Of a stretch of 64,000 bases of DNA, positions 1 to 64,000 are shown one piece after another. The position numbers and the translations under genes were made by a program. The stretch is from Gemmatimonadota bacterium (lineage in GTDB: Bacteria > JAAXHH01): assembly GCA_009835325.1 (NCBI GenBank), contig VXWP01000083.1:46735-110734 (forward strand). Direction: 5' to 3'. The notes under the pieces were generated by a model, which was given only the letters and a program-made list of their open reading frames with translations, did no database searches and was not told where the DNA came from. The first letter of the stretch is position 1, and every line of letters begins with the position of its first letter.

Positions 1-1
1 A

Positions 2-1138
2 ACGGAACCGGTGCCCGGCAGCCGGACCAGCGTGTCGGTGAATTACGCAGGCCTTCCGGAGGAGGTATGCCCGGGACAGCGCCTGTTGCTGGCCGACGGT
101 CTGGTCGAACTGCGTATCGAGGCGGTGGAACCGCCCGATATTCGGTGCAAAGTACTCCTCGGCGGTTCACTCTCGGATCACAAGGGCATCACGGTACCGC
201 GTGGAGCAAAGGGTATCAACGCCTTCACGGACAAGGACCGGGAACTGCTGGTGGAAGGGCTCGATATGGGCGTGGATATGGCCGCGCTTTCCTTTGTCCG
301 AAACCGGGGTGACGTGTTGAGCGCACGCAAGCTGCTGGACGACAGGGGGGCAAGCCTGCCCCTGATGGCGAAGATCGAAAAACCGGAGGCCGTGGACGCG
401 CTGGACGACATCCTCCCGGCCGTGGATGCGCTCATGGTCGCGCGGGGAGACCTGGGCGTGGAAATCCCCTACGAGGATGTCCCGCTGGTGCAGAAGGACA
501 TCATCACCAAGGCCCTGCAGGCCGCTAGGCCCGTCGTAACGGCCACGCAGATGCTGCGGTCCATGGTCGACAGTTCCCGGCCCACGCGGGCGGAGGCCGC
601 CGACGTGGCCAACGCGGTCCTCGACGGATCGGACGCGGTGATGCTATCGGAAGAAAGCGCTACGGGCGCCTATCCGGTGGAGGCCGTGCATGCGCTGGCG
701 ACTATCGCGGAACAGGCCGAAGCCAGGTTGTTCCAGCGAACGGTGCACGGAAACCCGGTGCGTCGAGGGATCCCCGGCGTTTCGGAAGCAATCAGCCATG
801 CGTCCTGCGTCCTGGCCCTGGAGGCAGGCGCGAAGGCCATCGTCTGCTGCACGCGGTCGGGTCACACCGCCCGGGTGGCCGCGCGACACCGGATCAGCGT
901 GCCGATCATCGCCGTGAGCCCGGAGGTGGCGACCGTTCGCCGCCTCGCCCTGGTCTGGGGCGTCAAACCGGTGCTGTGCGCCGAGTTCGACACGACGGAC
1001 GGGATGATCCGCACGTCGCTCGACGCGGCCCGCGAGGCCGGTGGTCTCAGCCGGGGAGGCCACATCGTCATCGTCGGCGGATCGCCGTCGGCAGGACCCG
1101 GTCACACGGATTTCGTCCGAATCGCCGCCGTGCCCTAG
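2..1138 (+). CDS. pyk: Pyruvate kinase, C-terminal ~375 aa; N-terminus lies upstream of the window
   Basis: Translation carries pyruvate kinase barrel and C-terminal domain motifs (MAKIEKPEAVDALDDIL, MVARGDLGVEIP). The ORF is open to the window edge. Confidence 0.85.
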   Translation, partial: TEPVPGSRTSVSVNYAGLPEEVCPGQRLLLADGLVELRIEAVEPPDIRCKVLLGGSLSDHKGITVPRGAKGINAFTDKDRELLVEGLDMGVDMAALSFVRNRGDVLSARKLLDDRGASLPLMAKIEKPEAVDALDDILPAVDALMVARGDLGVEIPYEDVPLVQKDIITKALQAARPVVTATQMLRSMVDSSRPTRAEAADVANAVLDGSDAVMLSEESATGAYPVEAVHALATIAEQAEARLFQRTVHGNPVRRGIPGVSEAISHASCVLALEAGAKAIVCCTRSGHTARVAARHRISVPIIAVSPEVATVRRLALVWGVKPVLCAEFDTTDGMIRTSLDAAREAGGLSRGGHIVIVGGSPSAGPGHTDFVRIAAVP

Positions 1139-1202
1139 CCGCACGTGGTACCTGTCGTCCTGTAGATACATTGTATACACTACGCAGTGGAAGCGAGGAT
1201 CC

Positions 1203-2723
1203 ATGACTCCCGGCGGACTGACGCCCGTCGACTGGACCATCATCATCGGATACGCCCTGGCGACCATATCGCTGGGCTATTACTACAGCCGCAGGCAGAG
1301 CACCGTCAGGGAGTATTTCACCGGCGGGGGGCGCATGCCGCCGACGCTGATCGGCTTCTCGCTGTTCGCCACGCTGCTCAGTACCATCTCCTACCTGTCC
1401 ATTCCGGGCGAGGCCATCGGCAAGGGGCCCGTCTGGATGCTCAACTACCTGACGATTCCGATCATCTTTTTGGTAGTCGGCTACGGGCTGATTCCCGTCT
1501 ACATGCGGACGCGCGTGACCAGCGCCTACGAACTGCTGGAGGACCGGCTCGGTCTGGGCATCCGCCTGCTGGGCGCGGTGATGTTCATCCTGCTCCGGCT
1601 GGTCTGGATGGCTCTGCTGATCTACCTGTCCGCCAAGGCCATGACCGTCATGCTGGGCGTGGGTGATGACTGGATCCCCGTCATCACCCTGGTTACCGGG
1701 CTCGTGGCGGTCATCTACACCTCGCTGGGCGGACTGCGGGCCGTGGTGATTACCGACACGCTCCAGACCCTGCTCATGCTCGGCGGCGCCATACTGGTAA
1801 TCGTGACGGTTACCCTGCATTTCGACGGATTCGGCTGGATTCCGGGCTCCTGGCAGCCCCATTGGGACGCGCAGCCTGTCTTCAGCCTGGACCCGTCCGT
1901 GCGCCTGACCGTAATCGGCTCCATGATGGCGTCCATGACGTGGGCGATTGCCACGGCCGGGGGCGACCAGACCGTGGTGCAGCGTTTCATGGCAACCACC
2001 GACGCCCGCGCGGCCAGGCGGTCCTACCTGACCCAGCAACTGGTGGGGCTCTGCATCGGGGTCACCCTGTGGGTCGCGGGTTTCGCCCTCCTCGGATTCT
2101 TCCAGGACCAACCCGGCCTGCTGCCCGCCGGCGCCGACCTGGACGGACTGGCCGACCATGTGTTCCCCCATTACATCGCCTACTACCTGCCGCCCGGCGT
2201 ATCGGGGTTCGTGGTCGCCGCCATGTTCGCGGCCGCCATGTCCAGCCTGGACTCGGGCGTCAATGCGATTACGGCCGTGGTATCTACGGATTTCATCGAC
2301 CGGTTCAGAAAGTCGCCGGCTACCGAGAAACAGTTGACGCGTACGGCTAAAACGCTCGCCTTCGTCATCGGCGCCATTGCCGTGGGCGCGAGTTCGCTGA
2401 TGGAACTGGTACCCGGCAACATCACGGCGGTGACCAACAAGACCTCGAATCTGCTGACGACGCCTATATTCGCCCTGTTCTTCTTCGCGCTGTTCGTGCC
2501 GTTCGCCCGCCCGGCCGGCGTCGTCGCAGGCGCAGTGTGCGGCGTCCTCACCGCTTCGCTCATCGCCTTCTCCGGTCCGCTCTTCGGCATGTTGCCCGAT
2601 GGGAACGATCCGGTCAGCTTCATGTGGATCAGTCCCGTGGCCCTGGCCGTGAACCTGGGGGTCGGCACGACGGTCAGCTGGATACTGGCGCGGAACGGGA
2701 AATCGAATCATGCAACAGGATAA
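1203..2723 (+). CDS. Sodium:solute symporter (SSS family) permease
   Basis: About 13 predicted TM helices with SSS-like motifs. Start chosen at MTPGGLTPVDWTIIIGYALA; the upstream part of the ORF overlaps pyk. Confidence 0.7.
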   Translation: MTPGGLTPVDWTIIIGYALATISLGYYYSRRQSTVREYFTGGGRMPPTLIGFSLFATLLSTISYLSIPGEAIGKGPVWMLNYLTIPIIFLVVGYGLIPVYMRTRVTSAYELLEDRLGLGIRLLGAVMFILLRLVWMALLIYLSAKAMTVMLGVGDDWIPVITLVTGLVAVIYTSLGGLRAVVITDTLQTLLMLGGAILVIVTVTLHFDGFGWIPGSWQPHWDAQPVFSLDPSVRLTVIGSMMASMTWAIATAGGDQTVVQRFMATTDARAARRSYLTQQLVGLCIGVTLWVAGFALLGFFQDQPGLLPAGADLDGLADHVFPHYIAYYLPPGVSGFVVAAMFAAAMSSLDSGVNAITAVVSTDFIDRFRKSPATEKQLTRTAKTLAFVIGAIAVGASSLMELVPGNITAVTNKTSNLLTTPIFALFFFALFVPFARPAGVVAGAVCGVLTASLIAFSGPLFGMLPDGNDPVSFMWISPVALAVNLGVGTTVSWILARNGKSNHATG

Positions 2724-5016
2724 GAAACTGACCCGGCTGCAGACGGCGCGCGGGATGCGCATGTGGAACGTGAACGGCATGCTCGAGTCGGTGCATTCGG
2801 CGATTACCACGGGCGTCTACACCACGGGTTACGCGCTGCATCTCGGCGCATCCAGCGCCATGATCGGTTTTATCTCCGCGTCCATTTCCATCGGCCAGTT
2901 GCTTCAAGCCTTCTCGCCGCTGCTGATCGAGCGCCTGCGACGGCGCAAGTCGCTGTGTCTTTCCGCCAATGCCGTCAGTTCGTCGCTCTGGCTGCCCATC
3001 GCCTTCATCCCCTTTCTCTTCTTCGAGGTATACCAGGTGCTGGCACTCATGGGCTGCATCGCCCTTTCGAAGGCCGTCATGTCCCTGGTTTCCCCGGCGC
3101 GTCAGTCCTGGCTGACCGACCTGGTACCCGACGAGATGCGCGGCCGCTTCGTCGCCCGGCAGCGCAGTCTGACGGCGTCCGCCGGACTGATCACGTCGGT
3201 CTGCGCGGGGTTCTTCCTGAGTTCGTACGCCGCGGGAGACGAGCAGGAAGGCTTCACCACCCTGTTCATCGTGGCCGTGGTCTTTTCCGGCTTCGGGGTC
3301 TGGGCCTGGTCCCGCATTCCCGAACCGCAGAAGAGCCGGGGAGAGCATGTCCCTTCGAACCAATTGCTTCGCCTGCCCTTCCGGCACGGTCCCTTTCGCA
3401 GACTGATGTTCCTGGTTTCGGGCCGGCTCCTCATCGCCCAGATCGCCGCGCCTTTCTTTACGGTCTACATGTTGCGGACGCTGGAGGTCTCCTACGCCCA
3501 GATCGCGATCTACTCAGCGATTCAGACCATCGCCACGATTATCATGAATCCCTTCTGGGGCTACCTGGCGGACAAGTACGGGTACAAGCCGGTCATGTCG
3601 CTTACCGCCGTGGGGCTGGCCCTGTTTCCGCTGGGATGGGGATTCGTGACCCTGGAAAACTACTGGGTCATGGTGCCGCTGGTGCAGGTCTGGGGCGGCA
3701 CTATGAGCGCGGGGTGGGGCACCGCCCGGTTCAATCTCATCGTCAAGACGGCCCCGGCGGTCAACCGATCCGCTTTCCTGGGATGCTACTCCGCGGTATC
3801 AAGAGGGTGCGCGGCCTGCGGCGCCGTACTGGGCGGTATAGCCGCCGATCTGTGTACTTCCATCCCCGCCGTTTCTTTCTTCGGCTACACCTTCGCGGGC
3901 CTCCAATACCTTTTCCTTGCCAACGGGACGCTTCGCATCGCCTACATGGGCCTGCTGACCCGCGTGACCTCCGATTCGCAGGTCTCTTCCCGGGACGTGA
4001 TCAACCGCGTGCGCAAGGGGAATCCCATCGCGACCCTGTGGCACCTGGTGCGCATGGGGAAATCGAGCAATCCCTCGGTCCGGGCCCGGGCCGCCCGTGA
4101 ACTGGGTGAAACGGGCAGTCACCTGGCCGTGGACGAATTGATAGCGTTGCTGGAGGACAGCGACCGCAACGTGCGACGGGAGGCCGTACAGTCCCTGAGC
4201 AGGATCGGCGCGGTGGAGGCCGTGAATCCGCTGCTCGAATGCGTGGGCAGCCCGTCGTCGGACATCGCCGAAGAGGCCGTGGAAGCCCTGGGCGCGGTGC
4301 CATCGTCGCTCAGCCTCAACATCCTGGTGACCCTGCTGCACGACGAACGCCCGGGCATCCGAAGAAGCGCCATTCTCGCCCTGGATCGAATCGGGGACCG
4401 GCGCGCGGAAACCGCGCTGGAAGCCCTGCTCGAGCACGAGCGGGACCCCGCGATCGTCCAGTCCGCCCTGGAAACGCTGGCCAGGATGGGGAATACCGGC
4501 ATCCTGGGACGGCTGCAGGACCTCATACGGGCCAGCGAAACCAGCCTCGAGCGGGGGGTGCTGGTCATGTCGGCGGGACATCTCCTCGGCGCACCGGATC
4601 TGCTGTACCGGTTGCTCCAGTCCGGCGAGATGGACCAGGACCGGGCGACGGTGCGGATTTTCCGATCCGTCCGCCGGCAACTGGGCGGCTGGTCGCGTGT
4701 GGAAAGAGCGGCAAGGAACCGGTTCACGGACGCCGTCGACCGCGCCCTGAGCGCGTTCGAGCGTCAGCAGACCGGTGAGGTGCTGACGCGGCTCGTGGAG
4801 ATCGCACGGGACATCGCCGGGGAAGCGGGTGCGGACCGGGCGGCCGATGATGCGGCGTCCGAGGGAGGATCCGCGGCCGGCCCGGACGATCTCGAACTGG
4901 CGTACAGGGTCCTGGCGGACCTGGAATCGGAAGGCCGGAACAGAACCCTGCACGCCGAAGAGAGACTGCTGGCGGTTGTGGCCTTTCAGCGCATGGCGGA
5001 TCTGGCCACCGACTGA
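2710..5016 (+). CDS. MFS transporter fused to a C-terminal HEAT-repeat (PBS-lyase-like) domain
   Basis: N-terminal ~440 aa has 12 TM helices and MFS motif A (IERLRRRKSL). C-terminal ~300 aa has repeated HEAT-like units (NVRREAVQSLSRIGAVEAVNPLLE, IRRSAILALDRIGDRRA). It is a single uninterrupted ORF. Confidence 0.65.
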   Translation: MQQDKKLTRLQTARGMRMWNVNGMLESVHSAITTGVYTTGYALHLGASSAMIGFISASISIGQLLQAFSPLLIERLRRRKSLCLSANAVSSSLWLPIAFIPFLFFEVYQVLALMGCIALSKAVMSLVSPARQSWLTDLVPDEMRGRFVARQRSLTASAGLITSVCAGFFLSSYAAGDEQEGFTTLFIVAVVFSGFGVWAWSRIPEPQKSRGEHVPSNQLLRLPFRHGPFRRLMFLVSGRLLIAQIAAPFFTVYMLRTLEVSYAQIAIYSAIQTIATIIMNPFWGYLADKYGYKPVMSLTAVGLALFPLGWGFVTLENYWVMVPLVQVWGGTMSAGWGTARFNLIVKTAPAVNRSAFLGCYSAVSRGCAACGAVLGGIAADLCTSIPAVSFFGYTFAGLQYLFLANGTLRIAYMGLLTRVTSDSQVSSRDVINRVRKGNPIATLWHLVRMGKSSNPSVRARAARELGETGSHLAVDELIALLEDSDRNVRREAVQSLSRIGAVEAVNPLLECVGSPSSDIAEEAVEALGAVPSSLSLNILVTLLHDERPGIRRSAILALDRIGDRRAETALEALLEHERDPAIVQSALETLARMGNTGILGRLQDLIRASETSLERGVLVMSAGHLLGAPDLLYRLLQSGEMDQDRATVRIFRSVRRQLGGWSRVERAARNRFTDAVDRALSAFERQQTGEVLTRLVEIARDIAGEAGADRAADDAASEGGSAAGPDDLELAYRVLADLESEGRNRTLHAEERLLAVVAFQRMADLATD

Positions 5017-5020
5017 AGGA

Positions 5021-5737
5021 TCAGCCCTTTTTTGCCTTCCAGGCCTCGTATTCGGCCAGGGTCTTTTCATCGGGCGGGTAGACGCCGATGATGCTGGCTC
5101 CCTGCTGGATCTTCTGCAGGATGAAGACTTCGCGGTCCTCCTGCGCCACGGCCCTGGCCGCCACTTCTTCGGCAAGGTGGCGCGGGATCACCACGACGCC
5201 CTCCGTATCACCCACAATGAGATCTCCGGGGAACACGGCTACGCCGCCGCAGGCGATGGGACGCTGTATATCGCTCGGGTAGTGCACGCTCTTGCTGTTG
5301 TGGGCGTTCATGGCCTTCGCATACGCGGCGAGCCCGGATTCGACGATGGCCGGGGTATCCCGGAACGCGCCGTCGCTCACCACCCCCGCGGCGCCGCGCT
5401 GCAGAATTCGCGTGGCGAGGATGTCGCCCATGACGCCGGCCCGGGTGTCGCCCCGCGCGTCGATCACGAGCACCTCGCCTTGTCCGATGCTTTCGATACC
5501 GATCCGCTGCATGTCCGTCAGGTTGTCCACGGGCACGTGCGTGATGTCCTCCCGGCCGGGTATGTACCGGAGGGTAAAGGCGGGACCGGCTATGCGCGTG
5601 TCCGGGGCCAGGGGCGCGACGTCCTGCATGAACGTGTTGTACAGGCCGAATTCCGTGAGTACGGAGGTCAGCGTGGCCGTACTCGGAATGAGCAGGGATT
5701 CTAAGGTTTCCCGCGATGGTGCCTGCTGTTCAGACAT
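5021..5737 (-). CDS. RraA-family protein (RraA-like / 4-hydroxy-4-methyl-2-oxoglutarate aldolase-like)
   Basis: 238 aa with RraA/MenG-like sequence (AGPAFTLRYIPGRED ... VIDARGDTRAGVMGDILATR). Sits directly downstream of the galU-like gene. Confidence 0.6.
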   Translation of the reverse strand: MSEQQAPSRETLESLLIPSTATLTSVLTEFGLYNTFMQDVAPLAPDTRIAGPAFTLRYIPGREDITHVPVDNLTDMQRIGIESIGQGEVLVIDARGDTRAGVMGDILATRILQRGAAGVVSDGAFRDTPAIVESGLAAYAKAMNAHNSKSVHYPSDIQRPIACGGVAVFPGDLIVGDTEGVVVIPRHLAEEVAARAVAQEDREVFILQKIQQGASIIGVYPPDEKTLAEYEAWKAKKG

Positions 5738-5741
5738 GGTA

Positions 5742-6659
5742 TCAGCATTCCTTTCTGTGGTTGGAAATGCCGGTTGGACCGGCGAAGGCCGCCACAGCCT
5801 CCACGTATCCTTCCGGCGAACCCGTGTCGAAGTGATCGCCGTTGATTTCCAGGGCGAAGTACGCCCGTTGAGTGGCCAACATGGCTTGTGCCCCGGTCAG
5901 TTGAAGTTCGCCGTTATCCATGGTGCCGCCTCCTTCCATCCGCGCCAGGCAATCGAAGATGTCCGGCGTCATGGCGTGCAGGCCGAACCAGCAGAGGTAA
6001 GTGTCCGCCGGCATGCCCTCCACGCGCAGCCGTTCCCACGCCAGGTCCGGTTCGGGCTTTTCCACCGCGGTGTCCAGTTCGTAGAGTCCGTTCCACCGGG
6101 GCACGGGACGGCCCGAAACCGTCCCGAAGCGGCTGATTTCATCGACGGATTTGCGGATCACGCCCGAAACCGGGGCCTGCAGTTCCGCGTAGGCGTCCAG
6201 CAACTGACGCGCGCAGCACCGGTCCTCCCCGCTGAGGTACAGGTGATCGCCCAGCATGACCAGGACCGGATCGCCGCCGATCCAGGCCTTCGCGCGAAGG
6301 GCCGCGTCGCCGAACCCCCGGGGACGGTCCTGCGTGATGAAGGTCAGTTTCTCCGAAAGTGCGCCGGGGGATTCGGCCGCGGCGAGCAGGTCCGCACGGT
6401 TTCCGATTACGGATTTCAATGGGCCGGGCAACCGCGAGAAGTAAGCGCGGATCAGTGCCTCGTCTTCCGGTGCAATCACCAGGCCGATTTCCTCGATGCC
6501 CGCGTTGACCGCCTCCTCGATGATCAGTTGCAGCACGGGGCAAACCCGTCCCCGGACGTCCACGATGGGGAAGAGCGCCTTGCGCACGGCGCGGGTCGCC
6601 GGCAACATGCGGACGCCGTGTCCCGCCAGGGGGATGACCGCTTTTCGTATTGGTTTCAA
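5742..6659 (-). CDS. Sugar-1-phosphate nucleotidyltransferase, GalU-like (UTP-glucose-1-P uridylyltransferase family)
   Basis: N-terminal motif KAVIPLAGHGVRMLPATRAVRKALFPIVD matches the GalU G-x-G-T-R-x-L-P-x-T-K signature. Length 305 aa. Confidence 0.7.
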   Translation of the reverse strand: MKPIRKAVIPLAGHGVRMLPATRAVRKALFPIVDVRGRVCPVLQLIIEEAVNAGIEEIGLVIAPEDEALIRAYFSRLPGPLKSVIGNRADLLAAAESPGALSEKLTFITQDRPRGFGDAALRAKAWIGGDPVLVMLGDHLYLSGEDRCCARQLLDAYAELQAPVSGVIRKSVDEISRFGTVSGRPVPRWNGLYELDTAVEKPEPDLAWERLRVEGMPADTYLCWFGLHAMTPDIFDCLARMEGGGTMDNGELQLTGAQAMLATQRAYFALEINGDHFDTGSPEGYVEAVAAFAGPTGISNHRKEC

Positions 6660-6693
6660 ACCGGTCCGACTCCTTCAAACCCGCCGTGAATGT

Positions 6694-8151
6694 TCAGGGG
6701 ATCCGATAGACGCGGTGCCCGAATTCGAGGGCACCGGGCGAAGTTCCGGTGAAGAGTTCGGCCTCGATCCCGGTCGCTTCGCCGTAACGTTCCAGCAGAT
6801 GATCCAGGTGGTCGAACATGCGGTCGTTTCCCGCGACGGCGACCGTCCCGCCTGCTCCTCCGCCCGTAATCCTGGCGCCGTAGAATCCGGCTTCCACCCC
6901 CAGTTTCCTTACTTCCCGGACGATCCAGGCCGTTTCGGTGGACCCGAGCCCGCACCGGTGCGTGTAACTCCAGTCCGAGGCGAACATCAGCCTGCCCGCC
7001 CGTTCGAGTAGTGCCGGTTTTTCGGAAGACCCCGCCCGCCGGATGCACTCGGTGAAGTCGGTCACCCTACGGTGTTCGTACACCGGGTGTTCCACGCGGC
7101 TGCGCACCTTGTACACGACCTCCGGGACGACGGTCGTCACGGGATCGGGCGTGGTTCCGTAACGCCGCATGAACACCCGGCCCGAGATGCTAGATGGCAA
7201 CAGGGACCGGCAGGAATGCACATATTCGGACGTGGACAGGTTGCACAGGTAGCCCAGGGGGAGATGCGCGGCGGCTCCGTTGCCGGACCGCACCTGATCC
7301 CGCAGGATCGCCAGGCCCATGAACGCGCCGATTCTGCTGTTCGTATACCGCGCGCCCTTGATTTCACGGCGGATGCCGGAGTTGATGCCGATAAAGCGTA
7401 TCCCGTCCGGGATCGGAATCTGTTCCCGCACGGTATGGGGCTGGCAAAGCAGGGAAAGGAGATGGCCCCGGGTACCCATTGCGCAGGTGACCTGGTCCAT
7501 GATGCCGCAGGCCGCGCCGACCAAGTGGTTTTCCACCTTCTGGGAAAGGACGGCCAGCGTCATCCCGTCCAGGTTGATACCGTAAAGCAAGTTCAGTCCA
7601 TGCATGGCCGCGATTTCCAGCGCGGCCGACGAGGACGCGCCGACCCGAAGCGGTATGTTGCTCCCCAGCACGATCGTGGCGCCGTGGGGGAATCGTTCCA
7701 TATGCCCTTCGCCCTGCAGCACACTGAAAGCCCCGGCAACGTAGGCCGCCCAGGCGGATTCCGGCGTGCTGGAGAAACGCCGTTTTACGGATTCGTAATC
7801 CACGGTGCCCGAACCCGGCGCCAGGTCGTCGAGCGCCAGCGTAACGTCCGGAGAAAGGCCCAGTTCGTCCACGCCGGCGCTGTGCACGACCACCTTCCGG
7901 TCGTCCCTGGCCTGAAGGCCCATCAGAACAGCACGGTCGAGGGTCATCTCGCAGACCAGCGAACCGCTGTAGTCCGCGATGCCGCCCATGCAGTCGAGCC
8001 GCGCGGGCGCCCGCACGACGTAAATCGGTTTCCGTACCGCGAAGCGCATCCCCAGCGGGCCGAACGGACTCTCCGGCGAACAGGCCAGGGCGTGCTCGAA
8101 GGCCTCCGCGTCGGCGGGCAGGTTTCCACGATCCGTCAGGCAATCCAGCAT
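6694..8151 (-). CDS. GHMP-family sugar-1-kinase (arabinokinase/galactokinase-like)
   Basis: GHMP motifs are present: RLDCMGGIADYSGSLVCEM resembles the arabinose kinase RLDVMGGIADYSGSLVL, and a glycine-rich ATP loop (ITGGGAGGT) is present. Length 485 aa. Confidence 0.65.
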   Translation of the reverse strand: MLDCLTDRGNLPADAEAFEHALACSPESPFGPLGMRFAVRKPIYVVRAPARLDCMGGIADYSGSLVCEMTLDRAVLMGLQARDDRKVVVHSAGVDELGLSPDVTLALDDLAPGSGTVDYESVKRRFSSTPESAWAAYVAGAFSVLQGEGHMERFPHGATIVLGSNIPLRVGASSSAALEIAAMHGLNLLYGINLDGMTLAVLSQKVENHLVGAACGIMDQVTCAMGTRGHLLSLLCQPHTVREQIPIPDGIRFIGINSGIRREIKGARYTNSRIGAFMGLAILRDQVRSGNGAAAHLPLGYLCNLSTSEYVHSCRSLLPSSISGRVFMRRYGTTPDPVTTVVPEVVYKVRSRVEHPVYEHRRVTDFTECIRRAGSSEKPALLERAGRLMFASDWSYTHRCGLGSTETAWIVREVRKLGVEAGFYGARITGGGAGGTVAVAGNDRMFDHLDHLLERYGEATGIEAELFTGTSPGALEFGHRVYRIP

Positions 8152-8288
8152 TTGCAGCGATCCCGCGTTTCATGCTCCGGACAAACAGGTTGGAAACGAT
8201 CCGCCTTAATATATCCGACTGCCCCGGATATTCAACGAAACTTTGGCTCGGACGTCCTTCGACGGTCGTCGCCCGGGCCATGATTGTA

Positions 8289-8318
8289 TTGACAGGACCG
8301 ATTTTGGCCGTGTATTAT
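8289..8318 (+). promoter_or_regulatory. Sigma-70-like promoter candidate (TTGACA-18-TATTAT) upstream of uvrD/pcrA
   Basis: TTGACA at 8289-8294 and TATTAT at 8313-8318, in the divergent intergenic region between the GHMP kinase gene and uvrD. Confidence 0.3.
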
Positions 8319-8411
8319 GATATCGCCCTGCTCACCGAAATTTCCAGATGGATGAAGCTGGCTGAATTCCGGGTGGACTGTCCTTCTCTCTTGGCCGTTT
8401 GGGAACGGTGA

Positions 8412-10622
<2,211 letters not shown>

Positions 10623-10653
10623 TGACAAATCGATGTATTGATATATTGAATAA

Positions 10654-10672
10654 GCGCCGGTCGATCCGGCGC
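10654..10672 (+). terminator. Short GC hairpin (GCGCCGG-5nt-CCGGCGC) between uvrD and gatC; possible terminator or processing site
   Basis: Perfect 7-bp inverted repeat with a 5-nt loop. There is no clear downstream T-tract. Confidence 0.25.
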
Positions 10673-10692
10673 ATGCGAAGGGGCGACAAACC

Positions 10693-10977
10693 ATGACGGT
10701 AACCGTCAAAGACGTCGATCATGTCGCGGCATTGGCCCACCTGAAGTTCTCGGATGAAGAACGGGAACAGCTGGTGGATCAGTTGAATGCCATACTCGCG
10801 TACATGGAGAAGCTCAATACGCTCGACACGACGGCCGCAGGTCCGACTTCCCACGTGCTGCAGCTGAAGAACGTCCTCCGCGACGACGAAGCCGGAACGT
10901 CGCTGAGCCAGGAAGAAGCGTTGCGGAACGCACCGGCGTCCGATCGCGGCCATTTCACGGTACCCAAGGTAATCTGA
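10693..10977 (+). CDS. gatC: Asp/Glu-tRNA amidotransferase subunit C
   Basis: 94 aa. HLAHLKFSDEEREQLVDQLNAILAYMEKLNTLDT is typical of GatC. Confidence 0.85.
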   Translation: MTVTVKDVDHVAALAHLKFSDEEREQLVDQLNAILAYMEKLNTLDTTAAGPTSHVLQLKNVLRDDEAGTSLSQEEALRNAPASDRGHFTVPKVI

Positions 10978-10984
10978 AGGCGAT

Positions 10985-11755
10985 ATGGGATCCGATATCC
11001 CGAGAATCACGGGTCTCATACCGGCCCGCTACGCTTCGACGCGTTTCCCCGGCAAGGCGCTGGCGCCCTTGCGGGGCAAACCGATGATACAGCATACCTA
11101 CGAGCGGTCCAGCCGGGCGCGGTGCCTCACCGATCTGTACGTCGTGACCGACGACCGGCGCATAGCGGACGCCGTCCGCGGGTTCGGCGGCGAGCCGATC
11201 ATGACCGCGCCGGATCACCCGAGCGGTACGGACCGGCTGGCCGCGGCCGTACGGGAGATGGATACGGACGTGGTCGTCAACATCCAGGGAGACGAGCCGC
11301 TGATCACGCCCGAAGCCATCGAAACGGTGGTGCAGCCCCTGATCGACGATCCGGACCTGCCCATGACGACCCTCGCGCACCGGATCACCAGGACGGAGGA
11401 CCTGCTCAATCCCCACATGGGCAAGGTGGTCTTCGACGGACGGGGTCTGGCGCTGTACTTTTCCCGCTCGCCGTTGCCCTGGCCGGGGGCACGGCCGGAC
11501 CGGGAGTACCTGCACGAACACCGGTTCTACAACACCGTGGGTCTCTATGGTTACCGGCGGTCGTTCCTGCTCACGTTCGCCGGGCTTGAACCGACGCCCC
11601 TGGAGCGGATCGAACGGCTGGAACAGTTGCGGGCCCTGGAAAACGGATACCGCATCACCGTACGACAAACCGACTACGCCCCACTTGGTGTCGATGTGCC
11701 CGAAGACCTGGTAAAGGCGGAACGCAGGCTGGCCGCGGAGGAAGATGCGTCGTGA
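10985..11755 (+). CDS. kdsB: 3-deoxy-manno-octulosonate cytidylyltransferase (CMP-KDO synthetase)
   Basis: IPARYASTRFPGKALAPLRGKPMIQHTYERS matches the KdsB N-terminus. Length 256 aa. Confidence 0.85.
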   Translation: MGSDIPRITGLIPARYASTRFPGKALAPLRGKPMIQHTYERSSRARCLTDLYVVTDDRRIADAVRGFGGEPIMTAPDHPSGTDRLAAAVREMDTDVVVNIQGDEPLITPEAIETVVQPLIDDPDLPMTTLAHRITRTEDLLNPHMGKVVFDGRGLALYFSRSPLPWPGARPDREYLHEHRFYNTVGLYGYRRSFLLTFAGLEPTPLERIERLEQLRALENGYRITVRQTDYAPLGVDVPEDLVKAERRLAAEEDAS

Positions 11756-12582
11756 AAGAAGTCGTCGTGGGAGACGTGGCCATTGGCGGCGGAAGGCCGC
11801 TGGCGCTGATCGCCGGGCCTTGCGTGATCGAGAGCGAGGCCGTGGTCATGGAGACCGCGGAACGCCTGATTACGGTCACCGGGCGCCTGGGCATCCCGCT
11901 CGTGTTCAAATCATCCTATGCGAAGGCGAACCGCTCTTCGGCAGCCTACTTCGCAGGGCCCGGGCTGCACGAGGGGTTGCGCGTACTCCGGAAAGTTCGA
12001 GAGCTCGGCGTGCCCGTGCTTTCTGACGTTCACGCGTTGCCTGAGGTAGAAGAGGCCGCGGAGGTCCTGGACGTTCTGCAGCTTCCCGCACACCTGTGCA
12101 TGCAGACGGAACTCACCCTCGCCCTGGCCCGGACCGGAAAGCCCGTCAACGTAAAGAAGGGACAGTTCCTGGCGCCGGAAGACGTGGCGTCGGTCGTGTC
12201 CAAGATCGAAAGCACGGGCAACCGGAGCATCCTCCTGACCGAACGGGGCGTCTCATTCGGATATCACGACCTGGTCGCCGACATGCGGTCGCTGGCCATC
12301 ATGCGCCGGACGGGATACCCCGTGGTATTCGACGCCACCCACGTGGTGAGGCTATACGGCCGTCCGAGCAGCGACGCGAGCGGCGGCACCCCTGAGTTCA
12401 TCGAACCTCTATCCCGTGCCGCGGTGGCCGCGGGATGCGAAGCGGTATTCATCGAGACCCATCCCCGGGTTTCCGAAGCGCTGTGCGACGCCGCGAGCAT
12501 GTTGCCGCTCGACCGCCTGGAACCACTGCTGCAAAGCCTCAAGGCGATCGACGAAGTCGTGCGGCCCCACACCGTGGATTGA
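11752..12582 (+). CDS. kdsA: 2-dehydro-3-deoxyphosphooctonate aldolase (KDO-8-P synthase)
   Basis: 276 aa DAHP-synthase-family protein similar to KdsA (LIAGPCVIESE...). GTG start overlaps the kdsB stop. Confidence 0.85.
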   Translation: MKEVVVGDVAIGGGRPLALIAGPCVIESEAVVMETAERLITVTGRLGIPLVFKSSYAKANRSSAAYFAGPGLHEGLRVLRKVRELGVPVLSDVHALPEVEEAAEVLDVLQLPAHLCMQTELTLALARTGKPVNVKKGQFLAPEDVASVVSKIESTGNRSILLTERGVSFGYHDLVADMRSLAIMRRTGYPVVFDATHVVRLYGRPSSDASGGTPEFIEPLSRAAVAAGCEAVFIETHPRVSEALCDAASMLPLDRLEPLLQSLKAIDEVVRPHTVD

Positions 12583-12622
12583 CTTCCATGCGAGTGCACT
12601 CTTGGCCTCTCTGATCAAGCGC

Positions 12623-13498
12623 ATGCGAAATGCCGTGATCTATCAGGCGGTGTGCGCGATTATCGGCCTGATGAACGCGTTGCCGAGACGGCAGGCGTTG
12701 TCCGTCGGGGGGTGGATCGGCGGACTGGCGTACCTGGCCGCCCGCGGTCCCAGGCGCCTTGCCCTTTCCAATCTGACGCTGGCCTACGGCGAAGCGCAGT
12801 CGCGCGGGCAGATCAGGCGGCTGGGCCGGACTGTCTTCCGGGAGCTGGGACGGAATGTCGTGGATGTCGCCCGGCTGCCCCGGGTCACGGCGGAGAACGT
12901 GGATGGACTGGTCAGGGCCGATGGCCTGTCCCTCCTGGAATCGGCCTATGGCGAGGGGAAGGGCGTGGTAGCGGTCAGCGCCCACCTGGGCAACTTCGAA
13001 CTGATGGGCGCGTTCCTGGCGCTCAAGGGATTCGCGGTAACCGTGGTAGCGGCCCCGCTTTACGATGCCAGGCTGGACGCGCTCCTGCGGGAGAACCGGG
13101 TGCGGAGCGGATTGGAAGTGGTGCCCCGCGACCGGGCAACTACCGCCATACTTCGCGCGCTGAGAAAAGGGCATGTGGTGGGGCTCCTGGTGGACCAGGA
13201 TACCCGGGGTGCCGGCATCGCGGTCCCCTTCTTCGGCCACCCGGCGCGTACTCCGACCGGACCCGCGGTGCTGGCGGACCGAACGGGCGCGCCCATCGTG
13301 CCCATGGCCATTCGCCGTTTGCCGGACGACACGCATCTCGTGATGGTCCGGCCGCCGATCCGGCCCACCGGACGGACGCCGGAAGACGTGGAAACAACGA
13401 CGAGGGCGTATACCGGGGAACTGGAACGGTTCATCAGGAAAGCGCCGTCGCAGTGGGTATGGATGCACGACCGCTGGAAGGCGTCCAAGGAGGCTTGA
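12623..13498 (+). CDS. Lipid A biosynthesis (Kdo2-lipid IVA) acyltransferase, LpxL/HtrB-like
   Basis: Lysophospholipid/lipid-A acyltransferase family with an HX4E motif (SAHLGNFELMG). Start chosen at the ATG at 12623, after the kdsA stop. Confidence 0.65.
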   Translation: MRNAVIYQAVCAIIGLMNALPRRQALSVGGWIGGLAYLAARGPRRLALSNLTLAYGEAQSRGQIRRLGRTVFRELGRNVVDVARLPRVTAENVDGLVRADGLSLLESAYGEGKGVVAVSAHLGNFELMGAFLALKGFAVTVVAAPLYDARLDALLRENRVRSGLEVVPRDRATTAILRALRKGHVVGLLVDQDTRGAGIAVPFFGHPARTPTGPAVLADRTGAPIVPMAIRRLPDDTHLVMVRPPIRPTGRTPEDVETTTRAYTGELERFIRKAPSQWVWMHDRWKASKEA

Positions 13499-13597
13499 CA
13501 CGGCGCGCGTGGCGACCTGACAAGGCGTCCAAGGAGGCTTGACACGGCGCGCGTGGCGACCTGAAAAGGCGTCCAAGGAGGCTTGACACGGCGTCAA
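13476..13597 (+). repeat. About 44-bp tandem repeat (2.75 copies) duplicating the 3' end and stop codon of the lpxL-like gene
   Basis: GGCGTCCAAGGAGGCTTGACACGGCGCGCGTGGCGACCTGA(C/A)AA recurs. Each copy holds the AAGGAGG and TTGACA hexamers. Confidence 0.8.
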
Positions 13598-13612
13598 CGG
13601 CCCAACTTGATC

Positions 13613-13641
13613 TTGCAGCTACGGATCAAACCAGGTATATT
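13613..13641 (+). promoter_or_regulatory. Promoter candidate TTGCAG-17-TATATT ending 5 nt before the lptC ATG (possible leaderless transcript)
   Basis: Hexamers at 13613-13618 and 13636-13641; ATG at 13647. There is no SD sequence between them. Confidence 0.3.
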
Positions 13642-13646
13642 CAGTC

Positions 13647-14273
13647 ATGCCGACTACCCACGATCTTCATGTTTCGCCCCGCCTGATTCTCCATGCATTC
13701 AAAAGGCACGCCCGTTACCGGCCGTGGCGCCTGGTCGTGGTAATCGTCCTGTGCGCGGCTGTCCTTTTCCCGGCCGCATGCCAACCCGTGGATCCGCCGG
13801 TTCCGGAAGAAGGCGCGCAGGATGCGCTGCCGGACCAGGAAGCGTGGAACACGACTATATACCTGAGTCGGGATGGCAGGCAGGAAGCCACGATCCGGGC
13901 CGGGCACCGCCTTTATTTTTCGGAAACCAACGTCACAGTCATCGATGAGGGTATCCACGTCGAGTTCTTTGAAGAAGACGGCAGCCTGGCCTCTACGCTC
14001 GAAGCGGAGTGGGGCGAAATCGACGGGCAGACCCACAACCTGCGCGTCCGGGGCGGCGTAACCGTCCACAGTACGGAACGGGGCACCCTGGAAACCGATT
14101 CCCTGACCTGGTTGAACGCGGCGAATCTCATCGTAACGGATGCCGCCGTACGATTGACCGGGGACACGGATGTCATTGCGGGCGATGGGTTTGAGGCCGA
14201 TCCGGGCATGCGCGGATATATCATCCGGCGCAACATCAAAGGCCGTTTTCTGCCGGATGAACAACCGCAATGA
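13647..14273 (+). CDS. lptC: LPS export protein LptC-like (membrane-anchored periplasmic)
   Basis: N-terminal TM anchor (WRLVVVIVLCAAVLFPAA) followed by a ~170 aa periplasmic beta-jellyroll-like region. Sits between kds/lpx and lptA/lptB. Confidence 0.55.
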   Translation: MPTTHDLHVSPRLILHAFKRHARYRPWRLVVVIVLCAAVLFPAACQPVDPPVPEEGAQDALPDQEAWNTTIYLSRDGRQEATIRAGHRLYFSETNVTVIDEGIHVEFFEEDGSLASTLEAEWGEIDGQTHNLRVRGGVTVHSTERGTLETDSLTWLNAANLIVTDAAVRLTGDTDVIAGDGFEADPGMRGYIIRRNIKGRFLPDEQPQ

Positions 14274-14349
14274 CCCCTTCGCAGCGCAGCACTTCGACCG
14301 CCGTCACGGGGGGCACGCATCCTTGACGTTCAACGGAAATTCCGGTATA

Positions 14350-15660
14350 TTGTATCGTGGTACAGGGTCCGTCAGATGGTTGATTACGGTCTGCTGTTTC
14401 ATCGTGCTTTCCGCTACTCAGGCAAGTGGCCAGGAGCGCCGCGAGCCGGTGCAAATCGAGGAAGCGGGCAGCTTCCGGGCTACCGGTGTCGACGAGGTTT
14501 TCGATCTGGCCGAGTCTGTGAGGCTCAAGCACGGAGATACCGTGCTGACGAGTGACCGGGTGAACTATGATCGCTTGAAAGGTATCGTACATCTTTTTGG
14601 AAACGTACGCATGATCCGCGGGACCACCACGCTCACCGCCGACGCCGCGGTGTACTATGAACAGGACCAGCGGGCTATCGGAGCGGGGCAGGTGAGGCTC
14701 GACGACACGTTGGACGGCGTGGTGCTGACGGGCAGTCGCATGGTATTCACCCAGGATCCCCATCGCGCCGTGGCGACGGGCAAGCCGAACATGACCTGGC
14801 GGCAAAACGAAAGCAGGATCAACATCGAGGGCTTTCGTCTTGAGTACTACTTCACTGAAACCAACTCCCTGCTGAAAGCACTGGCCGAGGAATCCGTCAT
14901 CGTGGTGGACGAGGGCGAAGGCGTGACCATTTATTGTGATCACGCGGAGTATTTCAAGGCAACGGATAGCGCTCGTTTCAGCGGCGATCCCCGGCTGGTC
15001 AAGCGACTGGAAGGCGATGAGGGCGAAATCGTGGCGAACGGGAAAGGCATGGCCTACGCCTTCGAAGACCGGACCGCCGACGTGTTCGATTCGGTCAGCG
15101 TCGTGAAGGGAACGCTGGAGGGGATCTGCGATACGTTGCGCTTCGACAGCGAAGGCCAGCAGATCGATCTCCTCGGCAACCCGGTGATCCGGAGCGTTCA
15201 CAGCGAGATCACCGGGGATGAGATCATCCTCGAAATGGAGGACGGCGAGGTCATACGCGCCCTGGTTACGGGCAACGCCCGGGGTTCCTATACCGCGGAA
15301 GAGCAAGAGGGGACGAATCTGGCGGACGATGTGGCGGACCGGACGGCCGGCCAGGCAGACAACCAGACCGACCAGACTGACCAGGCGGAACAGGCGGAAC
15401 AGGCGAACCGCAGTACCATTGAAGGCCGCAGTATGGTCGTGGACTTCGAGGGCGAATCGGTCAGGATGATTACCGCGCAAGGGAACGCGGTGAGTACCTA
15501 CAATCCGTCTGCGCTCGAAGGTGGCTCTACCGGCCACAACGTGGTCCGGGCGAAGGAAATCGTGATCGAACTGAATGAAGGCGAACCGGTCAAGGTGAAC
15601 GCGGACGGTGGCGTGGACGGGTCCTATCTCAACCCTGAAGACGAGGACGGAAACCGTTGA
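14350..15660 (+). CDS. lptA: LptA/OstA-family periplasmic LPS transport protein with a long C-terminal low-complexity extension
   Basis: OstA-like N-terminal domain (HGDTVLTSDRVNYDRLKGIVHLFGNVRM) preceded by a signal-peptide-like segment (VRWLITVCCFIVLSATQASG). Start is uncertain: in-frame ATGs at 14170/14257 lie far upstream of the signal peptide, so TTG 14350 is preferred. Confidence 0.55.
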   Translation: MYRGTGSVRWLITVCCFIVLSATQASGQERREPVQIEEAGSFRATGVDEVFDLAESVRLKHGDTVLTSDRVNYDRLKGIVHLFGNVRMIRGTTTLTADAAVYYEQDQRAIGAGQVRLDDTLDGVVLTGSRMVFTQDPHRAVATGKPNMTWRQNESRINIEGFRLEYYFTETNSLLKALAEESVIVVDEGEGVTIYCDHAEYFKATDSARFSGDPRLVKRLEGDEGEIVANGKGMAYAFEDRTADVFDSVSVVKGTLEGICDTLRFDSEGQQIDLLGNPVIRSVHSEITGDEIILEMEDGEVIRALVTGNARGSYTAEEQEGTNLADDVADRTAGQADNQTDQTDQAEQAEQANRSTIEGRSMVVDFEGESVRMITAQGNAVSTYNPSALEGGSTGHNVVRAKEIVIELNEGEPVKVNADGGVDGSYLNPEDEDGNR

Positions 15661-15672
15661 ATCGGAGGATCC

Positions 15673-16416
15673 GTGCAGTGCCTGCGAGCTGAGAACCTGG
15701 TAAAGTCCTACCAGAGTCACCGCGTCGTCGACGATGTGAGCCTGCGCGTAGACCAGGGCGAGGTGGTCGGACTGCTCGGCCCGAACGGGGCGGGGAAGAC
15801 CACCTCGTTCTATATGATCGTCGGCATGATCAAGCCAGGGTCGGGACGGGTGCTCATCGATGACCGCGAGACCGGGAAAAGCCGGAACATTACGCGGTGG
15901 CCGATGTACCGCAGGGCCCGTGTGGGGATCGGCTACCTGGCCCAGGAACCGTCGATCTTCCGCAGGATGACGGTGGAACAGAACCTGATGTCCATACTCC
16001 AGACCTTGCCCATGACCCGCAAGGCAAGGCGCCGGAAGATGGAGGATCTGCTGGAGGATTTCGGCATCGCGCATCTGGCCAAGCACAAAGCCTATACCCT
16101 GTCGGGCGGCGAGCGGCGAAGAACCGAGATCAGCCGCGCCCTGGTGACCGAACCGAAGTTCATTCTGCTCGATGAGCCCTTCGCCGGCATCGATCCCATT
16201 GCCGTCGAGGATATTCAGAGGCTCATCGGACGCCTCAAGGAACGAAAACTGGGCATCCTGGTCACGGATCACATGGTACGGGAAACGTTGCAGATCACGG
16301 ACCGATCCTATATCATGGCCGACGGCCGGATTTACATATCGGGTACGGCCAAGGACCTGGCCGAGGACCCCGAAGCGCGCCGTATCTACCTCGGCGAGCG
16401 GTTCCGCCTGGAGTAA
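15673..16416 (+). CDS. lptB: LPS export ABC transporter ATP-binding protein LptB
   Basis: Walker A (GPNGAGKTT), ABC signature (LSGGERRR), Walker B. Length 247 aa. GTG start. Confidence 0.85.
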
Positions 16417-16431
16417 CCGGAAGGCACGCCC

Positions 16432-17856
16432 ATGGAATTTCAACTTCAGCCCCAGACCAGACAGCAGTTTTCTCCCCAGTTGATGTACTCGCTCAAGCTG
16501 TTGCAGTACACCACGTTGGAACTCGAGCAGGAAATCAAGGAGAAGATCGAGGAGAATCCGCTGCTGGAACTCGAGGAAGAGGCGGGAGAGGCGGCGGAGG
16601 ACCCCACGGGCGAACCCCTGGCGGAGGAACCCGCGTCCGAACGGGACCGAATCGATTGGGATGCCTACATTCAGGACGGCATGCACAACCAGATGGATGC
16701 CCGTGAAGAGACGGAAAAAAGGGAAGATCAGCACATACTGGAACGGGAAGGAAAGTCGGATACGACGCTCACCGAGTACCTGATCGAGCAATTGCGTCTT
16801 CTCGACCTCTCCGCCCGGGACCGCGAAATCGGGGAATACCTGATCGGAAACCTGAATGACAGCGGTCTCCTCGACGTCCCACTGCTGGACCTGGCGCTGG
16901 AGTCGAGCGTGTCGTTCGACGAGGCGGAACGGGTGCTGAAGGTCGTGCAGACCCTCGAGCCTACCGGCGTCGGCGCGCGGGACCTGCGAGAGAGTCTCAT
17001 GCTTCAACTGGAAGCGTTGAACTTGAGCGATTCCCTAGCATACCGGTTGGTATCGGAACACTGGCGCGACGTCAAGTTGCGGCGCATCGCTTCGATTCGA
17101 AAGAAGATCAGGGCGTCCGAGCAGGAAATCGGCGACGCCCTGAACGTGATCGCCGGACTCAATCCCCATCCAGGGCTGGCCGTCAGCGATTCATCCGTTA
17201 TCGCCATACATCCCGACCTAATCGTCGAGAAAGTAGACGGCGAGTACCTCGTCTACCTCAACGATCGCAATCTGCCCAGGGTGCGTGTCAGCCATGCCTA
17301 CCATGCCATCCTCAACCGTAACGCGCAATCCTCCGACGAAGACAGGCGTTACGTGAGGCGCAAGCTGACCGAGGCGAACCACTTTGTCAACTCCATCGAA
17401 CAGCGGCGGTCAACCCTGTTGAAGGTGACGAATTGCATCGTCAGGGCCCAGCGCGAGTTCCTGGATGCGGGCCTTACCAGTCTCAAGCCGATGATTCTGC
17501 AGGAAGTGGCCGACGAGGTGGGTCTGCATGTGACGACCGTCAGCCGGGCCACCCAGGGCAAGTACGTACAGACGCCCCGGGGCATTTTCGCGCTGAGGTT
17601 CTTCTTCGACGGTCGATTGAAGAAAAAGACGGACGAGGAGACCGGGGAAGCCGCGGCGGGCCAATTGGCGACCAAGACGGTCAAAGACCGCATCGCGCGG
17701 ATCATCGAGGAAGAAGACGCGCGCGCGCCGTTGAGCGACCAGGCGATAGAGGAGATTCTCCGCACGAAGGAAGGCGTGCAGATCAAGCGGCGGACGGTGG
17801 CGAAGTACCGCGAGAACCTGGGAATACCCATTGCGCGGATGCGCAGAAGGATCTGA
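16432..17856 (+). CDS. rpoN: RNA polymerase sigma-54 factor
   Basis: Has the sigma-54 activator-interacting N-terminus, core-binding domain, and C-terminal RpoN-box-like region (…ARRTVAKYRE…). Length 474 aa. Confidence 0.9.
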   Translation: MEFQLQPQTRQQFSPQLMYSLKLLQYTTLELEQEIKEKIEENPLLELEEEAGEAAEDPTGEPLAEEPASERDRIDWDAYIQDGMHNQMDAREETEKREDQHILEREGKSDTTLTEYLIEQLRLLDLSARDREIGEYLIGNLNDSGLLDVPLLDLALESSVSFDEAERVLKVVQTLEPTGVGARDLRESLMLQLEALNLSDSLAYRLVSEHWRDVKLRRIASIRKKIRASEQEIGDALNVIAGLNPHPGLAVSDSSVIAIHPDLIVEKVDGEYLVYLNDRNLPRVRVSHAYHAILNRNAQSSDEDRRYVRRKLTEANHFVNSIEQRRSTLLKVTNCIVRAQREFLDAGLTSLKPMILQEVADEVGLHVTTVSRATQGKYVQTPRGIFALRFFFDGRLKKKTDEETGEAAAGQLATKTVKDRIARIIEEEDARAPLSDQAIEEILRTKEGVQIKRRTVAKYRENLGIPIARMRRRI

Positions 17857-17860
17857 CCCG

Positions 17861-17890
17861 ATCAGCCATACAGCAGATCAGCCATACAGC
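17861..17890 (+). repeat. Direct tandem duplication ATCAGCCATACAGC x2 (16-bp period) between rpoN and hpf
   Basis: Two perfect copies separated by AG, immediately upstream of the hpf RBS (GGGAGG). Confidence 0.8.
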
Positions 17891-17904
17891 GAAGGGAGGC
17901 GAAC

Positions 17905-18207
17905 GTGCAGAAATCCATGACGGCCCGACACTGCGAACTGGCAGACGCCTACAAGGAGCATGCGGACAGAGAGATCGACCGTTTGAACAGATACAGCGAC
18001 AACATCCTGAGTGCGGACCTTATCGTCTCGCAGGAAAAATACCGGTACATGGTTGAACTGAACGTGCACGTCGGAGGGCACGTCCTGACCAGCAAAGAGG
18101 AGAACGCCGAAGCCTACACGGCCCTTGACCAGGCGGTCAACAAGATGGAAACCCAATTGAAAAAGCACAACGGCAAGCTGCACGATCACAGAACCCGGCG
18201 TCACTAG
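17905..18207 (+). CDS. hpf: Ribosome hibernation promoting factor / sigma-54 modulation protein (short HPF/RaiA type)
   Basis: 100 aa whose N-terminus aligns with the HPF MQIQITGRNVEVTDALREYVEEK pattern. GTG start. Confidence 0.8.
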   Translation: MQKSMTARHCELADAYKEHADREIDRLNRYSDNILSADLIVSQEKYRYMVELNVHVGGHVLTSKEENAEAYTALDQAVNKMETQLKKHNGKLHDHRTRRH

Positions 18208-18217
18208 GTAGCGGACG

Positions 18218-19201
18218 ATGGCCACGACATCGCCCCTGAAATCGCGCGTCCTGCTGATCAAGAACCTGGTAGAGCAGGTCGACCTGAAACTGTCCCCGTT
18301 GACGGGTGAAACGGGACTGTCCAGGAAGATAACGAACGCGGAGACGAATCGCCCCGGACTCGCGTTGGCGGGATTTGTCGAGCGGTTTTCCAGCAACCGG
18401 ATCCAGATCCTGGGGGAGACCGAGTTATCCTACCTGAACAGTCTGCCCGCGGACCAGCGGCTTGCGTCGCTGGACCGGCTGTTCGACCAGGGTTTTCCCT
18501 GCATGGTGATAACGAAGGGCATGGATCCGCCGCGGGAATTGACCGAGACCGCCGAACGGTTCGATACCGCCGTCCTGGGTACTTCACTGACGACGGATGC
18601 CTTCACGCAGTCCTTGATCGAGTACCTGGAACCCTATTTCGCACCGATGACGACCGTGCACGGCGCCCTGGTCGACGTGTACGGCGTGGGTCTCCTGTTC
18701 ACGGGACGCAGCGGAATCGGCAAAAGCGAAACGGCCCTGGACCTGGTGGAACGGGGCCACCGGCTGGTTGCCGACGACGTGGTTACGGCATACCGGATGC
18801 GGCGCGGCGTCATCATGGGTACGAGCAACACGATCACGCAGCATTTCATGGAAATACGCGGCGTCGGCATTATCGACGTCACCAGCATGTTCGGCATACG
18901 CAGCATCCGCGTGCGCAAGCGGATAGAAGTCGTCGTAAACCTGGAGGACTGGAACAGCGACGAGGTCTACGAACGGACGGCGCTCGATGAGAAGACCACG
19001 ACTTTGCTCGACGCGGAACTGCCCTATGTCCGGATTCCCATCAATCCGGGCAAGAACCTGACGGTTATTTCCGAGGTCGTCGCACTCAGGCATCTCCTGA
19101 AGGTCGTTGGGATCAACCCGGCGTCCATATTGAATCAGCGGGTGCTGGAGGTCATGAAGGAAGGCGAAAAGGTACGGTATCGCAGGGAAGACTACGAGTA
19201 G
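18218..19201 (+). CDS. hprK: HPr kinase/phosphorylase
   Basis: Walker A (GRSGIGKSETAL), HprK C-terminal kinase domain and capping motif. Length 327 aa. Confidence 0.85.
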   Translation: MATTSPLKSRVLLIKNLVEQVDLKLSPLTGETGLSRKITNAETNRPGLALAGFVERFSSNRIQILGETELSYLNSLPADQRLASLDRLFDQGFPCMVITKGMDPPRELTETAERFDTAVLGTSLTTDAFTQSLIEYLEPYFAPMTTVHGALVDVYGVGLLFTGRSGIGKSETALDLVERGHRLVADDVVTAYRMRRGVIMGTSNTITQHFMEIRGVGIIDVTSMFGIRSIRVRKRIEVVVNLEDWNSDEVYERTALDEKTTTLLDAELPYVRIPINPGKNLTVISEVVALRHLLKVVGINPASILNQRVLEVMKEGEKVRYRREDYE

Positions 19202-19239
19202 AAGCATGTCACGCAGGGCTGAATGGATCGGGCAGCGAC

Positions 19240-19503
19240 TTGATAAGGAAAACCGTTTCCGTAAAGAACAGGAAGGGGTTGCACATGCGACCCGCCGAGC
19301 AACTGGTTCGCACGGCGTCCAGATTCAAGTCGGAAGTCACGCTGGTCAAGGACGACATTCCGGTGAATGGCAAGAGCATCCTGGGGGTCATGATGCTGGC
19401 CGCGGAGCACGGCAGTTCCATTACGGTGGAGATCGATGGGCCGGACGAAACGGATGCCCTGAAGGCGATATCCGACATGTTCGACCAGGATCAGGAGCCG
19501 TAA
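19240..19503 (+). CDS. ptsH: Phosphocarrier protein HPr
   Basis: His15 motif GLHMRPA and Ser46 motif GKSILGVM. Length 87 aa. TTG start. Confidence 0.8.
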   Translation: MIRKTVSVKNRKGLHMRPAEQLVRTASRFKSEVTLVKDDIPVNGKSILGVMMLAAEHGSSITVEIDGPDETDALKAISDMFDQDQEP

Positions 19504-19504
19504 T

Positions 19505-21265
19505 ATGAGCGAAGAGCGCCGCGTACTGAAAGGCATTCCGGCATCGCCGGGCATCGCCATAGGCCGCGCTTTTATCTACAATCGCCGCTTCGCCGCCATA
19601 AACCAGCGTTCGATCCCCGCCGACGGCGTGGAGGCGGAGATTCTTCGATTCCGTACCGCCGTCGACGAGGCGTTGGACGACCTGACCCGGTTGCAGCGCC
19701 GCATCGCAGTGGATTTCGACCAGGACGTAGGGAAGATCTTCCGCGCGCACCAGGCCGTACTTGAAGACCCCGAAGTGGTGGACGTCACCATCGTGCGCAT
19801 CCGGCGTGAGTTGACCAACGCGGAGTATATCTTCGACGATGTGATGCGGGGCTGGATCGCCAATTACTCTTCGATCGAGAATCCGTTCTTCCGGGAACGT
19901 ACCGCCGATTTCGAGGACGTGCATTATCGGGTCCTGGCGAAACTCACGGGCAGCTCGCAAAGCGGGATTGAGGCCACGGACGGGGAGATCGTGCTCGTGG
20001 CGCACAGCCTGTCCCCTTCGGACACCGCGGAACTGGACCGGGACGCGGTCTGCGGCTTCATTACCGATGCCGGCGGTCAGACGTCACACACGGCGATCGT
20101 CGCCCGCGGCCTGGCCGTGCCAGCAGTGGTCGGCACCAACATCGCCACCCAGGCCATATCGGACGGCATGATGATCATCATCGACGGCAACAGCGGGATG
20201 GTCCATCTCGATCCGGATGCCGATACGATCGGGCGGTACCGGGAAACGAAGTCTCAGCTATCGGTGCTGGAGCATGAGCTGCAGGAACTCCACGACCTGC
20301 CCGCGGAGACGCGGGACGGAAGGCGCATCGAGCTGTCGGCGAATATCGAACTTCCGGCTGAACTGGAAGACGCCCTGAACCACGGCGCGGACGGCATCGG
20401 CCTGTACCGTACCGAGTTTCTCTATCTGGTTCGCAACGAATTGCCGTCCGAAGAAGATCAGACCCGGACGTACCAGCGCATCGCGCGGCGCATGGCGCCG
20501 AACCACGTGATCATACGGACGCTGGACCTCGGGGCGGACAAGATGCCGAAGCAGATGCCGGACGAAGCCAATCCTGCCCTGGGCCAGCGCGGTATCCGGC
20601 TCTGTCTTGACCGGCCGGAAATGTTCAAGGTACAGTTGCGCGCCATCCTGAGGGCCGGTGCGGATGGCAACGTGAGTCTCATGTTCCCCATGATATCGGG
20701 ATTGCAAGAGCTCAGGAGGGCGAAGGCGCTTTTTGAAGAAGCGCGGAACGAACTGCTGGAGGACGGGGTGCCCGTCGACCAGTCGATGCCGGTCGGAATC
20801 ATGGTCGAAATCCCTTCGGCGGCTCTGACGGCCTACGACCTGGCGAAGGAGGTGGACTTCTTCAGCATCGGCACGAACGACCTGATCCAGTACACCGTGG
20901 CGGCCGACCGGGGCAATCCGAGCATCGCCTCCCTGTACAACCCGTGCCATCCGGCCGTGCTCCGCCTTGTCGCGTCGGTGATCGACGCCGCGCATGACAA
21001 CGATATCTGGGTGGGCGTGTGCGGCGCCATGGCCGCGCACCCCCTTGCGGCCTGCATACTGCTCGGTCTCGGCGTTGACGAGCTCAGCATGAGCCCCATA
21101 GATATCCCCGAGATCAAGAGCCTGATCCGCTCGGCGGATTACCAGGAGCTCAAAACCATTACCCGGGAGGCGCTGGACCTGTCCACGTCGGAAGAGATCA
21201 TGCGTTTCCTGAAACCCCACCAGCCGAAGACCGAGCTGGACGTGTCGGACATGATGCGCATCTGA
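19505..21265 (+). CDS. ptsI: Phosphoenolpyruvate-protein phosphotransferase (PTS enzyme I)
   Basis: 586 aa with the EI N-terminal HPr-binding domain, phosphohistidine domain (GGQTSHTAIVAR) and PEP-utilising TIM barrel. Confidence 0.9.
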   Translation: MSEERRVLKGIPASPGIAIGRAFIYNRRFAAINQRSIPADGVEAEILRFRTAVDEALDDLTRLQRRIAVDFDQDVGKIFRAHQAVLEDPEVVDVTIVRIRRELTNAEYIFDDVMRGWIANYSSIENPFFRERTADFEDVHYRVLAKLTGSSQSGIEATDGEIVLVAHSLSPSDTAELDRDAVCGFITDAGGQTSHTAIVARGLAVPAVVGTNIATQAISDGMMIIIDGNSGMVHLDPDADTIGRYRETKSQLSVLEHELQELHDLPAETRDGRRIELSANIELPAELEDALNHGADGIGLYRTEFLYLVRNELPSEEDQTRTYQRIARRMAPNHVIIRTLDLGADKMPKQMPDEANPALGQRGIRLCLDRPEMFKVQLRAILRAGADGNVSLMFPMISGLQELRRAKALFEEARNELLEDGVPVDQSMPVGIMVEIPSAALTAYDLAKEVDFFSIGTNDLIQYTVAADRGNPSIASLYNPCHPAVLRLVASVIDAAHDNDIWVGVCGAMAAHPLAACILLGLGVDELSMSPIDIPEIKSLIRSADYQELKTITREALDLSTSEEIMRFLKPHQPKTELDVSDMMRI

Positions 21266-21302
21266 CGGCCGGGTGTGGACCTGGGAACATGAGAGGCGTA
21301 CA

Positions 21303-22277
21303 ATGGGTTTTACAAAGGCAGAAACCACGCAGTTCGATACGCGGGGATACGTGGTCAAAGCCGGGTTGCTGTCTGAAGTCGTTTTGCGGCCGTTGATCCT
21401 CGCCCTGAGTGACATCGTGGACGAAGGCGCGCGCCGGCTGCACGGCGAGGGAAAACTGGCCAGTGCCTACGAGGAAGAGGGGTTCGAGACCCGGTTGGCG
21501 CAGATTTACAAGGAGTCCGAAGAAGCCGGCGAGGCCGTCCTGGCGATGATCATGGGCCGGGGTGGTGGACAGTTCAACGGCGAGTCGATGCTGGAGTTGT
21601 TGCGGAATACGGAATTGGTAGACTGTGTTTCAGATCTTATCGGACCGGACATCGTGGGCGCCTCCGCCTATCGTATCCGTCCGAAGCTCCCGGGGCATAC
21701 ACGGACGGAAGTACCGTGGCACCAGGACTCCGGTTACTTCCTGCCCCATTGCGACCGTCACCTGATCGTGACCTGCTGGATCCCGCTGGTCGACACGACG
21801 GTGGAAAACGGCTGCCTGAACGTGATTCCCGGAGTCCACAAGGGTGGCGTGTTCCGGCATTACACCGGCGGGCACGGCGGCTACCTGGAGATCCCCGGGG
21901 ACGAATTGCCGGAGAACCAGCCCATTCCCCTGGAGATGAAACGGGGCGACGTCCTGTTCATGACCAATCTGACCCCCCACGCCTCCTTCGTAAACCATAC
22001 CGGGATCGTTCGCTGGAGTATCGACTTGCGGTATCAGTCCATGGACGCGCCGAACAACTCGGAGGAGGATCCGGAGACCTACACGCCGGAACGGGATCCG
22101 GTCACCATGGCCTGCTATCCGAGCGAGGCCGACTTCGTGATCCGGGATTCGAGTCATCCCGAGCGGGAGGTCACGACGCCGGAAGCCTTCAGGGAACTGC
22201 GCGACCGCTACCACGAGGCGAAGCCCTATAACCCGGGCAGGGGCTGGACCCGTCTCAAGGACAGGAAAGAGGCATGA
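21303..22277 (+). CDS. Phytanoyl-CoA dioxygenase (PhyH) family Fe(II)/2-oxoglutarate-dependent oxygenase
   Basis: PhyH-like facial triad region (WHQDSGYF ... GDVLFMTNLTPHAS). 37 nt after the ptsI stop. Confidence 0.65.
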   Translation: MGFTKAETTQFDTRGYVVKAGLLSEVVLRPLILALSDIVDEGARRLHGEGKLASAYEEEGFETRLAQIYKESEEAGEAVLAMIMGRGGGQFNGESMLELLRNTELVDCVSDLIGPDIVGASAYRIRPKLPGHTRTEVPWHQDSGYFLPHCDRHLIVTCWIPLVDTTVENGCLNVIPGVHKGGVFRHYTGGHGGYLEIPGDELPENQPIPLEMKRGDVLFMTNLTPHASFVNHTGIVRWSIDLRYQSMDAPNNSEEDPETYTPERDPVTMACYPSEADFVIRDSSHPEREVTTPEAFRELRDRYHEAKPYNPGRGWTRLKDRKEA

Positions 22278-22990
22278 ACCCCACAATCACCCGATACATG
22301 CGTGCACCGTACAGTGCGCCCAACGGCCTGCAGGTCACCGATGAAGGCCTGTGGGTCGTCGATCAATTCACCGATCGCATCGCGCTCCTCGCCCTGGAAG
22401 CGCCCCATGAGTACGGTGCCAGCAGGATACTGCGCGAGCTGCCGACGGAGTCCTCCAACACGAGCGGGATGTCGTATGGCGAAGGTGGGCTGTGGCTGGC
22501 CGCGAACGGCCCGGGCGAACGGTGGCGTTTCTCGAAGGAGACCGACGCGCCGCCCGGGACGGGCGAGATCCTCAAGGTCGACCCGCGTACCGGCGCTACC
22601 CTGCTGCGCCGGCCGCTTCCAGCCCCCGGCGGCACCCATGGCCTGGACTACGATTTCGTGGAAACCGGCACGATCTGGTTGAGCACGCTAAAGGAGAAGA
22701 CGCTCACGCAGGTCCGTATCCCGGACTGGTCGATAAAGCGCGTCATTCCGCTGCCCTACGACGCCGGCCACGGCGTCGTGAGGACCGGTGATAACGCCCT
22801 GTGGATGGTGTTCAAGGTGGACCGCGTCATCGCGAAGATGGACGTCGAGACCGGAGACGTGCGCGACGAGATCCACATCGGACCGGAACATCCGGAACCG
22901 CACGGCCTGGCGCGTTGCGGAAACGACCTGCTGTACTGCGATGCGATGACGGGCTGGATCGCCCGGATCGAAGGCGTTTTCGACGGATAG
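22274..22990 (+). CDS. Beta-propeller repeat protein (glutamine-cyclotransferase-like or Vgb-like fold), function unknown
   Basis: Five repeats of a G-L-x-x-D-G-x-L-W-like motif (NGLQVTDEGLWVV, GEGGLWLA, GTIWLST, DNALWMV, NDLLYCD). Overlaps the PhyH stop (ATGA). Confidence 0.35.
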   Translation: MNPTITRYMRAPYSAPNGLQVTDEGLWVVDQFTDRIALLALEAPHEYGASRILRELPTESSNTSGMSYGEGGLWLAANGPGERWRFSKETDAPPGTGEILKVDPRTGATLLRRPLPAPGGTHGLDYDFVETGTIWLSTLKEKTLTQVRIPDWSIKRVIPLPYDAGHGVVRTGDNALWMVFKVDRVIAKMDVETGDVRDEIHIGPEHPEPHGLARCGNDLLYCDAMTGWIARIEGVFDG

Positions 22991-23037
22991 CGGCAGCGTC
23001 CTGCCGCCTCATCGCCCTGCCGCCCCACCCCATGGCC

Positions 23038-24156
23038 CTACCCCATGGCGCCCGAGTAGTAGATCTTCTCTCCCAGGTCCGTCCATCCGGTGACCGTGTT
23101 CCGGAAAGCAGTGAAGGACTCGTACACCCGCCTGCTGTCTTCGTCCGTTTCGACGAGCTGGGCGATGACTTCTTCCGAGTATCCCTTGAGGGTCGTGAGC
23201 ACGGTATCCGGAAAGCGCCTGAGCTGTACCCCTTCTTCGTTGACCAGCTTCTGAAGGTATTCGTTATTCCTGGCGTCGAATTCGGACAGCACCCAGTGCG
23301 TCGACCGCGCCGCCGCGGTCCGGATCACCGTCTGCAGATAGGCCGGAAGTTCCTCGAAAGCACTCTTGTTGACCATGAGTTCCGTCACGGTGCCCGGCTC
23401 ATGCCACCCCGGATAGTAGTAGTACTGGGCCGCCCGGTAGAAGCCCATGAGGTAGTCGTGGTACGGGCCGATCCATTCGGTGGCGTCGATGACCCCGCGT
23501 TCGAGGTTGGTATAGATCTCGCCGACGGGGGACAGAATGGCCGAACCGCCCGCCCGCTTGATCACGTCACCGCCCAGGCCCGGTATCCGCATCTTCAGTC
23601 CCTGGAGGTCGTCGGCGGTGTTGATTTCCTTCCTGAACCAGCCTCCCATCTGGAAGCCGGTATTGCCCGCGGGCATGGGGATCAGGTTGAATGGGGCGTA
23701 GATTTCCTCCCATAACTCCAGTCCGCCGCCGCTGTAGAGCCAGGCGGTGACCTGTTGCGCGTTCATCCCGAAGGGTACCGACGAAAAGAACTGGGTGGCA
23801 GGCGCTTTCCCCGCCCAGTAGTACGCGGCGCCGTGTCCCATTTCCGCCACACCCTGGCTGACCGCTTCGAATCCCTCGAGGGCCGGAATCAACTCGCCGC
23901 CCGCATACACCGTGATCTTCATCCTCCCCTCGGACATTTCCTCCACCCATTGGGAAAGGAGTCGCGCACTCTCCTGCAATATGGGCAGGTTCGGCGTCCA
24001 GGTGGTGACCATCTTCCACTCATAGGTCCTGTCCGTACGGATAGCGGGACCGCTGCTTTCCTGCCCGGATCCGCAACCAGCCATCAGTGCGGCCCCACCG
24101 GCCAATCCGGCCGTGGATGCCGTCTTCAGAAACTCGCGCCGTTTGATCTGGTCCAT
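23038..24156 (-). CDS. TRAP-transporter DctP-family solute-binding protein, Tat signal and lipobox-like; no DctQM adjacent
   Basis: N-terminus MDQIKRREFLKTASTAGLAGGAALMAGCGS (twin-arginine plus LMAGC) and DctP-family body. Length 372 aa. Confidence 0.6.
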   Translation of the reverse strand: MDQIKRREFLKTASTAGLAGGAALMAGCGSGQESSGPAIRTDRTYEWKMVTTWTPNLPILQESARLLSQWVEEMSEGRMKITVYAGGELIPALEGFEAVSQGVAEMGHGAAYYWAGKAPATQFFSSVPFGMNAQQVTAWLYSGGGLELWEEIYAPFNLIPMPAGNTGFQMGGWFRKEINTADDLQGLKMRIPGLGGDVIKRAGGSAILSPVGEIYTNLERGVIDATEWIGPYHDYLMGFYRAAQYYYYPGWHEPGTVTELMVNKSAFEELPAYLQTVIRTAAARSTHWVLSEFDARNNEYLQKLVNEEGVQLRRFPDTVLTTLKGYSEEVIAQLVETDEDSRRVYESFTAFRNTVTGWTDLGEKIYYSGAMG

Positions 24157-24250
24157 CCTCTTCCTCCATGAATCGGGTTAGTCCCGCGTTTGGTTCTTAT
24201 AAGTCGTCCCGCGTCCTGCGGCCGACCGGAAGCAGCCCTCCGGCCGAACC

Positions 24251-25198
24251 CTACATCGTATCGGCAAACAGGCTGCTCACCGATTCTCCGTTGTGGATCC
24301 TTCGAATCGTCTCCGCCAGGAGCGAAGCGACGGAAAGGATGACCATGTGGGGAAGTCGCTTGTCTTCACCGATGGGTACCGTGTTCGTCGTGACGATTTC
24401 GTCGATCCGGTCACTCTGTCTGAACCGCTCGATGGCCCCGCCGCTGAATACCCCGTGCGTACAAACGACGGAAATCCGCTGTACGTTGCGTTCTTCCAAC
24501 AGCTGGATCAGTTCGAAGATACTGCCGCCGGTTGCGATCTCATCGTCCATGATGATCGCATTCTTGCCGGAAACGTCCCCCACGATCATGTCGATTACGA
24601 CCTTTTCATCCGAGATGCGGCGCTTGTTGCCCGCCGCCACCGGCAGCATCAACTGCCGCGCGAAATGGGCCGCATTCTTCGCGTTGCCCAGGTCCGGAGA
24701 AACCACGACCGTGTTGCTCAGATCCCGCTGCTGGAAGTGCTGCGCCAGTACCTTGATCGCGTTCAGGTGATCTACCGGGATACTGAAAAACCCGTGAACC
24801 TGCGGTTGGTGCATTTGCAGGGTGAGTATGCGATTGGCGCCGGCCGTTCCCAGCAGATCGGCGACCAGGCGACCGGCGATGGATATGCGGGGAGCATCCT
24901 TCTTGTCGGATCTCGAGTAGGAGTAATAGGGTAGCACGGCGGTGGTGCGCGCCGCCGACGCCCCGCGGGCGGCATCCAGCATCAACAACAGTTCAACCAG
25001 GTTCTCCTGCACCGGAGGACCCAGCGGTTGGATGATGTAGACATCGCCTTCCCGGCAGTTCGCATTCAACTGGACCTGGAGGCAGTCGTTGCTGAATCGC
25101 GTCAGGGTACTGGCTCTCAGCGGTACGTTCAGATAGTGGCAGACCTCTTCCGACAGCGCGGGATGGGAAGAGCCGCTGAATACCACGATACTGTTCAT
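24251..25198 (-). CDS. prs: Ribose-phosphate pyrophosphokinase (PRPP synthetase)
   Basis: MNSIVVFSGSSHPALSEEVCHYLNVPL..., PRPP-binding loop (MDDEIATGGSI). Start taken at MNSIVVF. Confidence 0.85.
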   Translation of the reverse strand: MNSIVVFSGSSHPALSEEVCHYLNVPLRASTLTRFSNDCLQVQLNANCREGDVYIIQPLGPPVQENLVELLLMLDAARGASAARTTAVLPYYSYSRSDKKDAPRISIAGRLVADLLGTAGANRILTLQMHQPQVHGFFSIPVDHLNAIKVLAQHFQQRDLSNTVVVSPDLGNAKNAAHFARQLMLPVAAGNKRRISDEKVVIDMIVGDVSGKNAIIMDDEIATGGSIFELIQLLEERNVQRISVVCTHGVFSGGAIERFRQSDRIDEIVTTNTVPIGEDKRLPHMVILSVASLLAETIRRIHNGESVSSLFADTM

Positions 25199-25337
25199 GT
25201 ATCCGTCTCTGTACGCGCGACCCGATTCAAACTCCGGGCGGCCTGGAGCGATGCTGCTTGAAGCCACCGTAAATCAAGGGAAACCAGGCCCCCATGTCAA
25301 GTACAATATCCGGCTGTTCGCGGCGAAATCCGGCCGT

Positions 25338-26846
25338 TCATGGCGAAGCGGCGATCACGACCAGATGCTTGGAAGCCGTCAGCCTGTCGAGTGTGGGCAG
25401 CATCTGTTCTATGTATAGTATGTACGGGCCGGCAGGCAGCCCGCGTCCGTGCTGATCCGTTCCGTCCCAGGTAAAGACATGACGGCTGGCTACCGTCGCT
25501 TGATCGATGAGCGTTGTGAGAAACCGTCCATGGATATCGAATACCATGGCGTGTAGAATTCCGTGGGATGCGGGCAGGTCGACTGTCACCAGGCAGACGT
25601 CTTCGTAGTTGTCGCCATCAGGTGAGAACGGATTGTTGCTGAAATGCACGGAAACGCCGTCCGGAATGCGGGATACATAGAGTGCGTTTCGCCGGCCCGG
25701 GGTACCGCCGCCCGCGTCGGCGGACGGTCCCCAGACGGGCGGATCGAAGTCCGGGTTCACCAGTTCCACGGAACGGCCTGGGTCGGGATTCGAGGCCTCG
25801 TCGTATTCCGCGTCATGGACGGGTGTTCCCAGCGCGTCCAGTAGCCATATCGTCGCACCGCTGTTCCGCAGCCTTTCCCAGCCGCCCATTGCCTCCACCA
25901 CGGTACCGCCGAAGCCGGGGTGCGTTTCCCGGAACAGGGCGGCGTCATGGGCAATGACGACATAGCCATGGCCTTCGATCGTCAGTCGGTCCGTGGAAAT
26001 GAGGCGCACCCGTTCCACGTGATCCAGCCTCAACGCGCTGCCGGCAAGATCGACCGCACCGCTCCCCCTGTTGTACAGTTCGATCCATTCGGTCCGGTTC
26101 GGACCGGGGTTGAACATAATTTCATTGATGACCACGTTTTCCATTGAACTCCCGGTGTCTTGTGGCGCCATGGGTTCCAAAGGTTCGGCGGGTTCTTCCG
26201 GTTCCTCCGGCACTTCCGGTTCCTCCGGCTCCACCGGCCCGGACGTGGGAGGAAGGTCGCTCGCCGTGCTGTTTCGGAACCCCGGAGTGGATCCACCGTG
26301 ATGTGTGGACGGCATACGGTTGGACTCGTCCACCGGCAGGTCGAATCGCGGCCGCTCCCACGAGATGCCGTTACCGCCCGCCGACTCGGTCCATGCGAAC
26401 TGGTCGATCGTAATCTCGTCTCTTTTGATGAAGACCAGGTCTCCGCTGTTCCCGAGCCCGTTGCCCAGTGTCCGGTCTCCCTTGATGGTCAGCATCAGTA
26501 GACGACCGGGATCGCCCGCCGCGGCAATTCGCTCGTTGTATTCGCCTTCGTAGTCCGGATCTACGACCAGCGCGTATGCGCCCGGTGCCAGCACCGTACC
26601 CGCCAGGCCGAAGTCATGGGGGCCGGTGAAGTCCGTAATCGTGTCGTTCACATCCCGCGAATCGCCGAGCGGCCAGCCTTCGAGATCCACCGGTCCGTCC
26701 CCCGCGTTATAGAGTTCGACGAACTCTCCTTTGGATTCCGAGTGGGGATCGGCCAGTACCTCCGAAATGACGATTCCCGAGCCCGCGGCCTTCCCCGCGA
26801 AACCGAGGCATAGCACGGTGATGGCGAAATGGTATATTCGCGTCAT
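25338..26846 (-). CDS. Secreted protein with two lamin-tail-domain (LTD)-like modules, an acidic Pro/Glu linker and a C-terminal FlgD-Ig/T9SS-sorting-like domain
   Basis: Signal peptide. LTD-like VISEVLADPHS...EFVELYN and VVINEIMFNPG...EWIELYN. Linker EPEEPEVPEEPEEPAEPLEP. C-terminal NPFSPDGDNYED motif. Confidence 0.5.
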   Translation of the reverse strand: MTRIYHFAITVLCLGFAGKAAGSGIVISEVLADPHSESKGEFVELYNAGDGPVDLEGWPLGDSRDVNDTITDFTGPHDFGLAGTVLAPGAYALVVDPDYEGEYNERIAAAGDPGRLLMLTIKGDRTLGNGLGNSGDLVFIKRDEITIDQFAWTESAGGNGISWERPRFDLPVDESNRMPSTHHGGSTPGFRNSTASDLPPTSGPVEPEEPEVPEEPEEPAEPLEPMAPQDTGSSMENVVINEIMFNPGPNRTEWIELYNRGSGAVDLAGSALRLDHVERVRLISTDRLTIEGHGYVVIAHDAALFRETHPGFGGTVVEAMGGWERLRNSGATIWLLDALGTPVHDAEYDEASNPDPGRSVELVNPDFDPPVWGPSADAGGGTPGRRNALYVSRIPDGVSVHFSNNPFSPDGDNYEDVCLVTVDLPASHGILHAMVFDIHGRFLTTLIDQATVASRHVFTWDGTDQHGRGLPAGPYILYIEQMLPTLDRLTASKHLVVIAASP

Positions 26847-26946
26847 GATATGGAACTCCTTTTGATGATGGTGATTCGGATGATTTGACCCTCGATGCCC
26901 GCCTGTTCAAATCAGTCGGAGCCCTATCATGGATCTCGTTTTTGTG

Positions 26947-26976
26947 TTGACACCGCAGGAAGCCCTTGCGTTAAAT
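26947..26976 (+). promoter_or_regulatory. Promoter candidate TTGACA-18-TTAAAT upstream of gcvT
   Basis: Hexamers at 26947-26952 and 26971-26976, about 40 nt before the gcvT ATG. No glycine-riboswitch aptamer was recognised. Confidence 0.3.
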
Positions 26977-27016
26977 GCGATGGGTGAAAATCGGGATCAC
27001 GCAGGGGGAGCGTTGC

Positions 27017-28114
27017 ATGGCGGAACTCCGAAAAACCGCGCTATATGACCGCCACCTGGCGCTGGGCGCGAAGTTGGTGCCGTTCAGCGGCTGGGAGATG
27101 CCGGTTCAGTACGAGGGGATTCTGGCTGAACACCACGCGGTCCGTACGGCGGCCGGTCTCTTCGATGTCTCCCACATGGGCCGCGTCGAGATATCCGGAC
27201 CGGATGCCGTCGCCTTCGCAAACCACGTCACGGTGAATGACGTCGAACGGCTTAAGCCCTATCGGTCCCAGTATACCCTGGCCTGCCGGACCGACGGCGG
27301 TGTCATCGATGACTTCCTGGTATATCGAATGCCGGACCGGTTGCTGGTCGTTCCCAACGCGGGCAACCGGGAAAAGGACCTGGACTGGTTCCGCAGCCAT
27401 GCCGTCGCATATAACGTCGAAATCCGGGACCTGAGCCAGGAGAGCATGCTCATTGCGTTGCAGGGACCCCGCAGCGAGCAGATACTCGATCCGCTGGCGG
27501 AGGCCGAACTGGATTCGCTCATGTTTCAGGGATTTGTCGAAACGCGCGTCGGGGGCATTGATGCCCGCGTCTTTCGTACCGGATACACGGGCGAGGACGG
27601 CTTCGAGATCTGGTATCCGGCGGAGCATGCGGCCGAGCTATGGGACCTCCTGCTGGAATCCGGTACTTCAGGGGGCCTGAAGCCGTGCGGACTCGGGGCA
27701 AGAGACACCCTGCGCCTGGAAGCCGGACTCGCGCTCTACGGGCACGAGATCGACGAATCAATCAATCCCATCGAAGCCGGCCTGGGATGGACGGTCAAGC
27801 TGAAGAAACCGGACTTCATCGGCCGGGACGCCCTGCTGGGGGTCCGGCGTGAAGGCGTGAAGCGGAAGCTGGTCGGACTGAAGTTGCTGGAACGGGGGAT
27901 ACCCCGGCAAGGCTATGAGATCCTCCACGACCAGGTCCCGGTCGGCCGGGTCGTCAGCGGAGCGATTTCACCCACGCTGGGGCTGGGGATCGGCACAGGT
28001 TTCGTGCCCGCTGAACTGGCGGAACCCGGAACGGACCTGGCGATCGGCATCCGAGGCAGGCACATCACCGCCGAAGTGGTGAAGCTTCCCTTTTATGCCG
28101 GGAGCCGGAAGTAG
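27017..28114 (+). CDS. gcvT: Glycine cleavage system T protein (aminomethyltransferase)
   Basis: MAELRKTALYDRHLALGAKLVPFSGWEMPVQYEGILAEHHAVRTAAGLFDVSHMGR is canonical GcvT. Length 365 aa. Confidence 0.9.
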   Translation: MAELRKTALYDRHLALGAKLVPFSGWEMPVQYEGILAEHHAVRTAAGLFDVSHMGRVEISGPDAVAFANHVTVNDVERLKPYRSQYTLACRTDGGVIDDFLVYRMPDRLLVVPNAGNREKDLDWFRSHAVAYNVEIRDLSQESMLIALQGPRSEQILDPLAEAELDSLMFQGFVETRVGGIDARVFRTGYTGEDGFEIWYPAEHAAELWDLLLESGTSGGLKPCGLGARDTLRLEAGLALYGHEIDESINPIEAGLGWTVKLKKPDFIGRDALLGVRREGVKRKLVGLKLLERGIPRQGYEILHDQVPVGRVVSGAISPTLGLGIGTGFVPAELAEPGTDLAIGIRGRHITAEVVKLPFYAGSRK

Positions 28115-28138
28115 GCCGGCCGGACTTTCCTGTCCACG

Positions 28139-29098
28139 CTACACGTTTTCCCGCAGGAAGGCCCTTACCTCATCCGCCCCGGGCAGGCCTTCCGAGGCGC
28201 CGGGTGTGCCGATCTTGATGGCCGCCGCGGCGTTGGCGAAAGCCGCCATTTCCTCCAGGTTCTCCTTCAACAGAAAACTGTACAACAGTCCGCTCGCAAA
28301 CGCGTCGCCCGCGCCGACCGTGGACCCGGTCCGGACGTGAAAGGCGGGCTGCTCGACCATGCGGTCTTTGGAGGCCGCCAGGCAACCCCGGCCACCCAGC
28401 GTCACCGACACGATGCCGACGCCCGCCTCCAGCAGGTCGGCGGCGGCGCCAAAGGGATCCTGCCGGCCCGTGAGCTGTTCTGCTTCCTCCTGGTTGGGCA
28501 GGATGATGTCCGTATACTTCACGGCCTCGTGTACGTGAGATTCCAAGGCGGGATTGAGCCAGTACTTTCCCGGATCGAGGGCAACCGTAACGCCGGCGTC
28601 TCGGGCCGTGGCCATCGCGTCGAGGATGGCCGCGCAGGTCGATTTGTCTTCGGTCAGCACATGGCCGGTGACGTATAGGATACGCGCCGACCGAACGAAG
28701 TCGCCGGTCAGACAGTGGGAAGGAATGGTCCTGGACCCCGGGCACACGTAAAAGGTGTATTCGCCGTCCGGCGTTTCGAACATGCAGGCCAGCGAAGTCG
28801 CCCGTCCCTCCATGACGTGGAGATGGGACGTGTCTACCCCGGCAGCCCGCATGCCCTCCGCGAATTGGGAACCGGGTGCGTCGTCTCCGATCGCCCCGAC
28901 GAAAGCAGCGCGCACGCCCAACCGTGCCATGCCCATGGCCACGTTCGCGGCCGCCCCGCCCGGTCCGACGCGACAGGTATCACCGACCACGCCGGATCCC
29001 CGCACGCCTTCATGGCGACGGTCCGGATGGCGCGGAACACGCATCCACACGTCGAGGTTGCCGTCTCCCACGGACAACAAGTCCAGCACACGATTCAT
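28139..29098 (-). CDS. PfkB-family carbohydrate kinase (2-keto-3-deoxy-sugar-acid kinase / ribokinase-like)
   Basis: PfkB signatures (GGAAANVAMGMARLG ... GAGDAFASG). Length 319 aa. Confidence 0.7.
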   Translation of the reverse strand: MNRVLDLLSVGDGNLDVWMRVPRHPDRRHEGVRGSGVVGDTCRVGPGGAAANVAMGMARLGVRAAFVGAIGDDAPGSQFAEGMRAAGVDTSHLHVMEGRATSLACMFETPDGEYTFYVCPGSRTIPSHCLTGDFVRSARILYVTGHVLTEDKSTCAAILDAMATARDAGVTVALDPGKYWLNPALESHVHEAVKYTDIILPNQEEAEQLTGRQDPFGAAADLLEAGVGIVSVTLGGRGCLAASKDRMVEQPAFHVRTGSTVGAGDAFASGLLYSFLLKENLEEMAAFANAAAAIKIGTPGASEGLPGADEVRAFLRENV

Positions 29099-29188
29099 CG
29101 AACGGCCCCGAGACCCGGCCAGCGGGAACGACGTGCATCTTCGACGTGACGGCTCTTCCGTCTGGTCAAGGCCCTGCCCTTCCCGTCG

Positions 29189-29935
29189 TTACGAGAGAAT
29201 GTCCGAACTGTGCACGGTGGGACACCAGTGCTTCTCGATGAAAGAGACCACCAGGCGGGTGCCCTCATCATGGCTGACGTAGGGCGGCATGGCGGGATTG
29301 TACATGGCGTCGGTGAGATCGCGGACCAGCGCCACGGGAACGCCCCAGCGGACCATCTGCTTTATGCCGAAGGTCCGGTGCAGGATGCACATGTTGGTGT
29401 GCACGCCCATCATCAGCATATTGCGGATCCCGTAGTGCCTGAAACACGCATAGATCTGTGCACCGCTGTCGGACATCAGGTCCCGTTCCTGGTCGATGAC
29501 GATGTCCGGATGCTGCCGGGACCAGGCGCTGAAAGTCTCTGTTTCGCCGGTATCCGCGCCTTCGTCGGATGCATCCACGGGGAGCGGGGGATCCGGGAGA
29601 TCGAGATCCGGAGGGGGGTCCACGGACGGCACGGACTCGGCTCTTTTTAGCGCGGGCGTATCCCGGTAGAAATCCAGGGTATCGGACGGAGCGTGTACGA
29701 TCAGGACGCCGCGGGACCGGCAGGCGGTCGCGACCTCGTTCATCCGGGGGGTCAACGCGTTCAGCCGCTCGACCGCGCCGCGGCACCAGTGGGAATCCCA
29801 TATGTCGCATAGCACAAGGGCAGTTCGCTCCGGTTCCCAGCGGGTATCGGTCGTGATCGTGTTCCAAACCGCAAAGCCATTGTCAAGCACCAGTTCCTGG
29901 CGGCGCAGCTTCAGGTCAAGCGAGTGGTTTGTCAT
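29189..29935 (-). CDS. Isochorismatase-family cysteine hydrolase-like protein with a Pro/Asp-rich insertion
   Basis: ALVLCDIWD and LMMGVHTNMCILHRT resemble isochorismatase-fold motifs. Central DPPPDLDLPDPPLPVD insert. Confidence 0.4.
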   Translation of the reverse strand: MTNHSLDLKLRRQELVLDNGFAVWNTITTDTRWEPERTALVLCDIWDSHWCRGAVERLNALTPRMNEVATACRSRGVLIVHAPSDTLDFYRDTPALKRAESVPSVDPPPDLDLPDPPLPVDASDEGADTGETETFSAWSRQHPDIVIDQERDLMSDSGAQIYACFRHYGIRNMLMMGVHTNMCILHRTFGIKQMVRWGVPVALVRDLTDAMYNPAMPPYVSHDEGTRLVVSFIEKHWCPTVHSSDILS

Positions 29936-29950
29936 GACAGCATTCCTTTC

Positions 29951-31639
29951 TCAAAGAAAATCCAGGTCGGCGCCCAGGTGGGCGGGCAGGACGTGATCGG
30001 CGTATAACCGGCGCCAGCCCCGTTCGGGCGTTGGGGGAGGGGCATGACCGGCCTTCCGCCGGGCCAAATCCTCCTCCGGCACGCACAGGTCAAGCCGCCG
30101 GCCTTCCACGTCGAGTTCAATCGGGTCGCCGTCCCGTACGAGCGCCAGCGGTCCGCCGACCGCGGCCTCGGGACAGCAGTGCAGCACGACCGTACCATAG
30201 GCCGTGCCGCTCATCCGTGCATCGGAGACGCGCACCATGTCCGTGACCCCCCTTCTGGCCAGGTAGGCCGGAATAGGCAGCGACCCGGCTTCGGGCATGC
30301 CCATGGCCACGGGACCGGCGTTTCTCAGGACGAGCACGTGATCGGGAGTCAGTCCCAGTTTCGGGTCGTCAATCCGCGCGGCCACGTCGTCGGGGGATTC
30401 GAATACGGCGGCCGGACCGCGGTGGCGCTGGCGGTCGAGCGCTGCGGCGGCCCGTTTTATCAGTGCGCCGTCGGGCGCCAGGCTGCCGCGCAGGACGACC
30501 AGGGCGCCGGGTGGACCGACGGGGTCTTCCAGGGTGCCGATGGTATCCTGCCAGGCGGCCGGCGGGGCCGTGTCTTCCAGGATCTCTCCCAGGGACACGC
30601 CGTTCACGTTCAAGGCATCGGGATCCAGCCTGGATTCCAGGGCCTTCCACAGTACGGGGAGGCCGCCCGCCTTGTGGAAGTCCTCCATGTATCCCGTGCC
30701 CACGGGCTTGCAGTTCACCAGCACGGGCGTGTTCCGCGCCGCCTCGTGGAGGTCTTCCAGCGTTAGGGAGACGCCGGCGCGGCGTGCAATGGCGATGAGG
30801 TGGATCACGGCGTTGGTGGACCCGCCCAGCGCCGCGAGTACGACCGACGCATTGTGGAACGAAGCCCGGGTGAGGAACTTGCACGGATCCTCCCCGCACC
30901 GGGCCAGGTCCACGATGCGCCGGCCCGTCGTCACCGCCTGGCGTAGCCGGTCGCCCGATCCGGAGAGCGGCGTGGCCCCGCCGGGGAGCATCAGGCCCAG
31001 CGTCGCCGTGAGGCAGGCCATGGTAGAGGCCGTTCCCATCACCATGCACGTTCCGCCCGTGGGACACAGGGACTGTTCGATCTCCCCGATTTCCTTCCGG
31101 TCGATCTCGCCCGCCCGGTGCCGGAGCCAGTACCGCCGGCAGTCCGTGCAGGCGCCGAGACGTTCGCCCTGCCAGCTTCCCGTGCGCATGGCGCCGGTCA
31201 CCAGCGAGATCGCCGGCAGGCCAGCCGAAACGGCGGCCATCAACTGGGCCGGCACGGTCTTGTCACAGCCCCCCAGCAGCACGACGCCGTCCATCGGTTG
31301 CGAACGGATCATTTCCTCCGTGCCCATGGCCATCAGGTTGCGAAAGAGCATGGAAGTGGGCGAAAGCAGCGTTTCGGCCAGCGAGATGGTGGGAAAGACC
31401 AGGGCGAGACCGCCGGCCTGGGCGATCCCGCGCCGGACGCCTTCCACGAGAGCCGGCATATCCCGGTGACACGTGTTGTAATCCGATGACGTGTCGGCGA
31501 TGCCGATGATCGGGCGGTTGAGGTCTTCGCCGTCATAACCCGCGGAAGACAGGAACGCCCGCCGTAAATAGCGGCTGAACTCCGTATCGCCGTACCGGGT
31601 CAGGTTCCGGTCGATGCCCTTTATGCCAGTATCTGCCAT
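29951..31639 (-). CDS. IlvD/EDD-family dehydratase (dihydroxy-acid or sugar-acid dehydratase)
   Basis: 563 aa with IlvD/EDD motifs (GIADTSSDYNTCHRDM ... LLGGCDKTVP ... SGTAYGTVVLHCCPEAAVGGPLA). Start at MADTGIKGI. Confidence 0.8.
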   Translation of the reverse strand: MADTGIKGIDRNLTRYGDTEFSRYLRRAFLSSAGYDGEDLNRPIIGIADTSSDYNTCHRDMPALVEGVRRGIAQAGGLALVFPTISLAETLLSPTSMLFRNLMAMGTEEMIRSQPMDGVVLLGGCDKTVPAQLMAAVSAGLPAISLVTGAMRTGSWQGERLGACTDCRRYWLRHRAGEIDRKEIGEIEQSLCPTGGTCMVMGTASTMACLTATLGLMLPGGATPLSGSGDRLRQAVTTGRRIVDLARCGEDPCKFLTRASFHNASVVLAALGGSTNAVIHLIAIARRAGVSLTLEDLHEAARNTPVLVNCKPVGTGYMEDFHKAGGLPVLWKALESRLDPDALNVNGVSLGEILEDTAPPAAWQDTIGTLEDPVGPPGALVVLRGSLAPDGALIKRAAAALDRQRHRGPAAVFESPDDVAARIDDPKLGLTPDHVLVLRNAGPVAMGMPEAGSLPIPAYLARRGVTDMVRVSDARMSGTAYGTVVLHCCPEAAVGGPLALVRDGDPIELDVEGRRLDLCVPEEDLARRKAGHAPPPTPERGWRRLYADHVLPAHLGADLDFL

Positions 31640-32349
31640 GGTTGATCCAGGTGACGCATCCGCTTCGGCGTCGCCGTCTTGCGCATCAGGTCCCAATTGA
31701 GTTCGCTGCGATCGCCAGGAAGCCTGCGCCGGAGAAAGGCGAGTTCGGTCTCCGTACGGCAGGACGAACAGGCCAGCATGTTCAGCATACGACGGCGGTT
31801 TCCGCCGCCAAGAGCATTGTGCAGGGTCATCTGGTTGAACACGACGACATCGCCGGGCTCGTTACGCGGGGCGACGCAGGGTACTTCCTCCATTCCTATG
31901 CCCCAGAGCGCATGGGTATCGAGATTGCCCTTCCATCCCTGCCGATGGGAACCCGCCACGAATCGGAGGGCGCCGGTCACAGGAGTCAGGGGATCGAGAT
32001 ACATCGCCCATTTGACCTGGACAACCGGGTCTCCGTGACAGTCCGGATGCCACATGCCGTCACCGACATACAACTCGCCGCCGCTGCCCAGATAGTTGTA
32101 GTCCTCCCCCAGAAGGCCCGACAGCAGTCCGTCGACACCGGGGTGGTCGAGCAACGTACAGAGTCGTTCGCTGCGTTCGATGAAGCGTCCCAGACTCGAC
32201 CGGGCGGTTCCGTCGTGCACGATCCCGGCCTCACGGAACACCCGTTCGAATTCCTCGATGATCCAGGGAACCTCCTCGCGCAGGAGGCCCGGCAGTACGA
32301 GATATCCGAAATCGTCGAAAAACCGCTTCTGTCCGTCGCTCAGCGTCAT
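31621..32349 (-). CDS. Phytanoyl-CoA dioxygenase (PhyH) family oxygenase, paralog 2
   Basis: PhyH-like sequence (DGQKRFFDDFGYLVLPGLL ... WHPDCHGDP). Start at MTLSDGQ. Overlaps the IlvD-like start by 19 nt. Confidence 0.55.
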   Translation of the reverse strand: MTLSDGQKRFFDDFGYLVLPGLLREEVPWIIEEFERVFREAGIVHDGTARSSLGRFIERSERLCTLLDHPGVDGLLSGLLGEDYNYLGSGGELYVGDGMWHPDCHGDPVVQVKWAMYLDPLTPVTGALRFVAGSHRQGWKGNLDTHALWGIGMEEVPCVAPRNEPGDVVVFNQMTLHNALGGGNRRRMLNMLACSSCRTETELAFLRRRLPGDRSELNWDLMRKTATPKRMRHLDQPWQILA

Positions 32350-32350
32350 A

Positions 32351-33916
32351 TCAAGGGTCTCCCGGTCGACCGGGGCGGTCCAGCTCGATAGCGAGCCGCC
32401 TGCCGAAGCATTCTTCAAAGAGTTGCACGCGGCTTCTCGCTTCCGACAATTCGACGGTGACGTCCCGGCCGTCCCGTGGAACAACCTTCATGCACACCTT
32501 CCTGCTGCCCGTCTCCAGCCTGACGTCCTCGACGATCTGCGACCGGCTCCGATCCAGGTATTCAGACAGCCTGAGCAGCGAGGACAGCCGGTACACCATG
32601 GTCCGGTCTTCCTTCTTCAAAAGGGTCTGGTACCGGGAGAAATCCGGCCTGCCGCGCCGGTGATTGAGGCAGAGCCAGGCGATTGTCACGATTTCCCGGT
32701 GGTCGAATCCGGGCAGGCCGGCGTTGAGGATGATATAGGCCGAATGCTTGTGATGATCATAGTAATCGATCACCGTGCCGATGTCGTGCAGCATGGCCGC
32801 GGCCCACAGGTACTCCCGTTCGCATTTACCGTAACCATGCACTTTCTGGAGCTGATCGTACATGGAGAGCGACAAACGGGCGACGTGGCCGGTGTGGGCG
32901 CCCTCGTAACCGTATAGCCGCGCCAGGTTAAGGATCGTGAACCGGCGCAACCGGCCGATGCTGTCCGGTCTCGACGACGGCTTGAACGCCTCTTCGAAGA
33001 ACAGCCCTTCGCGCCGGCCCTGGCCGCTCACGGTCAGTTTCCGCGCGCCGGTCTTCCGCATCACGGAGGCCACGATCATGGCGCCGGCCAGGATGATGTC
33101 CTCTCTTTCCTTCTGCAACCCGGGGATCCGCCGCGACCGCTCGGAGACGGGCATGGACGCGATGCGTTCGATCAGCTTTTCCACCCGTCGCCGTTTCAGT
33201 TCGTAACCGTGCACGAGCCCAAGGGGGTACTTGCGTTCCATCCGGTCGATGCGGACCAGGGCGCGGACGACGCCCCCTACGCCGGCGATCGGTACCGTTC
33301 CGCGGGCCTTGAGCCAGTCGATGTCCTCCAGCGCCTGGTCGATGTCCGCGTCGAGCCGCTTCGTCTGTCCGGTGGTAACCTCCGGTCCGGGAAAGTAGGT
33401 CTCGGTGGTCCTGACCGTACCGAAAGGCGTGGATGCCCCCTTCGAGAACGCGCCGTCCCGGATCAACCCGATTTCCGCGCAGCCGCCGCCGACGTCCAGG
33501 ATGATCCCGTCAAAGAGACCCAGGCTGTTGATCACGCCCACGGTGCTGTAGAACGCCTCCTCTTCGCCGCTGATCAGCCGGAAGTTCAACCCGGTGCCGC
33601 GGGCGATCTCCTCGAGGAAGCCGGCGCCGTTCCCGGCGTCCCGTACCGCCGCGGTAGCCACGGGCAGTATATGGTCTATATCCTGCGCGTCGCAGAATGA
33701 CTTGAACATGCGGACGGCGTCCAGCGCCCGGGATCGCGCCGCGGAGCGAAGCCGCCTGCCCCCGGCGATGCCTTCACCCAGGCGGACCCGCCTGCTGACT
33801 TCGTCGGTGATCTTGAAAACCCGGTCTTGCGTGAACTGGGCGATCATGAGCCGGGCCGTGTTGGAACCCAGATCGATTATGGCGACCCGTCGCTCGAGCG
33901 GCGCGAAGGAATACAA
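32351..33916 (-). CDS. ppx: Ppx/GppA exopolyphosphatase / guanosine pentaphosphate phosphohydrolase with C-terminal HD domain
   Basis: AIIDLGSNTARLMIAQ N-terminal actin-like fold motif and HD-domain histidines (MLHDIGTVIDYYDHHKHSAY). Confidence 0.8.
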   Translation of the reverse strand: MYSFAPLERRVAIIDLGSNTARLMIAQFTQDRVFKITDEVSRRVRLGEGIAGGRRLRSAARSRALDAVRMFKSFCDAQDIDHILPVATAAVRDAGNGAGFLEEIARGTGLNFRLISGEEEAFYSTVGVINSLGLFDGIILDVGGGCAEIGLIRDGAFSKGASTPFGTVRTTETYFPGPEVTTGQTKRLDADIDQALEDIDWLKARGTVPIAGVGGVVRALVRIDRMERKYPLGLVHGYELKRRRVEKLIERIASMPVSERSRRIPGLQKEREDIILAGAMIVASVMRKTGARKLTVSGQGRREGLFFEEAFKPSSRPDSIGRLRRFTILNLARLYGYEGAHTGHVARLSLSMYDQLQKVHGYGKCEREYLWAAAMLHDIGTVIDYYDHHKHSAYIILNAGLPGFDHREIVTIAWLCLNHRRGRPDFSRYQTLLKKEDRTMVYRLSSLLRLSEYLDRSRSQIVEDVRLETGSRKVCMKVVPRDGRDVTVELSEARSRVQLFEECFGRRLAIELDRPGRPGDP

Positions 33917-33923
33917 TGGGGCC

Positions 33924-34865
33924 TCATACGACGGAGCTCGCGAGGGGCCGTCCGGCGAGTCCCGCCTTCAGGTTCTCGACTGTCCTCCGAGCCATGGCGT
34001 CGCGTGTGCGCGTGGTCGCGCTGCCCAGATGCGGCGCGATCACCAGGTTGTCCAGTTTGAGCAGGGGGTGGTCCCGCGGCAGGGGCTCCGGTTCGGTGAC
34101 GTCCACCGCCGCCGCGGCGATCCAGCCGTTGCTCAGGGCATGGTGAAGGGCGTCATGATCCACGACGGCGCCCCGGGCCAGATTGATCAGGATGGCGGTC
34201 TTTTTCATGCGCCGCAGCGCGGATTCGTCGATCAGCCCCCGTGTCTCCTCCGTGAGCGGACAGTTCAGCGTCACGAAATCCGAGACCTCGAGCAGCGACT
34301 CCAGCGAGACGTACCGGGCCCCGTAAACGCGGTCATCCGGGTCCGGCTTCCGGTTGTGATAGACGATCTCCATGTCGAAACCGCTCGCCCGCCGGGCCAC
34401 CTGCTTCCCGATGCTGCCCATGCCGATGATGCCAATGGTGCTCCCATGTACTTCGTATCCGTGAAGAATGCTGGGGTCGTAATGCGTGAACCCGGGGCTG
34501 CGGGCGAACCGGTCGCCCACGACGACGCGCCGTGCCGCCGCCATCAGGAGCGTAAAGGTCATGTCCGCCGTGGCGCCATCGAGCATGTGGGGCGTGTTCC
34601 CCACGGGAATCCCGCGCTTGCGGGCCGCTTCCGTGTCGATATGGTCGACGCCTACCCCAAAATTGCTGATGACCTTCAGGTTCGGCATGCGGTCCATCAT
34701 CTCCCCGTCCGTGGGGGGATGGCCATAGGTGAGATAGGCATCGACGAGGCGCCACCGTTCGTCTCCGTCGGCCAGGTCGTCGAGCATATGGAAACGGTCT
34801 CCGGCATCGAAGAGTTCCATGACCGAGTCCGGCAGGGGTACGTCCAGCAGTATGTGAATGCCCAT
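33924..34865 (-). CDS. D-isomer-specific 2-hydroxyacid dehydrogenase (glyoxylate/hydroxypyruvate reductase-like)
   Basis: NAD-binding GIIGMGSIGKQVARR plus catalytic-domain motifs. Start at MGIHILLD. Confidence 0.75.
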   Translation of the reverse strand: MGIHILLDVPLPDSVMELFDAGDRFHMLDDLADGDERWRLVDAYLTYGHPPTDGEMMDRMPNLKVISNFGVGVDHIDTEAARKRGIPVGNTPHMLDGATADMTFTLLMAAARRVVVGDRFARSPGFTHYDPSILHGYEVHGSTIGIIGMGSIGKQVARRASGFDMEIVYHNRKPDPDDRVYGARYVSLESLLEVSDFVTLNCPLTEETRGLIDESALRRMKKTAILINLARGAVVDHDALHHALSNGWIAAAAVDVTEPEPLPRDHPLLKLDNLVIAPHLGSATTRTRDAMARRTVENLKAGLAGRPLASSVV

Positions 34866-34935
34866 GGAGGTTCCTGCCCACGCCAAACCGGAACACGATG
34901 GGCGTCCGGATCGGGCGGTATGGCTGACAATGTGG

Positions 34936-35892
34936 CTAGACGACGCCCGACTCGTCGATCGTGAGGTTGCAGGCATCCCCGTCGAGGGTGGCCCGCACGC
35001 CGAGGGGCAGCGTCGCCTTGTACGTGCCGTGACCGATGCCCAGACCGTAGATGACCGGAATCCCCAGTGGTTTCAGCCGGTCGATGAACACTTCCTCGAT
35101 ACTGAAACTGCCGTAGGGGAACGCGGGGTTGTGCGGCGCGCTGCCGCACCCGGCGCATTCGCCGATCACGATGCCGCTGACACGGCTCAGCCGGCCCGCC
35201 TGCAGCAGTTGCGTGAGCATCCGGTCTATCCGTTGGGGCTCTTCGCCCACGTCCTCGAAGAACAGAACGGCGCCGTCGTAATCGAATTCATAAGGCGTTC
35301 CCACAGCGGCCGCGAGCAACGAAAGCGTACCCCCGATCAGCGGTCCGCTGGCCCGGCCACCGTGTATGGCCTGCACCGGCGGCATGTCGTCGGGGTGCGG
35401 AATCTCACCGATGGGGTCGGTTCCCGCAACCGCCTTCACAAAGGCTTCCCGATTATACGGTTGAAAAACGGGGCTCATGTCGGATGAGACCATGGGGCCC
35501 CAGAAGGTGACCAGTCCGGTATGCCGTTGAATCGCCCCGTGGAGGGCCGTGATGTCGCTGTAGCCGACGAAGACCTTCGGATGGGCGCGGATGACGTCGT
35601 ATTCCAGGTCGGGTAGCATGCGGACGGACCCGTACCCCCCGCGAAGACATGCGATTCCCTTGATTTCCGGGTCGGCGAACATGGCCTGGAGGTCGGCCAG
35701 GCGGTCGGCGTCCCTGCCGGCCAGGAAACCGTGGCGATCCGAATGGTGCGTGGCGGTCACCGTGCGAAATCCGAGGGCTTCGATCGACCGGCGGCCGTTC
35801 TTCAGGGCACTCGGCTGGGCCGAGCGGCTTGCCGGTGCGACGATCCCGATGGTATCACCCGGTTTCAATGCCGGGGGTTTCAAAATATCCAT
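34936..35892 (-). CDS. ldcA: LD-carboxypeptidase (peptidase S66, LdcA-like)
   Basis: GDTIGIVAPAS ... GYSDITALH nucleophile motif is typical of S66. Start at MDILKPP. Confidence 0.75.
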   Translation of the reverse strand: MDILKPPALKPGDTIGIVAPASRSAQPSALKNGRRSIEALGFRTVTATHHSDRHGFLAGRDADRLADLQAMFADPEIKGIACLRGGYGSVRMLPDLEYDVIRAHPKVFVGYSDITALHGAIQRHTGLVTFWGPMVSSDMSPVFQPYNREAFVKAVAGTDPIGEIPHPDDMPPVQAIHGGRASGPLIGGTLSLLAAAVGTPYEFDYDGAVLFFEDVGEEPQRIDRMLTQLLQAGRLSRVSGIVIGECAGCGSAPHNPAFPYGSFSIEEVFIDRLKPLGIPVIYGLGIGHGTYKATLPLGVRATLDGDACNLTIDESGVV

Positions 35893-36089
35893 GCTAAATG
35901 AATATAGATTCGCGGGTATCGCCGTCAACTTCTTTGCCCGCCGGTTTACGGGCAGTCGAATTCTGTTGTCAACCCGGTATCCAGCCCTATTTTTGGAGCG
36001 GATAGTTTGAATAAACCGGGCTGTATCGTGTATACATTCCTGATGTGCGTACAGACCTGAAAACGCCGGGATTCCGGAGCCTTGATTCC

Positions 36090-36770
36090 ATGACGAAAAC
36101 GCGCTTTTCCCGCCGGTCGTTTATCGCCAGCACCGCTCAGGCGACCGGAGGCGTGATCACCCTGGGCGTGCTGTCCCGTACCGGCGCGCTGGACGCCCAG
36201 GAGGCGCCGCCCTACGAACACGAGTGGCAGCACCTGGACGCCCACCAGGGACGTACCGTCGACGCGCTGACCCGGATGATCATGCCGACTGACGACAATG
36301 GTCCGGGTGCTGCGGAAGCCCGGGTAGTCGTCTATATCGACCGGGCGCTGGGCGCTCACCGGACCGAATACAGGGAGACGTATGAATCGGGCCTGGCCGC
36401 CTTCGATCAGTACTGCCTGAATGCCCACGAAGCGCCTTTCCTGGACCTGGACGGCAGGACACAGCGTCGGGCGCTGATGGGCATGGACCGTCCGAGGTCT
36501 CCCGGGACCTGGCCGGAGGACGCCCCCATGGGCGCCCGGGACTTTCTGCGCATGGTGGTTACCCATACCATGGAGGGCATGTTCAGCGATCCTTCGTACG
36601 GCGGCAACTACCGCGAGACCGGCTGGAAGCTGATCCGGTTTCCGGGCCGGGCGCCGTTCGGCTACGATCCCCCCTTCAGCGAGTTCGACATGACCATTCC
36701 GGAAACCGAATATCCCGAATGGAAACCCTACGACGGTCCCATGAAGAGCCGGATCATCGGCGAGGAGTAG
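36090..36770 (+). CDS. Gluconate-2-dehydrogenase subunit-3-family small subunit with twin-arginine (Tat) signal
   Basis: MTKTRFSRRSFIASTAQATGGVITLGVL is a Tat signal, followed by a ~200 aa PF13618-like body. Immediately upstream of the GMC flavoprotein gene. Confidence 0.6.
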   Translation: MTKTRFSRRSFIASTAQATGGVITLGVLSRTGALDAQEAPPYEHEWQHLDAHQGRTVDALTRMIMPTDDNGPGAAEARVVVYIDRALGAHRTEYRETYESGLAAFDQYCLNAHEAPFLDLDGRTQRRALMGMDRPRSPGTWPEDAPMGARDFLRMVVTHTMEGMFSDPSYGGNYRETGWKLIRFPGRAPFGYDPPFSEFDMTIPETEYPEWKPYDGPMKSRIIGEE

Positions 36771-36783
36771 ATCCGAAGCCTCC

Positions 36784-38448
36784 ATGTCCCTACCCAATCC
36801 CAATATACGACGGCCGGACGTAATCATCATCGGCACCGGAGCCGCGGGCGCGGTCCTGGCGAAGGAGTTGAGCACGAAGGGACTGCGCGTGGTCGCCATG
36901 GAAATGGGGTCCTTCAGGAAGACCCGCCATTTCGACCAGGACGAGCTTCAGGCGATGCATCCCGCCAGCAACAATCCTGACCATCCCAACATCTACCGCC
37001 ACGACCAGCCCAATACGTACCGGCAGTCGTCGGACGCGCAGGCCACCGAAGACCACGGGATCCACATGCAGAGCACCGTCGGCGGCAGCACGCTCCACTA
37101 CACGGGCATTTCATGGCGGCTTCACGAGAACGATTTCAAAGAACGAAGCCTTTACGGCGACCTGGACGGCGCCGACGTGCAGGATTGGCCCATCGATTAC
37201 TGGGACCTGGAACACTACTACGAGAAAGCCGAGTACGAGATCGGTATTTCGGGCCTGGCCGGCGCCAATCCCTTCGATCCGCCGCGCCGCCGGCCCTATC
37301 CCATGCCCCCGGTGCCGCGGACCAGCTCGGGCGCCCTGGCCGACCTGGCCGCCCGGAAACTCGGCTGGCATTCCTACCCGGCGCCTCTGGCCATCAACTC
37401 CCGGGAATACGGCGGAAGATCGCCGGTCATGAACTGTGGTTTCTGCGAAAGCTACGTCTGTACCATCCAGGCGCGGTCCAGCATGCTGGTCACCATGATT
37501 CCGCAGGCGCTGCGAACGGGCAACTGCCAGATCCGGGCCGACGCCTGCGTGCGGGAGATCGTGGTCGACGAGGACGGCAGGGCGGAAGGGGTCGTCTACC
37601 TGGACAAGGACCTTCGCGAGCACCGATTGGAAGCCCGCGCGGTGATCGTGTGCTGCAACGGCGTCCATACCCCCCGCCTGCTGCTCATGTCGAAATCCAA
37701 TCTCTTTCCGGACGGCCTGGCCAACAGCAGCGGCAAGGTGGGCAAGCACCTGATGTTCAACTACTACCAGTCCGCCCGGGGGTTCTTCGATAAGGACCTG
37801 AACGAGTACAAGGGCGTCATGGATTCCCGGATCATACAGGATTTCTACGATCCGGACCCGGACAAGTACGGCTTCTTCGGCGGGGGCGTGGTCGAACCGC
37901 GGGGCGACGGCGAAACCATTTCCTTCGCCAACCTGAACATGCCGCGTCTGCGCAGGTGGGGCGCCCGTCGCAAGAAGTGGATCATGGACAACTACACCCG
38001 GTACATGGTCGCCCTCACCAGCATGCAGTCCATGTCCCAGGAATCCAATTCGATCGACCTCGATCCCGACGTCAAGGACAAGTGGGGCCTGCCCGTCCCG
38101 CGCGTGACCTACAACGTGCATCCCAATGAACATAAGCTCGGGGACTTCTTCCGCGAACGCGCCCGCGAACTGCTCGACGCCGCCGGCGCCCACGGGGTCG
38201 TGGCCTCGCCGAACTTCGTACCCCGCGGCGACGCCCATCTCATGGGTACCTGCCGCATGGGCAACGATCCGGCGACGTCGGTGGTCAACAAGTTCAACCA
38301 GGCCCACGACGTGGACAACCTGTTCATCGTGGACGGATCGTCTTTCGTCACCAGCGGCAAGAGCAATCCGACGCTGACGATACAGGCGCTGGCCTTCCGC
38401 TGCGCCGACTACATCGTCACCCAGATGGCAAGGCTCAATATCAGATAA
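36784..38448 (+). CDS. GMC-family FAD-dependent oxidoreductase (periplasmic sugar/glycoside dehydrogenase large subunit; no own signal peptide, likely Tat hitch-hiker)
   Basis: Rossmann motif DVIIIGTGAAGAVLAKEL, GMC C-terminal motifs (HLMGTCRMGNDPATSVVN). Length 554 aa. Confidence 0.8.
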   Translation: MSLPNPNIRRPDVIIIGTGAAGAVLAKELSTKGLRVVAMEMGSFRKTRHFDQDELQAMHPASNNPDHPNIYRHDQPNTYRQSSDAQATEDHGIHMQSTVGGSTLHYTGISWRLHENDFKERSLYGDLDGADVQDWPIDYWDLEHYYEKAEYEIGISGLAGANPFDPPRRRPYPMPPVPRTSSGALADLAARKLGWHSYPAPLAINSREYGGRSPVMNCGFCESYVCTIQARSSMLVTMIPQALRTGNCQIRADACVREIVVDEDGRAEGVVYLDKDLREHRLEARAVIVCCNGVHTPRLLLMSKSNLFPDGLANSSGKVGKHLMFNYYQSARGFFDKDLNEYKGVMDSRIIQDFYDPDPDKYGFFGGGVVEPRGDGETISFANLNMPRLRRWGARRKKWIMDNYTRYMVALTSMQSMSQESNSIDLDPDVKDKWGLPVPRVTYNVHPNEHKLGDFFRERARELLDAAGAHGVVASPNFVPRGDAHLMGTCRMGNDPATSVVNKFNQAHDVDNLFIVDGSSFVTSGKSNPTLTIQALAFRCADYIVTQMARLNIR

Positions 38449-38495
38449 CAGGCTCGCGCTTTAGAACGTGTTTTAATCACTTTAACTGTGGAGGC

Positions 38496-39773
38496 ATGAT
38501 CATGGGTTTCGGGAGTGTACTGAAGAACGGCTTTACGCGGCGACGGTTCATGAAGGGCGCCTTGCTGGGCGCCGGCGCCGTGGCCACCGGTTCAGCATGG
38601 GAAATCGCGCAGGCGATGGCGACCGGAAAGAAGGCCGGCGACGTCCGCGGATACGGCGTCGAGCCGGGTCGGGTCAATATCGGATCCAACGAGAATCCGC
38701 TCGGCGCGTCCCCGCGCGCTGTCGCGGCCATCGCCGAGAACCTGCACAAGATCAACCGGTACGATTTCGGGGTGGATCTGCCCGTCCGTCTCAACAAGCA
38801 GCACAACGTCCCGGGCGTCGAGGGTTTCGAACTGAGTTTTGAAGACATGCGGTCGTTCATGCGTTTCCGGGAGCTGAACCGGGTCATGGTCACGCCGGGT
38901 TCCGGTCCAATTCTTCAGGCACTTGCCGTCATCGCCGCGGGCAACGGCGGAGAGTGCATCGAGGCGGTCCCGGGATATGGATCGGTCGCCCGGGGCTTTC
39001 AGAGCTTTCAGATGATGGGAAAGGACGTCAGCGTCGTCCGCGTGCCGACCACGGGTGATTTCGTACACGACCTCGGCGCAATGAAAGCGGCCATCACCCC
39101 GACGACCTCCCTGATCGTCGTCACCAACCCCAACAATCCTACCGGAACGATCGTGCCTTACGATGAACTGGTGTCCCTGGTGGATGCGGCGCCCGAGCAG
39201 GCCATCGTGCTCATCGACGAAGCCTATATCCACTTCGTACGCGACCCGAACTACCAGGATGCAGTGAAACTCGCCCTGGAGCGCGACAACGTGGTGGTCG
39301 CCCGCACCTTCTCCAAGATCTACGGCCTGGCCGGCATGCGTATCGGTTACGCCGTCGGCGGCCAGCGCATGATGAATATGCTGATGGCGCACATGGGATT
39401 CTTCGGCGGCGGGCTGAGCACGCTGGGCATGCACGCGGCGCTCGCGGCCCTGGACGATGATGAATTCGTAGACCGCACGCTGACGGTCGTAAATGACGGT
39501 AAGGAGTACCTGTCCGCCGAGTTCGACCGTCTGGGTCTGGCGTACACGCCGAGCCACGGTAATTACATGATCGTGGACGTGGGGCGGGACAGCCGCCGGA
39601 TGTCCGGCGCACTGTTCAGGCGCGGCGTCATGGTTCGGAGCGGTTCTGGATACCGCACCCGTGAGGTCGATCTCCTTGGCAACCACCTGCGGGTGACCAT
39701 CGGCAAGCCCGATGAACTCGAGGTCTTCGTGAATGAACTCGAGAACATTCTGGGTGGCTCGAGTCAGGGTTAG
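38496..39773 (+). CDS. Class-II (HisC-like) PLP-dependent aminotransferase with a strong Tat signal peptide
   Basis: N-terminus FTRRRFMKGALLGAGAVATGSAWEIAQA (twin-arginine, h-region, AxA). HisC-like NIGSNENPLGASP. PLP lysine region FSKIYGLAGMRIGY. Confidence 0.75.
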   Translation: MIMGFGSVLKNGFTRRRFMKGALLGAGAVATGSAWEIAQAMATGKKAGDVRGYGVEPGRVNIGSNENPLGASPRAVAAIAENLHKINRYDFGVDLPVRLNKQHNVPGVEGFELSFEDMRSFMRFRELNRVMVTPGSGPILQALAVIAAGNGGECIEAVPGYGSVARGFQSFQMMGKDVSVVRVPTTGDFVHDLGAMKAAITPTTSLIVVTNPNNPTGTIVPYDELVSLVDAAPEQAIVLIDEAYIHFVRDPNYQDAVKLALERDNVVVARTFSKIYGLAGMRIGYAVGGQRMMNMLMAHMGFFGGGLSTLGMHAALAALDDDEFVDRTLTVVNDGKEYLSAEFDRLGLAYTPSHGNYMIVDVGRDSRRMSGALFRRGVMVRSGSGYRTREVDLLGNHLRVTIGKPDELEVFVNELENILGGSSQG

Positions 39774-39805
39774 ATTGACGATCGGTATCGAAGCAATCAG
39801 GACCA

Positions 39806-39845
39806 GGCCCCCGGTGGTACTAACTGCCGGGGGCTTTGCCTGTTT
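39806..39845 (+). terminator. Rho-independent terminator candidate after the aminotransferase gene
   Basis: GCCCCCGG ... CCGGGGGC stem followed by TTTGCCTGTTTG. Confidence 0.45.
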
Positions 39846-39938
39846 GTAGGGTCTTTGCAGGGTCGCCCGTAAGTATACCGCTACGTATGCGGCAGCTCGC
39901 GGGCGGATTGAGGTCGTAGACCGAAGGAGTTCATCGAC

Positions 39939-41771
39939 ATGGCGTCAGACGAACGGACAGGCCGCCGAATCCACCGGAACCGTGGTTCGGTGCCACGCAC
40001 CGCCGAGATCGTCCGGCAGACCCTGTACCAACGCAAGTACACCGTTATTGCGGTGATCCTCATGATGCTTGCGGGATCGGCCGTCATGCTGGTCCAGCCC
40101 CTGTTCTACAAGATGCTGTTCGACCGGGTGATACCCGAATCGGACACCGGCCTCCTGTGGTGGCTGCTGGCGGGGATGGTGGCGACCCCCCTGGTGTCGA
40201 TCGGCATTTCCTATTTTGAAGGACACCTCAGGGTCCGGATAGGCTATACGGTAACGCAGGCCCTGCACAAGGCGGTATTGAACCATCTGTTGCACGCAAG
40301 GCTCGATGCCGTCGAGAAGATACCCACGGGCAGTATGGTCTATCGGGTAACGCGAGATGCCGGCAAGATCGGCGACATGTACATCAAGCAGGAATTGCTG
40401 CCGGTGGTTTCAAGCGCGATCGTACTGGCTGGCGTGCTGGTCATGATGTTCCTGTTGAACGCCGAGCTGGCGGCCGTTTTCTGCGCCGCTTTGCCGGCGA
40501 CCTATCTCGTGACCCGGTATCTGACCCGGTACTCGAAGGAAATGGACCGCGAGGTGAACGACCAGGGCAAGGCGTCGGAAAGCTTTCTGTACGAAGTATT
40601 CAACGCCTTTCGTACGATACGCATGTTCAACGGAGAGGGCCATGCCAGGATGCGTTGGGCCGGGCACATGGACAGATTCACCCGGATCAAGATTCGTGGC
40701 GCGGCCCTCCACGATATCATGCTCACTTTTCCGAACGAGGTCATCAACGGACTGGTACTCGGCGTGCTGCTGGGCTACGGCGCTTTCCAGGTCATGGATG
40801 GCACAGTCACCATCGGCAGCCTGGTGGCGATCATGGCCTATGCGCCGCGGGCGTACGCCGCGCTGCGGACGGTGCTCACCACCTATACCGGCACACGGCT
40901 GATCAAAGTCTCGGTCGAGAGTCTGAACGAGTTGTTCGATCTTCCCCTGGAACCGGGCCTGCGCGGAAACCTCAGCCGTCAACCGACCGAAGTCGACCCT
41001 CAACCGGCCGGAGTCGAACCGCCGGCCGGAGTCGAACCGCCGACCATCGAGTTCGTCAACGTTAGTTTCAGTTACGAACGGGGCTATGAGCTGAAGGACC
41101 TGTCGTTCAGGGCGATCAGCGGTGAATTCGTCGGTATCGTGGGGCCCAGCGGTGGGGGAAAGACCACGATCATCGATCTGCTGACCCGATTGCAGGAACC
41201 GGAAAGCGGCCGGATCGCCGTCGCCGGACGGGACATTCGCGAGATGTCCCTCGAATCGCTTCGAAATCAGATCGCCGTGGTCTCCCAGGACGTATTCATC
41301 TGGAACGCCACGCTCGCCGAAAACATCGCTTATCCGGATACCGGCTATCGTCCGGAGGCGGTTGAGCAGGCCGTGCGTGCTTCGGCATTGGAAGCGTTTA
41401 TCGATGGCCAGCCGAAGGGCCTCGAAACGATCGCGGGAGAGGGCGGGGTCGCGCTTTCGGGCGGCGAGAAACAACGCATCGCCCTGGCACGGGCTTTCAT
41501 GCGTGAACGTTCGCGGATACTGATTCTCGACGAGGCCACTTCCGCCCTGGATGCCCTGGCCGAGGAGAAGATCAGGACGGCCGTTGAAGAGGCAAGAATC
41601 GGACGAACCACGATCGCGATCGCCCATCGCCTGTCCACGATTCGCCATGCCGACCGTATCCTGGTCATCGACGGAGGAAAGCTGGTCGAATCGGGCACGC
41701 CGCGAGAACTCCTGGAACGCGGCGGTATCTTCGCCCGAATGTACGACGCTCAGGCGCTGGATTTCGAGTAG
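39939..41771 (+). CDS. ABC exporter, fused permease/ATPase (MsbA-like type I exporter)
   Basis: Six N-terminal TM helices, Walker A GPSGGGKTT, signature LSGGEKQR, Walker B ILILDEATS. The linker has a tandem PAGVEPPAGVEPP. Confidence 0.85.
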   Translation: MASDERTGRRIHRNRGSVPRTAEIVRQTLYQRKYTVIAVILMMLAGSAVMLVQPLFYKMLFDRVIPESDTGLLWWLLAGMVATPLVSIGISYFEGHLRVRIGYTVTQALHKAVLNHLLHARLDAVEKIPTGSMVYRVTRDAGKIGDMYIKQELLPVVSSAIVLAGVLVMMFLLNAELAAVFCAALPATYLVTRYLTRYSKEMDREVNDQGKASESFLYEVFNAFRTIRMFNGEGHARMRWAGHMDRFTRIKIRGAALHDIMLTFPNEVINGLVLGVLLGYGAFQVMDGTVTIGSLVAIMAYAPRAYAALRTVLTTYTGTRLIKVSVESLNELFDLPLEPGLRGNLSRQPTEVDPQPAGVEPPAGVEPPTIEFVNVSFSYERGYELKDLSFRAISGEFVGIVGPSGGGKTTIIDLLTRLQEPESGRIAVAGRDIREMSLESLRNQIAVVSQDVFIWNATLAENIAYPDTGYRPEAVEQAVRASALEAFIDGQPKGLETIAGEGGVALSGGEKQRIALARAFMRERSRILILDEATSALDALAEEKIRTAVEEARIGRTTIAIAHRLSTIRHADRILVIDGGKLVESGTPRELLERGGIFARMYDAQALDFE

Positions 41772-41830
41772 AGATGCGGTCGCCAGGGTCTTAGCGTCTG
41801 AAGACCGTCTCTACAGTGCCGGCGTCTTCC

Positions 41831-42562
41831 CTACAGGACCGGGCTCTCCAGGAACACCGTCACGCCCATATCCACGTATTTACTCCGATCTTCACGCGCG
41901 TGGTTCCTGAAGCACACCATCGTTTCCGAATCCTCAAGCTGGTCGACGACGTGCCGGACGCAGTCGTCCACGTTCCGGAAGGGGTGGTGCGGGTGTGCTT
42001 CAATACTGTACATGAGGTCGTTCGGGCCGAAGGACAGGCAGTCCACGCCCGCTATGGCCAGCGACCGTGCACCGGTCACCGCAGGTATTGATTCGAGCTG
42101 TATCATCAGCACGCCGTAGTTGTTCCACCATGCGGCGTACTGCAGCCGGTCGTCCCCGACTTCGCTTACTTTGCGCCGCGCCCCGCCTCCCCAGCTTCGC
42201 ATGCCCTGCTGAGGATAGTAGAAGAAGTCGACCGCCTCCTCGACTGTCCCTTCAGTTTCAACCTGGGGCACTTCGATCCCCGCCGGTCCGAGATCGAGCA
42301 GGTTGCCGACCAGGTAACTGTGATAGGTGTGCTTGATGCGGAACACAACGTCGGCGTCCACCGTATCGGCTTTATCACAGAAGGCCACCAGCCGTTCCTC
42401 GCTGAAGGCACTGTGCTGTCCATCCACCCACAGAAAATCGAACTGTCCGGATTCGACGACCTTTTTCAACTGATCAAGCGTATGGGTCATGCCCACATTG
42501 GCGCCAATGACCTGTTCCCCCGCACCGATGCGCTGTTTCAGGTTGCGTTCCGCCATTTGCAT
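41831..42562 (-). CDS. HpcH/HpaI-family aldolase (2-keto-3-deoxy-sugar-acid aldolase)
   Basis: HpcH/HpaI family motifs (QFDFLWVDGQHS ... IESIPA). Start at MQMAERN, with an AGGAG RBS. Confidence 0.7.
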   Translation of the reverse strand: MQMAERNLKQRIGAGEQVIGANVGMTHTLDQLKKVVESGQFDFLWVDGQHSAFSEERLVAFCDKADTVDADVVFRIKHTYHSYLVGNLLDLGPAGIEVPQVETEGTVEEAVDFFYYPQQGMRSWGGGARRKVSEVGDDRLQYAAWWNNYGVLMIQLESIPAVTGARSLAIAGVDCLSFGPNDLMYSIEAHPHHPFRNVDDCVRHVVDQLEDSETMVCFRNHAREDRSKYVDMGVTVFLESPVL

Positions 42563-42778
42563 CTCCTGTCGTGATGGCCTGCATGCACTGGTGTAAAGTG
42601 ATACTGTGGACCTGTCTGTCCCGTCTGAACCGTCCTTGCAGGGTCCGGGCAACCCCGATTATAATGAGCGATGCCCCTTTTCGATAGCCCAATTTGGGGA
42701 TAAGTACATTCATTTGCACATTTCGCAGTTGCCGAGACTACCGGCCGGTCTATCTTGACATCAGACCGTCATCCCCGA

Positions 42779-42842
42779 GTTCAGGCTGACAGGGCCCGGC
42801 GTTCAGGCTGACAGGGCCCGTCGTTCAGGCTGACAGGGCCCG
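42779..42842 (+). repeat. Three tandem copies of GTTCAGGCTGACAGGGCCCG (22-bp period) upstream of the uxuA-like gene
   Basis: Perfect copies at 42779-42798, 42801-42820 and 42823-42842, 36 nt before the ATG at 42879. Confidence 0.85.
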
Positions 42843-42878
42843 GAGCCCGGTCCACCGTGACCGTATTGGAGGAGCCCG

Positions 42879-43856
42879 ATGTATCTGCACGACGTCGTAA
42901 ACTGGACCGATTTTGATGATGAAACGCTCAGTTTCTATCGCGCGATCAGCGTGGACATGATCCAGCTGGACCTCAGGACAGGGGGAGCATCCGAGGCGGA
43001 AATGCACGTGAGGGCCGGCAAGGACAGCACGGAACTGTTAGAACGGGCCCGGGAGAAGACAGCGTCTCACGGATTGAAGCTGCAGACCGTCTTCATGCCG
43101 GTACTGGAGGGGATCACCCTGGCCACGGAGGAACGGGACGAGGAACTAAACGCTTTCCTGCGGCTCATCGAAAGTCTGGGAAAGGCGGGGATACCGACCC
43201 TGGCCTGGAATTTCAAGCCGATGGGCAACTTCAGGACCCCCTCCGACATCGGGCGCGGCGGCGCGGTGTACAGCACATTCGACTATGCCGAATTCGACCG
43301 GAACCGTCCTCCGCCCCATGATCCGCCCGTCTCCGAGGCGGTGATGTGGGACAACATGGTCGCCTTCATGCGCGCCGTGGTCCCGGCCGCCGAGAAGGCC
43401 GGCGTCAACCTGGCGCTTCACCCCGACGACCCGCCCACTCCCGAACCGCTGGGCGGCGTCGCCCAGATCTGTTCCACGCTGGAGCATTTCGGCCGCATCT
43501 TCGACACGGTGCCCAGCGATAATCACCGGATGCTCTTCTGCCAGGGATGCATGACTGAACTGGCGGGTCCTCAGAAGGTATATGATATCATTGCCGAGAT
43601 GGCCTCCCGGAACAAGATCGCCCTGGTGCATTTCCGGAACGTCCGGGGACAACTTCCCCGCTTCGCCGAGGTCTTCATCGACGAGGGCGAAGTGGATATG
43701 CGCCGGGCCATGGAAACCTATCGCGATAACGGGTACTTCGGACCCTTCGGCATGGACCACACCCCGGGGTTTCCCCAGGCGCGGGCCGGATGGGCCGGCC
43801 GTGCCTTTGCCAATGGCTATATCCGCGCGACGATTCAGACGGTCTACGGACGATAG
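42879..43856 (+). CDS. uxuA: UxuA-family D-mannonate dehydratase (short form)
   Basis: VNLALHPDDPPTPEPLGGVAQICSTLEH matches the UxuA [24 protein letters not shown]. Also LAWNFKPMGNFRT and LVHFRNVRG regions. Confidence 0.6.
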   Translation: MYLHDVVNWTDFDDETLSFYRAISVDMIQLDLRTGGASEAEMHVRAGKDSTELLERAREKTASHGLKLQTVFMPVLEGITLATEERDEELNAFLRLIESLGKAGIPTLAWNFKPMGNFRTPSDIGRGGAVYSTFDYAEFDRNRPPPHDPPVSEAVMWDNMVAFMRAVVPAAEKAGVNLALHPDDPPTPEPLGGVAQICSTLEHFGRIFDTVPSDNHRMLFCQGCMTELAGPQKVYDIIAEMASRNKIALVHFRNVRGQLPRFAEVFIDEGEVDMRRAMETYRDNGYFGPFGMDHTPGFPQARAGWAGRAFANGYIRATIQTVYGR

Positions 43857-43867
43857 GAGAACCGAGC

Positions 43868-45058
43868 ATGCGAATTACACATTTTGAAATCCTGCGGGTT
43901 CCACCGAGCTGGGTATGGCTGAAGATTCACACGGACACCGAGTTGTTCGGCTGGGGCGAACCCTACCTGGAAAACCACCCCGAAAGCGTCATCGCCGAGG
44001 TGCGACGACTCGAGCCGCTGCTTATCGGCGAGGACCCCTGCCGCGTGGAATCGCTCTGGCACAAAATGTACGAAGGCGGTTCCGGTTACGTGGGCGGACC
44101 GGTGAAGATGAGCGCGATCAGCGGGATCGACATGGCGCTCTGGGATCTCGCGGGGAAGGCCGCGGGACTGCCGGTCCACGGCATGCTGGGCGGGGCCTGC
44201 CGCGACCGGATTCGCATGTATCGCGCCGTGGGGGGCCAACTTCCTTGGTGCGTCGAGCCCGGTCAGCCCTACGACGCGGGTTGGGATCCTTCCCGGGAAC
44301 CGGACTGGAATTTTCCAGAGGGCCACGAGGAGGCGGCCCGGGTCATCATCGAAGAATGGGGGTTCCGGTGCATGAAACTGCACGTGGGCATGGGCACCGG
44401 ACTGGAGCCTACCGCCGAAATCGATCGGATCGCCGAAGCCTTCGCCGCCGTGCGGAAGGGCGCCGGTCCCGACGTCGAGGTGGCCGTGGATATCCACAAT
44501 CCCCACCCCGCGATGGCAAAACAGATGATCTCCGCCCTCACGCCCCATCGTCCGCTGTTTATCGAGGAACCCATGCCTGTGGAGCGTGTCGATGTACTCG
44601 CGGACATCGCGCGCAACAGCGAAGTCCCCATCGCCGCCGGGGAACGGTGGATGGGCAAGTGGATCTTCTACGATGCCCTGCGCAAGAATGCCCTGTCCGT
44701 GATGCAGCCGGACCTGTGCCACGCAGGCGGCATCACCGAGTGCCACAAGATCGCGGTGATGGGTGAAAGCGCCTACGCTAAACTCGCCCTGCACTGCCCG
44801 TTGAGCCCATTAGCCCTGGCCGCGTCCATCCAGATCGACGCCTGCGCGTCGAATTTCCTCGTCCAGGAACACAACGAGGTAAATTGCTGGCGCGAGGAAG
44901 GACGGACGTATATCGGCAAGGGCTACTTCGCCGAGCCTTTCGTGCTGGACGAGGACGGTTGCGTGGCGGTGCCCCAGGGACCGGGACTCGGCGTGGACCT
45001 CGATCCGGAGGGATTCGAACAGATCATGGCCCGGCCATGGCGGGACGTGCGGGGCTGA
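43868..45058 (+). CDS. Enolase-superfamily dehydratase, mandelate racemase subgroup (ManD-like)
   Basis: N-terminal capping domain (ITHFEILRVPPSWVWLKIHTD...GWGE) and metal-binding barrel residues (DIHNPHP, IEEPMP, ERW). Confidence 0.75.
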   Translation: MRITHFEILRVPPSWVWLKIHTDTELFGWGEPYLENHPESVIAEVRRLEPLLIGEDPCRVESLWHKMYEGGSGYVGGPVKMSAISGIDMALWDLAGKAAGLPVHGMLGGACRDRIRMYRAVGGQLPWCVEPGQPYDAGWDPSREPDWNFPEGHEEAARVIIEEWGFRCMKLHVGMGTGLEPTAEIDRIAEAFAAVRKGAGPDVEVAVDIHNPHPAMAKQMISALTPHRPLFIEEPMPVERVDVLADIARNSEVPIAAGERWMGKWIFYDALRKNALSVMQPDLCHAGGITECHKIAVMGESAYAKLALHCPLSPLALAASIQIDACASNFLVQEHNEVNCWREEGRTYIGKGYFAEPFVLDEDGCVAVPQGPGLGVDLDPEGFEQIMARPWRDVRG

Positions 45059-45113
45059 TACCGGCAATCGCGCTCCCGCGCCTGACGTGCAATCGTTACG
45101 ACATCATCGGCTG

Positions 45114-46244
45114 CTACACGCCTACCCGTGCCCACCTTGCGGTCTTGATGGAATCATCGCCGGCGTAGTAGACGACGAACACTTCGTTGCCCGGTAGCCG
45201 CACCATCCGGGGATGCCCGAACCGCCAGCGTTCCATATCGCCCCACAGTTCCGACGACGTCCGCCCGCCGCCGGCGCCGGATTCCGTGCCGGCGGTGCTG
45301 TCGTAGACCAGGAGATCCCGCTCGCGATCCCAGTGCACACCGAAATCCTCACTGATGGACAGCACGATGCCCGGAGGATCCCGTCGCCGCGGATAGGCGG
45401 CCAGCAGCCGGTCGCCGCCCAGGGACAGCGGCTGGCAGTGCTGGCCGGGCAAGCCGGTACACCGCGGGATGGTCCACGACCGGCCGTCCGGGGTGCCGAA
45501 GGCAATATGGATATCGATATCCGATCCCGCCTTGAAATCATGGGTCCAGAACATGGCGACGAGGCGCCCGTCAACGGGGTGGATAGCCAGCCGCTGGTCC
45601 CAGTAGGCCAGCGCGTTGTCCGGATGGCGGGCTACGGTGGCGTACTCCGGCCAGGTCCGGCCGCCGTCCCGGGAGAAACGAAGGCGCGCCGCGGGCCGGC
45701 CGGGTGCAGGATCCTCGTATACCTTCCACTGTTCATAAGGTTGCGCCAGGACGCCGCCGGGCAAACGGATGACGGCATGCGAACAGGGTGAAGCGGCGAG
45801 ATGGGGAGACGTGTCCATGCGCCGCGGCGGGCTCCAGGTGCAGCCGCCGTCAGCCGACTCGACGTGCAGGATGCGCATGGGCAGAAGGCCCTGCGTGTCC
45901 GGGTGGATAAAGGGAAGATCCGGGTCGGATCGGTCGACCCACAGGACCGTCGCCGTGAGCCTGCCTGGATTAAGCTCCGTACTGGTCAGCCCCTTCATTT
46001 CACCCGGCGTACCGTCCCAGGATCCCCTCCCGTATCCGTCGTAGCGAAGTTCCCAGGTACGGCCCAGGTCCGCGGTCGCCCAGATGCAGGCGTGCCCGTC
46101 CGACGAGTCGCGTTCAGAGCCCCAGCGACCCGATACGAGTATCGTTCCGTCATGCAGCCGGTTGATGGTGGTGAAGGCACAGTTAACGCGGTGACCAGGG
46201 ATTGTATGGCCGTCGGAGACCGTTCCGGAATCAAGGACTCGCAC
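45114..46244 (-). CDS. BNR-repeat (sialidase/exo-alpha-sialidase-like) beta-propeller protein, no signal peptide
   Basis: At least four S-x-D-x-G-x-T-W motifs (TADLGRTWEL, SADGGCTWSP, SRDGGRTWPE, SEDFGVHWDR). Confidence 0.65.
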   Translation of the reverse strand: MRVLDSGTVSDGHTIPGHRVNCAFTTINRLHDGTILVSGRWGSERDSSDGHACIWATADLGRTWELRYDGYGRGSWDGTPGEMKGLTSTELNPGRLTATVLWVDRSDPDLPFIHPDTQGLLPMRILHVESADGGCTWSPPRRMDTSPHLAASPCSHAVIRLPGGVLAQPYEQWKVYEDPAPGRPAARLRFSRDGGRTWPEYATVARHPDNALAYWDQRLAIHPVDGRLVAMFWTHDFKAGSDIDIHIAFGTPDGRSWTIPRCTGLPGQHCQPLSLGGDRLLAAYPRRRDPPGIVLSISEDFGVHWDRERDLLVYDSTAGTESGAGGGRTSSELWGDMERWRFGHPRMVRLPGNEVFVVYYAGDDSIKTARWARVGV

Positions 46245-46283
46245 GCAAGCCTCACAATACGTAACCCGTTCCTGAACAAAATG

Positions 46284-47375
46284 TTACACGTTTTTATTCC
46301 AGTGGTAGATCAAGCTGGATACATCGTAGGACACGACCTTGCAGGCGACGTCCGCGGCGCGGAACATCTCCCACTGCCTGTCCGGTGTCCCCGCTGTGTA
46401 GTAGGCAGTGACCAGCCGTCCGTCATCGAGGCGGGCGGTGGAGGGATAGCCGATGTCGCCGCCGGGCAGGGAATCGTCGAGCACCAGCCGACGCTCATCC
46501 CAGGTGGTCCCGCCGTCCCGGCTGATCAGGCCCTCCACGCCGAAGGGCGGATGACGCCGACCGAAAACGAGCAGCAGCCAGCCGTTGGGCAACAGGGTGA
46601 GGTCCGGCGGGTGTTCCTTTGCGTCCGTGATCCGGCCGATCCCGCGCCAGGTGTACCCGCTGTCCTCCGATACGCAGGAATACAGTGCTTGCTCGGCGCG
46701 GTTCTCCGACCGTGCGACGAACAGCCACCGGCCATCGGGAAGGATGGCCACGTCCGATTCATTCAGCCCCAGCGCCACCAGGGTCGGATCGCCCCAGGAA
46801 CGCCCGTTGTCTTTCGACCGGAGGATGTACGTCGGCGTCGTCGCGGGGCCGACCCGGACCGTGCCCTCACCGGGCTCGCAACACGGCGAACCGCCGTAGA
46901 TCAGCATGTGCACGACGCCGCCGGCGGTGAAGATCTTGCCGAAGGGCGAGGCCCCGTTGATCGGAGTGTAATCGATGAGTGCGTCGTCCACCCAGGAACG
47001 GCCGCCGTCCGAGGAGAACACGACCCGGGTATCGGCTCGGCCCAATTCCGGTTTCCAGGCGCCCTCTTCGTCATAGGAGCCCTGCCAGTGGTACGCCAGC
47101 ACGAGCGTGCCGCCCGGTGCCATGCCGAGTGCGGGGTTGCGGTCGTCCCGTTCGCTGTCGGCCACCGTCACCGGCGCGGACCAGTTCAGCCCTCCGTCAG
47201 TGGAGCGTCCCACGTCCAGCCGTCCGCCCAGGCCCATGTGCGCGGCGCCGCCGCGGTAGGCCATGAGCAGTTCACTGCCGCCGAGATGGGTTATGACCGG
47301 AAAATAACCCTGTCCCGTCACCGCGTCGACGGTCCGGGTGCCGGGGAGCAGGCGCACATCGAGTTTATTGGACAT
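46284..47375 (-). CDS. BNR-repeat (sialidase-like) beta-propeller protein, paralog 2, no signal peptide
   Basis: Five BNR motifs (STDGGLNWSA, SSDGGRSWVD, SKDNGRSWGD, SEDSGYTWRG, SRDGGTTWDE). Start taken at MSNKLDV. Confidence 0.65.
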   Translation of the reverse strand: MSNKLDVRLLPGTRTVDAVTGQGYFPVITHLGGSELLMAYRGGAAHMGLGGRLDVGRSTDGGLNWSAPVTVADSERDDRNPALGMAPGGTLVLAYHWQGSYDEEGAWKPELGRADTRVVFSSDGGRSWVDDALIDYTPINGASPFGKIFTAGGVVHMLIYGGSPCCEPGEGTVRVGPATTPTYILRSKDNGRSWGDPTLVALGLNESDVAILPDGRWLFVARSENRAEQALYSCVSEDSGYTWRGIGRITDAKEHPPDLTLLPNGWLLLVFGRRHPPFGVEGLISRDGGTTWDERRLVLDDSLPGGDIGYPSTARLDDGRLVTAYYTAGTPDRQWEMFRAADVACKVVSYDVSSLIYHWNKNV

Positions 47376-47579
47376 GGGTGGTCTTTGTCCTCGTTCAGGT
47401 GTGAGATTCGGATGGGTGGATATGGGACCGACGGTAACGCCGGCGGCCTTCGATGTCAAGGAGATCGCACCGGAGACGGCACCGTCCTGCTTTCGGTACC
47501 CCGTCTTGAGGATTCGACGCGGTTCAGCACCGCGGGATCCGCCCGCGACAACCGCTTCGATACGCACCGGATTTAATAC

Positions 47580-47631
47580 TTGACATAAAAGTCAGGTTTG
47601 CTATATTCACATAGGCCATTTGACGTCAAAT
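47580..47631 (+). promoter_or_regulatory. iscR-suf promoter candidate (TTGACA-16-TATATT) overlapped by an IscR type-1-like site, plus a 14-bp perfect palindrome ATTTGACGTCAAAT
   Basis: CTTGACATAAAAGTCAGG resembles YYGACTR-www-YAGTCRR. Palindrome at 47618-47631 between the -10 and the AAGGAG RBS. Confidence 0.4.
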
Positions 47632-47654
47632 CGGACCGTGAAGGAGACGTTTTC

Positions 47655-48173
47655 ATGAAAGTGACCGCCCAGGAAGAATACGGCCTCCGGTGCATCCTGC
47701 AGCTGGCGCGATACCATTCCCGCGACCCGGTTACGGGACGGCAGATTGCCGAATCGGAGGGTATCTCCCTGGACTACGTATCCAAGCTGCTGATGATCCT
47801 CCGGCGGGCGGAACTCGTCCGAAGCGTGCGGGGGATCCGGGGCGGCTACGCGCTGGCCAGGGAACCGCGAAGCATAACGCTGGGCGAGGTCATGCGCGCC
47901 CTGAGTTCGGAAGACGGGGTCGTGCTTACGAGCCCGGACGCTCACATGTGCGATCATTTCTCCGGCCACCTGGAGGCGTGCACGCACCTGAACGCCTGCG
48001 CCATCCGACCGGTCTGGACGGTCCTTGCCCGGTACCTTTCCGGCGTGCTAGATCGCATTTCCCTCATTGACCTGCTGCAGACCGAACACCAGGTCCTCGA
48101 GGTGGTGGAGCAGGTCTCCCAGGATACCATGCGGGAGCAGGCGATGGGCGGCACGATCCAGATCGGCCGTTAG
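47655..48173 (+). CDS. iscR: Rrf2-family Fe-S transcriptional regulator (IscR-like)
   Basis: Rrf2 wHTH (ISLDYVSKLLMILRRAELVRSVRGIRGGYALA) and cluster-ligand cysteines (C...C...C). Precedes sufBCD. Confidence 0.8.
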   Translation: MKVTAQEEYGLRCILQLARYHSRDPVTGRQIAESEGISLDYVSKLLMILRRAELVRSVRGIRGGYALAREPRSITLGEVMRALSSEDGVVLTSPDAHMCDHFSGHLEACTHLNACAIRPVWTVLARYLSGVLDRISLIDLLQTEHQVLEVVEQVSQDTMREQAMGGTIQIGR

Positions 48174-48206
48174 CACGGCGGGACGGGCACGGCCGAGAGT
48201 GCGGCG

Positions 48207-48253
48207 GGTTCGGCACGACAGGTTCGGCACGACTGGTTCGGCACGACAGGTTC
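48207..48253 (+). repeat. Tandem repeat GGTTCGGCACGAC(A/T), 14-bp period, about 3.4 copies, between iscR and sufB
   Basis: Copies at 48207, 48221, 48235 and a partial copy at 48249, inside the operon leader of sufB. Confidence 0.85.
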
Positions 48254-48275
48254 TACATCGTTTCAAGGAGACGCA

Positions 48276-49709
48276 ATGGAAGCCATCGAAACTCTAGCCC
48301 AGCAGGAATACAAAGAAGGCTGGGTGACCGACATCGAGATGGAAACGGCGCCGCCGGGGCTCAACGAGGATATCATCCGGTTCATATCCGCAAAGAAGAA
48401 AGAGCCCGAGTTTCTGCTGGAATGGCGCCTGAAGGCCTACCGGCACTGGCTCACGATGAAGGAGCCCAGCTGGCAGTACATGGCCTATCCGCCGGTCGAC
48501 TACCAGGATATCGTCTACTACGCCGCGCCGAAGAACACGCCGCAGTACAACAGTCTCGACGAGGTGGATCCCGAACTGCTGGCGACCTACGACAAGCTCG
48601 GCATCCCGCTGGAAGAGCAGAAGGTGCTGGCGGGCGTAGCCGTGGACGCGGTCTTCGACAGCGTGTCGGTCCACACGACCTTCAAGGACAAGCTGGCCGA
48701 GCTGGGCATCATCTTCTGTTCCTTTTCCGAGGCGGCGCAGGAACACCCCGACCTGGTGGAGAAGTACCTGGGCACCGTGGTGCCGTACCGCGACAACTAT
48801 TTCGCGACGATGAACTCGGCCGTCTTCAGCGACGGCTCCTTCTGCTACATCCCGCCCGGCGTCCGGTGTCCCATGGAACTCTCCACCTACTTCCGCATCA
48901 ATACGGCCGGGACCGGCCAGTTCGAGCGCACCCTGATCGTCGCCGACGAGGGTTCCTACGTGAGCTACCTGGAAGGCTGCACCGCGCCCATGCGAGACGA
49001 AAACCAGCTGCACGCGGCGGTCGTGGAGCTGGTGGCCCTTAAAGACGCGCAGATCAAGTATTCCACGGTCCAGAACTGGTATCCGGGCGACGAACAGGGA
49101 AAGGGCGGCGTCTACAACTTCGTGACCAAGCGCGGGGCCTGCAAGGGGGATAACAGCAAGATCTCCTGGACCCAGGTGGAAACGGGATCGGCCATCACAT
49201 GGAAGTATCCCAGCGTGATCCTGCAGGGCGACCATTCCATCGGAGAGTTCTATTCCGTGGCGCTGACCCGAAACAAGCAGGTGGCCGACACGGGTACCAA
49301 GATGATCCACGTGGGCAAGAACTCGCGCAGCACCGTGGTCTCCAAGGGGATATCCGCGGGCAACGGCCAGAATGTCTACCGGGGACGGATCCAGGTCCTG
49401 AAGAAGGCGGACGGGGCGCGGAACTACACGCAGTGCGATTCGATGCTGATCGGCGACCGCTGCGGCGCCCATACCTTTCCCTATATCGACGTGGGTAATA
49501 ACTCGGCGAACGTGGAACACGAAGCGTCGACGGCCCGGATCAGCGAGGACCAGCTTTTCTATTGCAAGACCCGGGGCATTTCCACCGAAGACGCCATTTC
49601 CATGATCATCAACGGGTTCTGCAAGGAGGTCTTCCAGGAACTGCCAATGGAATTCGCCGTGGAGGCGAAGAAGCTGCTGGGGATCAGCTTGGAAGGCAGC
49701 GTGGGTTGA
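48276..49709 (+). CDS. sufB: Fe-S cluster assembly protein SufB
   Basis: 477 aa with high-identity SufB motifs ([17 protein letters not shown]...). Confidence 0.9.
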
Positions 49710-49788
49710 CGAGGACAGGCGGCCGGGTCCAGGACGGCCAGGCCCAAGATCGCAGATAACAAGATAACAACAGGAGAAAGCAAGCGAG

Positions 49789-50553
49789 ATGGCATTACTC
49801 GAAATCAAGAACTTACGTGGCGGGATCAAGGACCAGGACATCATCAACGGGATCGACCTGACCGTAGACCGGGGCGAGGTCCATGCGATCATGGGGCCCA
49901 ACGGTTCCGGGAAGAGCACGCTGGGCAAGATCCTGGCCGGCCACGAGGAATACGAAGAAACCGGAGGCACGGTACGGTTCCAGGACAAGGATCTATTCGA
50001 GCTCACCCCCGAGGAGCGGGCCAACGAGGGCATGTTCCTGGCCTTTCAGTACCCGGTGGAAATACCAGGCGTCAGCAACGCCTACTTCCTCCGGGCGGCG
50101 ATGAACGAACGCCTGAAGTACCGCGGCGAACCGGAGATAAGCGCCGGCGCGTTCCGGCGGTTGCTGGACAAGAAGATGAAACAGGTCGACATGGACCCCG
50201 AACTGGCCCGGCGCCCCGTGAACGAGGACTTCTCCGGCGGTGAGAAGAAACGCAACGAGATCTTCCACATGGCCGTGCTCGAACCGACCCTTTCCATTCT
50301 GGACGAGACGGATTCCGGACTGGACATCGATGCCATGCGCATCGTGGCCCACGGGATCAACCAGCAGCGCACCGCGGACAACGCGATGATCGTCATCACC
50401 CACTACCAGAGGCTGCTGGACTACGTCGTGCCGGACTACGTCCATGTCATGTACCAGGGCCGGATCGTGAAATCGGGCAGGAAAGAACTGGCCTTCGAAC
50501 TGGAAGAAAAAGGCTACGAGTGGATACGGGAAGAAGTGGAAGCCGCGGGTTGA
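49789..50553 (+). CDS. sufC: Fe-S cluster assembly ATPase SufC
   Basis: Walker A GPNGSGKST, SufC-specific body. Length 254 aa. Confidence 0.9.
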   Translation: MALLEIKNLRGGIKDQDIINGIDLTVDRGEVHAIMGPNGSGKSTLGKILAGHEEYEETGGTVRFQDKDLFELTPEERANEGMFLAFQYPVEIPGVSNAYFLRAAMNERLKYRGEPEISAGAFRRLLDKKMKQVDMDPELARRPVNEDFSGGEKKRNEIFHMAVLEPTLSILDETDSGLDIDAMRIVAHGINQQRTADNAMIVITHYQRLLDYVVPDYVHVMYQGRIVKSGRKELAFELEEKGYEWIREEVEAAG

Positions 50554-50581
50554 ATCCATCCAGGGAGCATGGAACCACGAA

Positions 50582-51979
50582 ATGACGGAATCACTGAAGC
50601 AGGCGACGACCAGTAGATACACCACGTTTTACGACGCTTACGACCGCATCCGGTCCCTGGATGCGCCGCTCTGGCTGCACCGGATCCGTTCGGACGCCAT
50701 GAAGCGCTTCCGGGAACTCGGCATGCCGGTCGCCCGCGAGCTTACCTTTCCGCTCAAGGAAGACTGGATATACACCGATCTTCGGCAGATTGCGGACACG
50801 TCCTACCAGGACGGACCAGGCGGACCAAGCGGTCCAGGCAGGCCAGCGGAAGCGAAGCTGGACGAGGAAGCACTCGCGCCTTACGAGTTCGGCCAGAACG
50901 GCTGGCACCGGCTCGTTTTCGTAAACGGCGTGCATGCACCTTCGTTGTCGCACGGGCCGGACTTGCCCCGGGGCGTCGTGGTAAGCAGCCTGGCCGATGC
51001 CCTCGTGGAGCATCCGGATCTCGTCCATCCGCACCTCGCACGCTATGCCGATTACGAAGGCGCCGGGCAGACGGCACTGAACACGGCCCTGATCGAAAAC
51101 GGCCTGTTCGTCCACGTACCGCGCGGGGGAGCATTGGAAATCCCGGTGCACGTGCACTACGTAACGACGGGGCACGACGCGCCCCTGGCCACGCAACCGC
51201 GAACGCTCATTGCGGCGGGCGACGGGGCAAGCCTCAAGGTGGTCGAGAGTTATTCCGGCATGACGGATCAGGCCTACCTCACCAACGCCGTAACGGAGAT
51301 CTCCGTGGGGCGGGACGGCAACGTGGACCATTACCGGATCAACCGGGAAGGCGAAGAAGCCGCCCATCTGTCCACCACCCAACTCCACCTGGAGGGGAAC
51401 GGACGGATCTCCACCTTCAACATGAGCATGGGCGGCGCGTTGACCCGGAACGATACGAACGCCCGGCTCGCGGGCGAGCACGCGGTGGTGCGCATGAACG
51501 GACTGTTCCTGGTCGCGGGCGGCCAGCATGTGGACAACCACACCGCCATCGATCACGCCGTGCCGAACTGCGACAGCTACGAGGTGTACAAGGGCATCCT
51601 CGAAGGCCGGTCCCGCGGCGTGTTCAACGGCAAGGTGTTCGTGCACCAGGACGCCCAGGAAACAGACGCCAAGCAGCTGAACAAGAACCTGATGCTCTCG
51701 TCAGACGCGATGATACACACCAAGCCGCAGCTCGAGATCTACGCGGACCAGGTGAAATGTACCCACGGCGCCACCGTGGGCCAGCTCGACGAAGACCAGA
51801 TTTTCTATTTACGGACCCGTGGCCTGTCCCACGACAGCGCATGTCACCTCCTCACCTACGGGTTCGCGGCCGACTTGATCCGGCGTCTCGGGATCGACGC
51901 CGTCCGTTCCTCGCTGGATACGCTCTTCGAAACCACCATCCGGGATCTTTCGACGGCCCGGAGCCGGACGGAAAGATAG
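50582..51979 (+). CDS. sufD: Fe-S cluster assembly protein SufD
   Basis: SufB/SufD family C-terminal beta-helix. Position after sufC. Confidence 0.8.
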   Translation: MTESLKQATTSRYTTFYDAYDRIRSLDAPLWLHRIRSDAMKRFRELGMPVARELTFPLKEDWIYTDLRQIADTSYQDGPGGPSGPGRPAEAKLDEEALAPYEFGQNGWHRLVFVNGVHAPSLSHGPDLPRGVVVSSLADALVEHPDLVHPHLARYADYEGAGQTALNTALIENGLFVHVPRGGALEIPVHVHYVTTGHDAPLATQPRTLIAAGDGASLKVVESYSGMTDQAYLTNAVTEISVGRDGNVDHYRINREGEEAAHLSTTQLHLEGNGRISTFNMSMGGALTRNDTNARLAGEHAVVRMNGLFLVAGGQHVDNHTAIDHAVPNCDSYEVYKGILEGRSRGVFNGKVFVHQDAQETDAKQLNKNLMLSSDAMIHTKPQLEIYADQVKCTHGATVGQLDEDQIFYLRTRGLSHDSACHLLTYGFAADLIRRLGIDAVRSSLDTLFETTIRDLSTARSRTER

Positions 51980-52011
51980 CGGATACACTACACGCGCACA
52001 GGGGCTGACGA

Positions 52012-52326
52012 ATGGATACGGATGCCGTTAAAGAACGGATTGTGGACGTATTAAAGACGTGCTACGACCCCGAGATCCCGGTCAACATCTACGAAATGGG
52101 ACTCATCTACGAAATCGACGTGCAGCAGGACGGCATGACCAACATCAAGATGACGCTCACTTCGCCGAACTGCCCGGCGGCCCAGTCGCTGCCCGCCGAG
52201 GTGGAAACCAAGGTCAAGGACCTGGACGAGGTGTCGGACGCCCTGATCGAAATCGTCTGGGAGCCGCCCTGGCATATCGACATGATGACCGAAGACGCCA
52301 AGCTCGAACTCGGCATAGACTACTGA
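52012..52326 (+). CDS. sufT: DUF59/MIP18-family Fe-S assembly protein (SufT-like)
   Basis: 104 aa. VLKTCYDPEIPVNIYEMGLIY with the conserved Cys (SPNCPAA). Confidence 0.75.
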   Translation: MDTDAVKERIVDVLKTCYDPEIPVNIYEMGLIYEIDVQQDGMTNIKMTLTSPNCPAAQSLPAEVETKVKDLDEVSDALIEIVWEPPWHIDMMTEDAKLELGIDY

Positions 52327-52346
52327 TCGCATATGGTTAGGAGATC

Positions 52347-53627
52347 ATGGAAGAAGCCCTGTTAGAAACGCCACGCAAGCTGGATGACGCGGTGCGCCGG
52401 TCTGACGAACACGCCCTGCGTTACCGCGGGGATTTCCCCATCCTGGACCGGAAGGTGCACGGCAAGCCGCTGGTCTACCTGGACAACAGCGCCACTTCGC
52501 AGAAACCCCGCGCCGTGCTCGATGCCCTGGACGACTACTACACGCGGCTGAACGCCAACGTGCACCGCGGACTCCACACGCTCAGCGAGGAGGCGACCAA
52601 CGCCTACGAGGCCGCCCGCGAACGGGTAGCGCGCTTCATCAACGTACCGGCCCGCAGCCTGGTTTTCGTGCGGAACACGACCGAGGGCATCAACCTCGTA
52701 GCGAGCGCATGGGGCCGGAAGAACGTCGGGGCGGGCGACGAAATTCTGCTTTCGGTCATGGAGCACCACAGCAACATCGTGCCCTGGCAGATGCTGGCGC
52801 GGGAGACCGGCGCCGTGCTCCGGTATTTCGACATCCATGAAGACGGGTCGCTCGACATGGACCAGGCGGACGACCTGATCACGGAGCGGACGCGCATCGT
52901 GTCCATCGCACACATGTCGAATGTGCTGGGTACCGTCAATCCCGTCGAGGCCATCGTGGAGCGGGCCCACGCCGCCGGCGCGCTGGTCTTCGTGGACGCC
53001 GCGCAGAGCGTGCCGCACATGCCCGTGGACGTGGCAGGTCTGGACTGCGATTTCTTCGCGTTCTCGGGCCACAAGATGTGCGGCCCGACCGGCATCGGCG
53101 GACTATACGGAAGGCAGGAACTGCTCGAAACGATGGATCCCTACATGGGCGGGGGTTCGATGATCGATGAAGTCCGGCTCGATGGATTCACCAGCGCGGA
53201 CGTCCCGGAGAAGTTCGAGGCGGGCACCCCCAATATCGCCCATGCCATCGTCTTCGGTGACGTGGTGGACTATCTCTCTGCCGTCGGGATGGAGCATATA
53301 CACACCCACGAAAGGGCGCTGACGGACTACACGATCGAGCGGCTCGAGGAAATCGACGGCCTGACGGTCTACGGTCACGCGCCGGCCCGGGGAGGGGCGA
53401 TCTCCTTCAACCTGGACGACATGCACCCCAGCGACCTGTCGACGGTGCTGGACCGCCAGGGTATCGCCATCCGCGCCGGGCACCACTGCGCGCAACCCCT
53501 CATGCGCCGGCTCGGGACGCCCTACGGCGCCACGGCGCGGGCAAGCCTCTATTTCTACAACACCTCCGAAGAGATCGATACCATGATCGGCGCCATCCAC
53601 CGGGCACGGAACCTATTCGGCGCGTAA
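52347..53627 (+). CDS. sufS: Cysteine desulfurase SufS
   Basis: Class V aminotransferase. PLP-lysine region SGHKMCGPTGIG. Catalytic Cys loop RAGHHCAQP. Confidence 0.9.
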   Translation: MEEALLETPRKLDDAVRRSDEHALRYRGDFPILDRKVHGKPLVYLDNSATSQKPRAVLDALDDYYTRLNANVHRGLHTLSEEATNAYEAARERVARFINVPARSLVFVRNTTEGINLVASAWGRKNVGAGDEILLSVMEHHSNIVPWQMLARETGAVLRYFDIHEDGSLDMDQADDLITERTRIVSIAHMSNVLGTVNPVEAIVERAHAAGALVFVDAAQSVPHMPVDVAGLDCDFFAFSGHKMCGPTGIGGLYGRQELLETMDPYMGGGSMIDEVRLDGFTSADVPEKFEAGTPNIAHAIVFGDVVDYLSAVGMEHIHTHERALTDYTIERLEEIDGLTVYGHAPARGGAISFNLDDMHPSDLSTVLDRQGIAIRAGHHCAQPLMRRLGTPYGATARASLYFYNTSEEIDTMIGAIHRARNLFGA

Positions 53628-53660
53628 TCGCTCTGCCTCATAGAACCGATGTCGGATCCG

Positions 53661-54638
53661 TCAACGCGATACCATGACGCCCTTTACGGTCGACGCGGGC
53701 ATATCGCCCATCATGCGCGCAGGACGCATGCCCCTGGCCGTTTCCCTGGGATTGAGCGCGTCGCATGACGTGCCGAACTTCGGCAAGGCGAAGGGCAGGT
53801 GGGAGTTGCCACGGGCGAGGATGTGGAGGTGATTCGCGGTCGGTCCCTCGAAGTCGGCGCCATGGTTCCACGGCACCCAGGACCTCGCGTTACAGTAATG
53901 GCCCACGAATGCCCGGCGGAACCGCGTCCCGGTCCGGTTCTCGTGCGAGCGGTGCAGGAGATGGCCGTGAATGAACAGGACATCGCCGGGCGCCATCAGG
54001 GCGGCCACTTCGCGGTCGGCGTATTTCCCGGCGACAGGGGCCAGTCCGTTCACGGACTCGTCCGTCGCGCTGGCGCCCTCGATTACACCGAGATCCCCTA
54101 TGGCGCCGTCGGTGTGGTTCTGGCCGAGCTTGTTTTCGTCCGGATAAATCGGTTCATGATGCGATCTCGGGATGACCGTCACGCAGCCGTTTTCTTCATC
54201 CGCGGGATCTACGGCCAGCCAGGAACCGATCAGCGTGTCGGGATAGGTGGGTATATAGTACGAGTCCTGGTGAAAACCCTGGCCTTCGCGGCCGGGCGGC
54301 TTCAGGAACAACATGGTCTGGAGCGCCAGCACATCCGGACCGATCAGGGCTTCGAGCACGTCCAGAATACGGGGCTGGAGCAGAAATCGCTCATGCAGCG
54401 CGTGCTTCCGGTGTAGCATGTGTATGCGCAGCCAGTGCTGTCCCATCTGTTCGGACGTCAACCCGGGCGGCGGCGGATCGACCCCTTCGATGGTAATCCT
54501 TCCCTGCATCAGTGCTTCGGTATGGCGGCGTATGTTTTCCACCTCCACTCCGGGCACGAGTCCGCGGACGACGAGGTAGCCATCGCGGTGATAGTCTATA
54601 TAGTCCTGGACGCCGATCCGGTATCGGTCCGTCGTCAT
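53661..54638 (-). CDS. Phytanoyl-CoA dioxygenase (PhyH) family oxygenase, paralog 3
   Basis: GFHQDSYYIP ... PGDVLFIHGHLLHRSHEN are typical PhyH 2-His-1-carboxylate regions. Confidence 0.6.
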   Translation of the reverse strand: MTTDRYRIGVQDYIDYHRDGYLVVRGLVPGVEVENIRRHTEALMQGRITIEGVDPPPPGLTSEQMGQHWLRIHMLHRKHALHERFLLQPRILDVLEALIGPDVLALQTMLFLKPPGREGQGFHQDSYYIPTYPDTLIGSWLAVDPADEENGCVTVIPRSHHEPIYPDENKLGQNHTDGAIGDLGVIEGASATDESVNGLAPVAGKYADREVAALMAPGDVLFIHGHLLHRSHENRTGTRFRRAFVGHYCNARSWVPWNHGADFEGPTANHLHILARGNSHLPFALPKFGTSCDALNPRETARGMRPARMMGDMPASTVKGVMVSR

Positions 54639-54885
54639 GGTGCGCTCCTCCGGGTTGAACGATGATGGATGTATCGATTTGGGCCGGGCGCTGTACCGTT
54701 ACCGGTCAGGCGCCGTAATGTCGAATAAAACCCTTGAGTTGTGAAAAGGGGTTGAAATTTCTTGCTCGTAAGTTAATTTACGTTATTCGTGCGGAATTCT
54801 GCACTGAAATGTTTATTGTTGTTGATTTGTATAGGCTTGGACTATATATGAGTTATGCGATCCAGTCCCCGGGTTCTACAGCGAT

Positions 54886-55677
54886 ATGAATCCAAATCAC
54901 ATTGGCGCCGAAGAGGTTGAGTTCTTTCAGGAGAATGGCTATCTCCAGATTCCGGGGTTTTTCTCGAAGCGGGAAATCGCGGAATTGGCCGACGCGCTGG
55001 ACAAGACGATCGAGGAAAAGAGAGCACGGATACTGGGTGGTGGAGGCGAGACGGACGACGATTATAACCGCGTTTTCAACCAGATGGTCAACCTGTGGGT
55101 AGACTACGAGGTCATCCGGAAGTACTCATTTGACGCGCGGCTGGCGGAAATCGCCCGGAAGATATCGAAGTGCAAACGCCTGGTCATCTACCATGACCAT
55201 GGACTGATCAAGCCCGGCGGTGAACGGAGCAAGGCAACCAACTGGCACCAGGACGCGCCGTACTGGCCCATGGAACAGGTCGGCGCGCTATCGGCATGGA
55301 TCGCCGTGGACGATGTAGCGGTGGACAACGGTTGCATGCAGTTCATACCCGGATCGCACAAGTACGGCCGGCTGGAGCCGGTGCCGCTGAGCACGGAAGG
55401 CGCCAGCGTACTGAAAGACATCGAGAGTACGGACGTCGAAGTCGATGTCGAACCCGTCGTGATGGACATGGAAGCGGGCGGCGTGACTTTTCATCATGGA
55501 TGCACGTTCCATTACGCTACACCGAATCGCACCGCATCACCCCGGAGAGCGCTGGCGATCATATACATACCGGAGTACGTGAACTACAACGGCCGATGGG
55601 ACGCGGGCGGCGACCAGACCATGAAACCGGGCGAACCGTTCGGAGGACCGCTGCATCCCATCCTGGCATCGGGTTAA
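54886..55677 (+). CDS. Phytanoyl-CoA dioxygenase (PhyH) family oxygenase, paralog 4
   Basis: NWHQDAPYWP ... GGVTFHHGCTFHYATPN. Divergent from paralog 3 across an AT-rich 247-bp region. Confidence 0.6.
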   Translation: MNPNHIGAEEVEFFQENGYLQIPGFFSKREIAELADALDKTIEEKRARILGGGGETDDDYNRVFNQMVNLWVDYEVIRKYSFDARLAEIARKISKCKRLVIYHDHGLIKPGGERSKATNWHQDAPYWPMEQVGALSAWIAVDDVAVDNGCMQFIPGSHKYGRLEPVPLSTEGASVLKDIESTDVEVDVEPVVMDMEAGGVTFHHGCTFHYATPNRTASPRRALAIIYIPEYVNYNGRWDAGGDQTMKPGEPFGGPLHPILASG

Positions 55678-55813
55678 GCGGATGCGTGACCGGTCCGGGC
55701 CGGGCCGGACCAGGCCGGACCAGATGCACAGAAACCAGGAAAACCTATGGAGTACAGATTGCTGATTTTGCCGAACAAGGCAGTATTTTAAACCTGTAAA
55801 GGGGGTTGGTTTC

Positions 55814-56152
55814 ATGGAGATCAGTGTCGACCGAGCAAACGAAGTACTTATTGCGAAGGTTGAAGGTCGAATCGACGGCGCCAACGCGCGGGAATTCGAA
55901 GACGCGCTCAACGGCGCCATCGGTGAAGACGACAGCAAGGTGCTGCTGGATTTCAGTACCTTGTCCTACATAAGCAGTGCGGGCCTGAGGGTCATCCTGC
56001 TGATCGCGCGACTGCTCCAGAAGCGGAATGCCGCGTTCGCATTGTGCTCGCTTTCGGATCCGATCCGGGAAGTCTTCGAAATCAGCGGTTTCGACAAGAT
56101 CATATCCATTCACGATTCCCAGGCCGAAGCGGTGGATAAGATCGGCCGGTAG
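55814..56152 (+). CDS. STAS-domain anti-sigma-factor antagonist (RsbV/SpoIIAA-like)
   Basis: 112 aa with the conserved phosphorylatable Ser region (LSYISSAGLRVIL). Confidence 0.8.
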   Translation: MEISVDRANEVLIAKVEGRIDGANAREFEDALNGAIGEDDSKVLLDFSTLSYISSAGLRVILLIARLLQKRNAAFALCSLSDPIREVFEISGFDKIISIHDSQAEAVDKIGR

Positions 56153-56245
56153 GCGCCTCTTCCCGTTTGTGCTTCGTGACGCGGCGTACAGGCGTCCTGT
56201 TGAACCGTGAAACGGGAAACGGCCGCGGCGGTTTCCGGGGGTGAA

Positions 56246-57409
56246 ATGACGCAGACTCCGTACAAAATCCTTGTAGTGGACGACGAGCCGGATCTGGAAC
56301 ACCTGATGCGGCAACGCATGCGCCGTGACGTGCGTTCCGGCCTGTATACGCTGTATTTCGCCCAGAATGGCGTAGAAGCCCTGGAACGCCTGAACGAAGT
56401 ACCCGATATAGACATGGTCCTCTCCGATATCAACATGCCCCGGATGGACGGTCTAACTCTGCTGGCGCAGATACCGAACATTGCCCCCGACATCCGCGCC
56501 GTGGTCGTATCCGCCTACGGGGACATGAAGAACATCCGCACGGCTATGAACCGGGGCGCCTTCGATTTCATTACCAAGCCGATCGATTTCCAGGACCTGC
56601 GGGTGACAATTGAGCGCACGCTGAAGAACATGGAGGAATGGCGCGAAGCCCTGGAGTCGCGGGACAAGCTTGTACGGCTGCAGAACGAACTGAACGTGGC
56701 CAGCAAGATGCAGCAGTCGATCCTGCCCACCGAGTTCCCCGATTCCGATCATTGCGAGATCTATGCGAACATGGAACCGGCCCGTGAGGTCGGCGGCGAC
56801 TTTTTCGACGTTTTCGGCCTGCCCGGAGGCAAGATTGCCCTGGCCATCGCGGATGTTTCCGACAAAGGCGTTCCCGCCGCCCTGTTCATGATGTCCAGCC
56901 GGACCCTGCTGAAGGGGTCGGCGATCGGAGCCGTTGAACCGGGCGCCGTGCTCAAGGAGGTCAACGACCTGCTTACCGAGGAAAACGAAGCAGCCATGTT
57001 CGTCACCACCTTCTACGCGGTCTACAACCCCCAGACCGGGCAGGTGGACTATTCCAACGGTGGGCACAATCCTCCGCTGGTGGTGCACCCCGACGGCTCG
57101 TCGACGCTTCTCCCCGGAACGGACGGCCTGGCGCTCGGGGTTTTCCCGGGGGTCAATTTCGGCCAGTCCGCCGTTGTGCTCTCGCCGGGCGATCTCCTGT
57201 TGCTTTATACAGACGGCGTAACCGAAGCCATGAACGCCGACGGGGAGGAATTCGGCATGGACCGCCTGCAGGCAGTTTTCGCGGATGCCTCACCCGTCAG
57301 TACGGAAGCCGCCAACAAAGCGGTGTTCAAGGCGGTCCATGAATTCGCCGGAGAAACGCCGCAATCCGATGATATTACCTGTGTAACCGTGCTTCAACGC
57401 CAGGCCTGA
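56246..57409 (+). CDS. Response-regulator receiver fused to PP2C/SpoIIE-type serine phosphatase (RsbY/RsbU-like)
   Basis: REC domain (KILVVDDEPD ... phospho-Asp region DMVLSDINMP), then coiled linker and PP2C/SpoIIE domain (GGDFFDV ... LLLYTDGVTEA). Confidence 0.8.
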   Translation: MTQTPYKILVVDDEPDLEHLMRQRMRRDVRSGLYTLYFAQNGVEALERLNEVPDIDMVLSDINMPRMDGLTLLAQIPNIAPDIRAVVVSAYGDMKNIRTAMNRGAFDFITKPIDFQDLRVTIERTLKNMEEWREALESRDKLVRLQNELNVASKMQQSILPTEFPDSDHCEIYANMEPAREVGGDFFDVFGLPGGKIALAIADVSDKGVPAALFMMSSRTLLKGSAIGAVEPGAVLKEVNDLLTEENEAAMFVTTFYAVYNPQTGQVDYSNGGHNPPLVVHPDGSSTLLPGTDGLALGVFPGVNFGQSAVVLSPGDLLLLYTDGVTEAMNADGEEFGMDRLQAVFADASPVSTEAANKAVFKAVHEFAGETPQSDDITCVTVLQRQA

Positions 57410-57411
57410 TC

Positions 57412-57837
57412 ATGAGCAGAAGACTGTCCCTAAGCCTGCCCACGAAGCTCGACCAGCTGGAGCGCATCTACGAAGCGGTGGATGAACTCGGCGAGTCCGA
57501 AGATTGGCCGCCGGGCATGGTCTACCAGGTCAAGCTGGTCCTCGAGGAACTGGGCGTAAACATCGTTACGCACGGCCACGCCGGCGATTCCGACCACGAA
57601 TTCGAAATCGTGCTGGATTCGGATGCCGACGCGCTGACGATCGAATTGCGGGACGAAGGGCGGCCTTTCAATCCCCTGACCGACTCGCCCGAGCCGGATG
57701 TCGACTCCGGACTGGATGATCGTCCCGTGGGCGGCCTCGGCATCTACCTCGTCCGGACCATGATGGATGAACTGAGCTACCGCCGGGAAGACAACCGGAA
57801 CATTCTCACGATCGTAAAACGGAAGGAAAGCGGATGA
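57412..57837 (+). CDS. RsbW/SpoIIAB-like anti-sigma-factor serine kinase (HATPase_c)
   Basis: 141 aa GHKL ATPase (ELGVNIVTHGH ... GGLGIYLV). Confidence 0.7.
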   Translation: MSRRLSLSLPTKLDQLERIYEAVDELGESEDWPPGMVYQVKLVLEELGVNIVTHGHAGDSDHEFEIVLDSDADALTIELRDEGRPFNPLTDSPEPDVDSGLDDRPVGGLGIYLVRTMMDELSYRREDNRNILTIVKRKESG

Positions 57838-59099
57838 GACGAACGCGCGACCACTGGGCGGTCGTCCTGCTCGCCCTTTGTGCGACGGCGTTCTCTCCCG
57901 CTTTATCCTCTGAAAACAGCGGCGCGAACGCCTCCCAGGTCGAAGATCCCGGTGTGACGGCCGAGACCGGTGAGGCGGCCGAGCCCGGTGTGACGGCCGA
58001 GCCCGGTGTGACGGCCGAACGCATACTATTCGGACAGTCCGCGGCTTTCAGCGGTCCGGCCCGCGAACTCGGGCGGAACATGAACCTCGGGATCGAGGCG
58101 GCCTTTCAGGAAGCGAACCGCCGGGGCGGTGTACACGGAAGACGGCTCGAGCTGATCACGCTCGATGACGCCTATGAGCCGGAAGCCGCGATCGCGAATA
58201 CCCGGAAACTGATCGAGGAGGAAGGGGTTTTCGCGCTGATCGGTGCCGTCGGCACGCCCACCTCCCGTTCGGCCGTTCCCATAACCGCGGAGGCCGGCGT
58301 ACCCTATATCGCGCCATTCACCGGCGCGATTTTTTTACGAGACAACACCGATACGGGCGTTATAAACCTGCGCGCCTCCTATTTCCAGGAGACCGAGGAA
58401 ATCGTCGACCGGCTTTCGCGTGATCTCGGCATCACGCGCATCGGCGTGATGTACCAGAACGATTCCTTTGGCCGAGTCGGATACCGCGGCGTTCGGCGCG
58501 CGCTGGAACGCCGGCAACTCGATCCCGTGGCGATCGGCGTATATCCAAGGAACACCACCGCGATCAAGGCCGGCCTGCTCGATCTGCAGCAGGGAAAACC
58601 GGACGCTGTCGTGGTGATCGGCGCTTACCAGCCGGTTGCCACGCTCATTGCGTGGGCGCGGCACGTGGGTTTCAATCCCGTATTCGCAACGATTTCATTC
58701 GTAGGCAGCAATGCGCTGGCCGGTGAGCTAGGTCCCGACGGCCGCGGTGTCCTGGTCTCTCAGGTGGTGCCCTTTCCCGCGGCCGGAAACATCGCCATCG
58801 CCGTCCAGTACCGCAGAGCGCTCTCCGCGCACGCGCCGGGCACGACCCCCGGTTTCGTTTCCTTCGAAGGATACCTCGCCGGCAAGCTGACCATCACCGC
58901 CCTCGAGGGCTGCGGCCCCGACGTACGGCGTTCCTGCCTCATGGAGAGCCTGAACCGGGCGGGAACGATCGACCTGGGCGGTCTTCGTCTTGAATTCGGC
59001 GAAGGGGACAACCAGGGTTCCGACGCGGTCTTCCTCACGGTGATCGGCCAGGACGGCCGTTACCATCCCATCCGTACCCTCCGGGACGTGATGCCATGA
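57834..59099 (+). CDS. Periplasmic binding protein, type-1 (LivK/branched-chain-amino-acid-binding-like), probable sensor partner of the downstream histidine kinase
   Basis: Signal peptide. PBP1 fold motifs (FGQSAAFSGPARELG ... ALIGAVGTPT). N-terminal 18-bp in-frame tandem (PGVTAE x3). ATGA overlaps with both neighbours. Confidence 0.7.
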   Translation: MRRTRDHWAVVLLALCATAFSPALSSENSGANASQVEDPGVTAETGEAAEPGVTAEPGVTAERILFGQSAAFSGPARELGRNMNLGIEAAFQEANRRGGVHGRRLELITLDDAYEPEAAIANTRKLIEEEGVFALIGAVGTPTSRSAVPITAEAGVPYIAPFTGAIFLRDNTDTGVINLRASYFQETEEIVDRLSRDLGITRIGVMYQNDSFGRVGYRGVRRALERRQLDPVAIGVYPRNTTAIKAGLLDLQQGKPDAVVVIGAYQPVATLIAWARHVGFNPVFATISFVGSNALAGELGPDGRGVLVSQVVPFPAAGNIAIAVQYRRALSAHAPGTTPGFVSFEGYLAGKLTITALEGCGPDVRRSCLMESLNRAGTIDLGGLRLEFGEGDNQGSDAVFLTVIGQDGRYHPIRTLRDVMP

Positions 59100-61279
59100 T
59101 CAAGCAGTGGCTGCTGTGGCTGTACGACAAGGGCCCATCCCGCATATCGGGGCAGCTGTATCTGGGCATCGGCGCGGCGGTAGCGCTTACCATGATGACC
59201 AGTATGGTGGCGTGGTTCGCCTTCAACGAGGTCGGCGAGGCCCAGCGCGAAGTAAACGAAGTCGCCGTACCAGAGATCGCGGCGGCCTTCGGCGTCGCCC
59301 AGCGGAGCGGAACGCTTGCGGCGGCCGCGCCGCGCCTGACGGCCGCTCAAACCCCTGAAGCGCTCGAATCCGTAACCGCGAGCATCTCCGAAGAACGGGA
59401 GAGTTTCGCGGTGCAGCTGGAAGCCATCGCCGGCTACGGCATGGAGGACGAACGCTTTCAACGCATCAGTGAGGCCGGCAACACGCTGATGTCGAATATC
59501 GCAATGATCGAGGAGTCCGTGGCCAGGCGCTTCGAGCTCCAGGAGCAGGGCCGGCAGCTTCGTCTTGAACTGGAACGGCTGCAATTCGAGCTGACGGGCA
59601 TTCTGGTCCCGGCGATCGACAACCAGTTGTTCTACACGGTAACGGGATACCGGGATATCGATCAACCGGTAGCGCCCCGCGAGGAATACCTCTCCGAAGA
59701 GGAACTGCAACGGTACAGGCACCTGGCCGATCTGCAGGCCGAGGCGACCGTCAGTACCCGGATCCTTTCCAACGTCTTCAACCTGTCCGATGCCGATCGA
59801 CTGGAACCCCTTCTGGAGCGCTTCGAGTCGGCCGATGGCGGCGTGGAGAGAAGCCTCGCCGGCCTGGGCACGACGCCCCTGCGGCAACGGCTCGAACCGG
59901 TATTCATCCAGCTCTTCGAACTGGGCAGCGGCCAGGGCAAGATCTTCGAGATTCGCGGCGAGGACCTGGACTTGATCGCCCAACAACGGGCTTTGATCGA
60001 GAATAACCGGGATCTGTCCGTCGAACTGGTGGCCGAGGTGGAAAGCCTCGTGAATTCGGCGCAGGAAAGTACGCAGGCCGCCACGATTGCGTCGACGGAG
60101 ACGATCCAGGTGGGCAGGCAGCTGCTCCTCGCCCTGAACGCGGTCAGCCTGACCGGCGCCCTGCTGATCGCGTGGCTGTTCGTCGGAAAGGTGCTGCTGC
60201 GCCGGCTGGAGTTTCTATCGGAACACATGCGGCGCATGGCGGGGGGTGATCTGAAGCAGAAAGTCGAACTGGACGGTCGCGACGAGGTGGCGGACATGGC
60301 TGCCGCGCTGGAAGTCTTCAGGCTTCACTCCATCGAAGCGCAAAGGCTGAACCTCGTGGAGAAGCTGGCCGAGGAACTGCGCGGAAAGAACGACGAGCTG
60401 GAGAGCACGCTGGCGGAACTCCAGAAGGCGCAGGACCAGATCGTCATGCGGGAGAAACTGGCGGCCCTCGGCGAGCTCACCGCGGGCGTGGCGCACGAGA
60501 TCCAGAACCCGCTGAACTTCGTCAAGAACTTCGCGGAGTCCTCGGAAGAACTCCTCGAGGAAATGAAGGAAGAACTCCCGGCGGCCGGCGGCACGATCGA
60601 TGAGGAGCAGGACGGACTGATCCGCGAGATCGGCGGCGACCTTACGGAAAACCTGCGTCGGATCCGGGAGCATGGCGAGCGGGCCAACCGGATTGTACGC
60701 GACATGCTCCAGATGGGCCGCGGTTCGGGAGAGAAGCAATCGACCGACGTAAATGCCCTGCTGGAAGAACACGCCCGCCTGGCCTACCACGCCGCACGGG
60801 CATCGAACGCAGACTTCCAGCTTGAAATCCACGAAGACTTTGAGTCCGATCTGGGCGAGATCGAGATCGTCTCCCAGGAAATGGCCCGGGTATTCCTGAA
60901 CATGGTGAACAACGCCTGTCACGCCACCAACGAGAAGCGGGAGGACCCGGACACGGAATCCGGTTACGTCCCCGGAATCTGGTTATCCACCCGCCGCGAG
61001 GAAGATCAGATCGTCGTCCGGATAAAGGACAACGGCAAGGGGATACCGTCCCACGTAATCGACAAGATCTTCAACCCCTTCTTTACCACCAAGCCTACCG
61101 ACGAGGGCACCGGCCTCGGTCTGGCCCTGTCGAACGATATCGTCCGGGAACACGGTGGTTCGATCGTGGTGGATTCTGAACCGGGCCAGTACACCGAAAT
61201 GGCCATCCGGCTACCTGTGGCCGCGGTCGAGACCGCGCCGGAAACCCCCGCCGCAACCCCTTCCGACCCATCAGCCTGA
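59096..61279 (+). CDS. Sensor histidine kinase (2 TM, large periplasmic domain, HAMP, HisKA, HATPase_c; no receiver)
   Basis: TM1 near residues 30-50 and TM2 near 340-365. HAMP (GDLKQKVELDGRDEVADMAAALEVF). H-box AHEIQNPLNF. G-boxes GTGLGLA. Confidence 0.85.
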   Translation: MIKQWLLWLYDKGPSRISGQLYLGIGAAVALTMMTSMVAWFAFNEVGEAQREVNEVAVPEIAAAFGVAQRSGTLAAAAPRLTAAQTPEALESVTASISEERESFAVQLEAIAGYGMEDERFQRISEAGNTLMSNIAMIEESVARRFELQEQGRQLRLELERLQFELTGILVPAIDNQLFYTVTGYRDIDQPVAPREEYLSEEELQRYRHLADLQAEATVSTRILSNVFNLSDADRLEPLLERFESADGGVERSLAGLGTTPLRQRLEPVFIQLFELGSGQGKIFEIRGEDLDLIAQQRALIENNRDLSVELVAEVESLVNSAQESTQAATIASTETIQVGRQLLLALNAVSLTGALLIAWLFVGKVLLRRLEFLSEHMRRMAGGDLKQKVELDGRDEVADMAAALEVFRLHSIEAQRLNLVEKLAEELRGKNDELESTLAELQKAQDQIVMREKLAALGELTAGVAHEIQNPLNFVKNFAESSEELLEEMKEELPAAGGTIDEEQDGLIREIGGDLTENLRRIREHGERANRIVRDMLQMGRGSGEKQSTDVNALLEEHARLAYHAARASNADFQLEIHEDFESDLGEIEIVSQEMARVFLNMVNNACHATNEKREDPDTESGYVPGIWLSTRREEDQIVVRIKDNGKGIPSHVIDKIFNPFFTTKPTDEGTGLGLALSNDIVREHGGSIVVDSEPGQYTEMAIRLPVAAVETAPETPAATPSDPSA

Positions 61280-61303
61280 ACAAGTTCGATGACCCGATAG
61301 TCC

Positions 61304-63532
61304 CTACCGGGTTCCGGGACGCCAGGAACGGAGCGTCAACGAGTTCAGAACGACGCTGACGCTGGAGCAAGCCATCATCGCCGCGGCGAATGCCGGGACG
61401 AGGAAACCCAGTGCCGCGAGGGGCAGTCCGATCACGTTGTAGATAAACGCCCAGAACAGATTCTGCTTGATTTTCCGAATCGTCTTCCGGCTCACGTCGA
61501 TCGCCCCGGCCACCAGGGTCGGATCGGGTCTCATCAGCGTGATCGCGGCCGTTTCCATGGCCACGTCCGTACCGGAGCCCATGGCGATCCCCACGGACGC
61601 ACGGGCGAGAGCGGGCGCGTCGTTGATCCCGTCTCCGACCATGCATACTTTGGCGCCGCTTTCCGACAGGCGGCTCACGATCCGCTCCTTTTCTTCCGGC
61701 GTAGCGGCGCCGTAGGTCGAGTCTATGCCGGCCTGCCGTCCGATACGCTCCACGACGGCCTCCGCGTCGCCGGATACCAGCAGGGGCTCGATCCCCAGCT
61801 TCCTGAGTCCATCCACCGCCAGGGCCGCATCGGGCCGCATCGCGTCGATGAGTTCGAATCGTGCGAGGAATGCACATCCGGCATCGGATCGGGATGCCAG
61901 CCAGACCAGGGTGGAACCCCCGCTATCGCGCGTACCGGGCGGCTCGATGCCCGGACAGCACTCATCGAAGAGCCTCCGGTTTCCCAGCAGGTAGCTCGCG
62001 CCTTCGATTTCTCCCCGGACCCCTTTCGCCACCACGCTCCTGAATCCACTTACATCGGCCAGGGCGATGTCCCGATCCGTGGCCGTGCGCAGAAACGCGG
62101 TGGCCAGGGGATGCTCGCTTCCCTGCTGCAGCGACGCGGCGATGCGAAGCAGATCGCTTTCGTTCCGCTCGGCCAGGGGCGTAACGGATGCGATGGCGGG
62201 CCGGCCTTCGGTCAGGGTGCCCGTCTTGTCGAAAACGACGTGCGTCAAGCCGTTGGCCTGCTCCAGGGATTCAATGTCCCTGATCAGAATGCCCGCCCGG
62301 GCCGCCACGCCCGCACCGGCCACGATGGCCGTCGGCGTCGCCAGGCCCAGCGCGCAGGGGCAGGCGATGACGAGGACGGAGACGGCATTGATCAGCGCAG
62401 GTTCAAGGCCGGCCCCCGACAGGACCCACGCGGCGAAGGTGATCAGGGCCAGGCCGACGACTGCCGGTACGAATACGGCGCTTACGCGATCCACCAAACG
62501 CTGGATGGCCGGCTTGGCAGCCTGTGCGCTTTCGACCAGGCGAATCACACGACCCAGCGTCGAATCGCTCCCTACGGCCCGGGCCTCGATCTCCAGGAAG
62601 CCATTGATGTTCATCGATCCGGCGATCACGGTGTCGGCCGGGTGTTTAGGCGCCGGGACACTCTCACCGGTGATGAGCGCTTCGTCGACTTCGGCCTCGC
62701 CCCGGAGCACGACGCCGTCCGCGGCCACCCGGTCGCCCGGACGGCAGATGACAACGTCCCCGGGCTGCAGGGCATGTACCGGCGTATCCCGCTCCGAGCC
62801 GTCCGCCGTGCGTACCCGCGCGGTAACCGGCCGGATCGCCAGCAGTTCCCGAATCGCCCGGCTCGCGCTGCGGCGCGCACGGCCTTCGATATGCTTGCCG
62901 ATGAGTACGAGGGTAATGATGATTGCGGAGGCTTCGAAGTAGAGTTGGCCCGCCGCGCCGGCGCCCAGGCGGTAAACAAGGTAGGCGCTGTACGCATAGG
63001 CCGAAGTGGTTCCCAGGGCCACCAGGACGTCCATGTTCGCGCCGCCGCCGCGCAGCGCGTGGAAAGCGCTCCGGTAGTAACGGGCGCCGATGCCGATCTG
63101 CAGCACGGTCGCGAGCGTCGCTTCCGCGTATACCGGCATGTGCCCGTCGAAACCGGTCCAGCTCCGCAGCAGCCCGGCCAGCATCTGCAGCAGAAAAGGA
63201 ATCGTTACGCAGATCGCGACGATCATGGCGACACGGTCCCGACGTGACTGTCCGGGGTCCGCTTCGGGCTCGTGGCGGTCGTCCTGAACAGCGGTCAGCC
63301 GGTACCCCGCGGCGGCCACGGGGCCGGACAACGCGTTGCCTTCCACGCCGGGCGCAACCGTCAGCGTCGCTCGTTCGAGGGCGAGGTTTACGTGGGCGGC
63401 AGCGACACCGGGGACCTGGGCGAGGACCTTCTCTACCCGCGCCGAGCAAGCGCTGCAGGTCATGCCCTCTACGTGGAATACGCGGGTTTCGGTATCCACG
63501 CCGAAATCCGTTCCCTGGGTGGAGGTCGACAT
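61304..63532 (-). CDS. copA: Heavy-metal (Cu+-type) translocating P1B-type ATPase
   Basis: N-terminal HMA GMTCSACSARVE, CPC motif in TM6 (IACPCALG), DKTGTLT, GDGINDAP. Length 742 aa. Confidence 0.9.
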   Translation of the reverse strand: MSTSTQGTDFGVDTETRVFHVEGMTCSACSARVEKVLAQVPGVAAAHVNLALERATLTVAPGVEGNALSGPVAAAGYRLTAVQDDRHEPEADPGQSRRDRVAMIVAICVTIPFLLQMLAGLLRSWTGFDGHMPVYAEATLATVLQIGIGARYYRSAFHALRGGGANMDVLVALGTTSAYAYSAYLVYRLGAGAAGQLYFEASAIIITLVLIGKHIEGRARRSASRAIRELLAIRPVTARVRTADGSERDTPVHALQPGDVVICRPGDRVAADGVVLRGEAEVDEALITGESVPAPKHPADTVIAGSMNINGFLEIEARAVGSDSTLGRVIRLVESAQAAKPAIQRLVDRVSAVFVPAVVGLALITFAAWVLSGAGLEPALINAVSVLVIACPCALGLATPTAIVAGAGVAARAGILIRDIESLEQANGLTHVVFDKTGTLTEGRPAIASVTPLAERNESDLLRIAASLQQGSEHPLATAFLRTATDRDIALADVSGFRSVVAKGVRGEIEGASYLLGNRRLFDECCPGIEPPGTRDSGGSTLVWLASRSDAGCAFLARFELIDAMRPDAALAVDGLRKLGIEPLLVSGDAEAVVERIGRQAGIDSTYGAATPEEKERIVSRLSESGAKVCMVGDGINDAPALARASVGIAMGSGTDVAMETAAITLMRPDPTLVAGAIDVSRKTIRKIKQNLFWAFIYNVIGLPLAALGFLVPAFAAAMMACSSVSVVLNSLTLRSWRPGTR

Positions 63533-63558
63533 GGCGCTGCTCGCGGTGCGGGGTGGTG

Positions 63559-64000
63559 CTAGTGGGAATGCAACGTGTCCAGCCCGTGCATGGTCTCGGA
63601 TTCGAAATGGAAAAGCGCGTACGCGAGACCGATGCCGATCAGGAAGGCCAGGATGAGAATGCCGCGGTCATGGCTGTGAAACTGGATCTCGGGGAGCAGG
63701 TCGCTCAGGGAGATGCACAGGAAAACACCGGCGGCGAAGGCCATGACGTACCCTATGACATGCATTTCGTCGAGTTGACTCAGGAGGCCGACGCCAAAAA
63801 AGGTCAATACAGTGACGAGCGGACAGAGCAGGGCGAATCCGATGTTGGTCAGCGTGCAGGCCCGGTTCTTGTAACCGGACACCCGCATCAGCCCGATGAT
63901 GGAGTACGCGTCCAGGGGCTTATGCATCATGATTGCCAGAAACACGCCCAGTCCCGCGAGCATTGTGCCCCCGTCGTGCATCAAGCCGACACGCATGCTG
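63559..64000 (-). CDS. Putative ZIP-family metal cation transporter, C-terminal part (start lies beyond the window end)
   Basis: Multi-TM hydrophobic protein with ZIP-like H-x-x-x-D/E motifs (MMHKPLDAY, SLSDLLPE) and a His-rich tail. Co-directional with and upstream of copA. Confidence 0.35.
   Translation of the reverse strand, partial: SMRVGLMHDGGTMLAGLGVFLAIMMHKPLDAYSIIGLMRVSGYKNRACTLTNIGFALLCPLVTVLTFFGVGLLSQLDEMHVIGYVMAFAAGVFLCISLSDLLPEIQFHSHDRGILILAFLIGIGLAYALFHFESETMHGLDTLHSH

Follow-up and report, generated by a model that had tools for sequence, protein, structure and literature searches.

A conserved gene trio of a two-subunit GMC dehydrogenase and a HisC-fold aminotransferase predicted to be exported by the Tat pathway

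What would a flavin-dependent dehydrogenase and a PLP-dependent aminotransferase, encoded side by side and both predicted to reach the periplasm, do together? The window, by which we mean the whole 64-kb stretch of DNA analyzed, carries three co-directional + strand genes: a small subunit with a twin-arginine (Tat) signal (36090-36770), a GMC-family dehydrogenase (36784-38448) and an aminotransferase (AT, 38502-39773). A first-pass annotation had placed three tightly linked genes here; the open reading frames are present with GC3 values of 0.79-0.85, the value of real genes, and the spacing is short, GMC starting 13 nt past the small-subunit stop codon and a spacer of 47-53 nt separating it from AT. 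The domain families assigned earlier (PF13618, PF00732/PF05199 and PF00155) were all matched in HMM searches. Sequence analysis directly establishes the order of the genes, their domains, and the conservation of the signals and of the linkage; the features of the trio are as follows.

35966-35993, + strand, possible sigma-70-like promoter TTGTCA-16-TATTTT (9/12 matches, weak)
36090-36770, + strand, small protein of the 'gluconate 2-dehydrogenase subunit 3' family, 226 aa (PF13618, E 6e-28, profile positions 1-135 of 135)
36090-36197, + strand, predicted Tat signal peptide of the small subunit, read from the sequence, MTKTRFSRRSFIAS...GALDA, followed by QE
36784-38448, + strand, catalytic subunit of a GMC-family FAD dehydrogenase, 554 aa (PF00732 and PF05199)
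37096-37098, + strand, His105 codon of GMC, aligned with the covalent FAD-binding His of BcGDH alpha (GGSTLHY vs GGTTWHW)
37432-37461, + strand, Cys loop NCGFCESYVC (C-x2-C-x4-C) of GMC, aligned with the 3Fe-4S loop of BcGDH alpha
38490-38494, + strand, ribosome-binding site GGAGG of the AT gene, 7 nt before ATG 38502
38502-39773, + strand, HisC-fold class I/II PLP aminotransferase, 423 aa (PF00155, 6.9e-45)
38502-38615, + strand, predicted Tat signal peptide of AT, read from the sequence, MGFGSVLKNGFTRRRFMKGALLGAGAVATGSAWEIAQA, followed by MA
39315-39317, + strand, Lys274 codon of AT, PLP Schiff-base lysine (SK motif), aligned with E. coli HisC Lys214
39805-39836, + strand, GC-rich 14-bp stem-loop past the AT stop codon, found by folding and conservation
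39939-41771, + strand, MsbA-like ABC exporter (PF00664 and PF00005)

The source organism is judged to be diderm because kdsA/B-, lptB- and rpoN-like N-termini, recognized by eye from N-terminal sequences rather than by a family search, are encoded upstream in the window. All three trio products are predicted to be exported to the periplasm already folded, GMC by hitch-hiking. The small subunit shares its start Met with 226-aa homologs, the RR motif of its signal is invariant in 8/8 aligned small subunits, and the profile built from these sequences matched nothing in the PDB except the Tat signal of 5ttj, an exported amine oxidase; its model shows a helical core with pLDDT >85 at residues 41-180. 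GMC has its FAD-binding GxGxxG motif right at the N-terminus and lacks a signal peptide. The hitch-hiker layout proposed earlier, a Tat small subunit beside a signal-less GMC protein, is thus present, and the small subunit is predicted to act as the Tat carrier.

The same layout, a Tat small hitch-hiker subunit followed by a signal-less GMC protein, is known from the gamma-alpha-beta FAD-glucose dehydrogenase of Burkholderia cepacia (BcGDH), in which the histidine aligned with His105 binds FAD covalently (PMC6719666). GMC matches BcGDH alpha (6a2u_B, 2.6e-60) and the large subunit of Gluconobacter fructose dehydrogenase (FDH; 7w2j_A, 4.9e-58), which shares this layout, over the full length, whereas matches to pyranose and C-glycoside oxidases (1e-13 to 1e-7) and to the NeoQ-type oxidase 7dve (8e-13) cover only the C-terminus. 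By these comparisons GMC is classed as a member of the FAD/Fe-S glucose/fructose dehydrogenases, and not as the glycoside dehydrogenase that had first been supposed. Both the FAD-binding His and the three-Cys loop of BcGDH have aligned counterparts, and the motif CG[FY]CE..xC is present in 9/9 compared GMC sequences, including an outgroup at 47-53%; the loop is predicted to bind an Fe-S cluster. The likeness has limits: the Cys spacing is C-x2-C-x4-C rather than the C-x5-C-x3-C of BcGDH, the disulfide Cys213 of BcGDH is absent, and the sequence of the 226-aa small subunit shows no detectable relation to that of the solved gamma subunit. FAD-GDH and FDH also have a multihaem cytochrome c subunit, whereas no called gene of the 64-kb window contains a CxxCH motif, in agreement with the earlier remark that the cluster lacks such a subunit. 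Haem c proteins flank the GMC orthologs at two other loci (L093 and L172), but they are of other kinds than the FAD-GDH/FDH multihaem subunit. By its description, GmcAB of methanotrophs is similar in pairing a large GMC protein with a small Tat subunit without a dedicated cytochrome subunit, although it has no associated aminotransferase; it has been proposed to oxidize acetol and 2-propanol in the periplasm, and the small-Tat/GMC architecture is therefore not restricted to sugars (PMC8630023).

For the aminotransferase, the export signal had to be separated from a possible wrong start codon. An alternative ATG at 38496 would give 425 aa, but ATG 38502 (MGFGS...) is the likelier start because of the GGAGG upstream of it, and the N-terminus that it gives is shared by the homologs P0001-P0012. 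The signal is a near-consensus Tat sequence, TRRRFMKG followed by a hydrophobic stretch and AQA, and RR15/16 are invariant in a 33-sequence alignment (A1). Because the RR motif and hydrophobic region are kept in all 70 closest homologs (P0001-P0070, 36-96% identity), the predicted signal is not a start-codon artefact, and both Tat signals described in the first-pass annotation stand as conserved predictions; cytoplasmic HisC proteins ranked after P0070 in the hit list lack it. The AT model has a pLDDT of 86, with residues 1-32, the signal region, unstructured (pLDDT <50).

The closest folds to this model are 3ly1, 4r2n and HisC structures. The closest solved sequence is 4r2n, the Phe aminotransferase Rv3772 (HisC2) of M. 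tuberculosis (E 2.5e-38, 32% identity), and the Pectobacterium structure 3ly1 gives a Foldseek E of 4e-27 and a TM score of 0.87 on the target. These two proteins have the same PLP-binding residues as AT at only 25-32% identity, but neither has the extra insertions of AT or its Tat signal of 38 residues; AT in turn lacks the PY.PGKP arm found at the N-terminus of cytoplasmic HisC proteins. Residues N211, D241, Y244, S273, K274, R282 and R399 are conserved in the alignments, the carboxylate-binding Arg399 and the PLP residues being invariant. In profile searches, AT fell below the cut-offs of TIGR01141 (HisC), NF006580 and NF051461 (PtaA), and it also matched the CobD model at 1.6e-38 and GntC at 6e-32; decarboxylases and cyclodehydratases are known with this fold too, so the reaction type is not certain. 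A family search gave no DegT (PF01041) match. On these sequence criteria AT is of the alpha-amino-acid type, similar to HisC and aromatic aminotransferases, and is not a sugar aminotransferase.

The arrangement had been thought not to be a described system. However, PtaA, which tailors pyoverdine in Pseudomonas fluorescens and P. aeruginosa, is already a HisC-like class I/II transaminase that is Tat-exported folded with PLP bound and active in the periplasm, so the HisC fold can function after Tat export (PMC6206403). PtaA acts on the free alpha-amino/alpha-carboxy group of Glu on pyoverdine. AT matches NF051461 over residues 36-412 at 1.1e-47, but with 162.5 bits, far below the 500-bit cut-off, it is not a PtaA ortholog; insertions particular to its clade occur around residues 105-130, its surroundings show no pyoverdine or NRPS genes, and its linkage to a GMC dehydrogenase is not reported for PtaA. 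The homolog search also returned hundreds of uncharacterized Tat-signal HisC-like proteins; exported HisC-fold transaminases are thus a large family with a characterized precedent. About 50 distinct loci of this family outside the trio clade have no GMC gene, and the neighbors in other clades are heterogeneous, mostly exported M24, M28 and M1 peptidases. In another clade (L105 and L117) a PQQ-cytochrome c dehydrogenase lies in an operon with the Tat-signal AT, so that a periplasmic dehydrogenase unrelated to GMC is likewise paired with such a transaminase.

A neighborhood search then showed how far the pairing extends. AT orthologs (at least 50% identity) adjoin the small-subunit/GMC pair in 10/11 informative loci and in four surrounding contexts. 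The order small subunit-GMC-AT is found in the window, at L081, L082, L085, L091, L092, L171 and L177 and on the P0022 contig, while L093 and L094 have the order AT-cytochrome c-NapC-small subunit-GMC-cytochrome c3. The GMC-linked ATs, down to 50% identity, form one clade in a neighbor-joining tree, and the trio members come from metagenome-assembled genomes with the NCBI labels Gemmatimonadota, Zixibacteria and Latescibacteria. That the trio is kept wherever AT is at least 50% identical, in these contexts and under three phylum labels, argues for functional coupling of the dehydrogenase and AT.

The linkage is not strict. At L172 and L173, GMC orthologs with 68% identity are accompanied by three cytochrome c genes, with no AT gene to be found within 8 kb, so the GMC pair does not depend on AT, and at L083 an AT ortholog has no GMC pair upstream, the contig stopping just past AT; neither partner strictly needs adjacency. 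Together with the outgroup GMC pairs at L174 and L175, which have no AT, and the varied, chiefly peptidase neighbors of the wider family, these loci favor the strongest alternative, that the exported dehydrogenase and AT function independently of each other, their adjacency being due to shared ancestry or at most to co-regulation. The GMC pair would then be a respiratory dehydrogenase complete in itself, acting on a sugar, polyol or alcohol, and AT a general periplasmic amino-acid transaminase like its peptidase-adjoining paralogs. Because the unrelated S66 peptidase, 2-Hacid_dh and Ppx genes are also syntenic across L081, L082, L083 and L093, inheritance rather than selection may explain part of the linkage. 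Against independence, the trio persists down to 50% AT identity and across the three phylum-level labels, in four contexts and with a changed gene order despite turnover of its flanks. We regard independence as less likely than coupling, though a serious competitor.

The transcription signals bear on the same point. The GMC-AT spacer is short and free of significant secondary structure (folding z 0.31), and the sole strong hairpin is located past AT, which also speaks against independence. The segment 39774-39850 folds at -38.9 kcal/mol (z -4.4, equalled by 0/200 shuffles), and its stem-loop recurs in L081 and L092, where substitutions at the apex of the stem are compensatory. The first-pass annotation had called this a clean terminator; a conserved stem-loop does separate the trio from the ABC exporter, but the U-tract (UUUGCCUGUUUGU) is imperfect and a consensus terminator scanner missed the stem-loop, which is likely a terminator or an mRNA-stabilizing hairpin. 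Only among the nearest relatives (L081, L092 and L096; AT at least 81%) does the exporter lie 3' of AT, and it is not downstream of AT in L082, L085, L171 and L177; it is probably a separate unit outside the conserved core. The possible promoter lies between the divergent S66 peptidase and small-subunit genes, in their 160-nt spacer, and is a weak candidate, since such sites are as frequent in the region as expected from shuffled sequence.

We also considered the product proposed earlier, an amino-sugar or amino-glycoside, with GMC oxidizing a glycoside or sugar as a 3- (or 6'-) dehydrogenase and AT aminating the keto-sugar in the periplasm. The NeoQ/NeoB, NtdC/NtdA, GnnA/GnnB and WbpB/WbpE pairs follow this logic, a PLP enzyme encoded alongside aminating the carbonyl that the dehydrogenase makes; they are cytoplasmic, act on (nucleotide-)sugars and use DegT-family or other sugar aminotransferases. 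The trio likewise places a dehydrogenase before a transaminase, both predicted to be exported, and its neighborhood includes sugar-acid genes (IlvD/Edd, PfkB, HpcH aldolase, UxuA, an enolase-superfamily protein and BNR). HisC transaminates imidazole acetol phosphate, a ketone without a carboxylate, so a ketose-type substrate is chemically possible. However, unlike the cytoplasmic pairs, the trio has Tat signals, carried or borrowed, a GMC of the Fe-S respiratory type for which a NeoQ-type enzyme, itself a GMC flavoprotein, is only a weak match, and an AT that has no DegT/DnrJ/EryC1 domain, is not class III and is nearest to Rv3772. Its family adjoins peptidases, not glycan genes, and glycosyltransferase or secondary-metabolite genes are absent beside the trio in every context. 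An amino-sugar product is improbable, and the evidence points to amino-acid/oxo-acid chemistry instead.

Choline and HMF oxidases are GMC enzymes that oxidize aldehydes. A catabolic route with AT acting first would begin with an amine or amino acid released by an exported amidohydrolase or peptidase; AT would turn this into a carbonyl compound, which GMC would oxidize further (aldehyde hydrate to acid, as in choline oxidase). Such a route could draw on that activity, on the Amidohydro_3 protein with a TRRMFLK Tat motif directly after AT at L171 and on the paralogous Tat-signal ATs that come after exported M24 and M28 peptidases, but we consider it the least probable reading, since HisC-fold transamination at a secondary carbon gives ketones or 2-oxo acids rather than aldehydes, a 2-oxo acid offers the dehydrogenase no obvious further oxidation, and such an amidohydrolase occurs in only 1/4 contexts, the Amidohydro_2 neighbor in the Zixibacteria-labeled context having no signal peptide.

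We tentatively favor, with a probability of about 0.45, the joint reading that the trio is one transcription unit bringing two cofactor-loaded enzymes to the periplasm, a respiratory dehydrogenase and a transaminase whose common intermediate would be a carbonyl compound, probably a 2-oxo acid. From what is known of the family, the small subunit would bind the signal-less FAD/Fe-S GMC protein in the cytoplasm and, by means of its twin-arginine signal, take it along through the Tat pore; AT, judging from its conserved signal and the PtaA precedent, would fold around PLP and be exported by its own signal. The dehydrogenase would oxidize a secondary alcohol to a carbonyl, our best guess for the substrate being an alpha-hydroxy acid such as an aldonic acid, a guess drawn from the AT class only, or otherwise a ketol or polyol. 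Electrons would pass via the Fe-S center of the Cys loop to a c-type cytochrome encoded elsewhere in the genome, and the HisC-fold AT would replace the oxo group by an amino group taken from an alpha-amino acid in the periplasm. Overall, a hydroxy compound and an amino acid would be converted to an amino compound and a 2-oxo acid, with two electrons delivered to the respiratory chain. If the shared-intermediate reading is right, the dehydrogenase would provide the oxo-acid acceptor that a periplasmic transaminase requires stoichiometrically.

Three linked open reading frames on the plus strand lie within positions 36090-39773, and each has the composition of a real gene, with a GC content of 0.79 to 0.85 at the third codon position against 0.43 to 0.50 at the second. 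The protein families named in the first-pass annotation were confirmed for all three, and the locus consists of the following features.

36090-36770, plus strand: small subunit (226 aa), PF13618 (Gluconate_2-dh3), E 6e-28, whole profile
36784-38448, plus strand: GMC oxidoreductase (554 aa), both GMC domains, 13 nt after the small subunit
38490-38494, plus strand: GGAGG before the aminotransferase (AT), favoring ATG 38502 over ATG 38496
38502-39773, plus strand: AT, starting at ATG 38502, PF00155, E 7e-45
39805-39836, plus strand: GC-rich hairpin with a 14-bp stem, 3' of the AT stop; segment at -38.9 kcal/mol, z -4.4

AT homologs begin with MGFGS at the Met equivalent to ATG 38502, and the 47 to 53 nt spacer between the GMC and AT genes has no significant secondary structure. 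The hairpin is kept in two relatives with compensatory changes; to call it a clean terminator was slightly generous, its U-tract being imperfect. A promoter and terminator scanner gave counts at chance level and missed this hairpin, and Rfam models gave no match at E ≤ 1 in 35700-40100, where a riboswitch could have pointed to the ligand.

The small subunit covers the full PF13618 profile (98.3 bits against a cut-off of 23.4). A PDB search with its single sequence gave no match, and a search with an 8-sequence small-subunit profile matched only the Tat signal of an exported amine oxidase. Residues 7-545 of the GMC protein align over the full-length fold to the alpha subunit of the Burkholderia cepacia FAD-glucose dehydrogenase (BcGDH; E 2.6e-60), with both the FAD-binding His (His105) and the catalytic, C-terminal His (GDAHLMG) in register, and its similarity to glucose dehydrogenase (GDH) and to the Gluconobacter fructose dehydrogenase (FDH) is at the 1e-60 level. 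Pyranose and C-glycoside oxidases, the NeoQ-type 6'-oxidase and choline oxidase gave weak, partial matches (1e-13 to 1e-6). The glycoside 3-dehydrogenase type suggested at first is thus disfavored, since the solved members of that group (PDB IDs: 7qf8, 9fl2, 4mif and 8qve) match at the C-terminal domain only, with E values of 1.5e-13 to 2.5e-6 against 1e-60 for GDH and FDH, in a comparison that covers solved structures and leaves aside the two-subunit bacterial glycoside 3-dehydrogenases that have none.

In BcGDH-type complexes the catalytic subunit is exported by a small 'hitch-hiker' subunit that bears a Tat signal, and electrons reach a cytochrome c subunit through a 3Fe-4S cluster in a cysteine loop (PMC6719666). 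The cluster ligands of BcGDH alpha are Cys212, Cys218 and Cys222; the aligned loop of the GMC protein holds three cysteines, spaced C-x2-C-x4-C, the first shifted by three columns and the other two in exact register, and this motif is kept in every relative examined. As had been remarked from the sequence, no cytochrome c subunit accompanies the trio: the CxxCH motif is absent from all called genes of the 64-kb window, so there is no adjacent multiheme cytochrome c. Two-subunit GMC dehydrogenases without a dedicated cytochrome have been proposed to act on non-sugar alcohols (PMC8630023). At two related loci (L093:9526-14096 and L172:5922-10458) the orthologous GMC/small-subunit pairs, 68% identical to those of the window and 82% to each other, have neighboring heme c proteins with 1, 3 and 4 CxxCH motifs, namely a monoheme protein, a NapC/NirT-like cytochrome (3 CxxCH) and a c3-like cytochrome (4 CxxCH). 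Another pairing of GMC and PLP enzymes, different in kind from the trio, was seen in a 9.5-Mb genome (L175:6610-10915), where a GMC homolog (53%) without a small subunit lies between two PALP-family (PF00291) PLP enzymes.

Tat signals had been assigned to the small subunit and the AT, and both are supported by the motif and its conservation. The AT N terminus (MGFGSVLKNGFTRRRFMKGALLGAGAVATGSAWEIAQA, near the Tat consensus) reads T-R-R-R-F-M-K, then GALLGAGAVATGSAW, then a cleavage site between AQA and M; that of the small subunit (MTKTRFSRRSFIAS) contains S-R-R-S-F-I-A and later a site between ALDA and Q, both signals having been read by eye. The RR motif is found in 8/8 small subunits aligned, and S/T-R-R-x-F followed by a hydrophobic stretch in all 70 of the best AT homologs (P0001-P0070, numbered in order of match; 96% to 36% identity); from P0071 on, the matches are ordinary cytoplasmic HisC-type proteins that start with the PY.PGKP arm and have no RR signal. 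R15 and R16 of the AT are invariant in a 33-sequence alignment. Kept in all 70 homologs, the signal is not an artefact of a wrong start codon. The AlphaFold model of the AT (pLDDT 86) is of low confidence only at residues 1-32, as expected of a signal peptide. The GMC protein starts MSLPNPNIRRPDVIIIGTGAAG and goes straight into the FAD-binding fold (from residue 12), so it has no signal peptide of its own; the Tat-signal small subunit immediately upstream, at a distance of 13 nt, gives the hitch-hiker layout recognized earlier, and the same arrangement is seen in nine related loci. N-termini like those of kdsA/B, lptB and rpoN, identified by eye upstream in the window, suggest a diderm host, and the AT and small subunit are predicted to be exported via Tat.

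The AT matches PF00155 with 154.2 bits (cut-off 19.7), and the residues K274 (Schiff-base Lys), D241 (pyridine-N Asp), N211, Y244, R282 and R399 (carboxylate Arg) are invariant. Fold matches have TM scores of 0.8-0.87 on the targets, and among solved structures the AT is closest to 4r2n (Rv3772, a phenylalanine aminotransferase; 32% identity), to 3ly1 and to many HisC enzymes. Scores fall below the cut-offs of TIGR01141 HisC (219.8 bits; equivalog cut-off 276.55), the PRK09105-type NF006580 (216.6 bits; cut-off 444), whose match begins at AT residue 11 and so takes in the signal region, and NF051461 (162.5 bits; cut-off 500), which describes PtaA, the Tat-exported transaminase of pyoverdine tailoring in Pseudomonas. 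E. coli HisC binds its substrate through an acidic residue in a GADE/GSNE motif and a Tyr arm at the N terminus, and neither has a counterpart in the AT: the motif reads GSGPIL, with loss of the acidic residue, and in place of the PY.PGKP arm stand the signal and GKKAGDVRGYGV. The AT also has an insertion of ~25 residues, whereas the PLP residues and the carboxylate/phosphate-binding Arg399 (HisC Arg335) are common to both. With these differences and its sub-cut-off score the AT was rejected as a housekeeping HisC. A sugar aminotransferase of NtdA-type chemistry was likewise rejected, as no PF01041 (DegT/DnrJ/EryC1) signature was detected at E ≤ 0.01, where only PF00155, PF00266 and PF04864 were found. 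On the sub-cut-off scores, the lack of PF01041 and the comparison with E. coli HisC, the predicted class of the AT is that of an alpha-amino-acid-type transaminase and not a housekeeping HisC.

Linkage of the AT to the small-subunit/GMC pair extends to other genomes. The trio occurs in the same order at the loci L081 (AT identity 81%), L082 (65%), L085 (57%), L091 and L092 (about 90%), L171 (50%) and L177 and on the P0022 contig (57%), and at L093 and L094 (64%) the AT comes first, followed by genes for a cytochrome c, a NapC/NirT-like cytochrome, the small subunit, the GMC protein and a c3-like cytochrome. NCBI names place members in Gemmatimonadota (small subunit 97% identical), candidate division Zixibacteria (the L085 contig) and Candidatus Latescibacteria (L171). 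The flanks vary: in the window and its closest relatives the trio is preceded by a divergent S66 peptidase gene and followed by an ABC exporter gene; L085, L177 and the P0022 contig have Nramp and Amidohydro_2 genes upstream; and L171 has HTH_34 and DUF4153 genes upstream and a Tat-signal Amidohydro_3 downstream. The latter (L171:9383-11074), directly after the trio, encodes a 564-aa, D-aminoacylase-like protein with the near-perfect Tat motif MAWTRRMFLK, giving four predicted Tat-dependent proteins in a row. We considered the Amidohydro_2 protein of L085 and L177 as an exported lactonase feeding the dehydrogenase and discarded the idea, as it has no signal peptide.

In a neighbor-joining tree the GMC-linked ATs form one clade inside a much larger group of Tat-signal ATs, apart from cytoplasmic HisC. 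Outside the trio clade, a GMC gene was found near the Tat-signal AT at 0 of about 50 distinct loci among the matches listed. A profile scan of the genome collection with the AT alignment gave no close relative among the matches listed; its motifs are those of generic HisC, and the resulting 80 loci, used as a negative control only, had no GMC gene within 10 kb (0/80, among the matches listed). The AT at L083 (58%) has no GMC pair upstream, but it was not retained as a clean counter-example, because the contig stops 140 nt past the AT and L093 shows that the pair can lie downstream. Directly before this AT (L083:7313-9754) is a block of a membrane protein (~200 aa), an HTH_34 regulator and CreD/DUF4153 that matches the block before the trio at L171 (L171:2521-5175), which suggests that the GMC pair was lost or relocated in L083.

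Sugar-acid-type catabolic genes surround the trio in the window, at 28139-31696 (minus strand) and 41831-47567, and encode a PfkB kinase, an IlvD/Edd dehydratase, an HpcH/HpaI aldolase, a UxuA-like protein, an enolase-superfamily protein and two BNR_2 sialidase-like proteins; L081 has the same surroundings, and the other trio contexts lack them. Four PhyH-family (phytanoyl-CoA dioxygenase-like) genes are found in the window, at 21273-22277 (plus), 31621-32484 (minus), 53661-54638 (minus) and 54886-55677 (plus), and such genes recur near the AT in L082, L083, L087 and L172. At 23038-24156 (minus) is a TRAP solute-binding protein (PF03480 DctP, E 2e-57) whose N terminus has a Tat-like motif and a lipobox (MDQIKRREFLKTASTAGLAGGAALMAGCGSG); TRAP systems are organic-acid importers.

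Neighbors of the other Tat-signal ATs are varied, with exported exopeptidases recurrent. M24 and M28 peptidase genes lie directly upstream on the same strand at L097, L108 and L128, a PQQ-cytochrome c dehydrogenase and M24 beside the AT at L105 and L117, an M1 peptidase with a type-IX secretion tail at L013, and a Tat-signal flavin amine oxidase at L047. The recurrence of exported exopeptidases points to amino acids as the substrates of these enzymes, and the PQQ dehydrogenase is a second, unrelated periplasmic dehydrogenase paired with an AT of this type. In one marine clade, Tat-signal HisC-like ATs 38-42% identical to that of the window are the last genes of same-strand clusters (L097:4427-9215, L108:105-4787, L128:37-3312, L105:4315-9236 and L117:4366-9254) with Sec-signal M24 and M28 peptidases or, in the case of L105 and L117, a PQQ dehydrogenase-cytochrome c fusion and M24; these clusters look like a periplasmic pathway that takes peptides to amino acids and on to oxo acids. 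The L081 trio genome also encodes a 41% AT paralog, of a type that in related genomes follows a signal-less, cytoplasmic class III aminotransferase and an Ig_CycH-domain lipoprotein (L002:7915-11131, L090:8012-11221 and L087:2596-11218). As P0125, from this paralog cluster, shares a 4.2-Mb contig with the L081 trio, a single genome encodes two or more HisC-like enzymes with predicted export. Two class I/II aminotransferase genes are in tandem at L120:6510-9350, the downstream one being a Tat-signal family member. The survey shows that many marine and soil bacteria have predicted exported HisC-fold transaminases, in most cases beside exported peptidases or dehydrogenases; PtaA is apparently the only one that has been studied.

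The predicted localization of the trio and its conservation are solid. Because the trio has persisted while its flanks turned over again and again and even the gene order changed, and because a periplasmic transaminase needs an oxo-acid partner that a dehydrogenase could supply, we propose, with a probability of roughly 45%, that it is one unit whose two periplasmic enzymes, a respiratory FAD/Fe-S dehydrogenase and a PLP transaminase, share a carbonyl compound. The oxo-acid partner of such a transaminase is required stoichiometrically, in a compartment without central metabolism. The Tat-exported dehydrogenase would oxidize its substrate to an oxo compound in the periplasm and pass the electrons to the respiratory chain, and the Tat-exported transaminase would aminate that oxo compound with periplasmic amino acids as donors. 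More tentatively, this conserved three-gene unit of FCB-group bacteria (Gemmatimonadota-, Zixibacteria- and Latescibacteria-labeled) may carry out respiration-coupled transamination outside the cytoplasm. Our guess, given the alpha-amino-acid class of the AT, is that the dehydrogenase would convert a 2-hydroxy acid to a 2-oxo acid; the small-subunit family is named after an enzyme of this type.

The main rival is that the two exported enzymes are independent and mere neighbors, which is supported by the GMC orthologs of L172 and L173 (68%; three cytochromes and no AT within 8 kb), the outgroup GMC pairs from Acidobacteriota (~52% identity; no AT) and the strong background synteny in trio-bearing lineages; set against the persistence of the trio through changing flanks, we consider it somewhat less likely than the coupling. 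The periplasmic synthesis of an amino sugar or amino-glycoside that the first-pass annotation had put forward is disfavored by the class of the AT, the affinities of the GMC protein for GDH and FDH and the absence of a glycan or secondary-metabolite context, and now seems very improbable. Least probable is a catabolic order with the AT acting first, which the predicted exported amidohydrolase of L171 would suit and the chemistry of both enzyme classes opposes.

The system had also been thought undescribed. Hitch-hiker GMC dehydrogenases are well known (PMC6719666), and a Tat-exported PLP transaminase is known in PtaA, which converts pyoverdine-bound glutamate to 2-oxoglutarate in the periplasm; PtaA-like genes are also found in non-producers, and periplasmic PLP regeneration is unexplained (PMC6206403). 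Of the conserved pairing of GMC dehydrogenase and Tat-signal aminotransferase we found no description in the literature searched. If the coupling is not real, the locus is two ordinary exported enzymes in adjacency. If it is real, it would be a new type of periplasmic pathway in poorly known phyla, with a concrete enzyme pair, and the first periplasmic pathway known to pair a dehydrogenase with a transaminase. It would explain the source of the amino acceptor for exported transaminases: a dedicated dehydrogenase encoded beside the AT would solve the supply of oxo acid and tie nitrogen shuffling to respiration.
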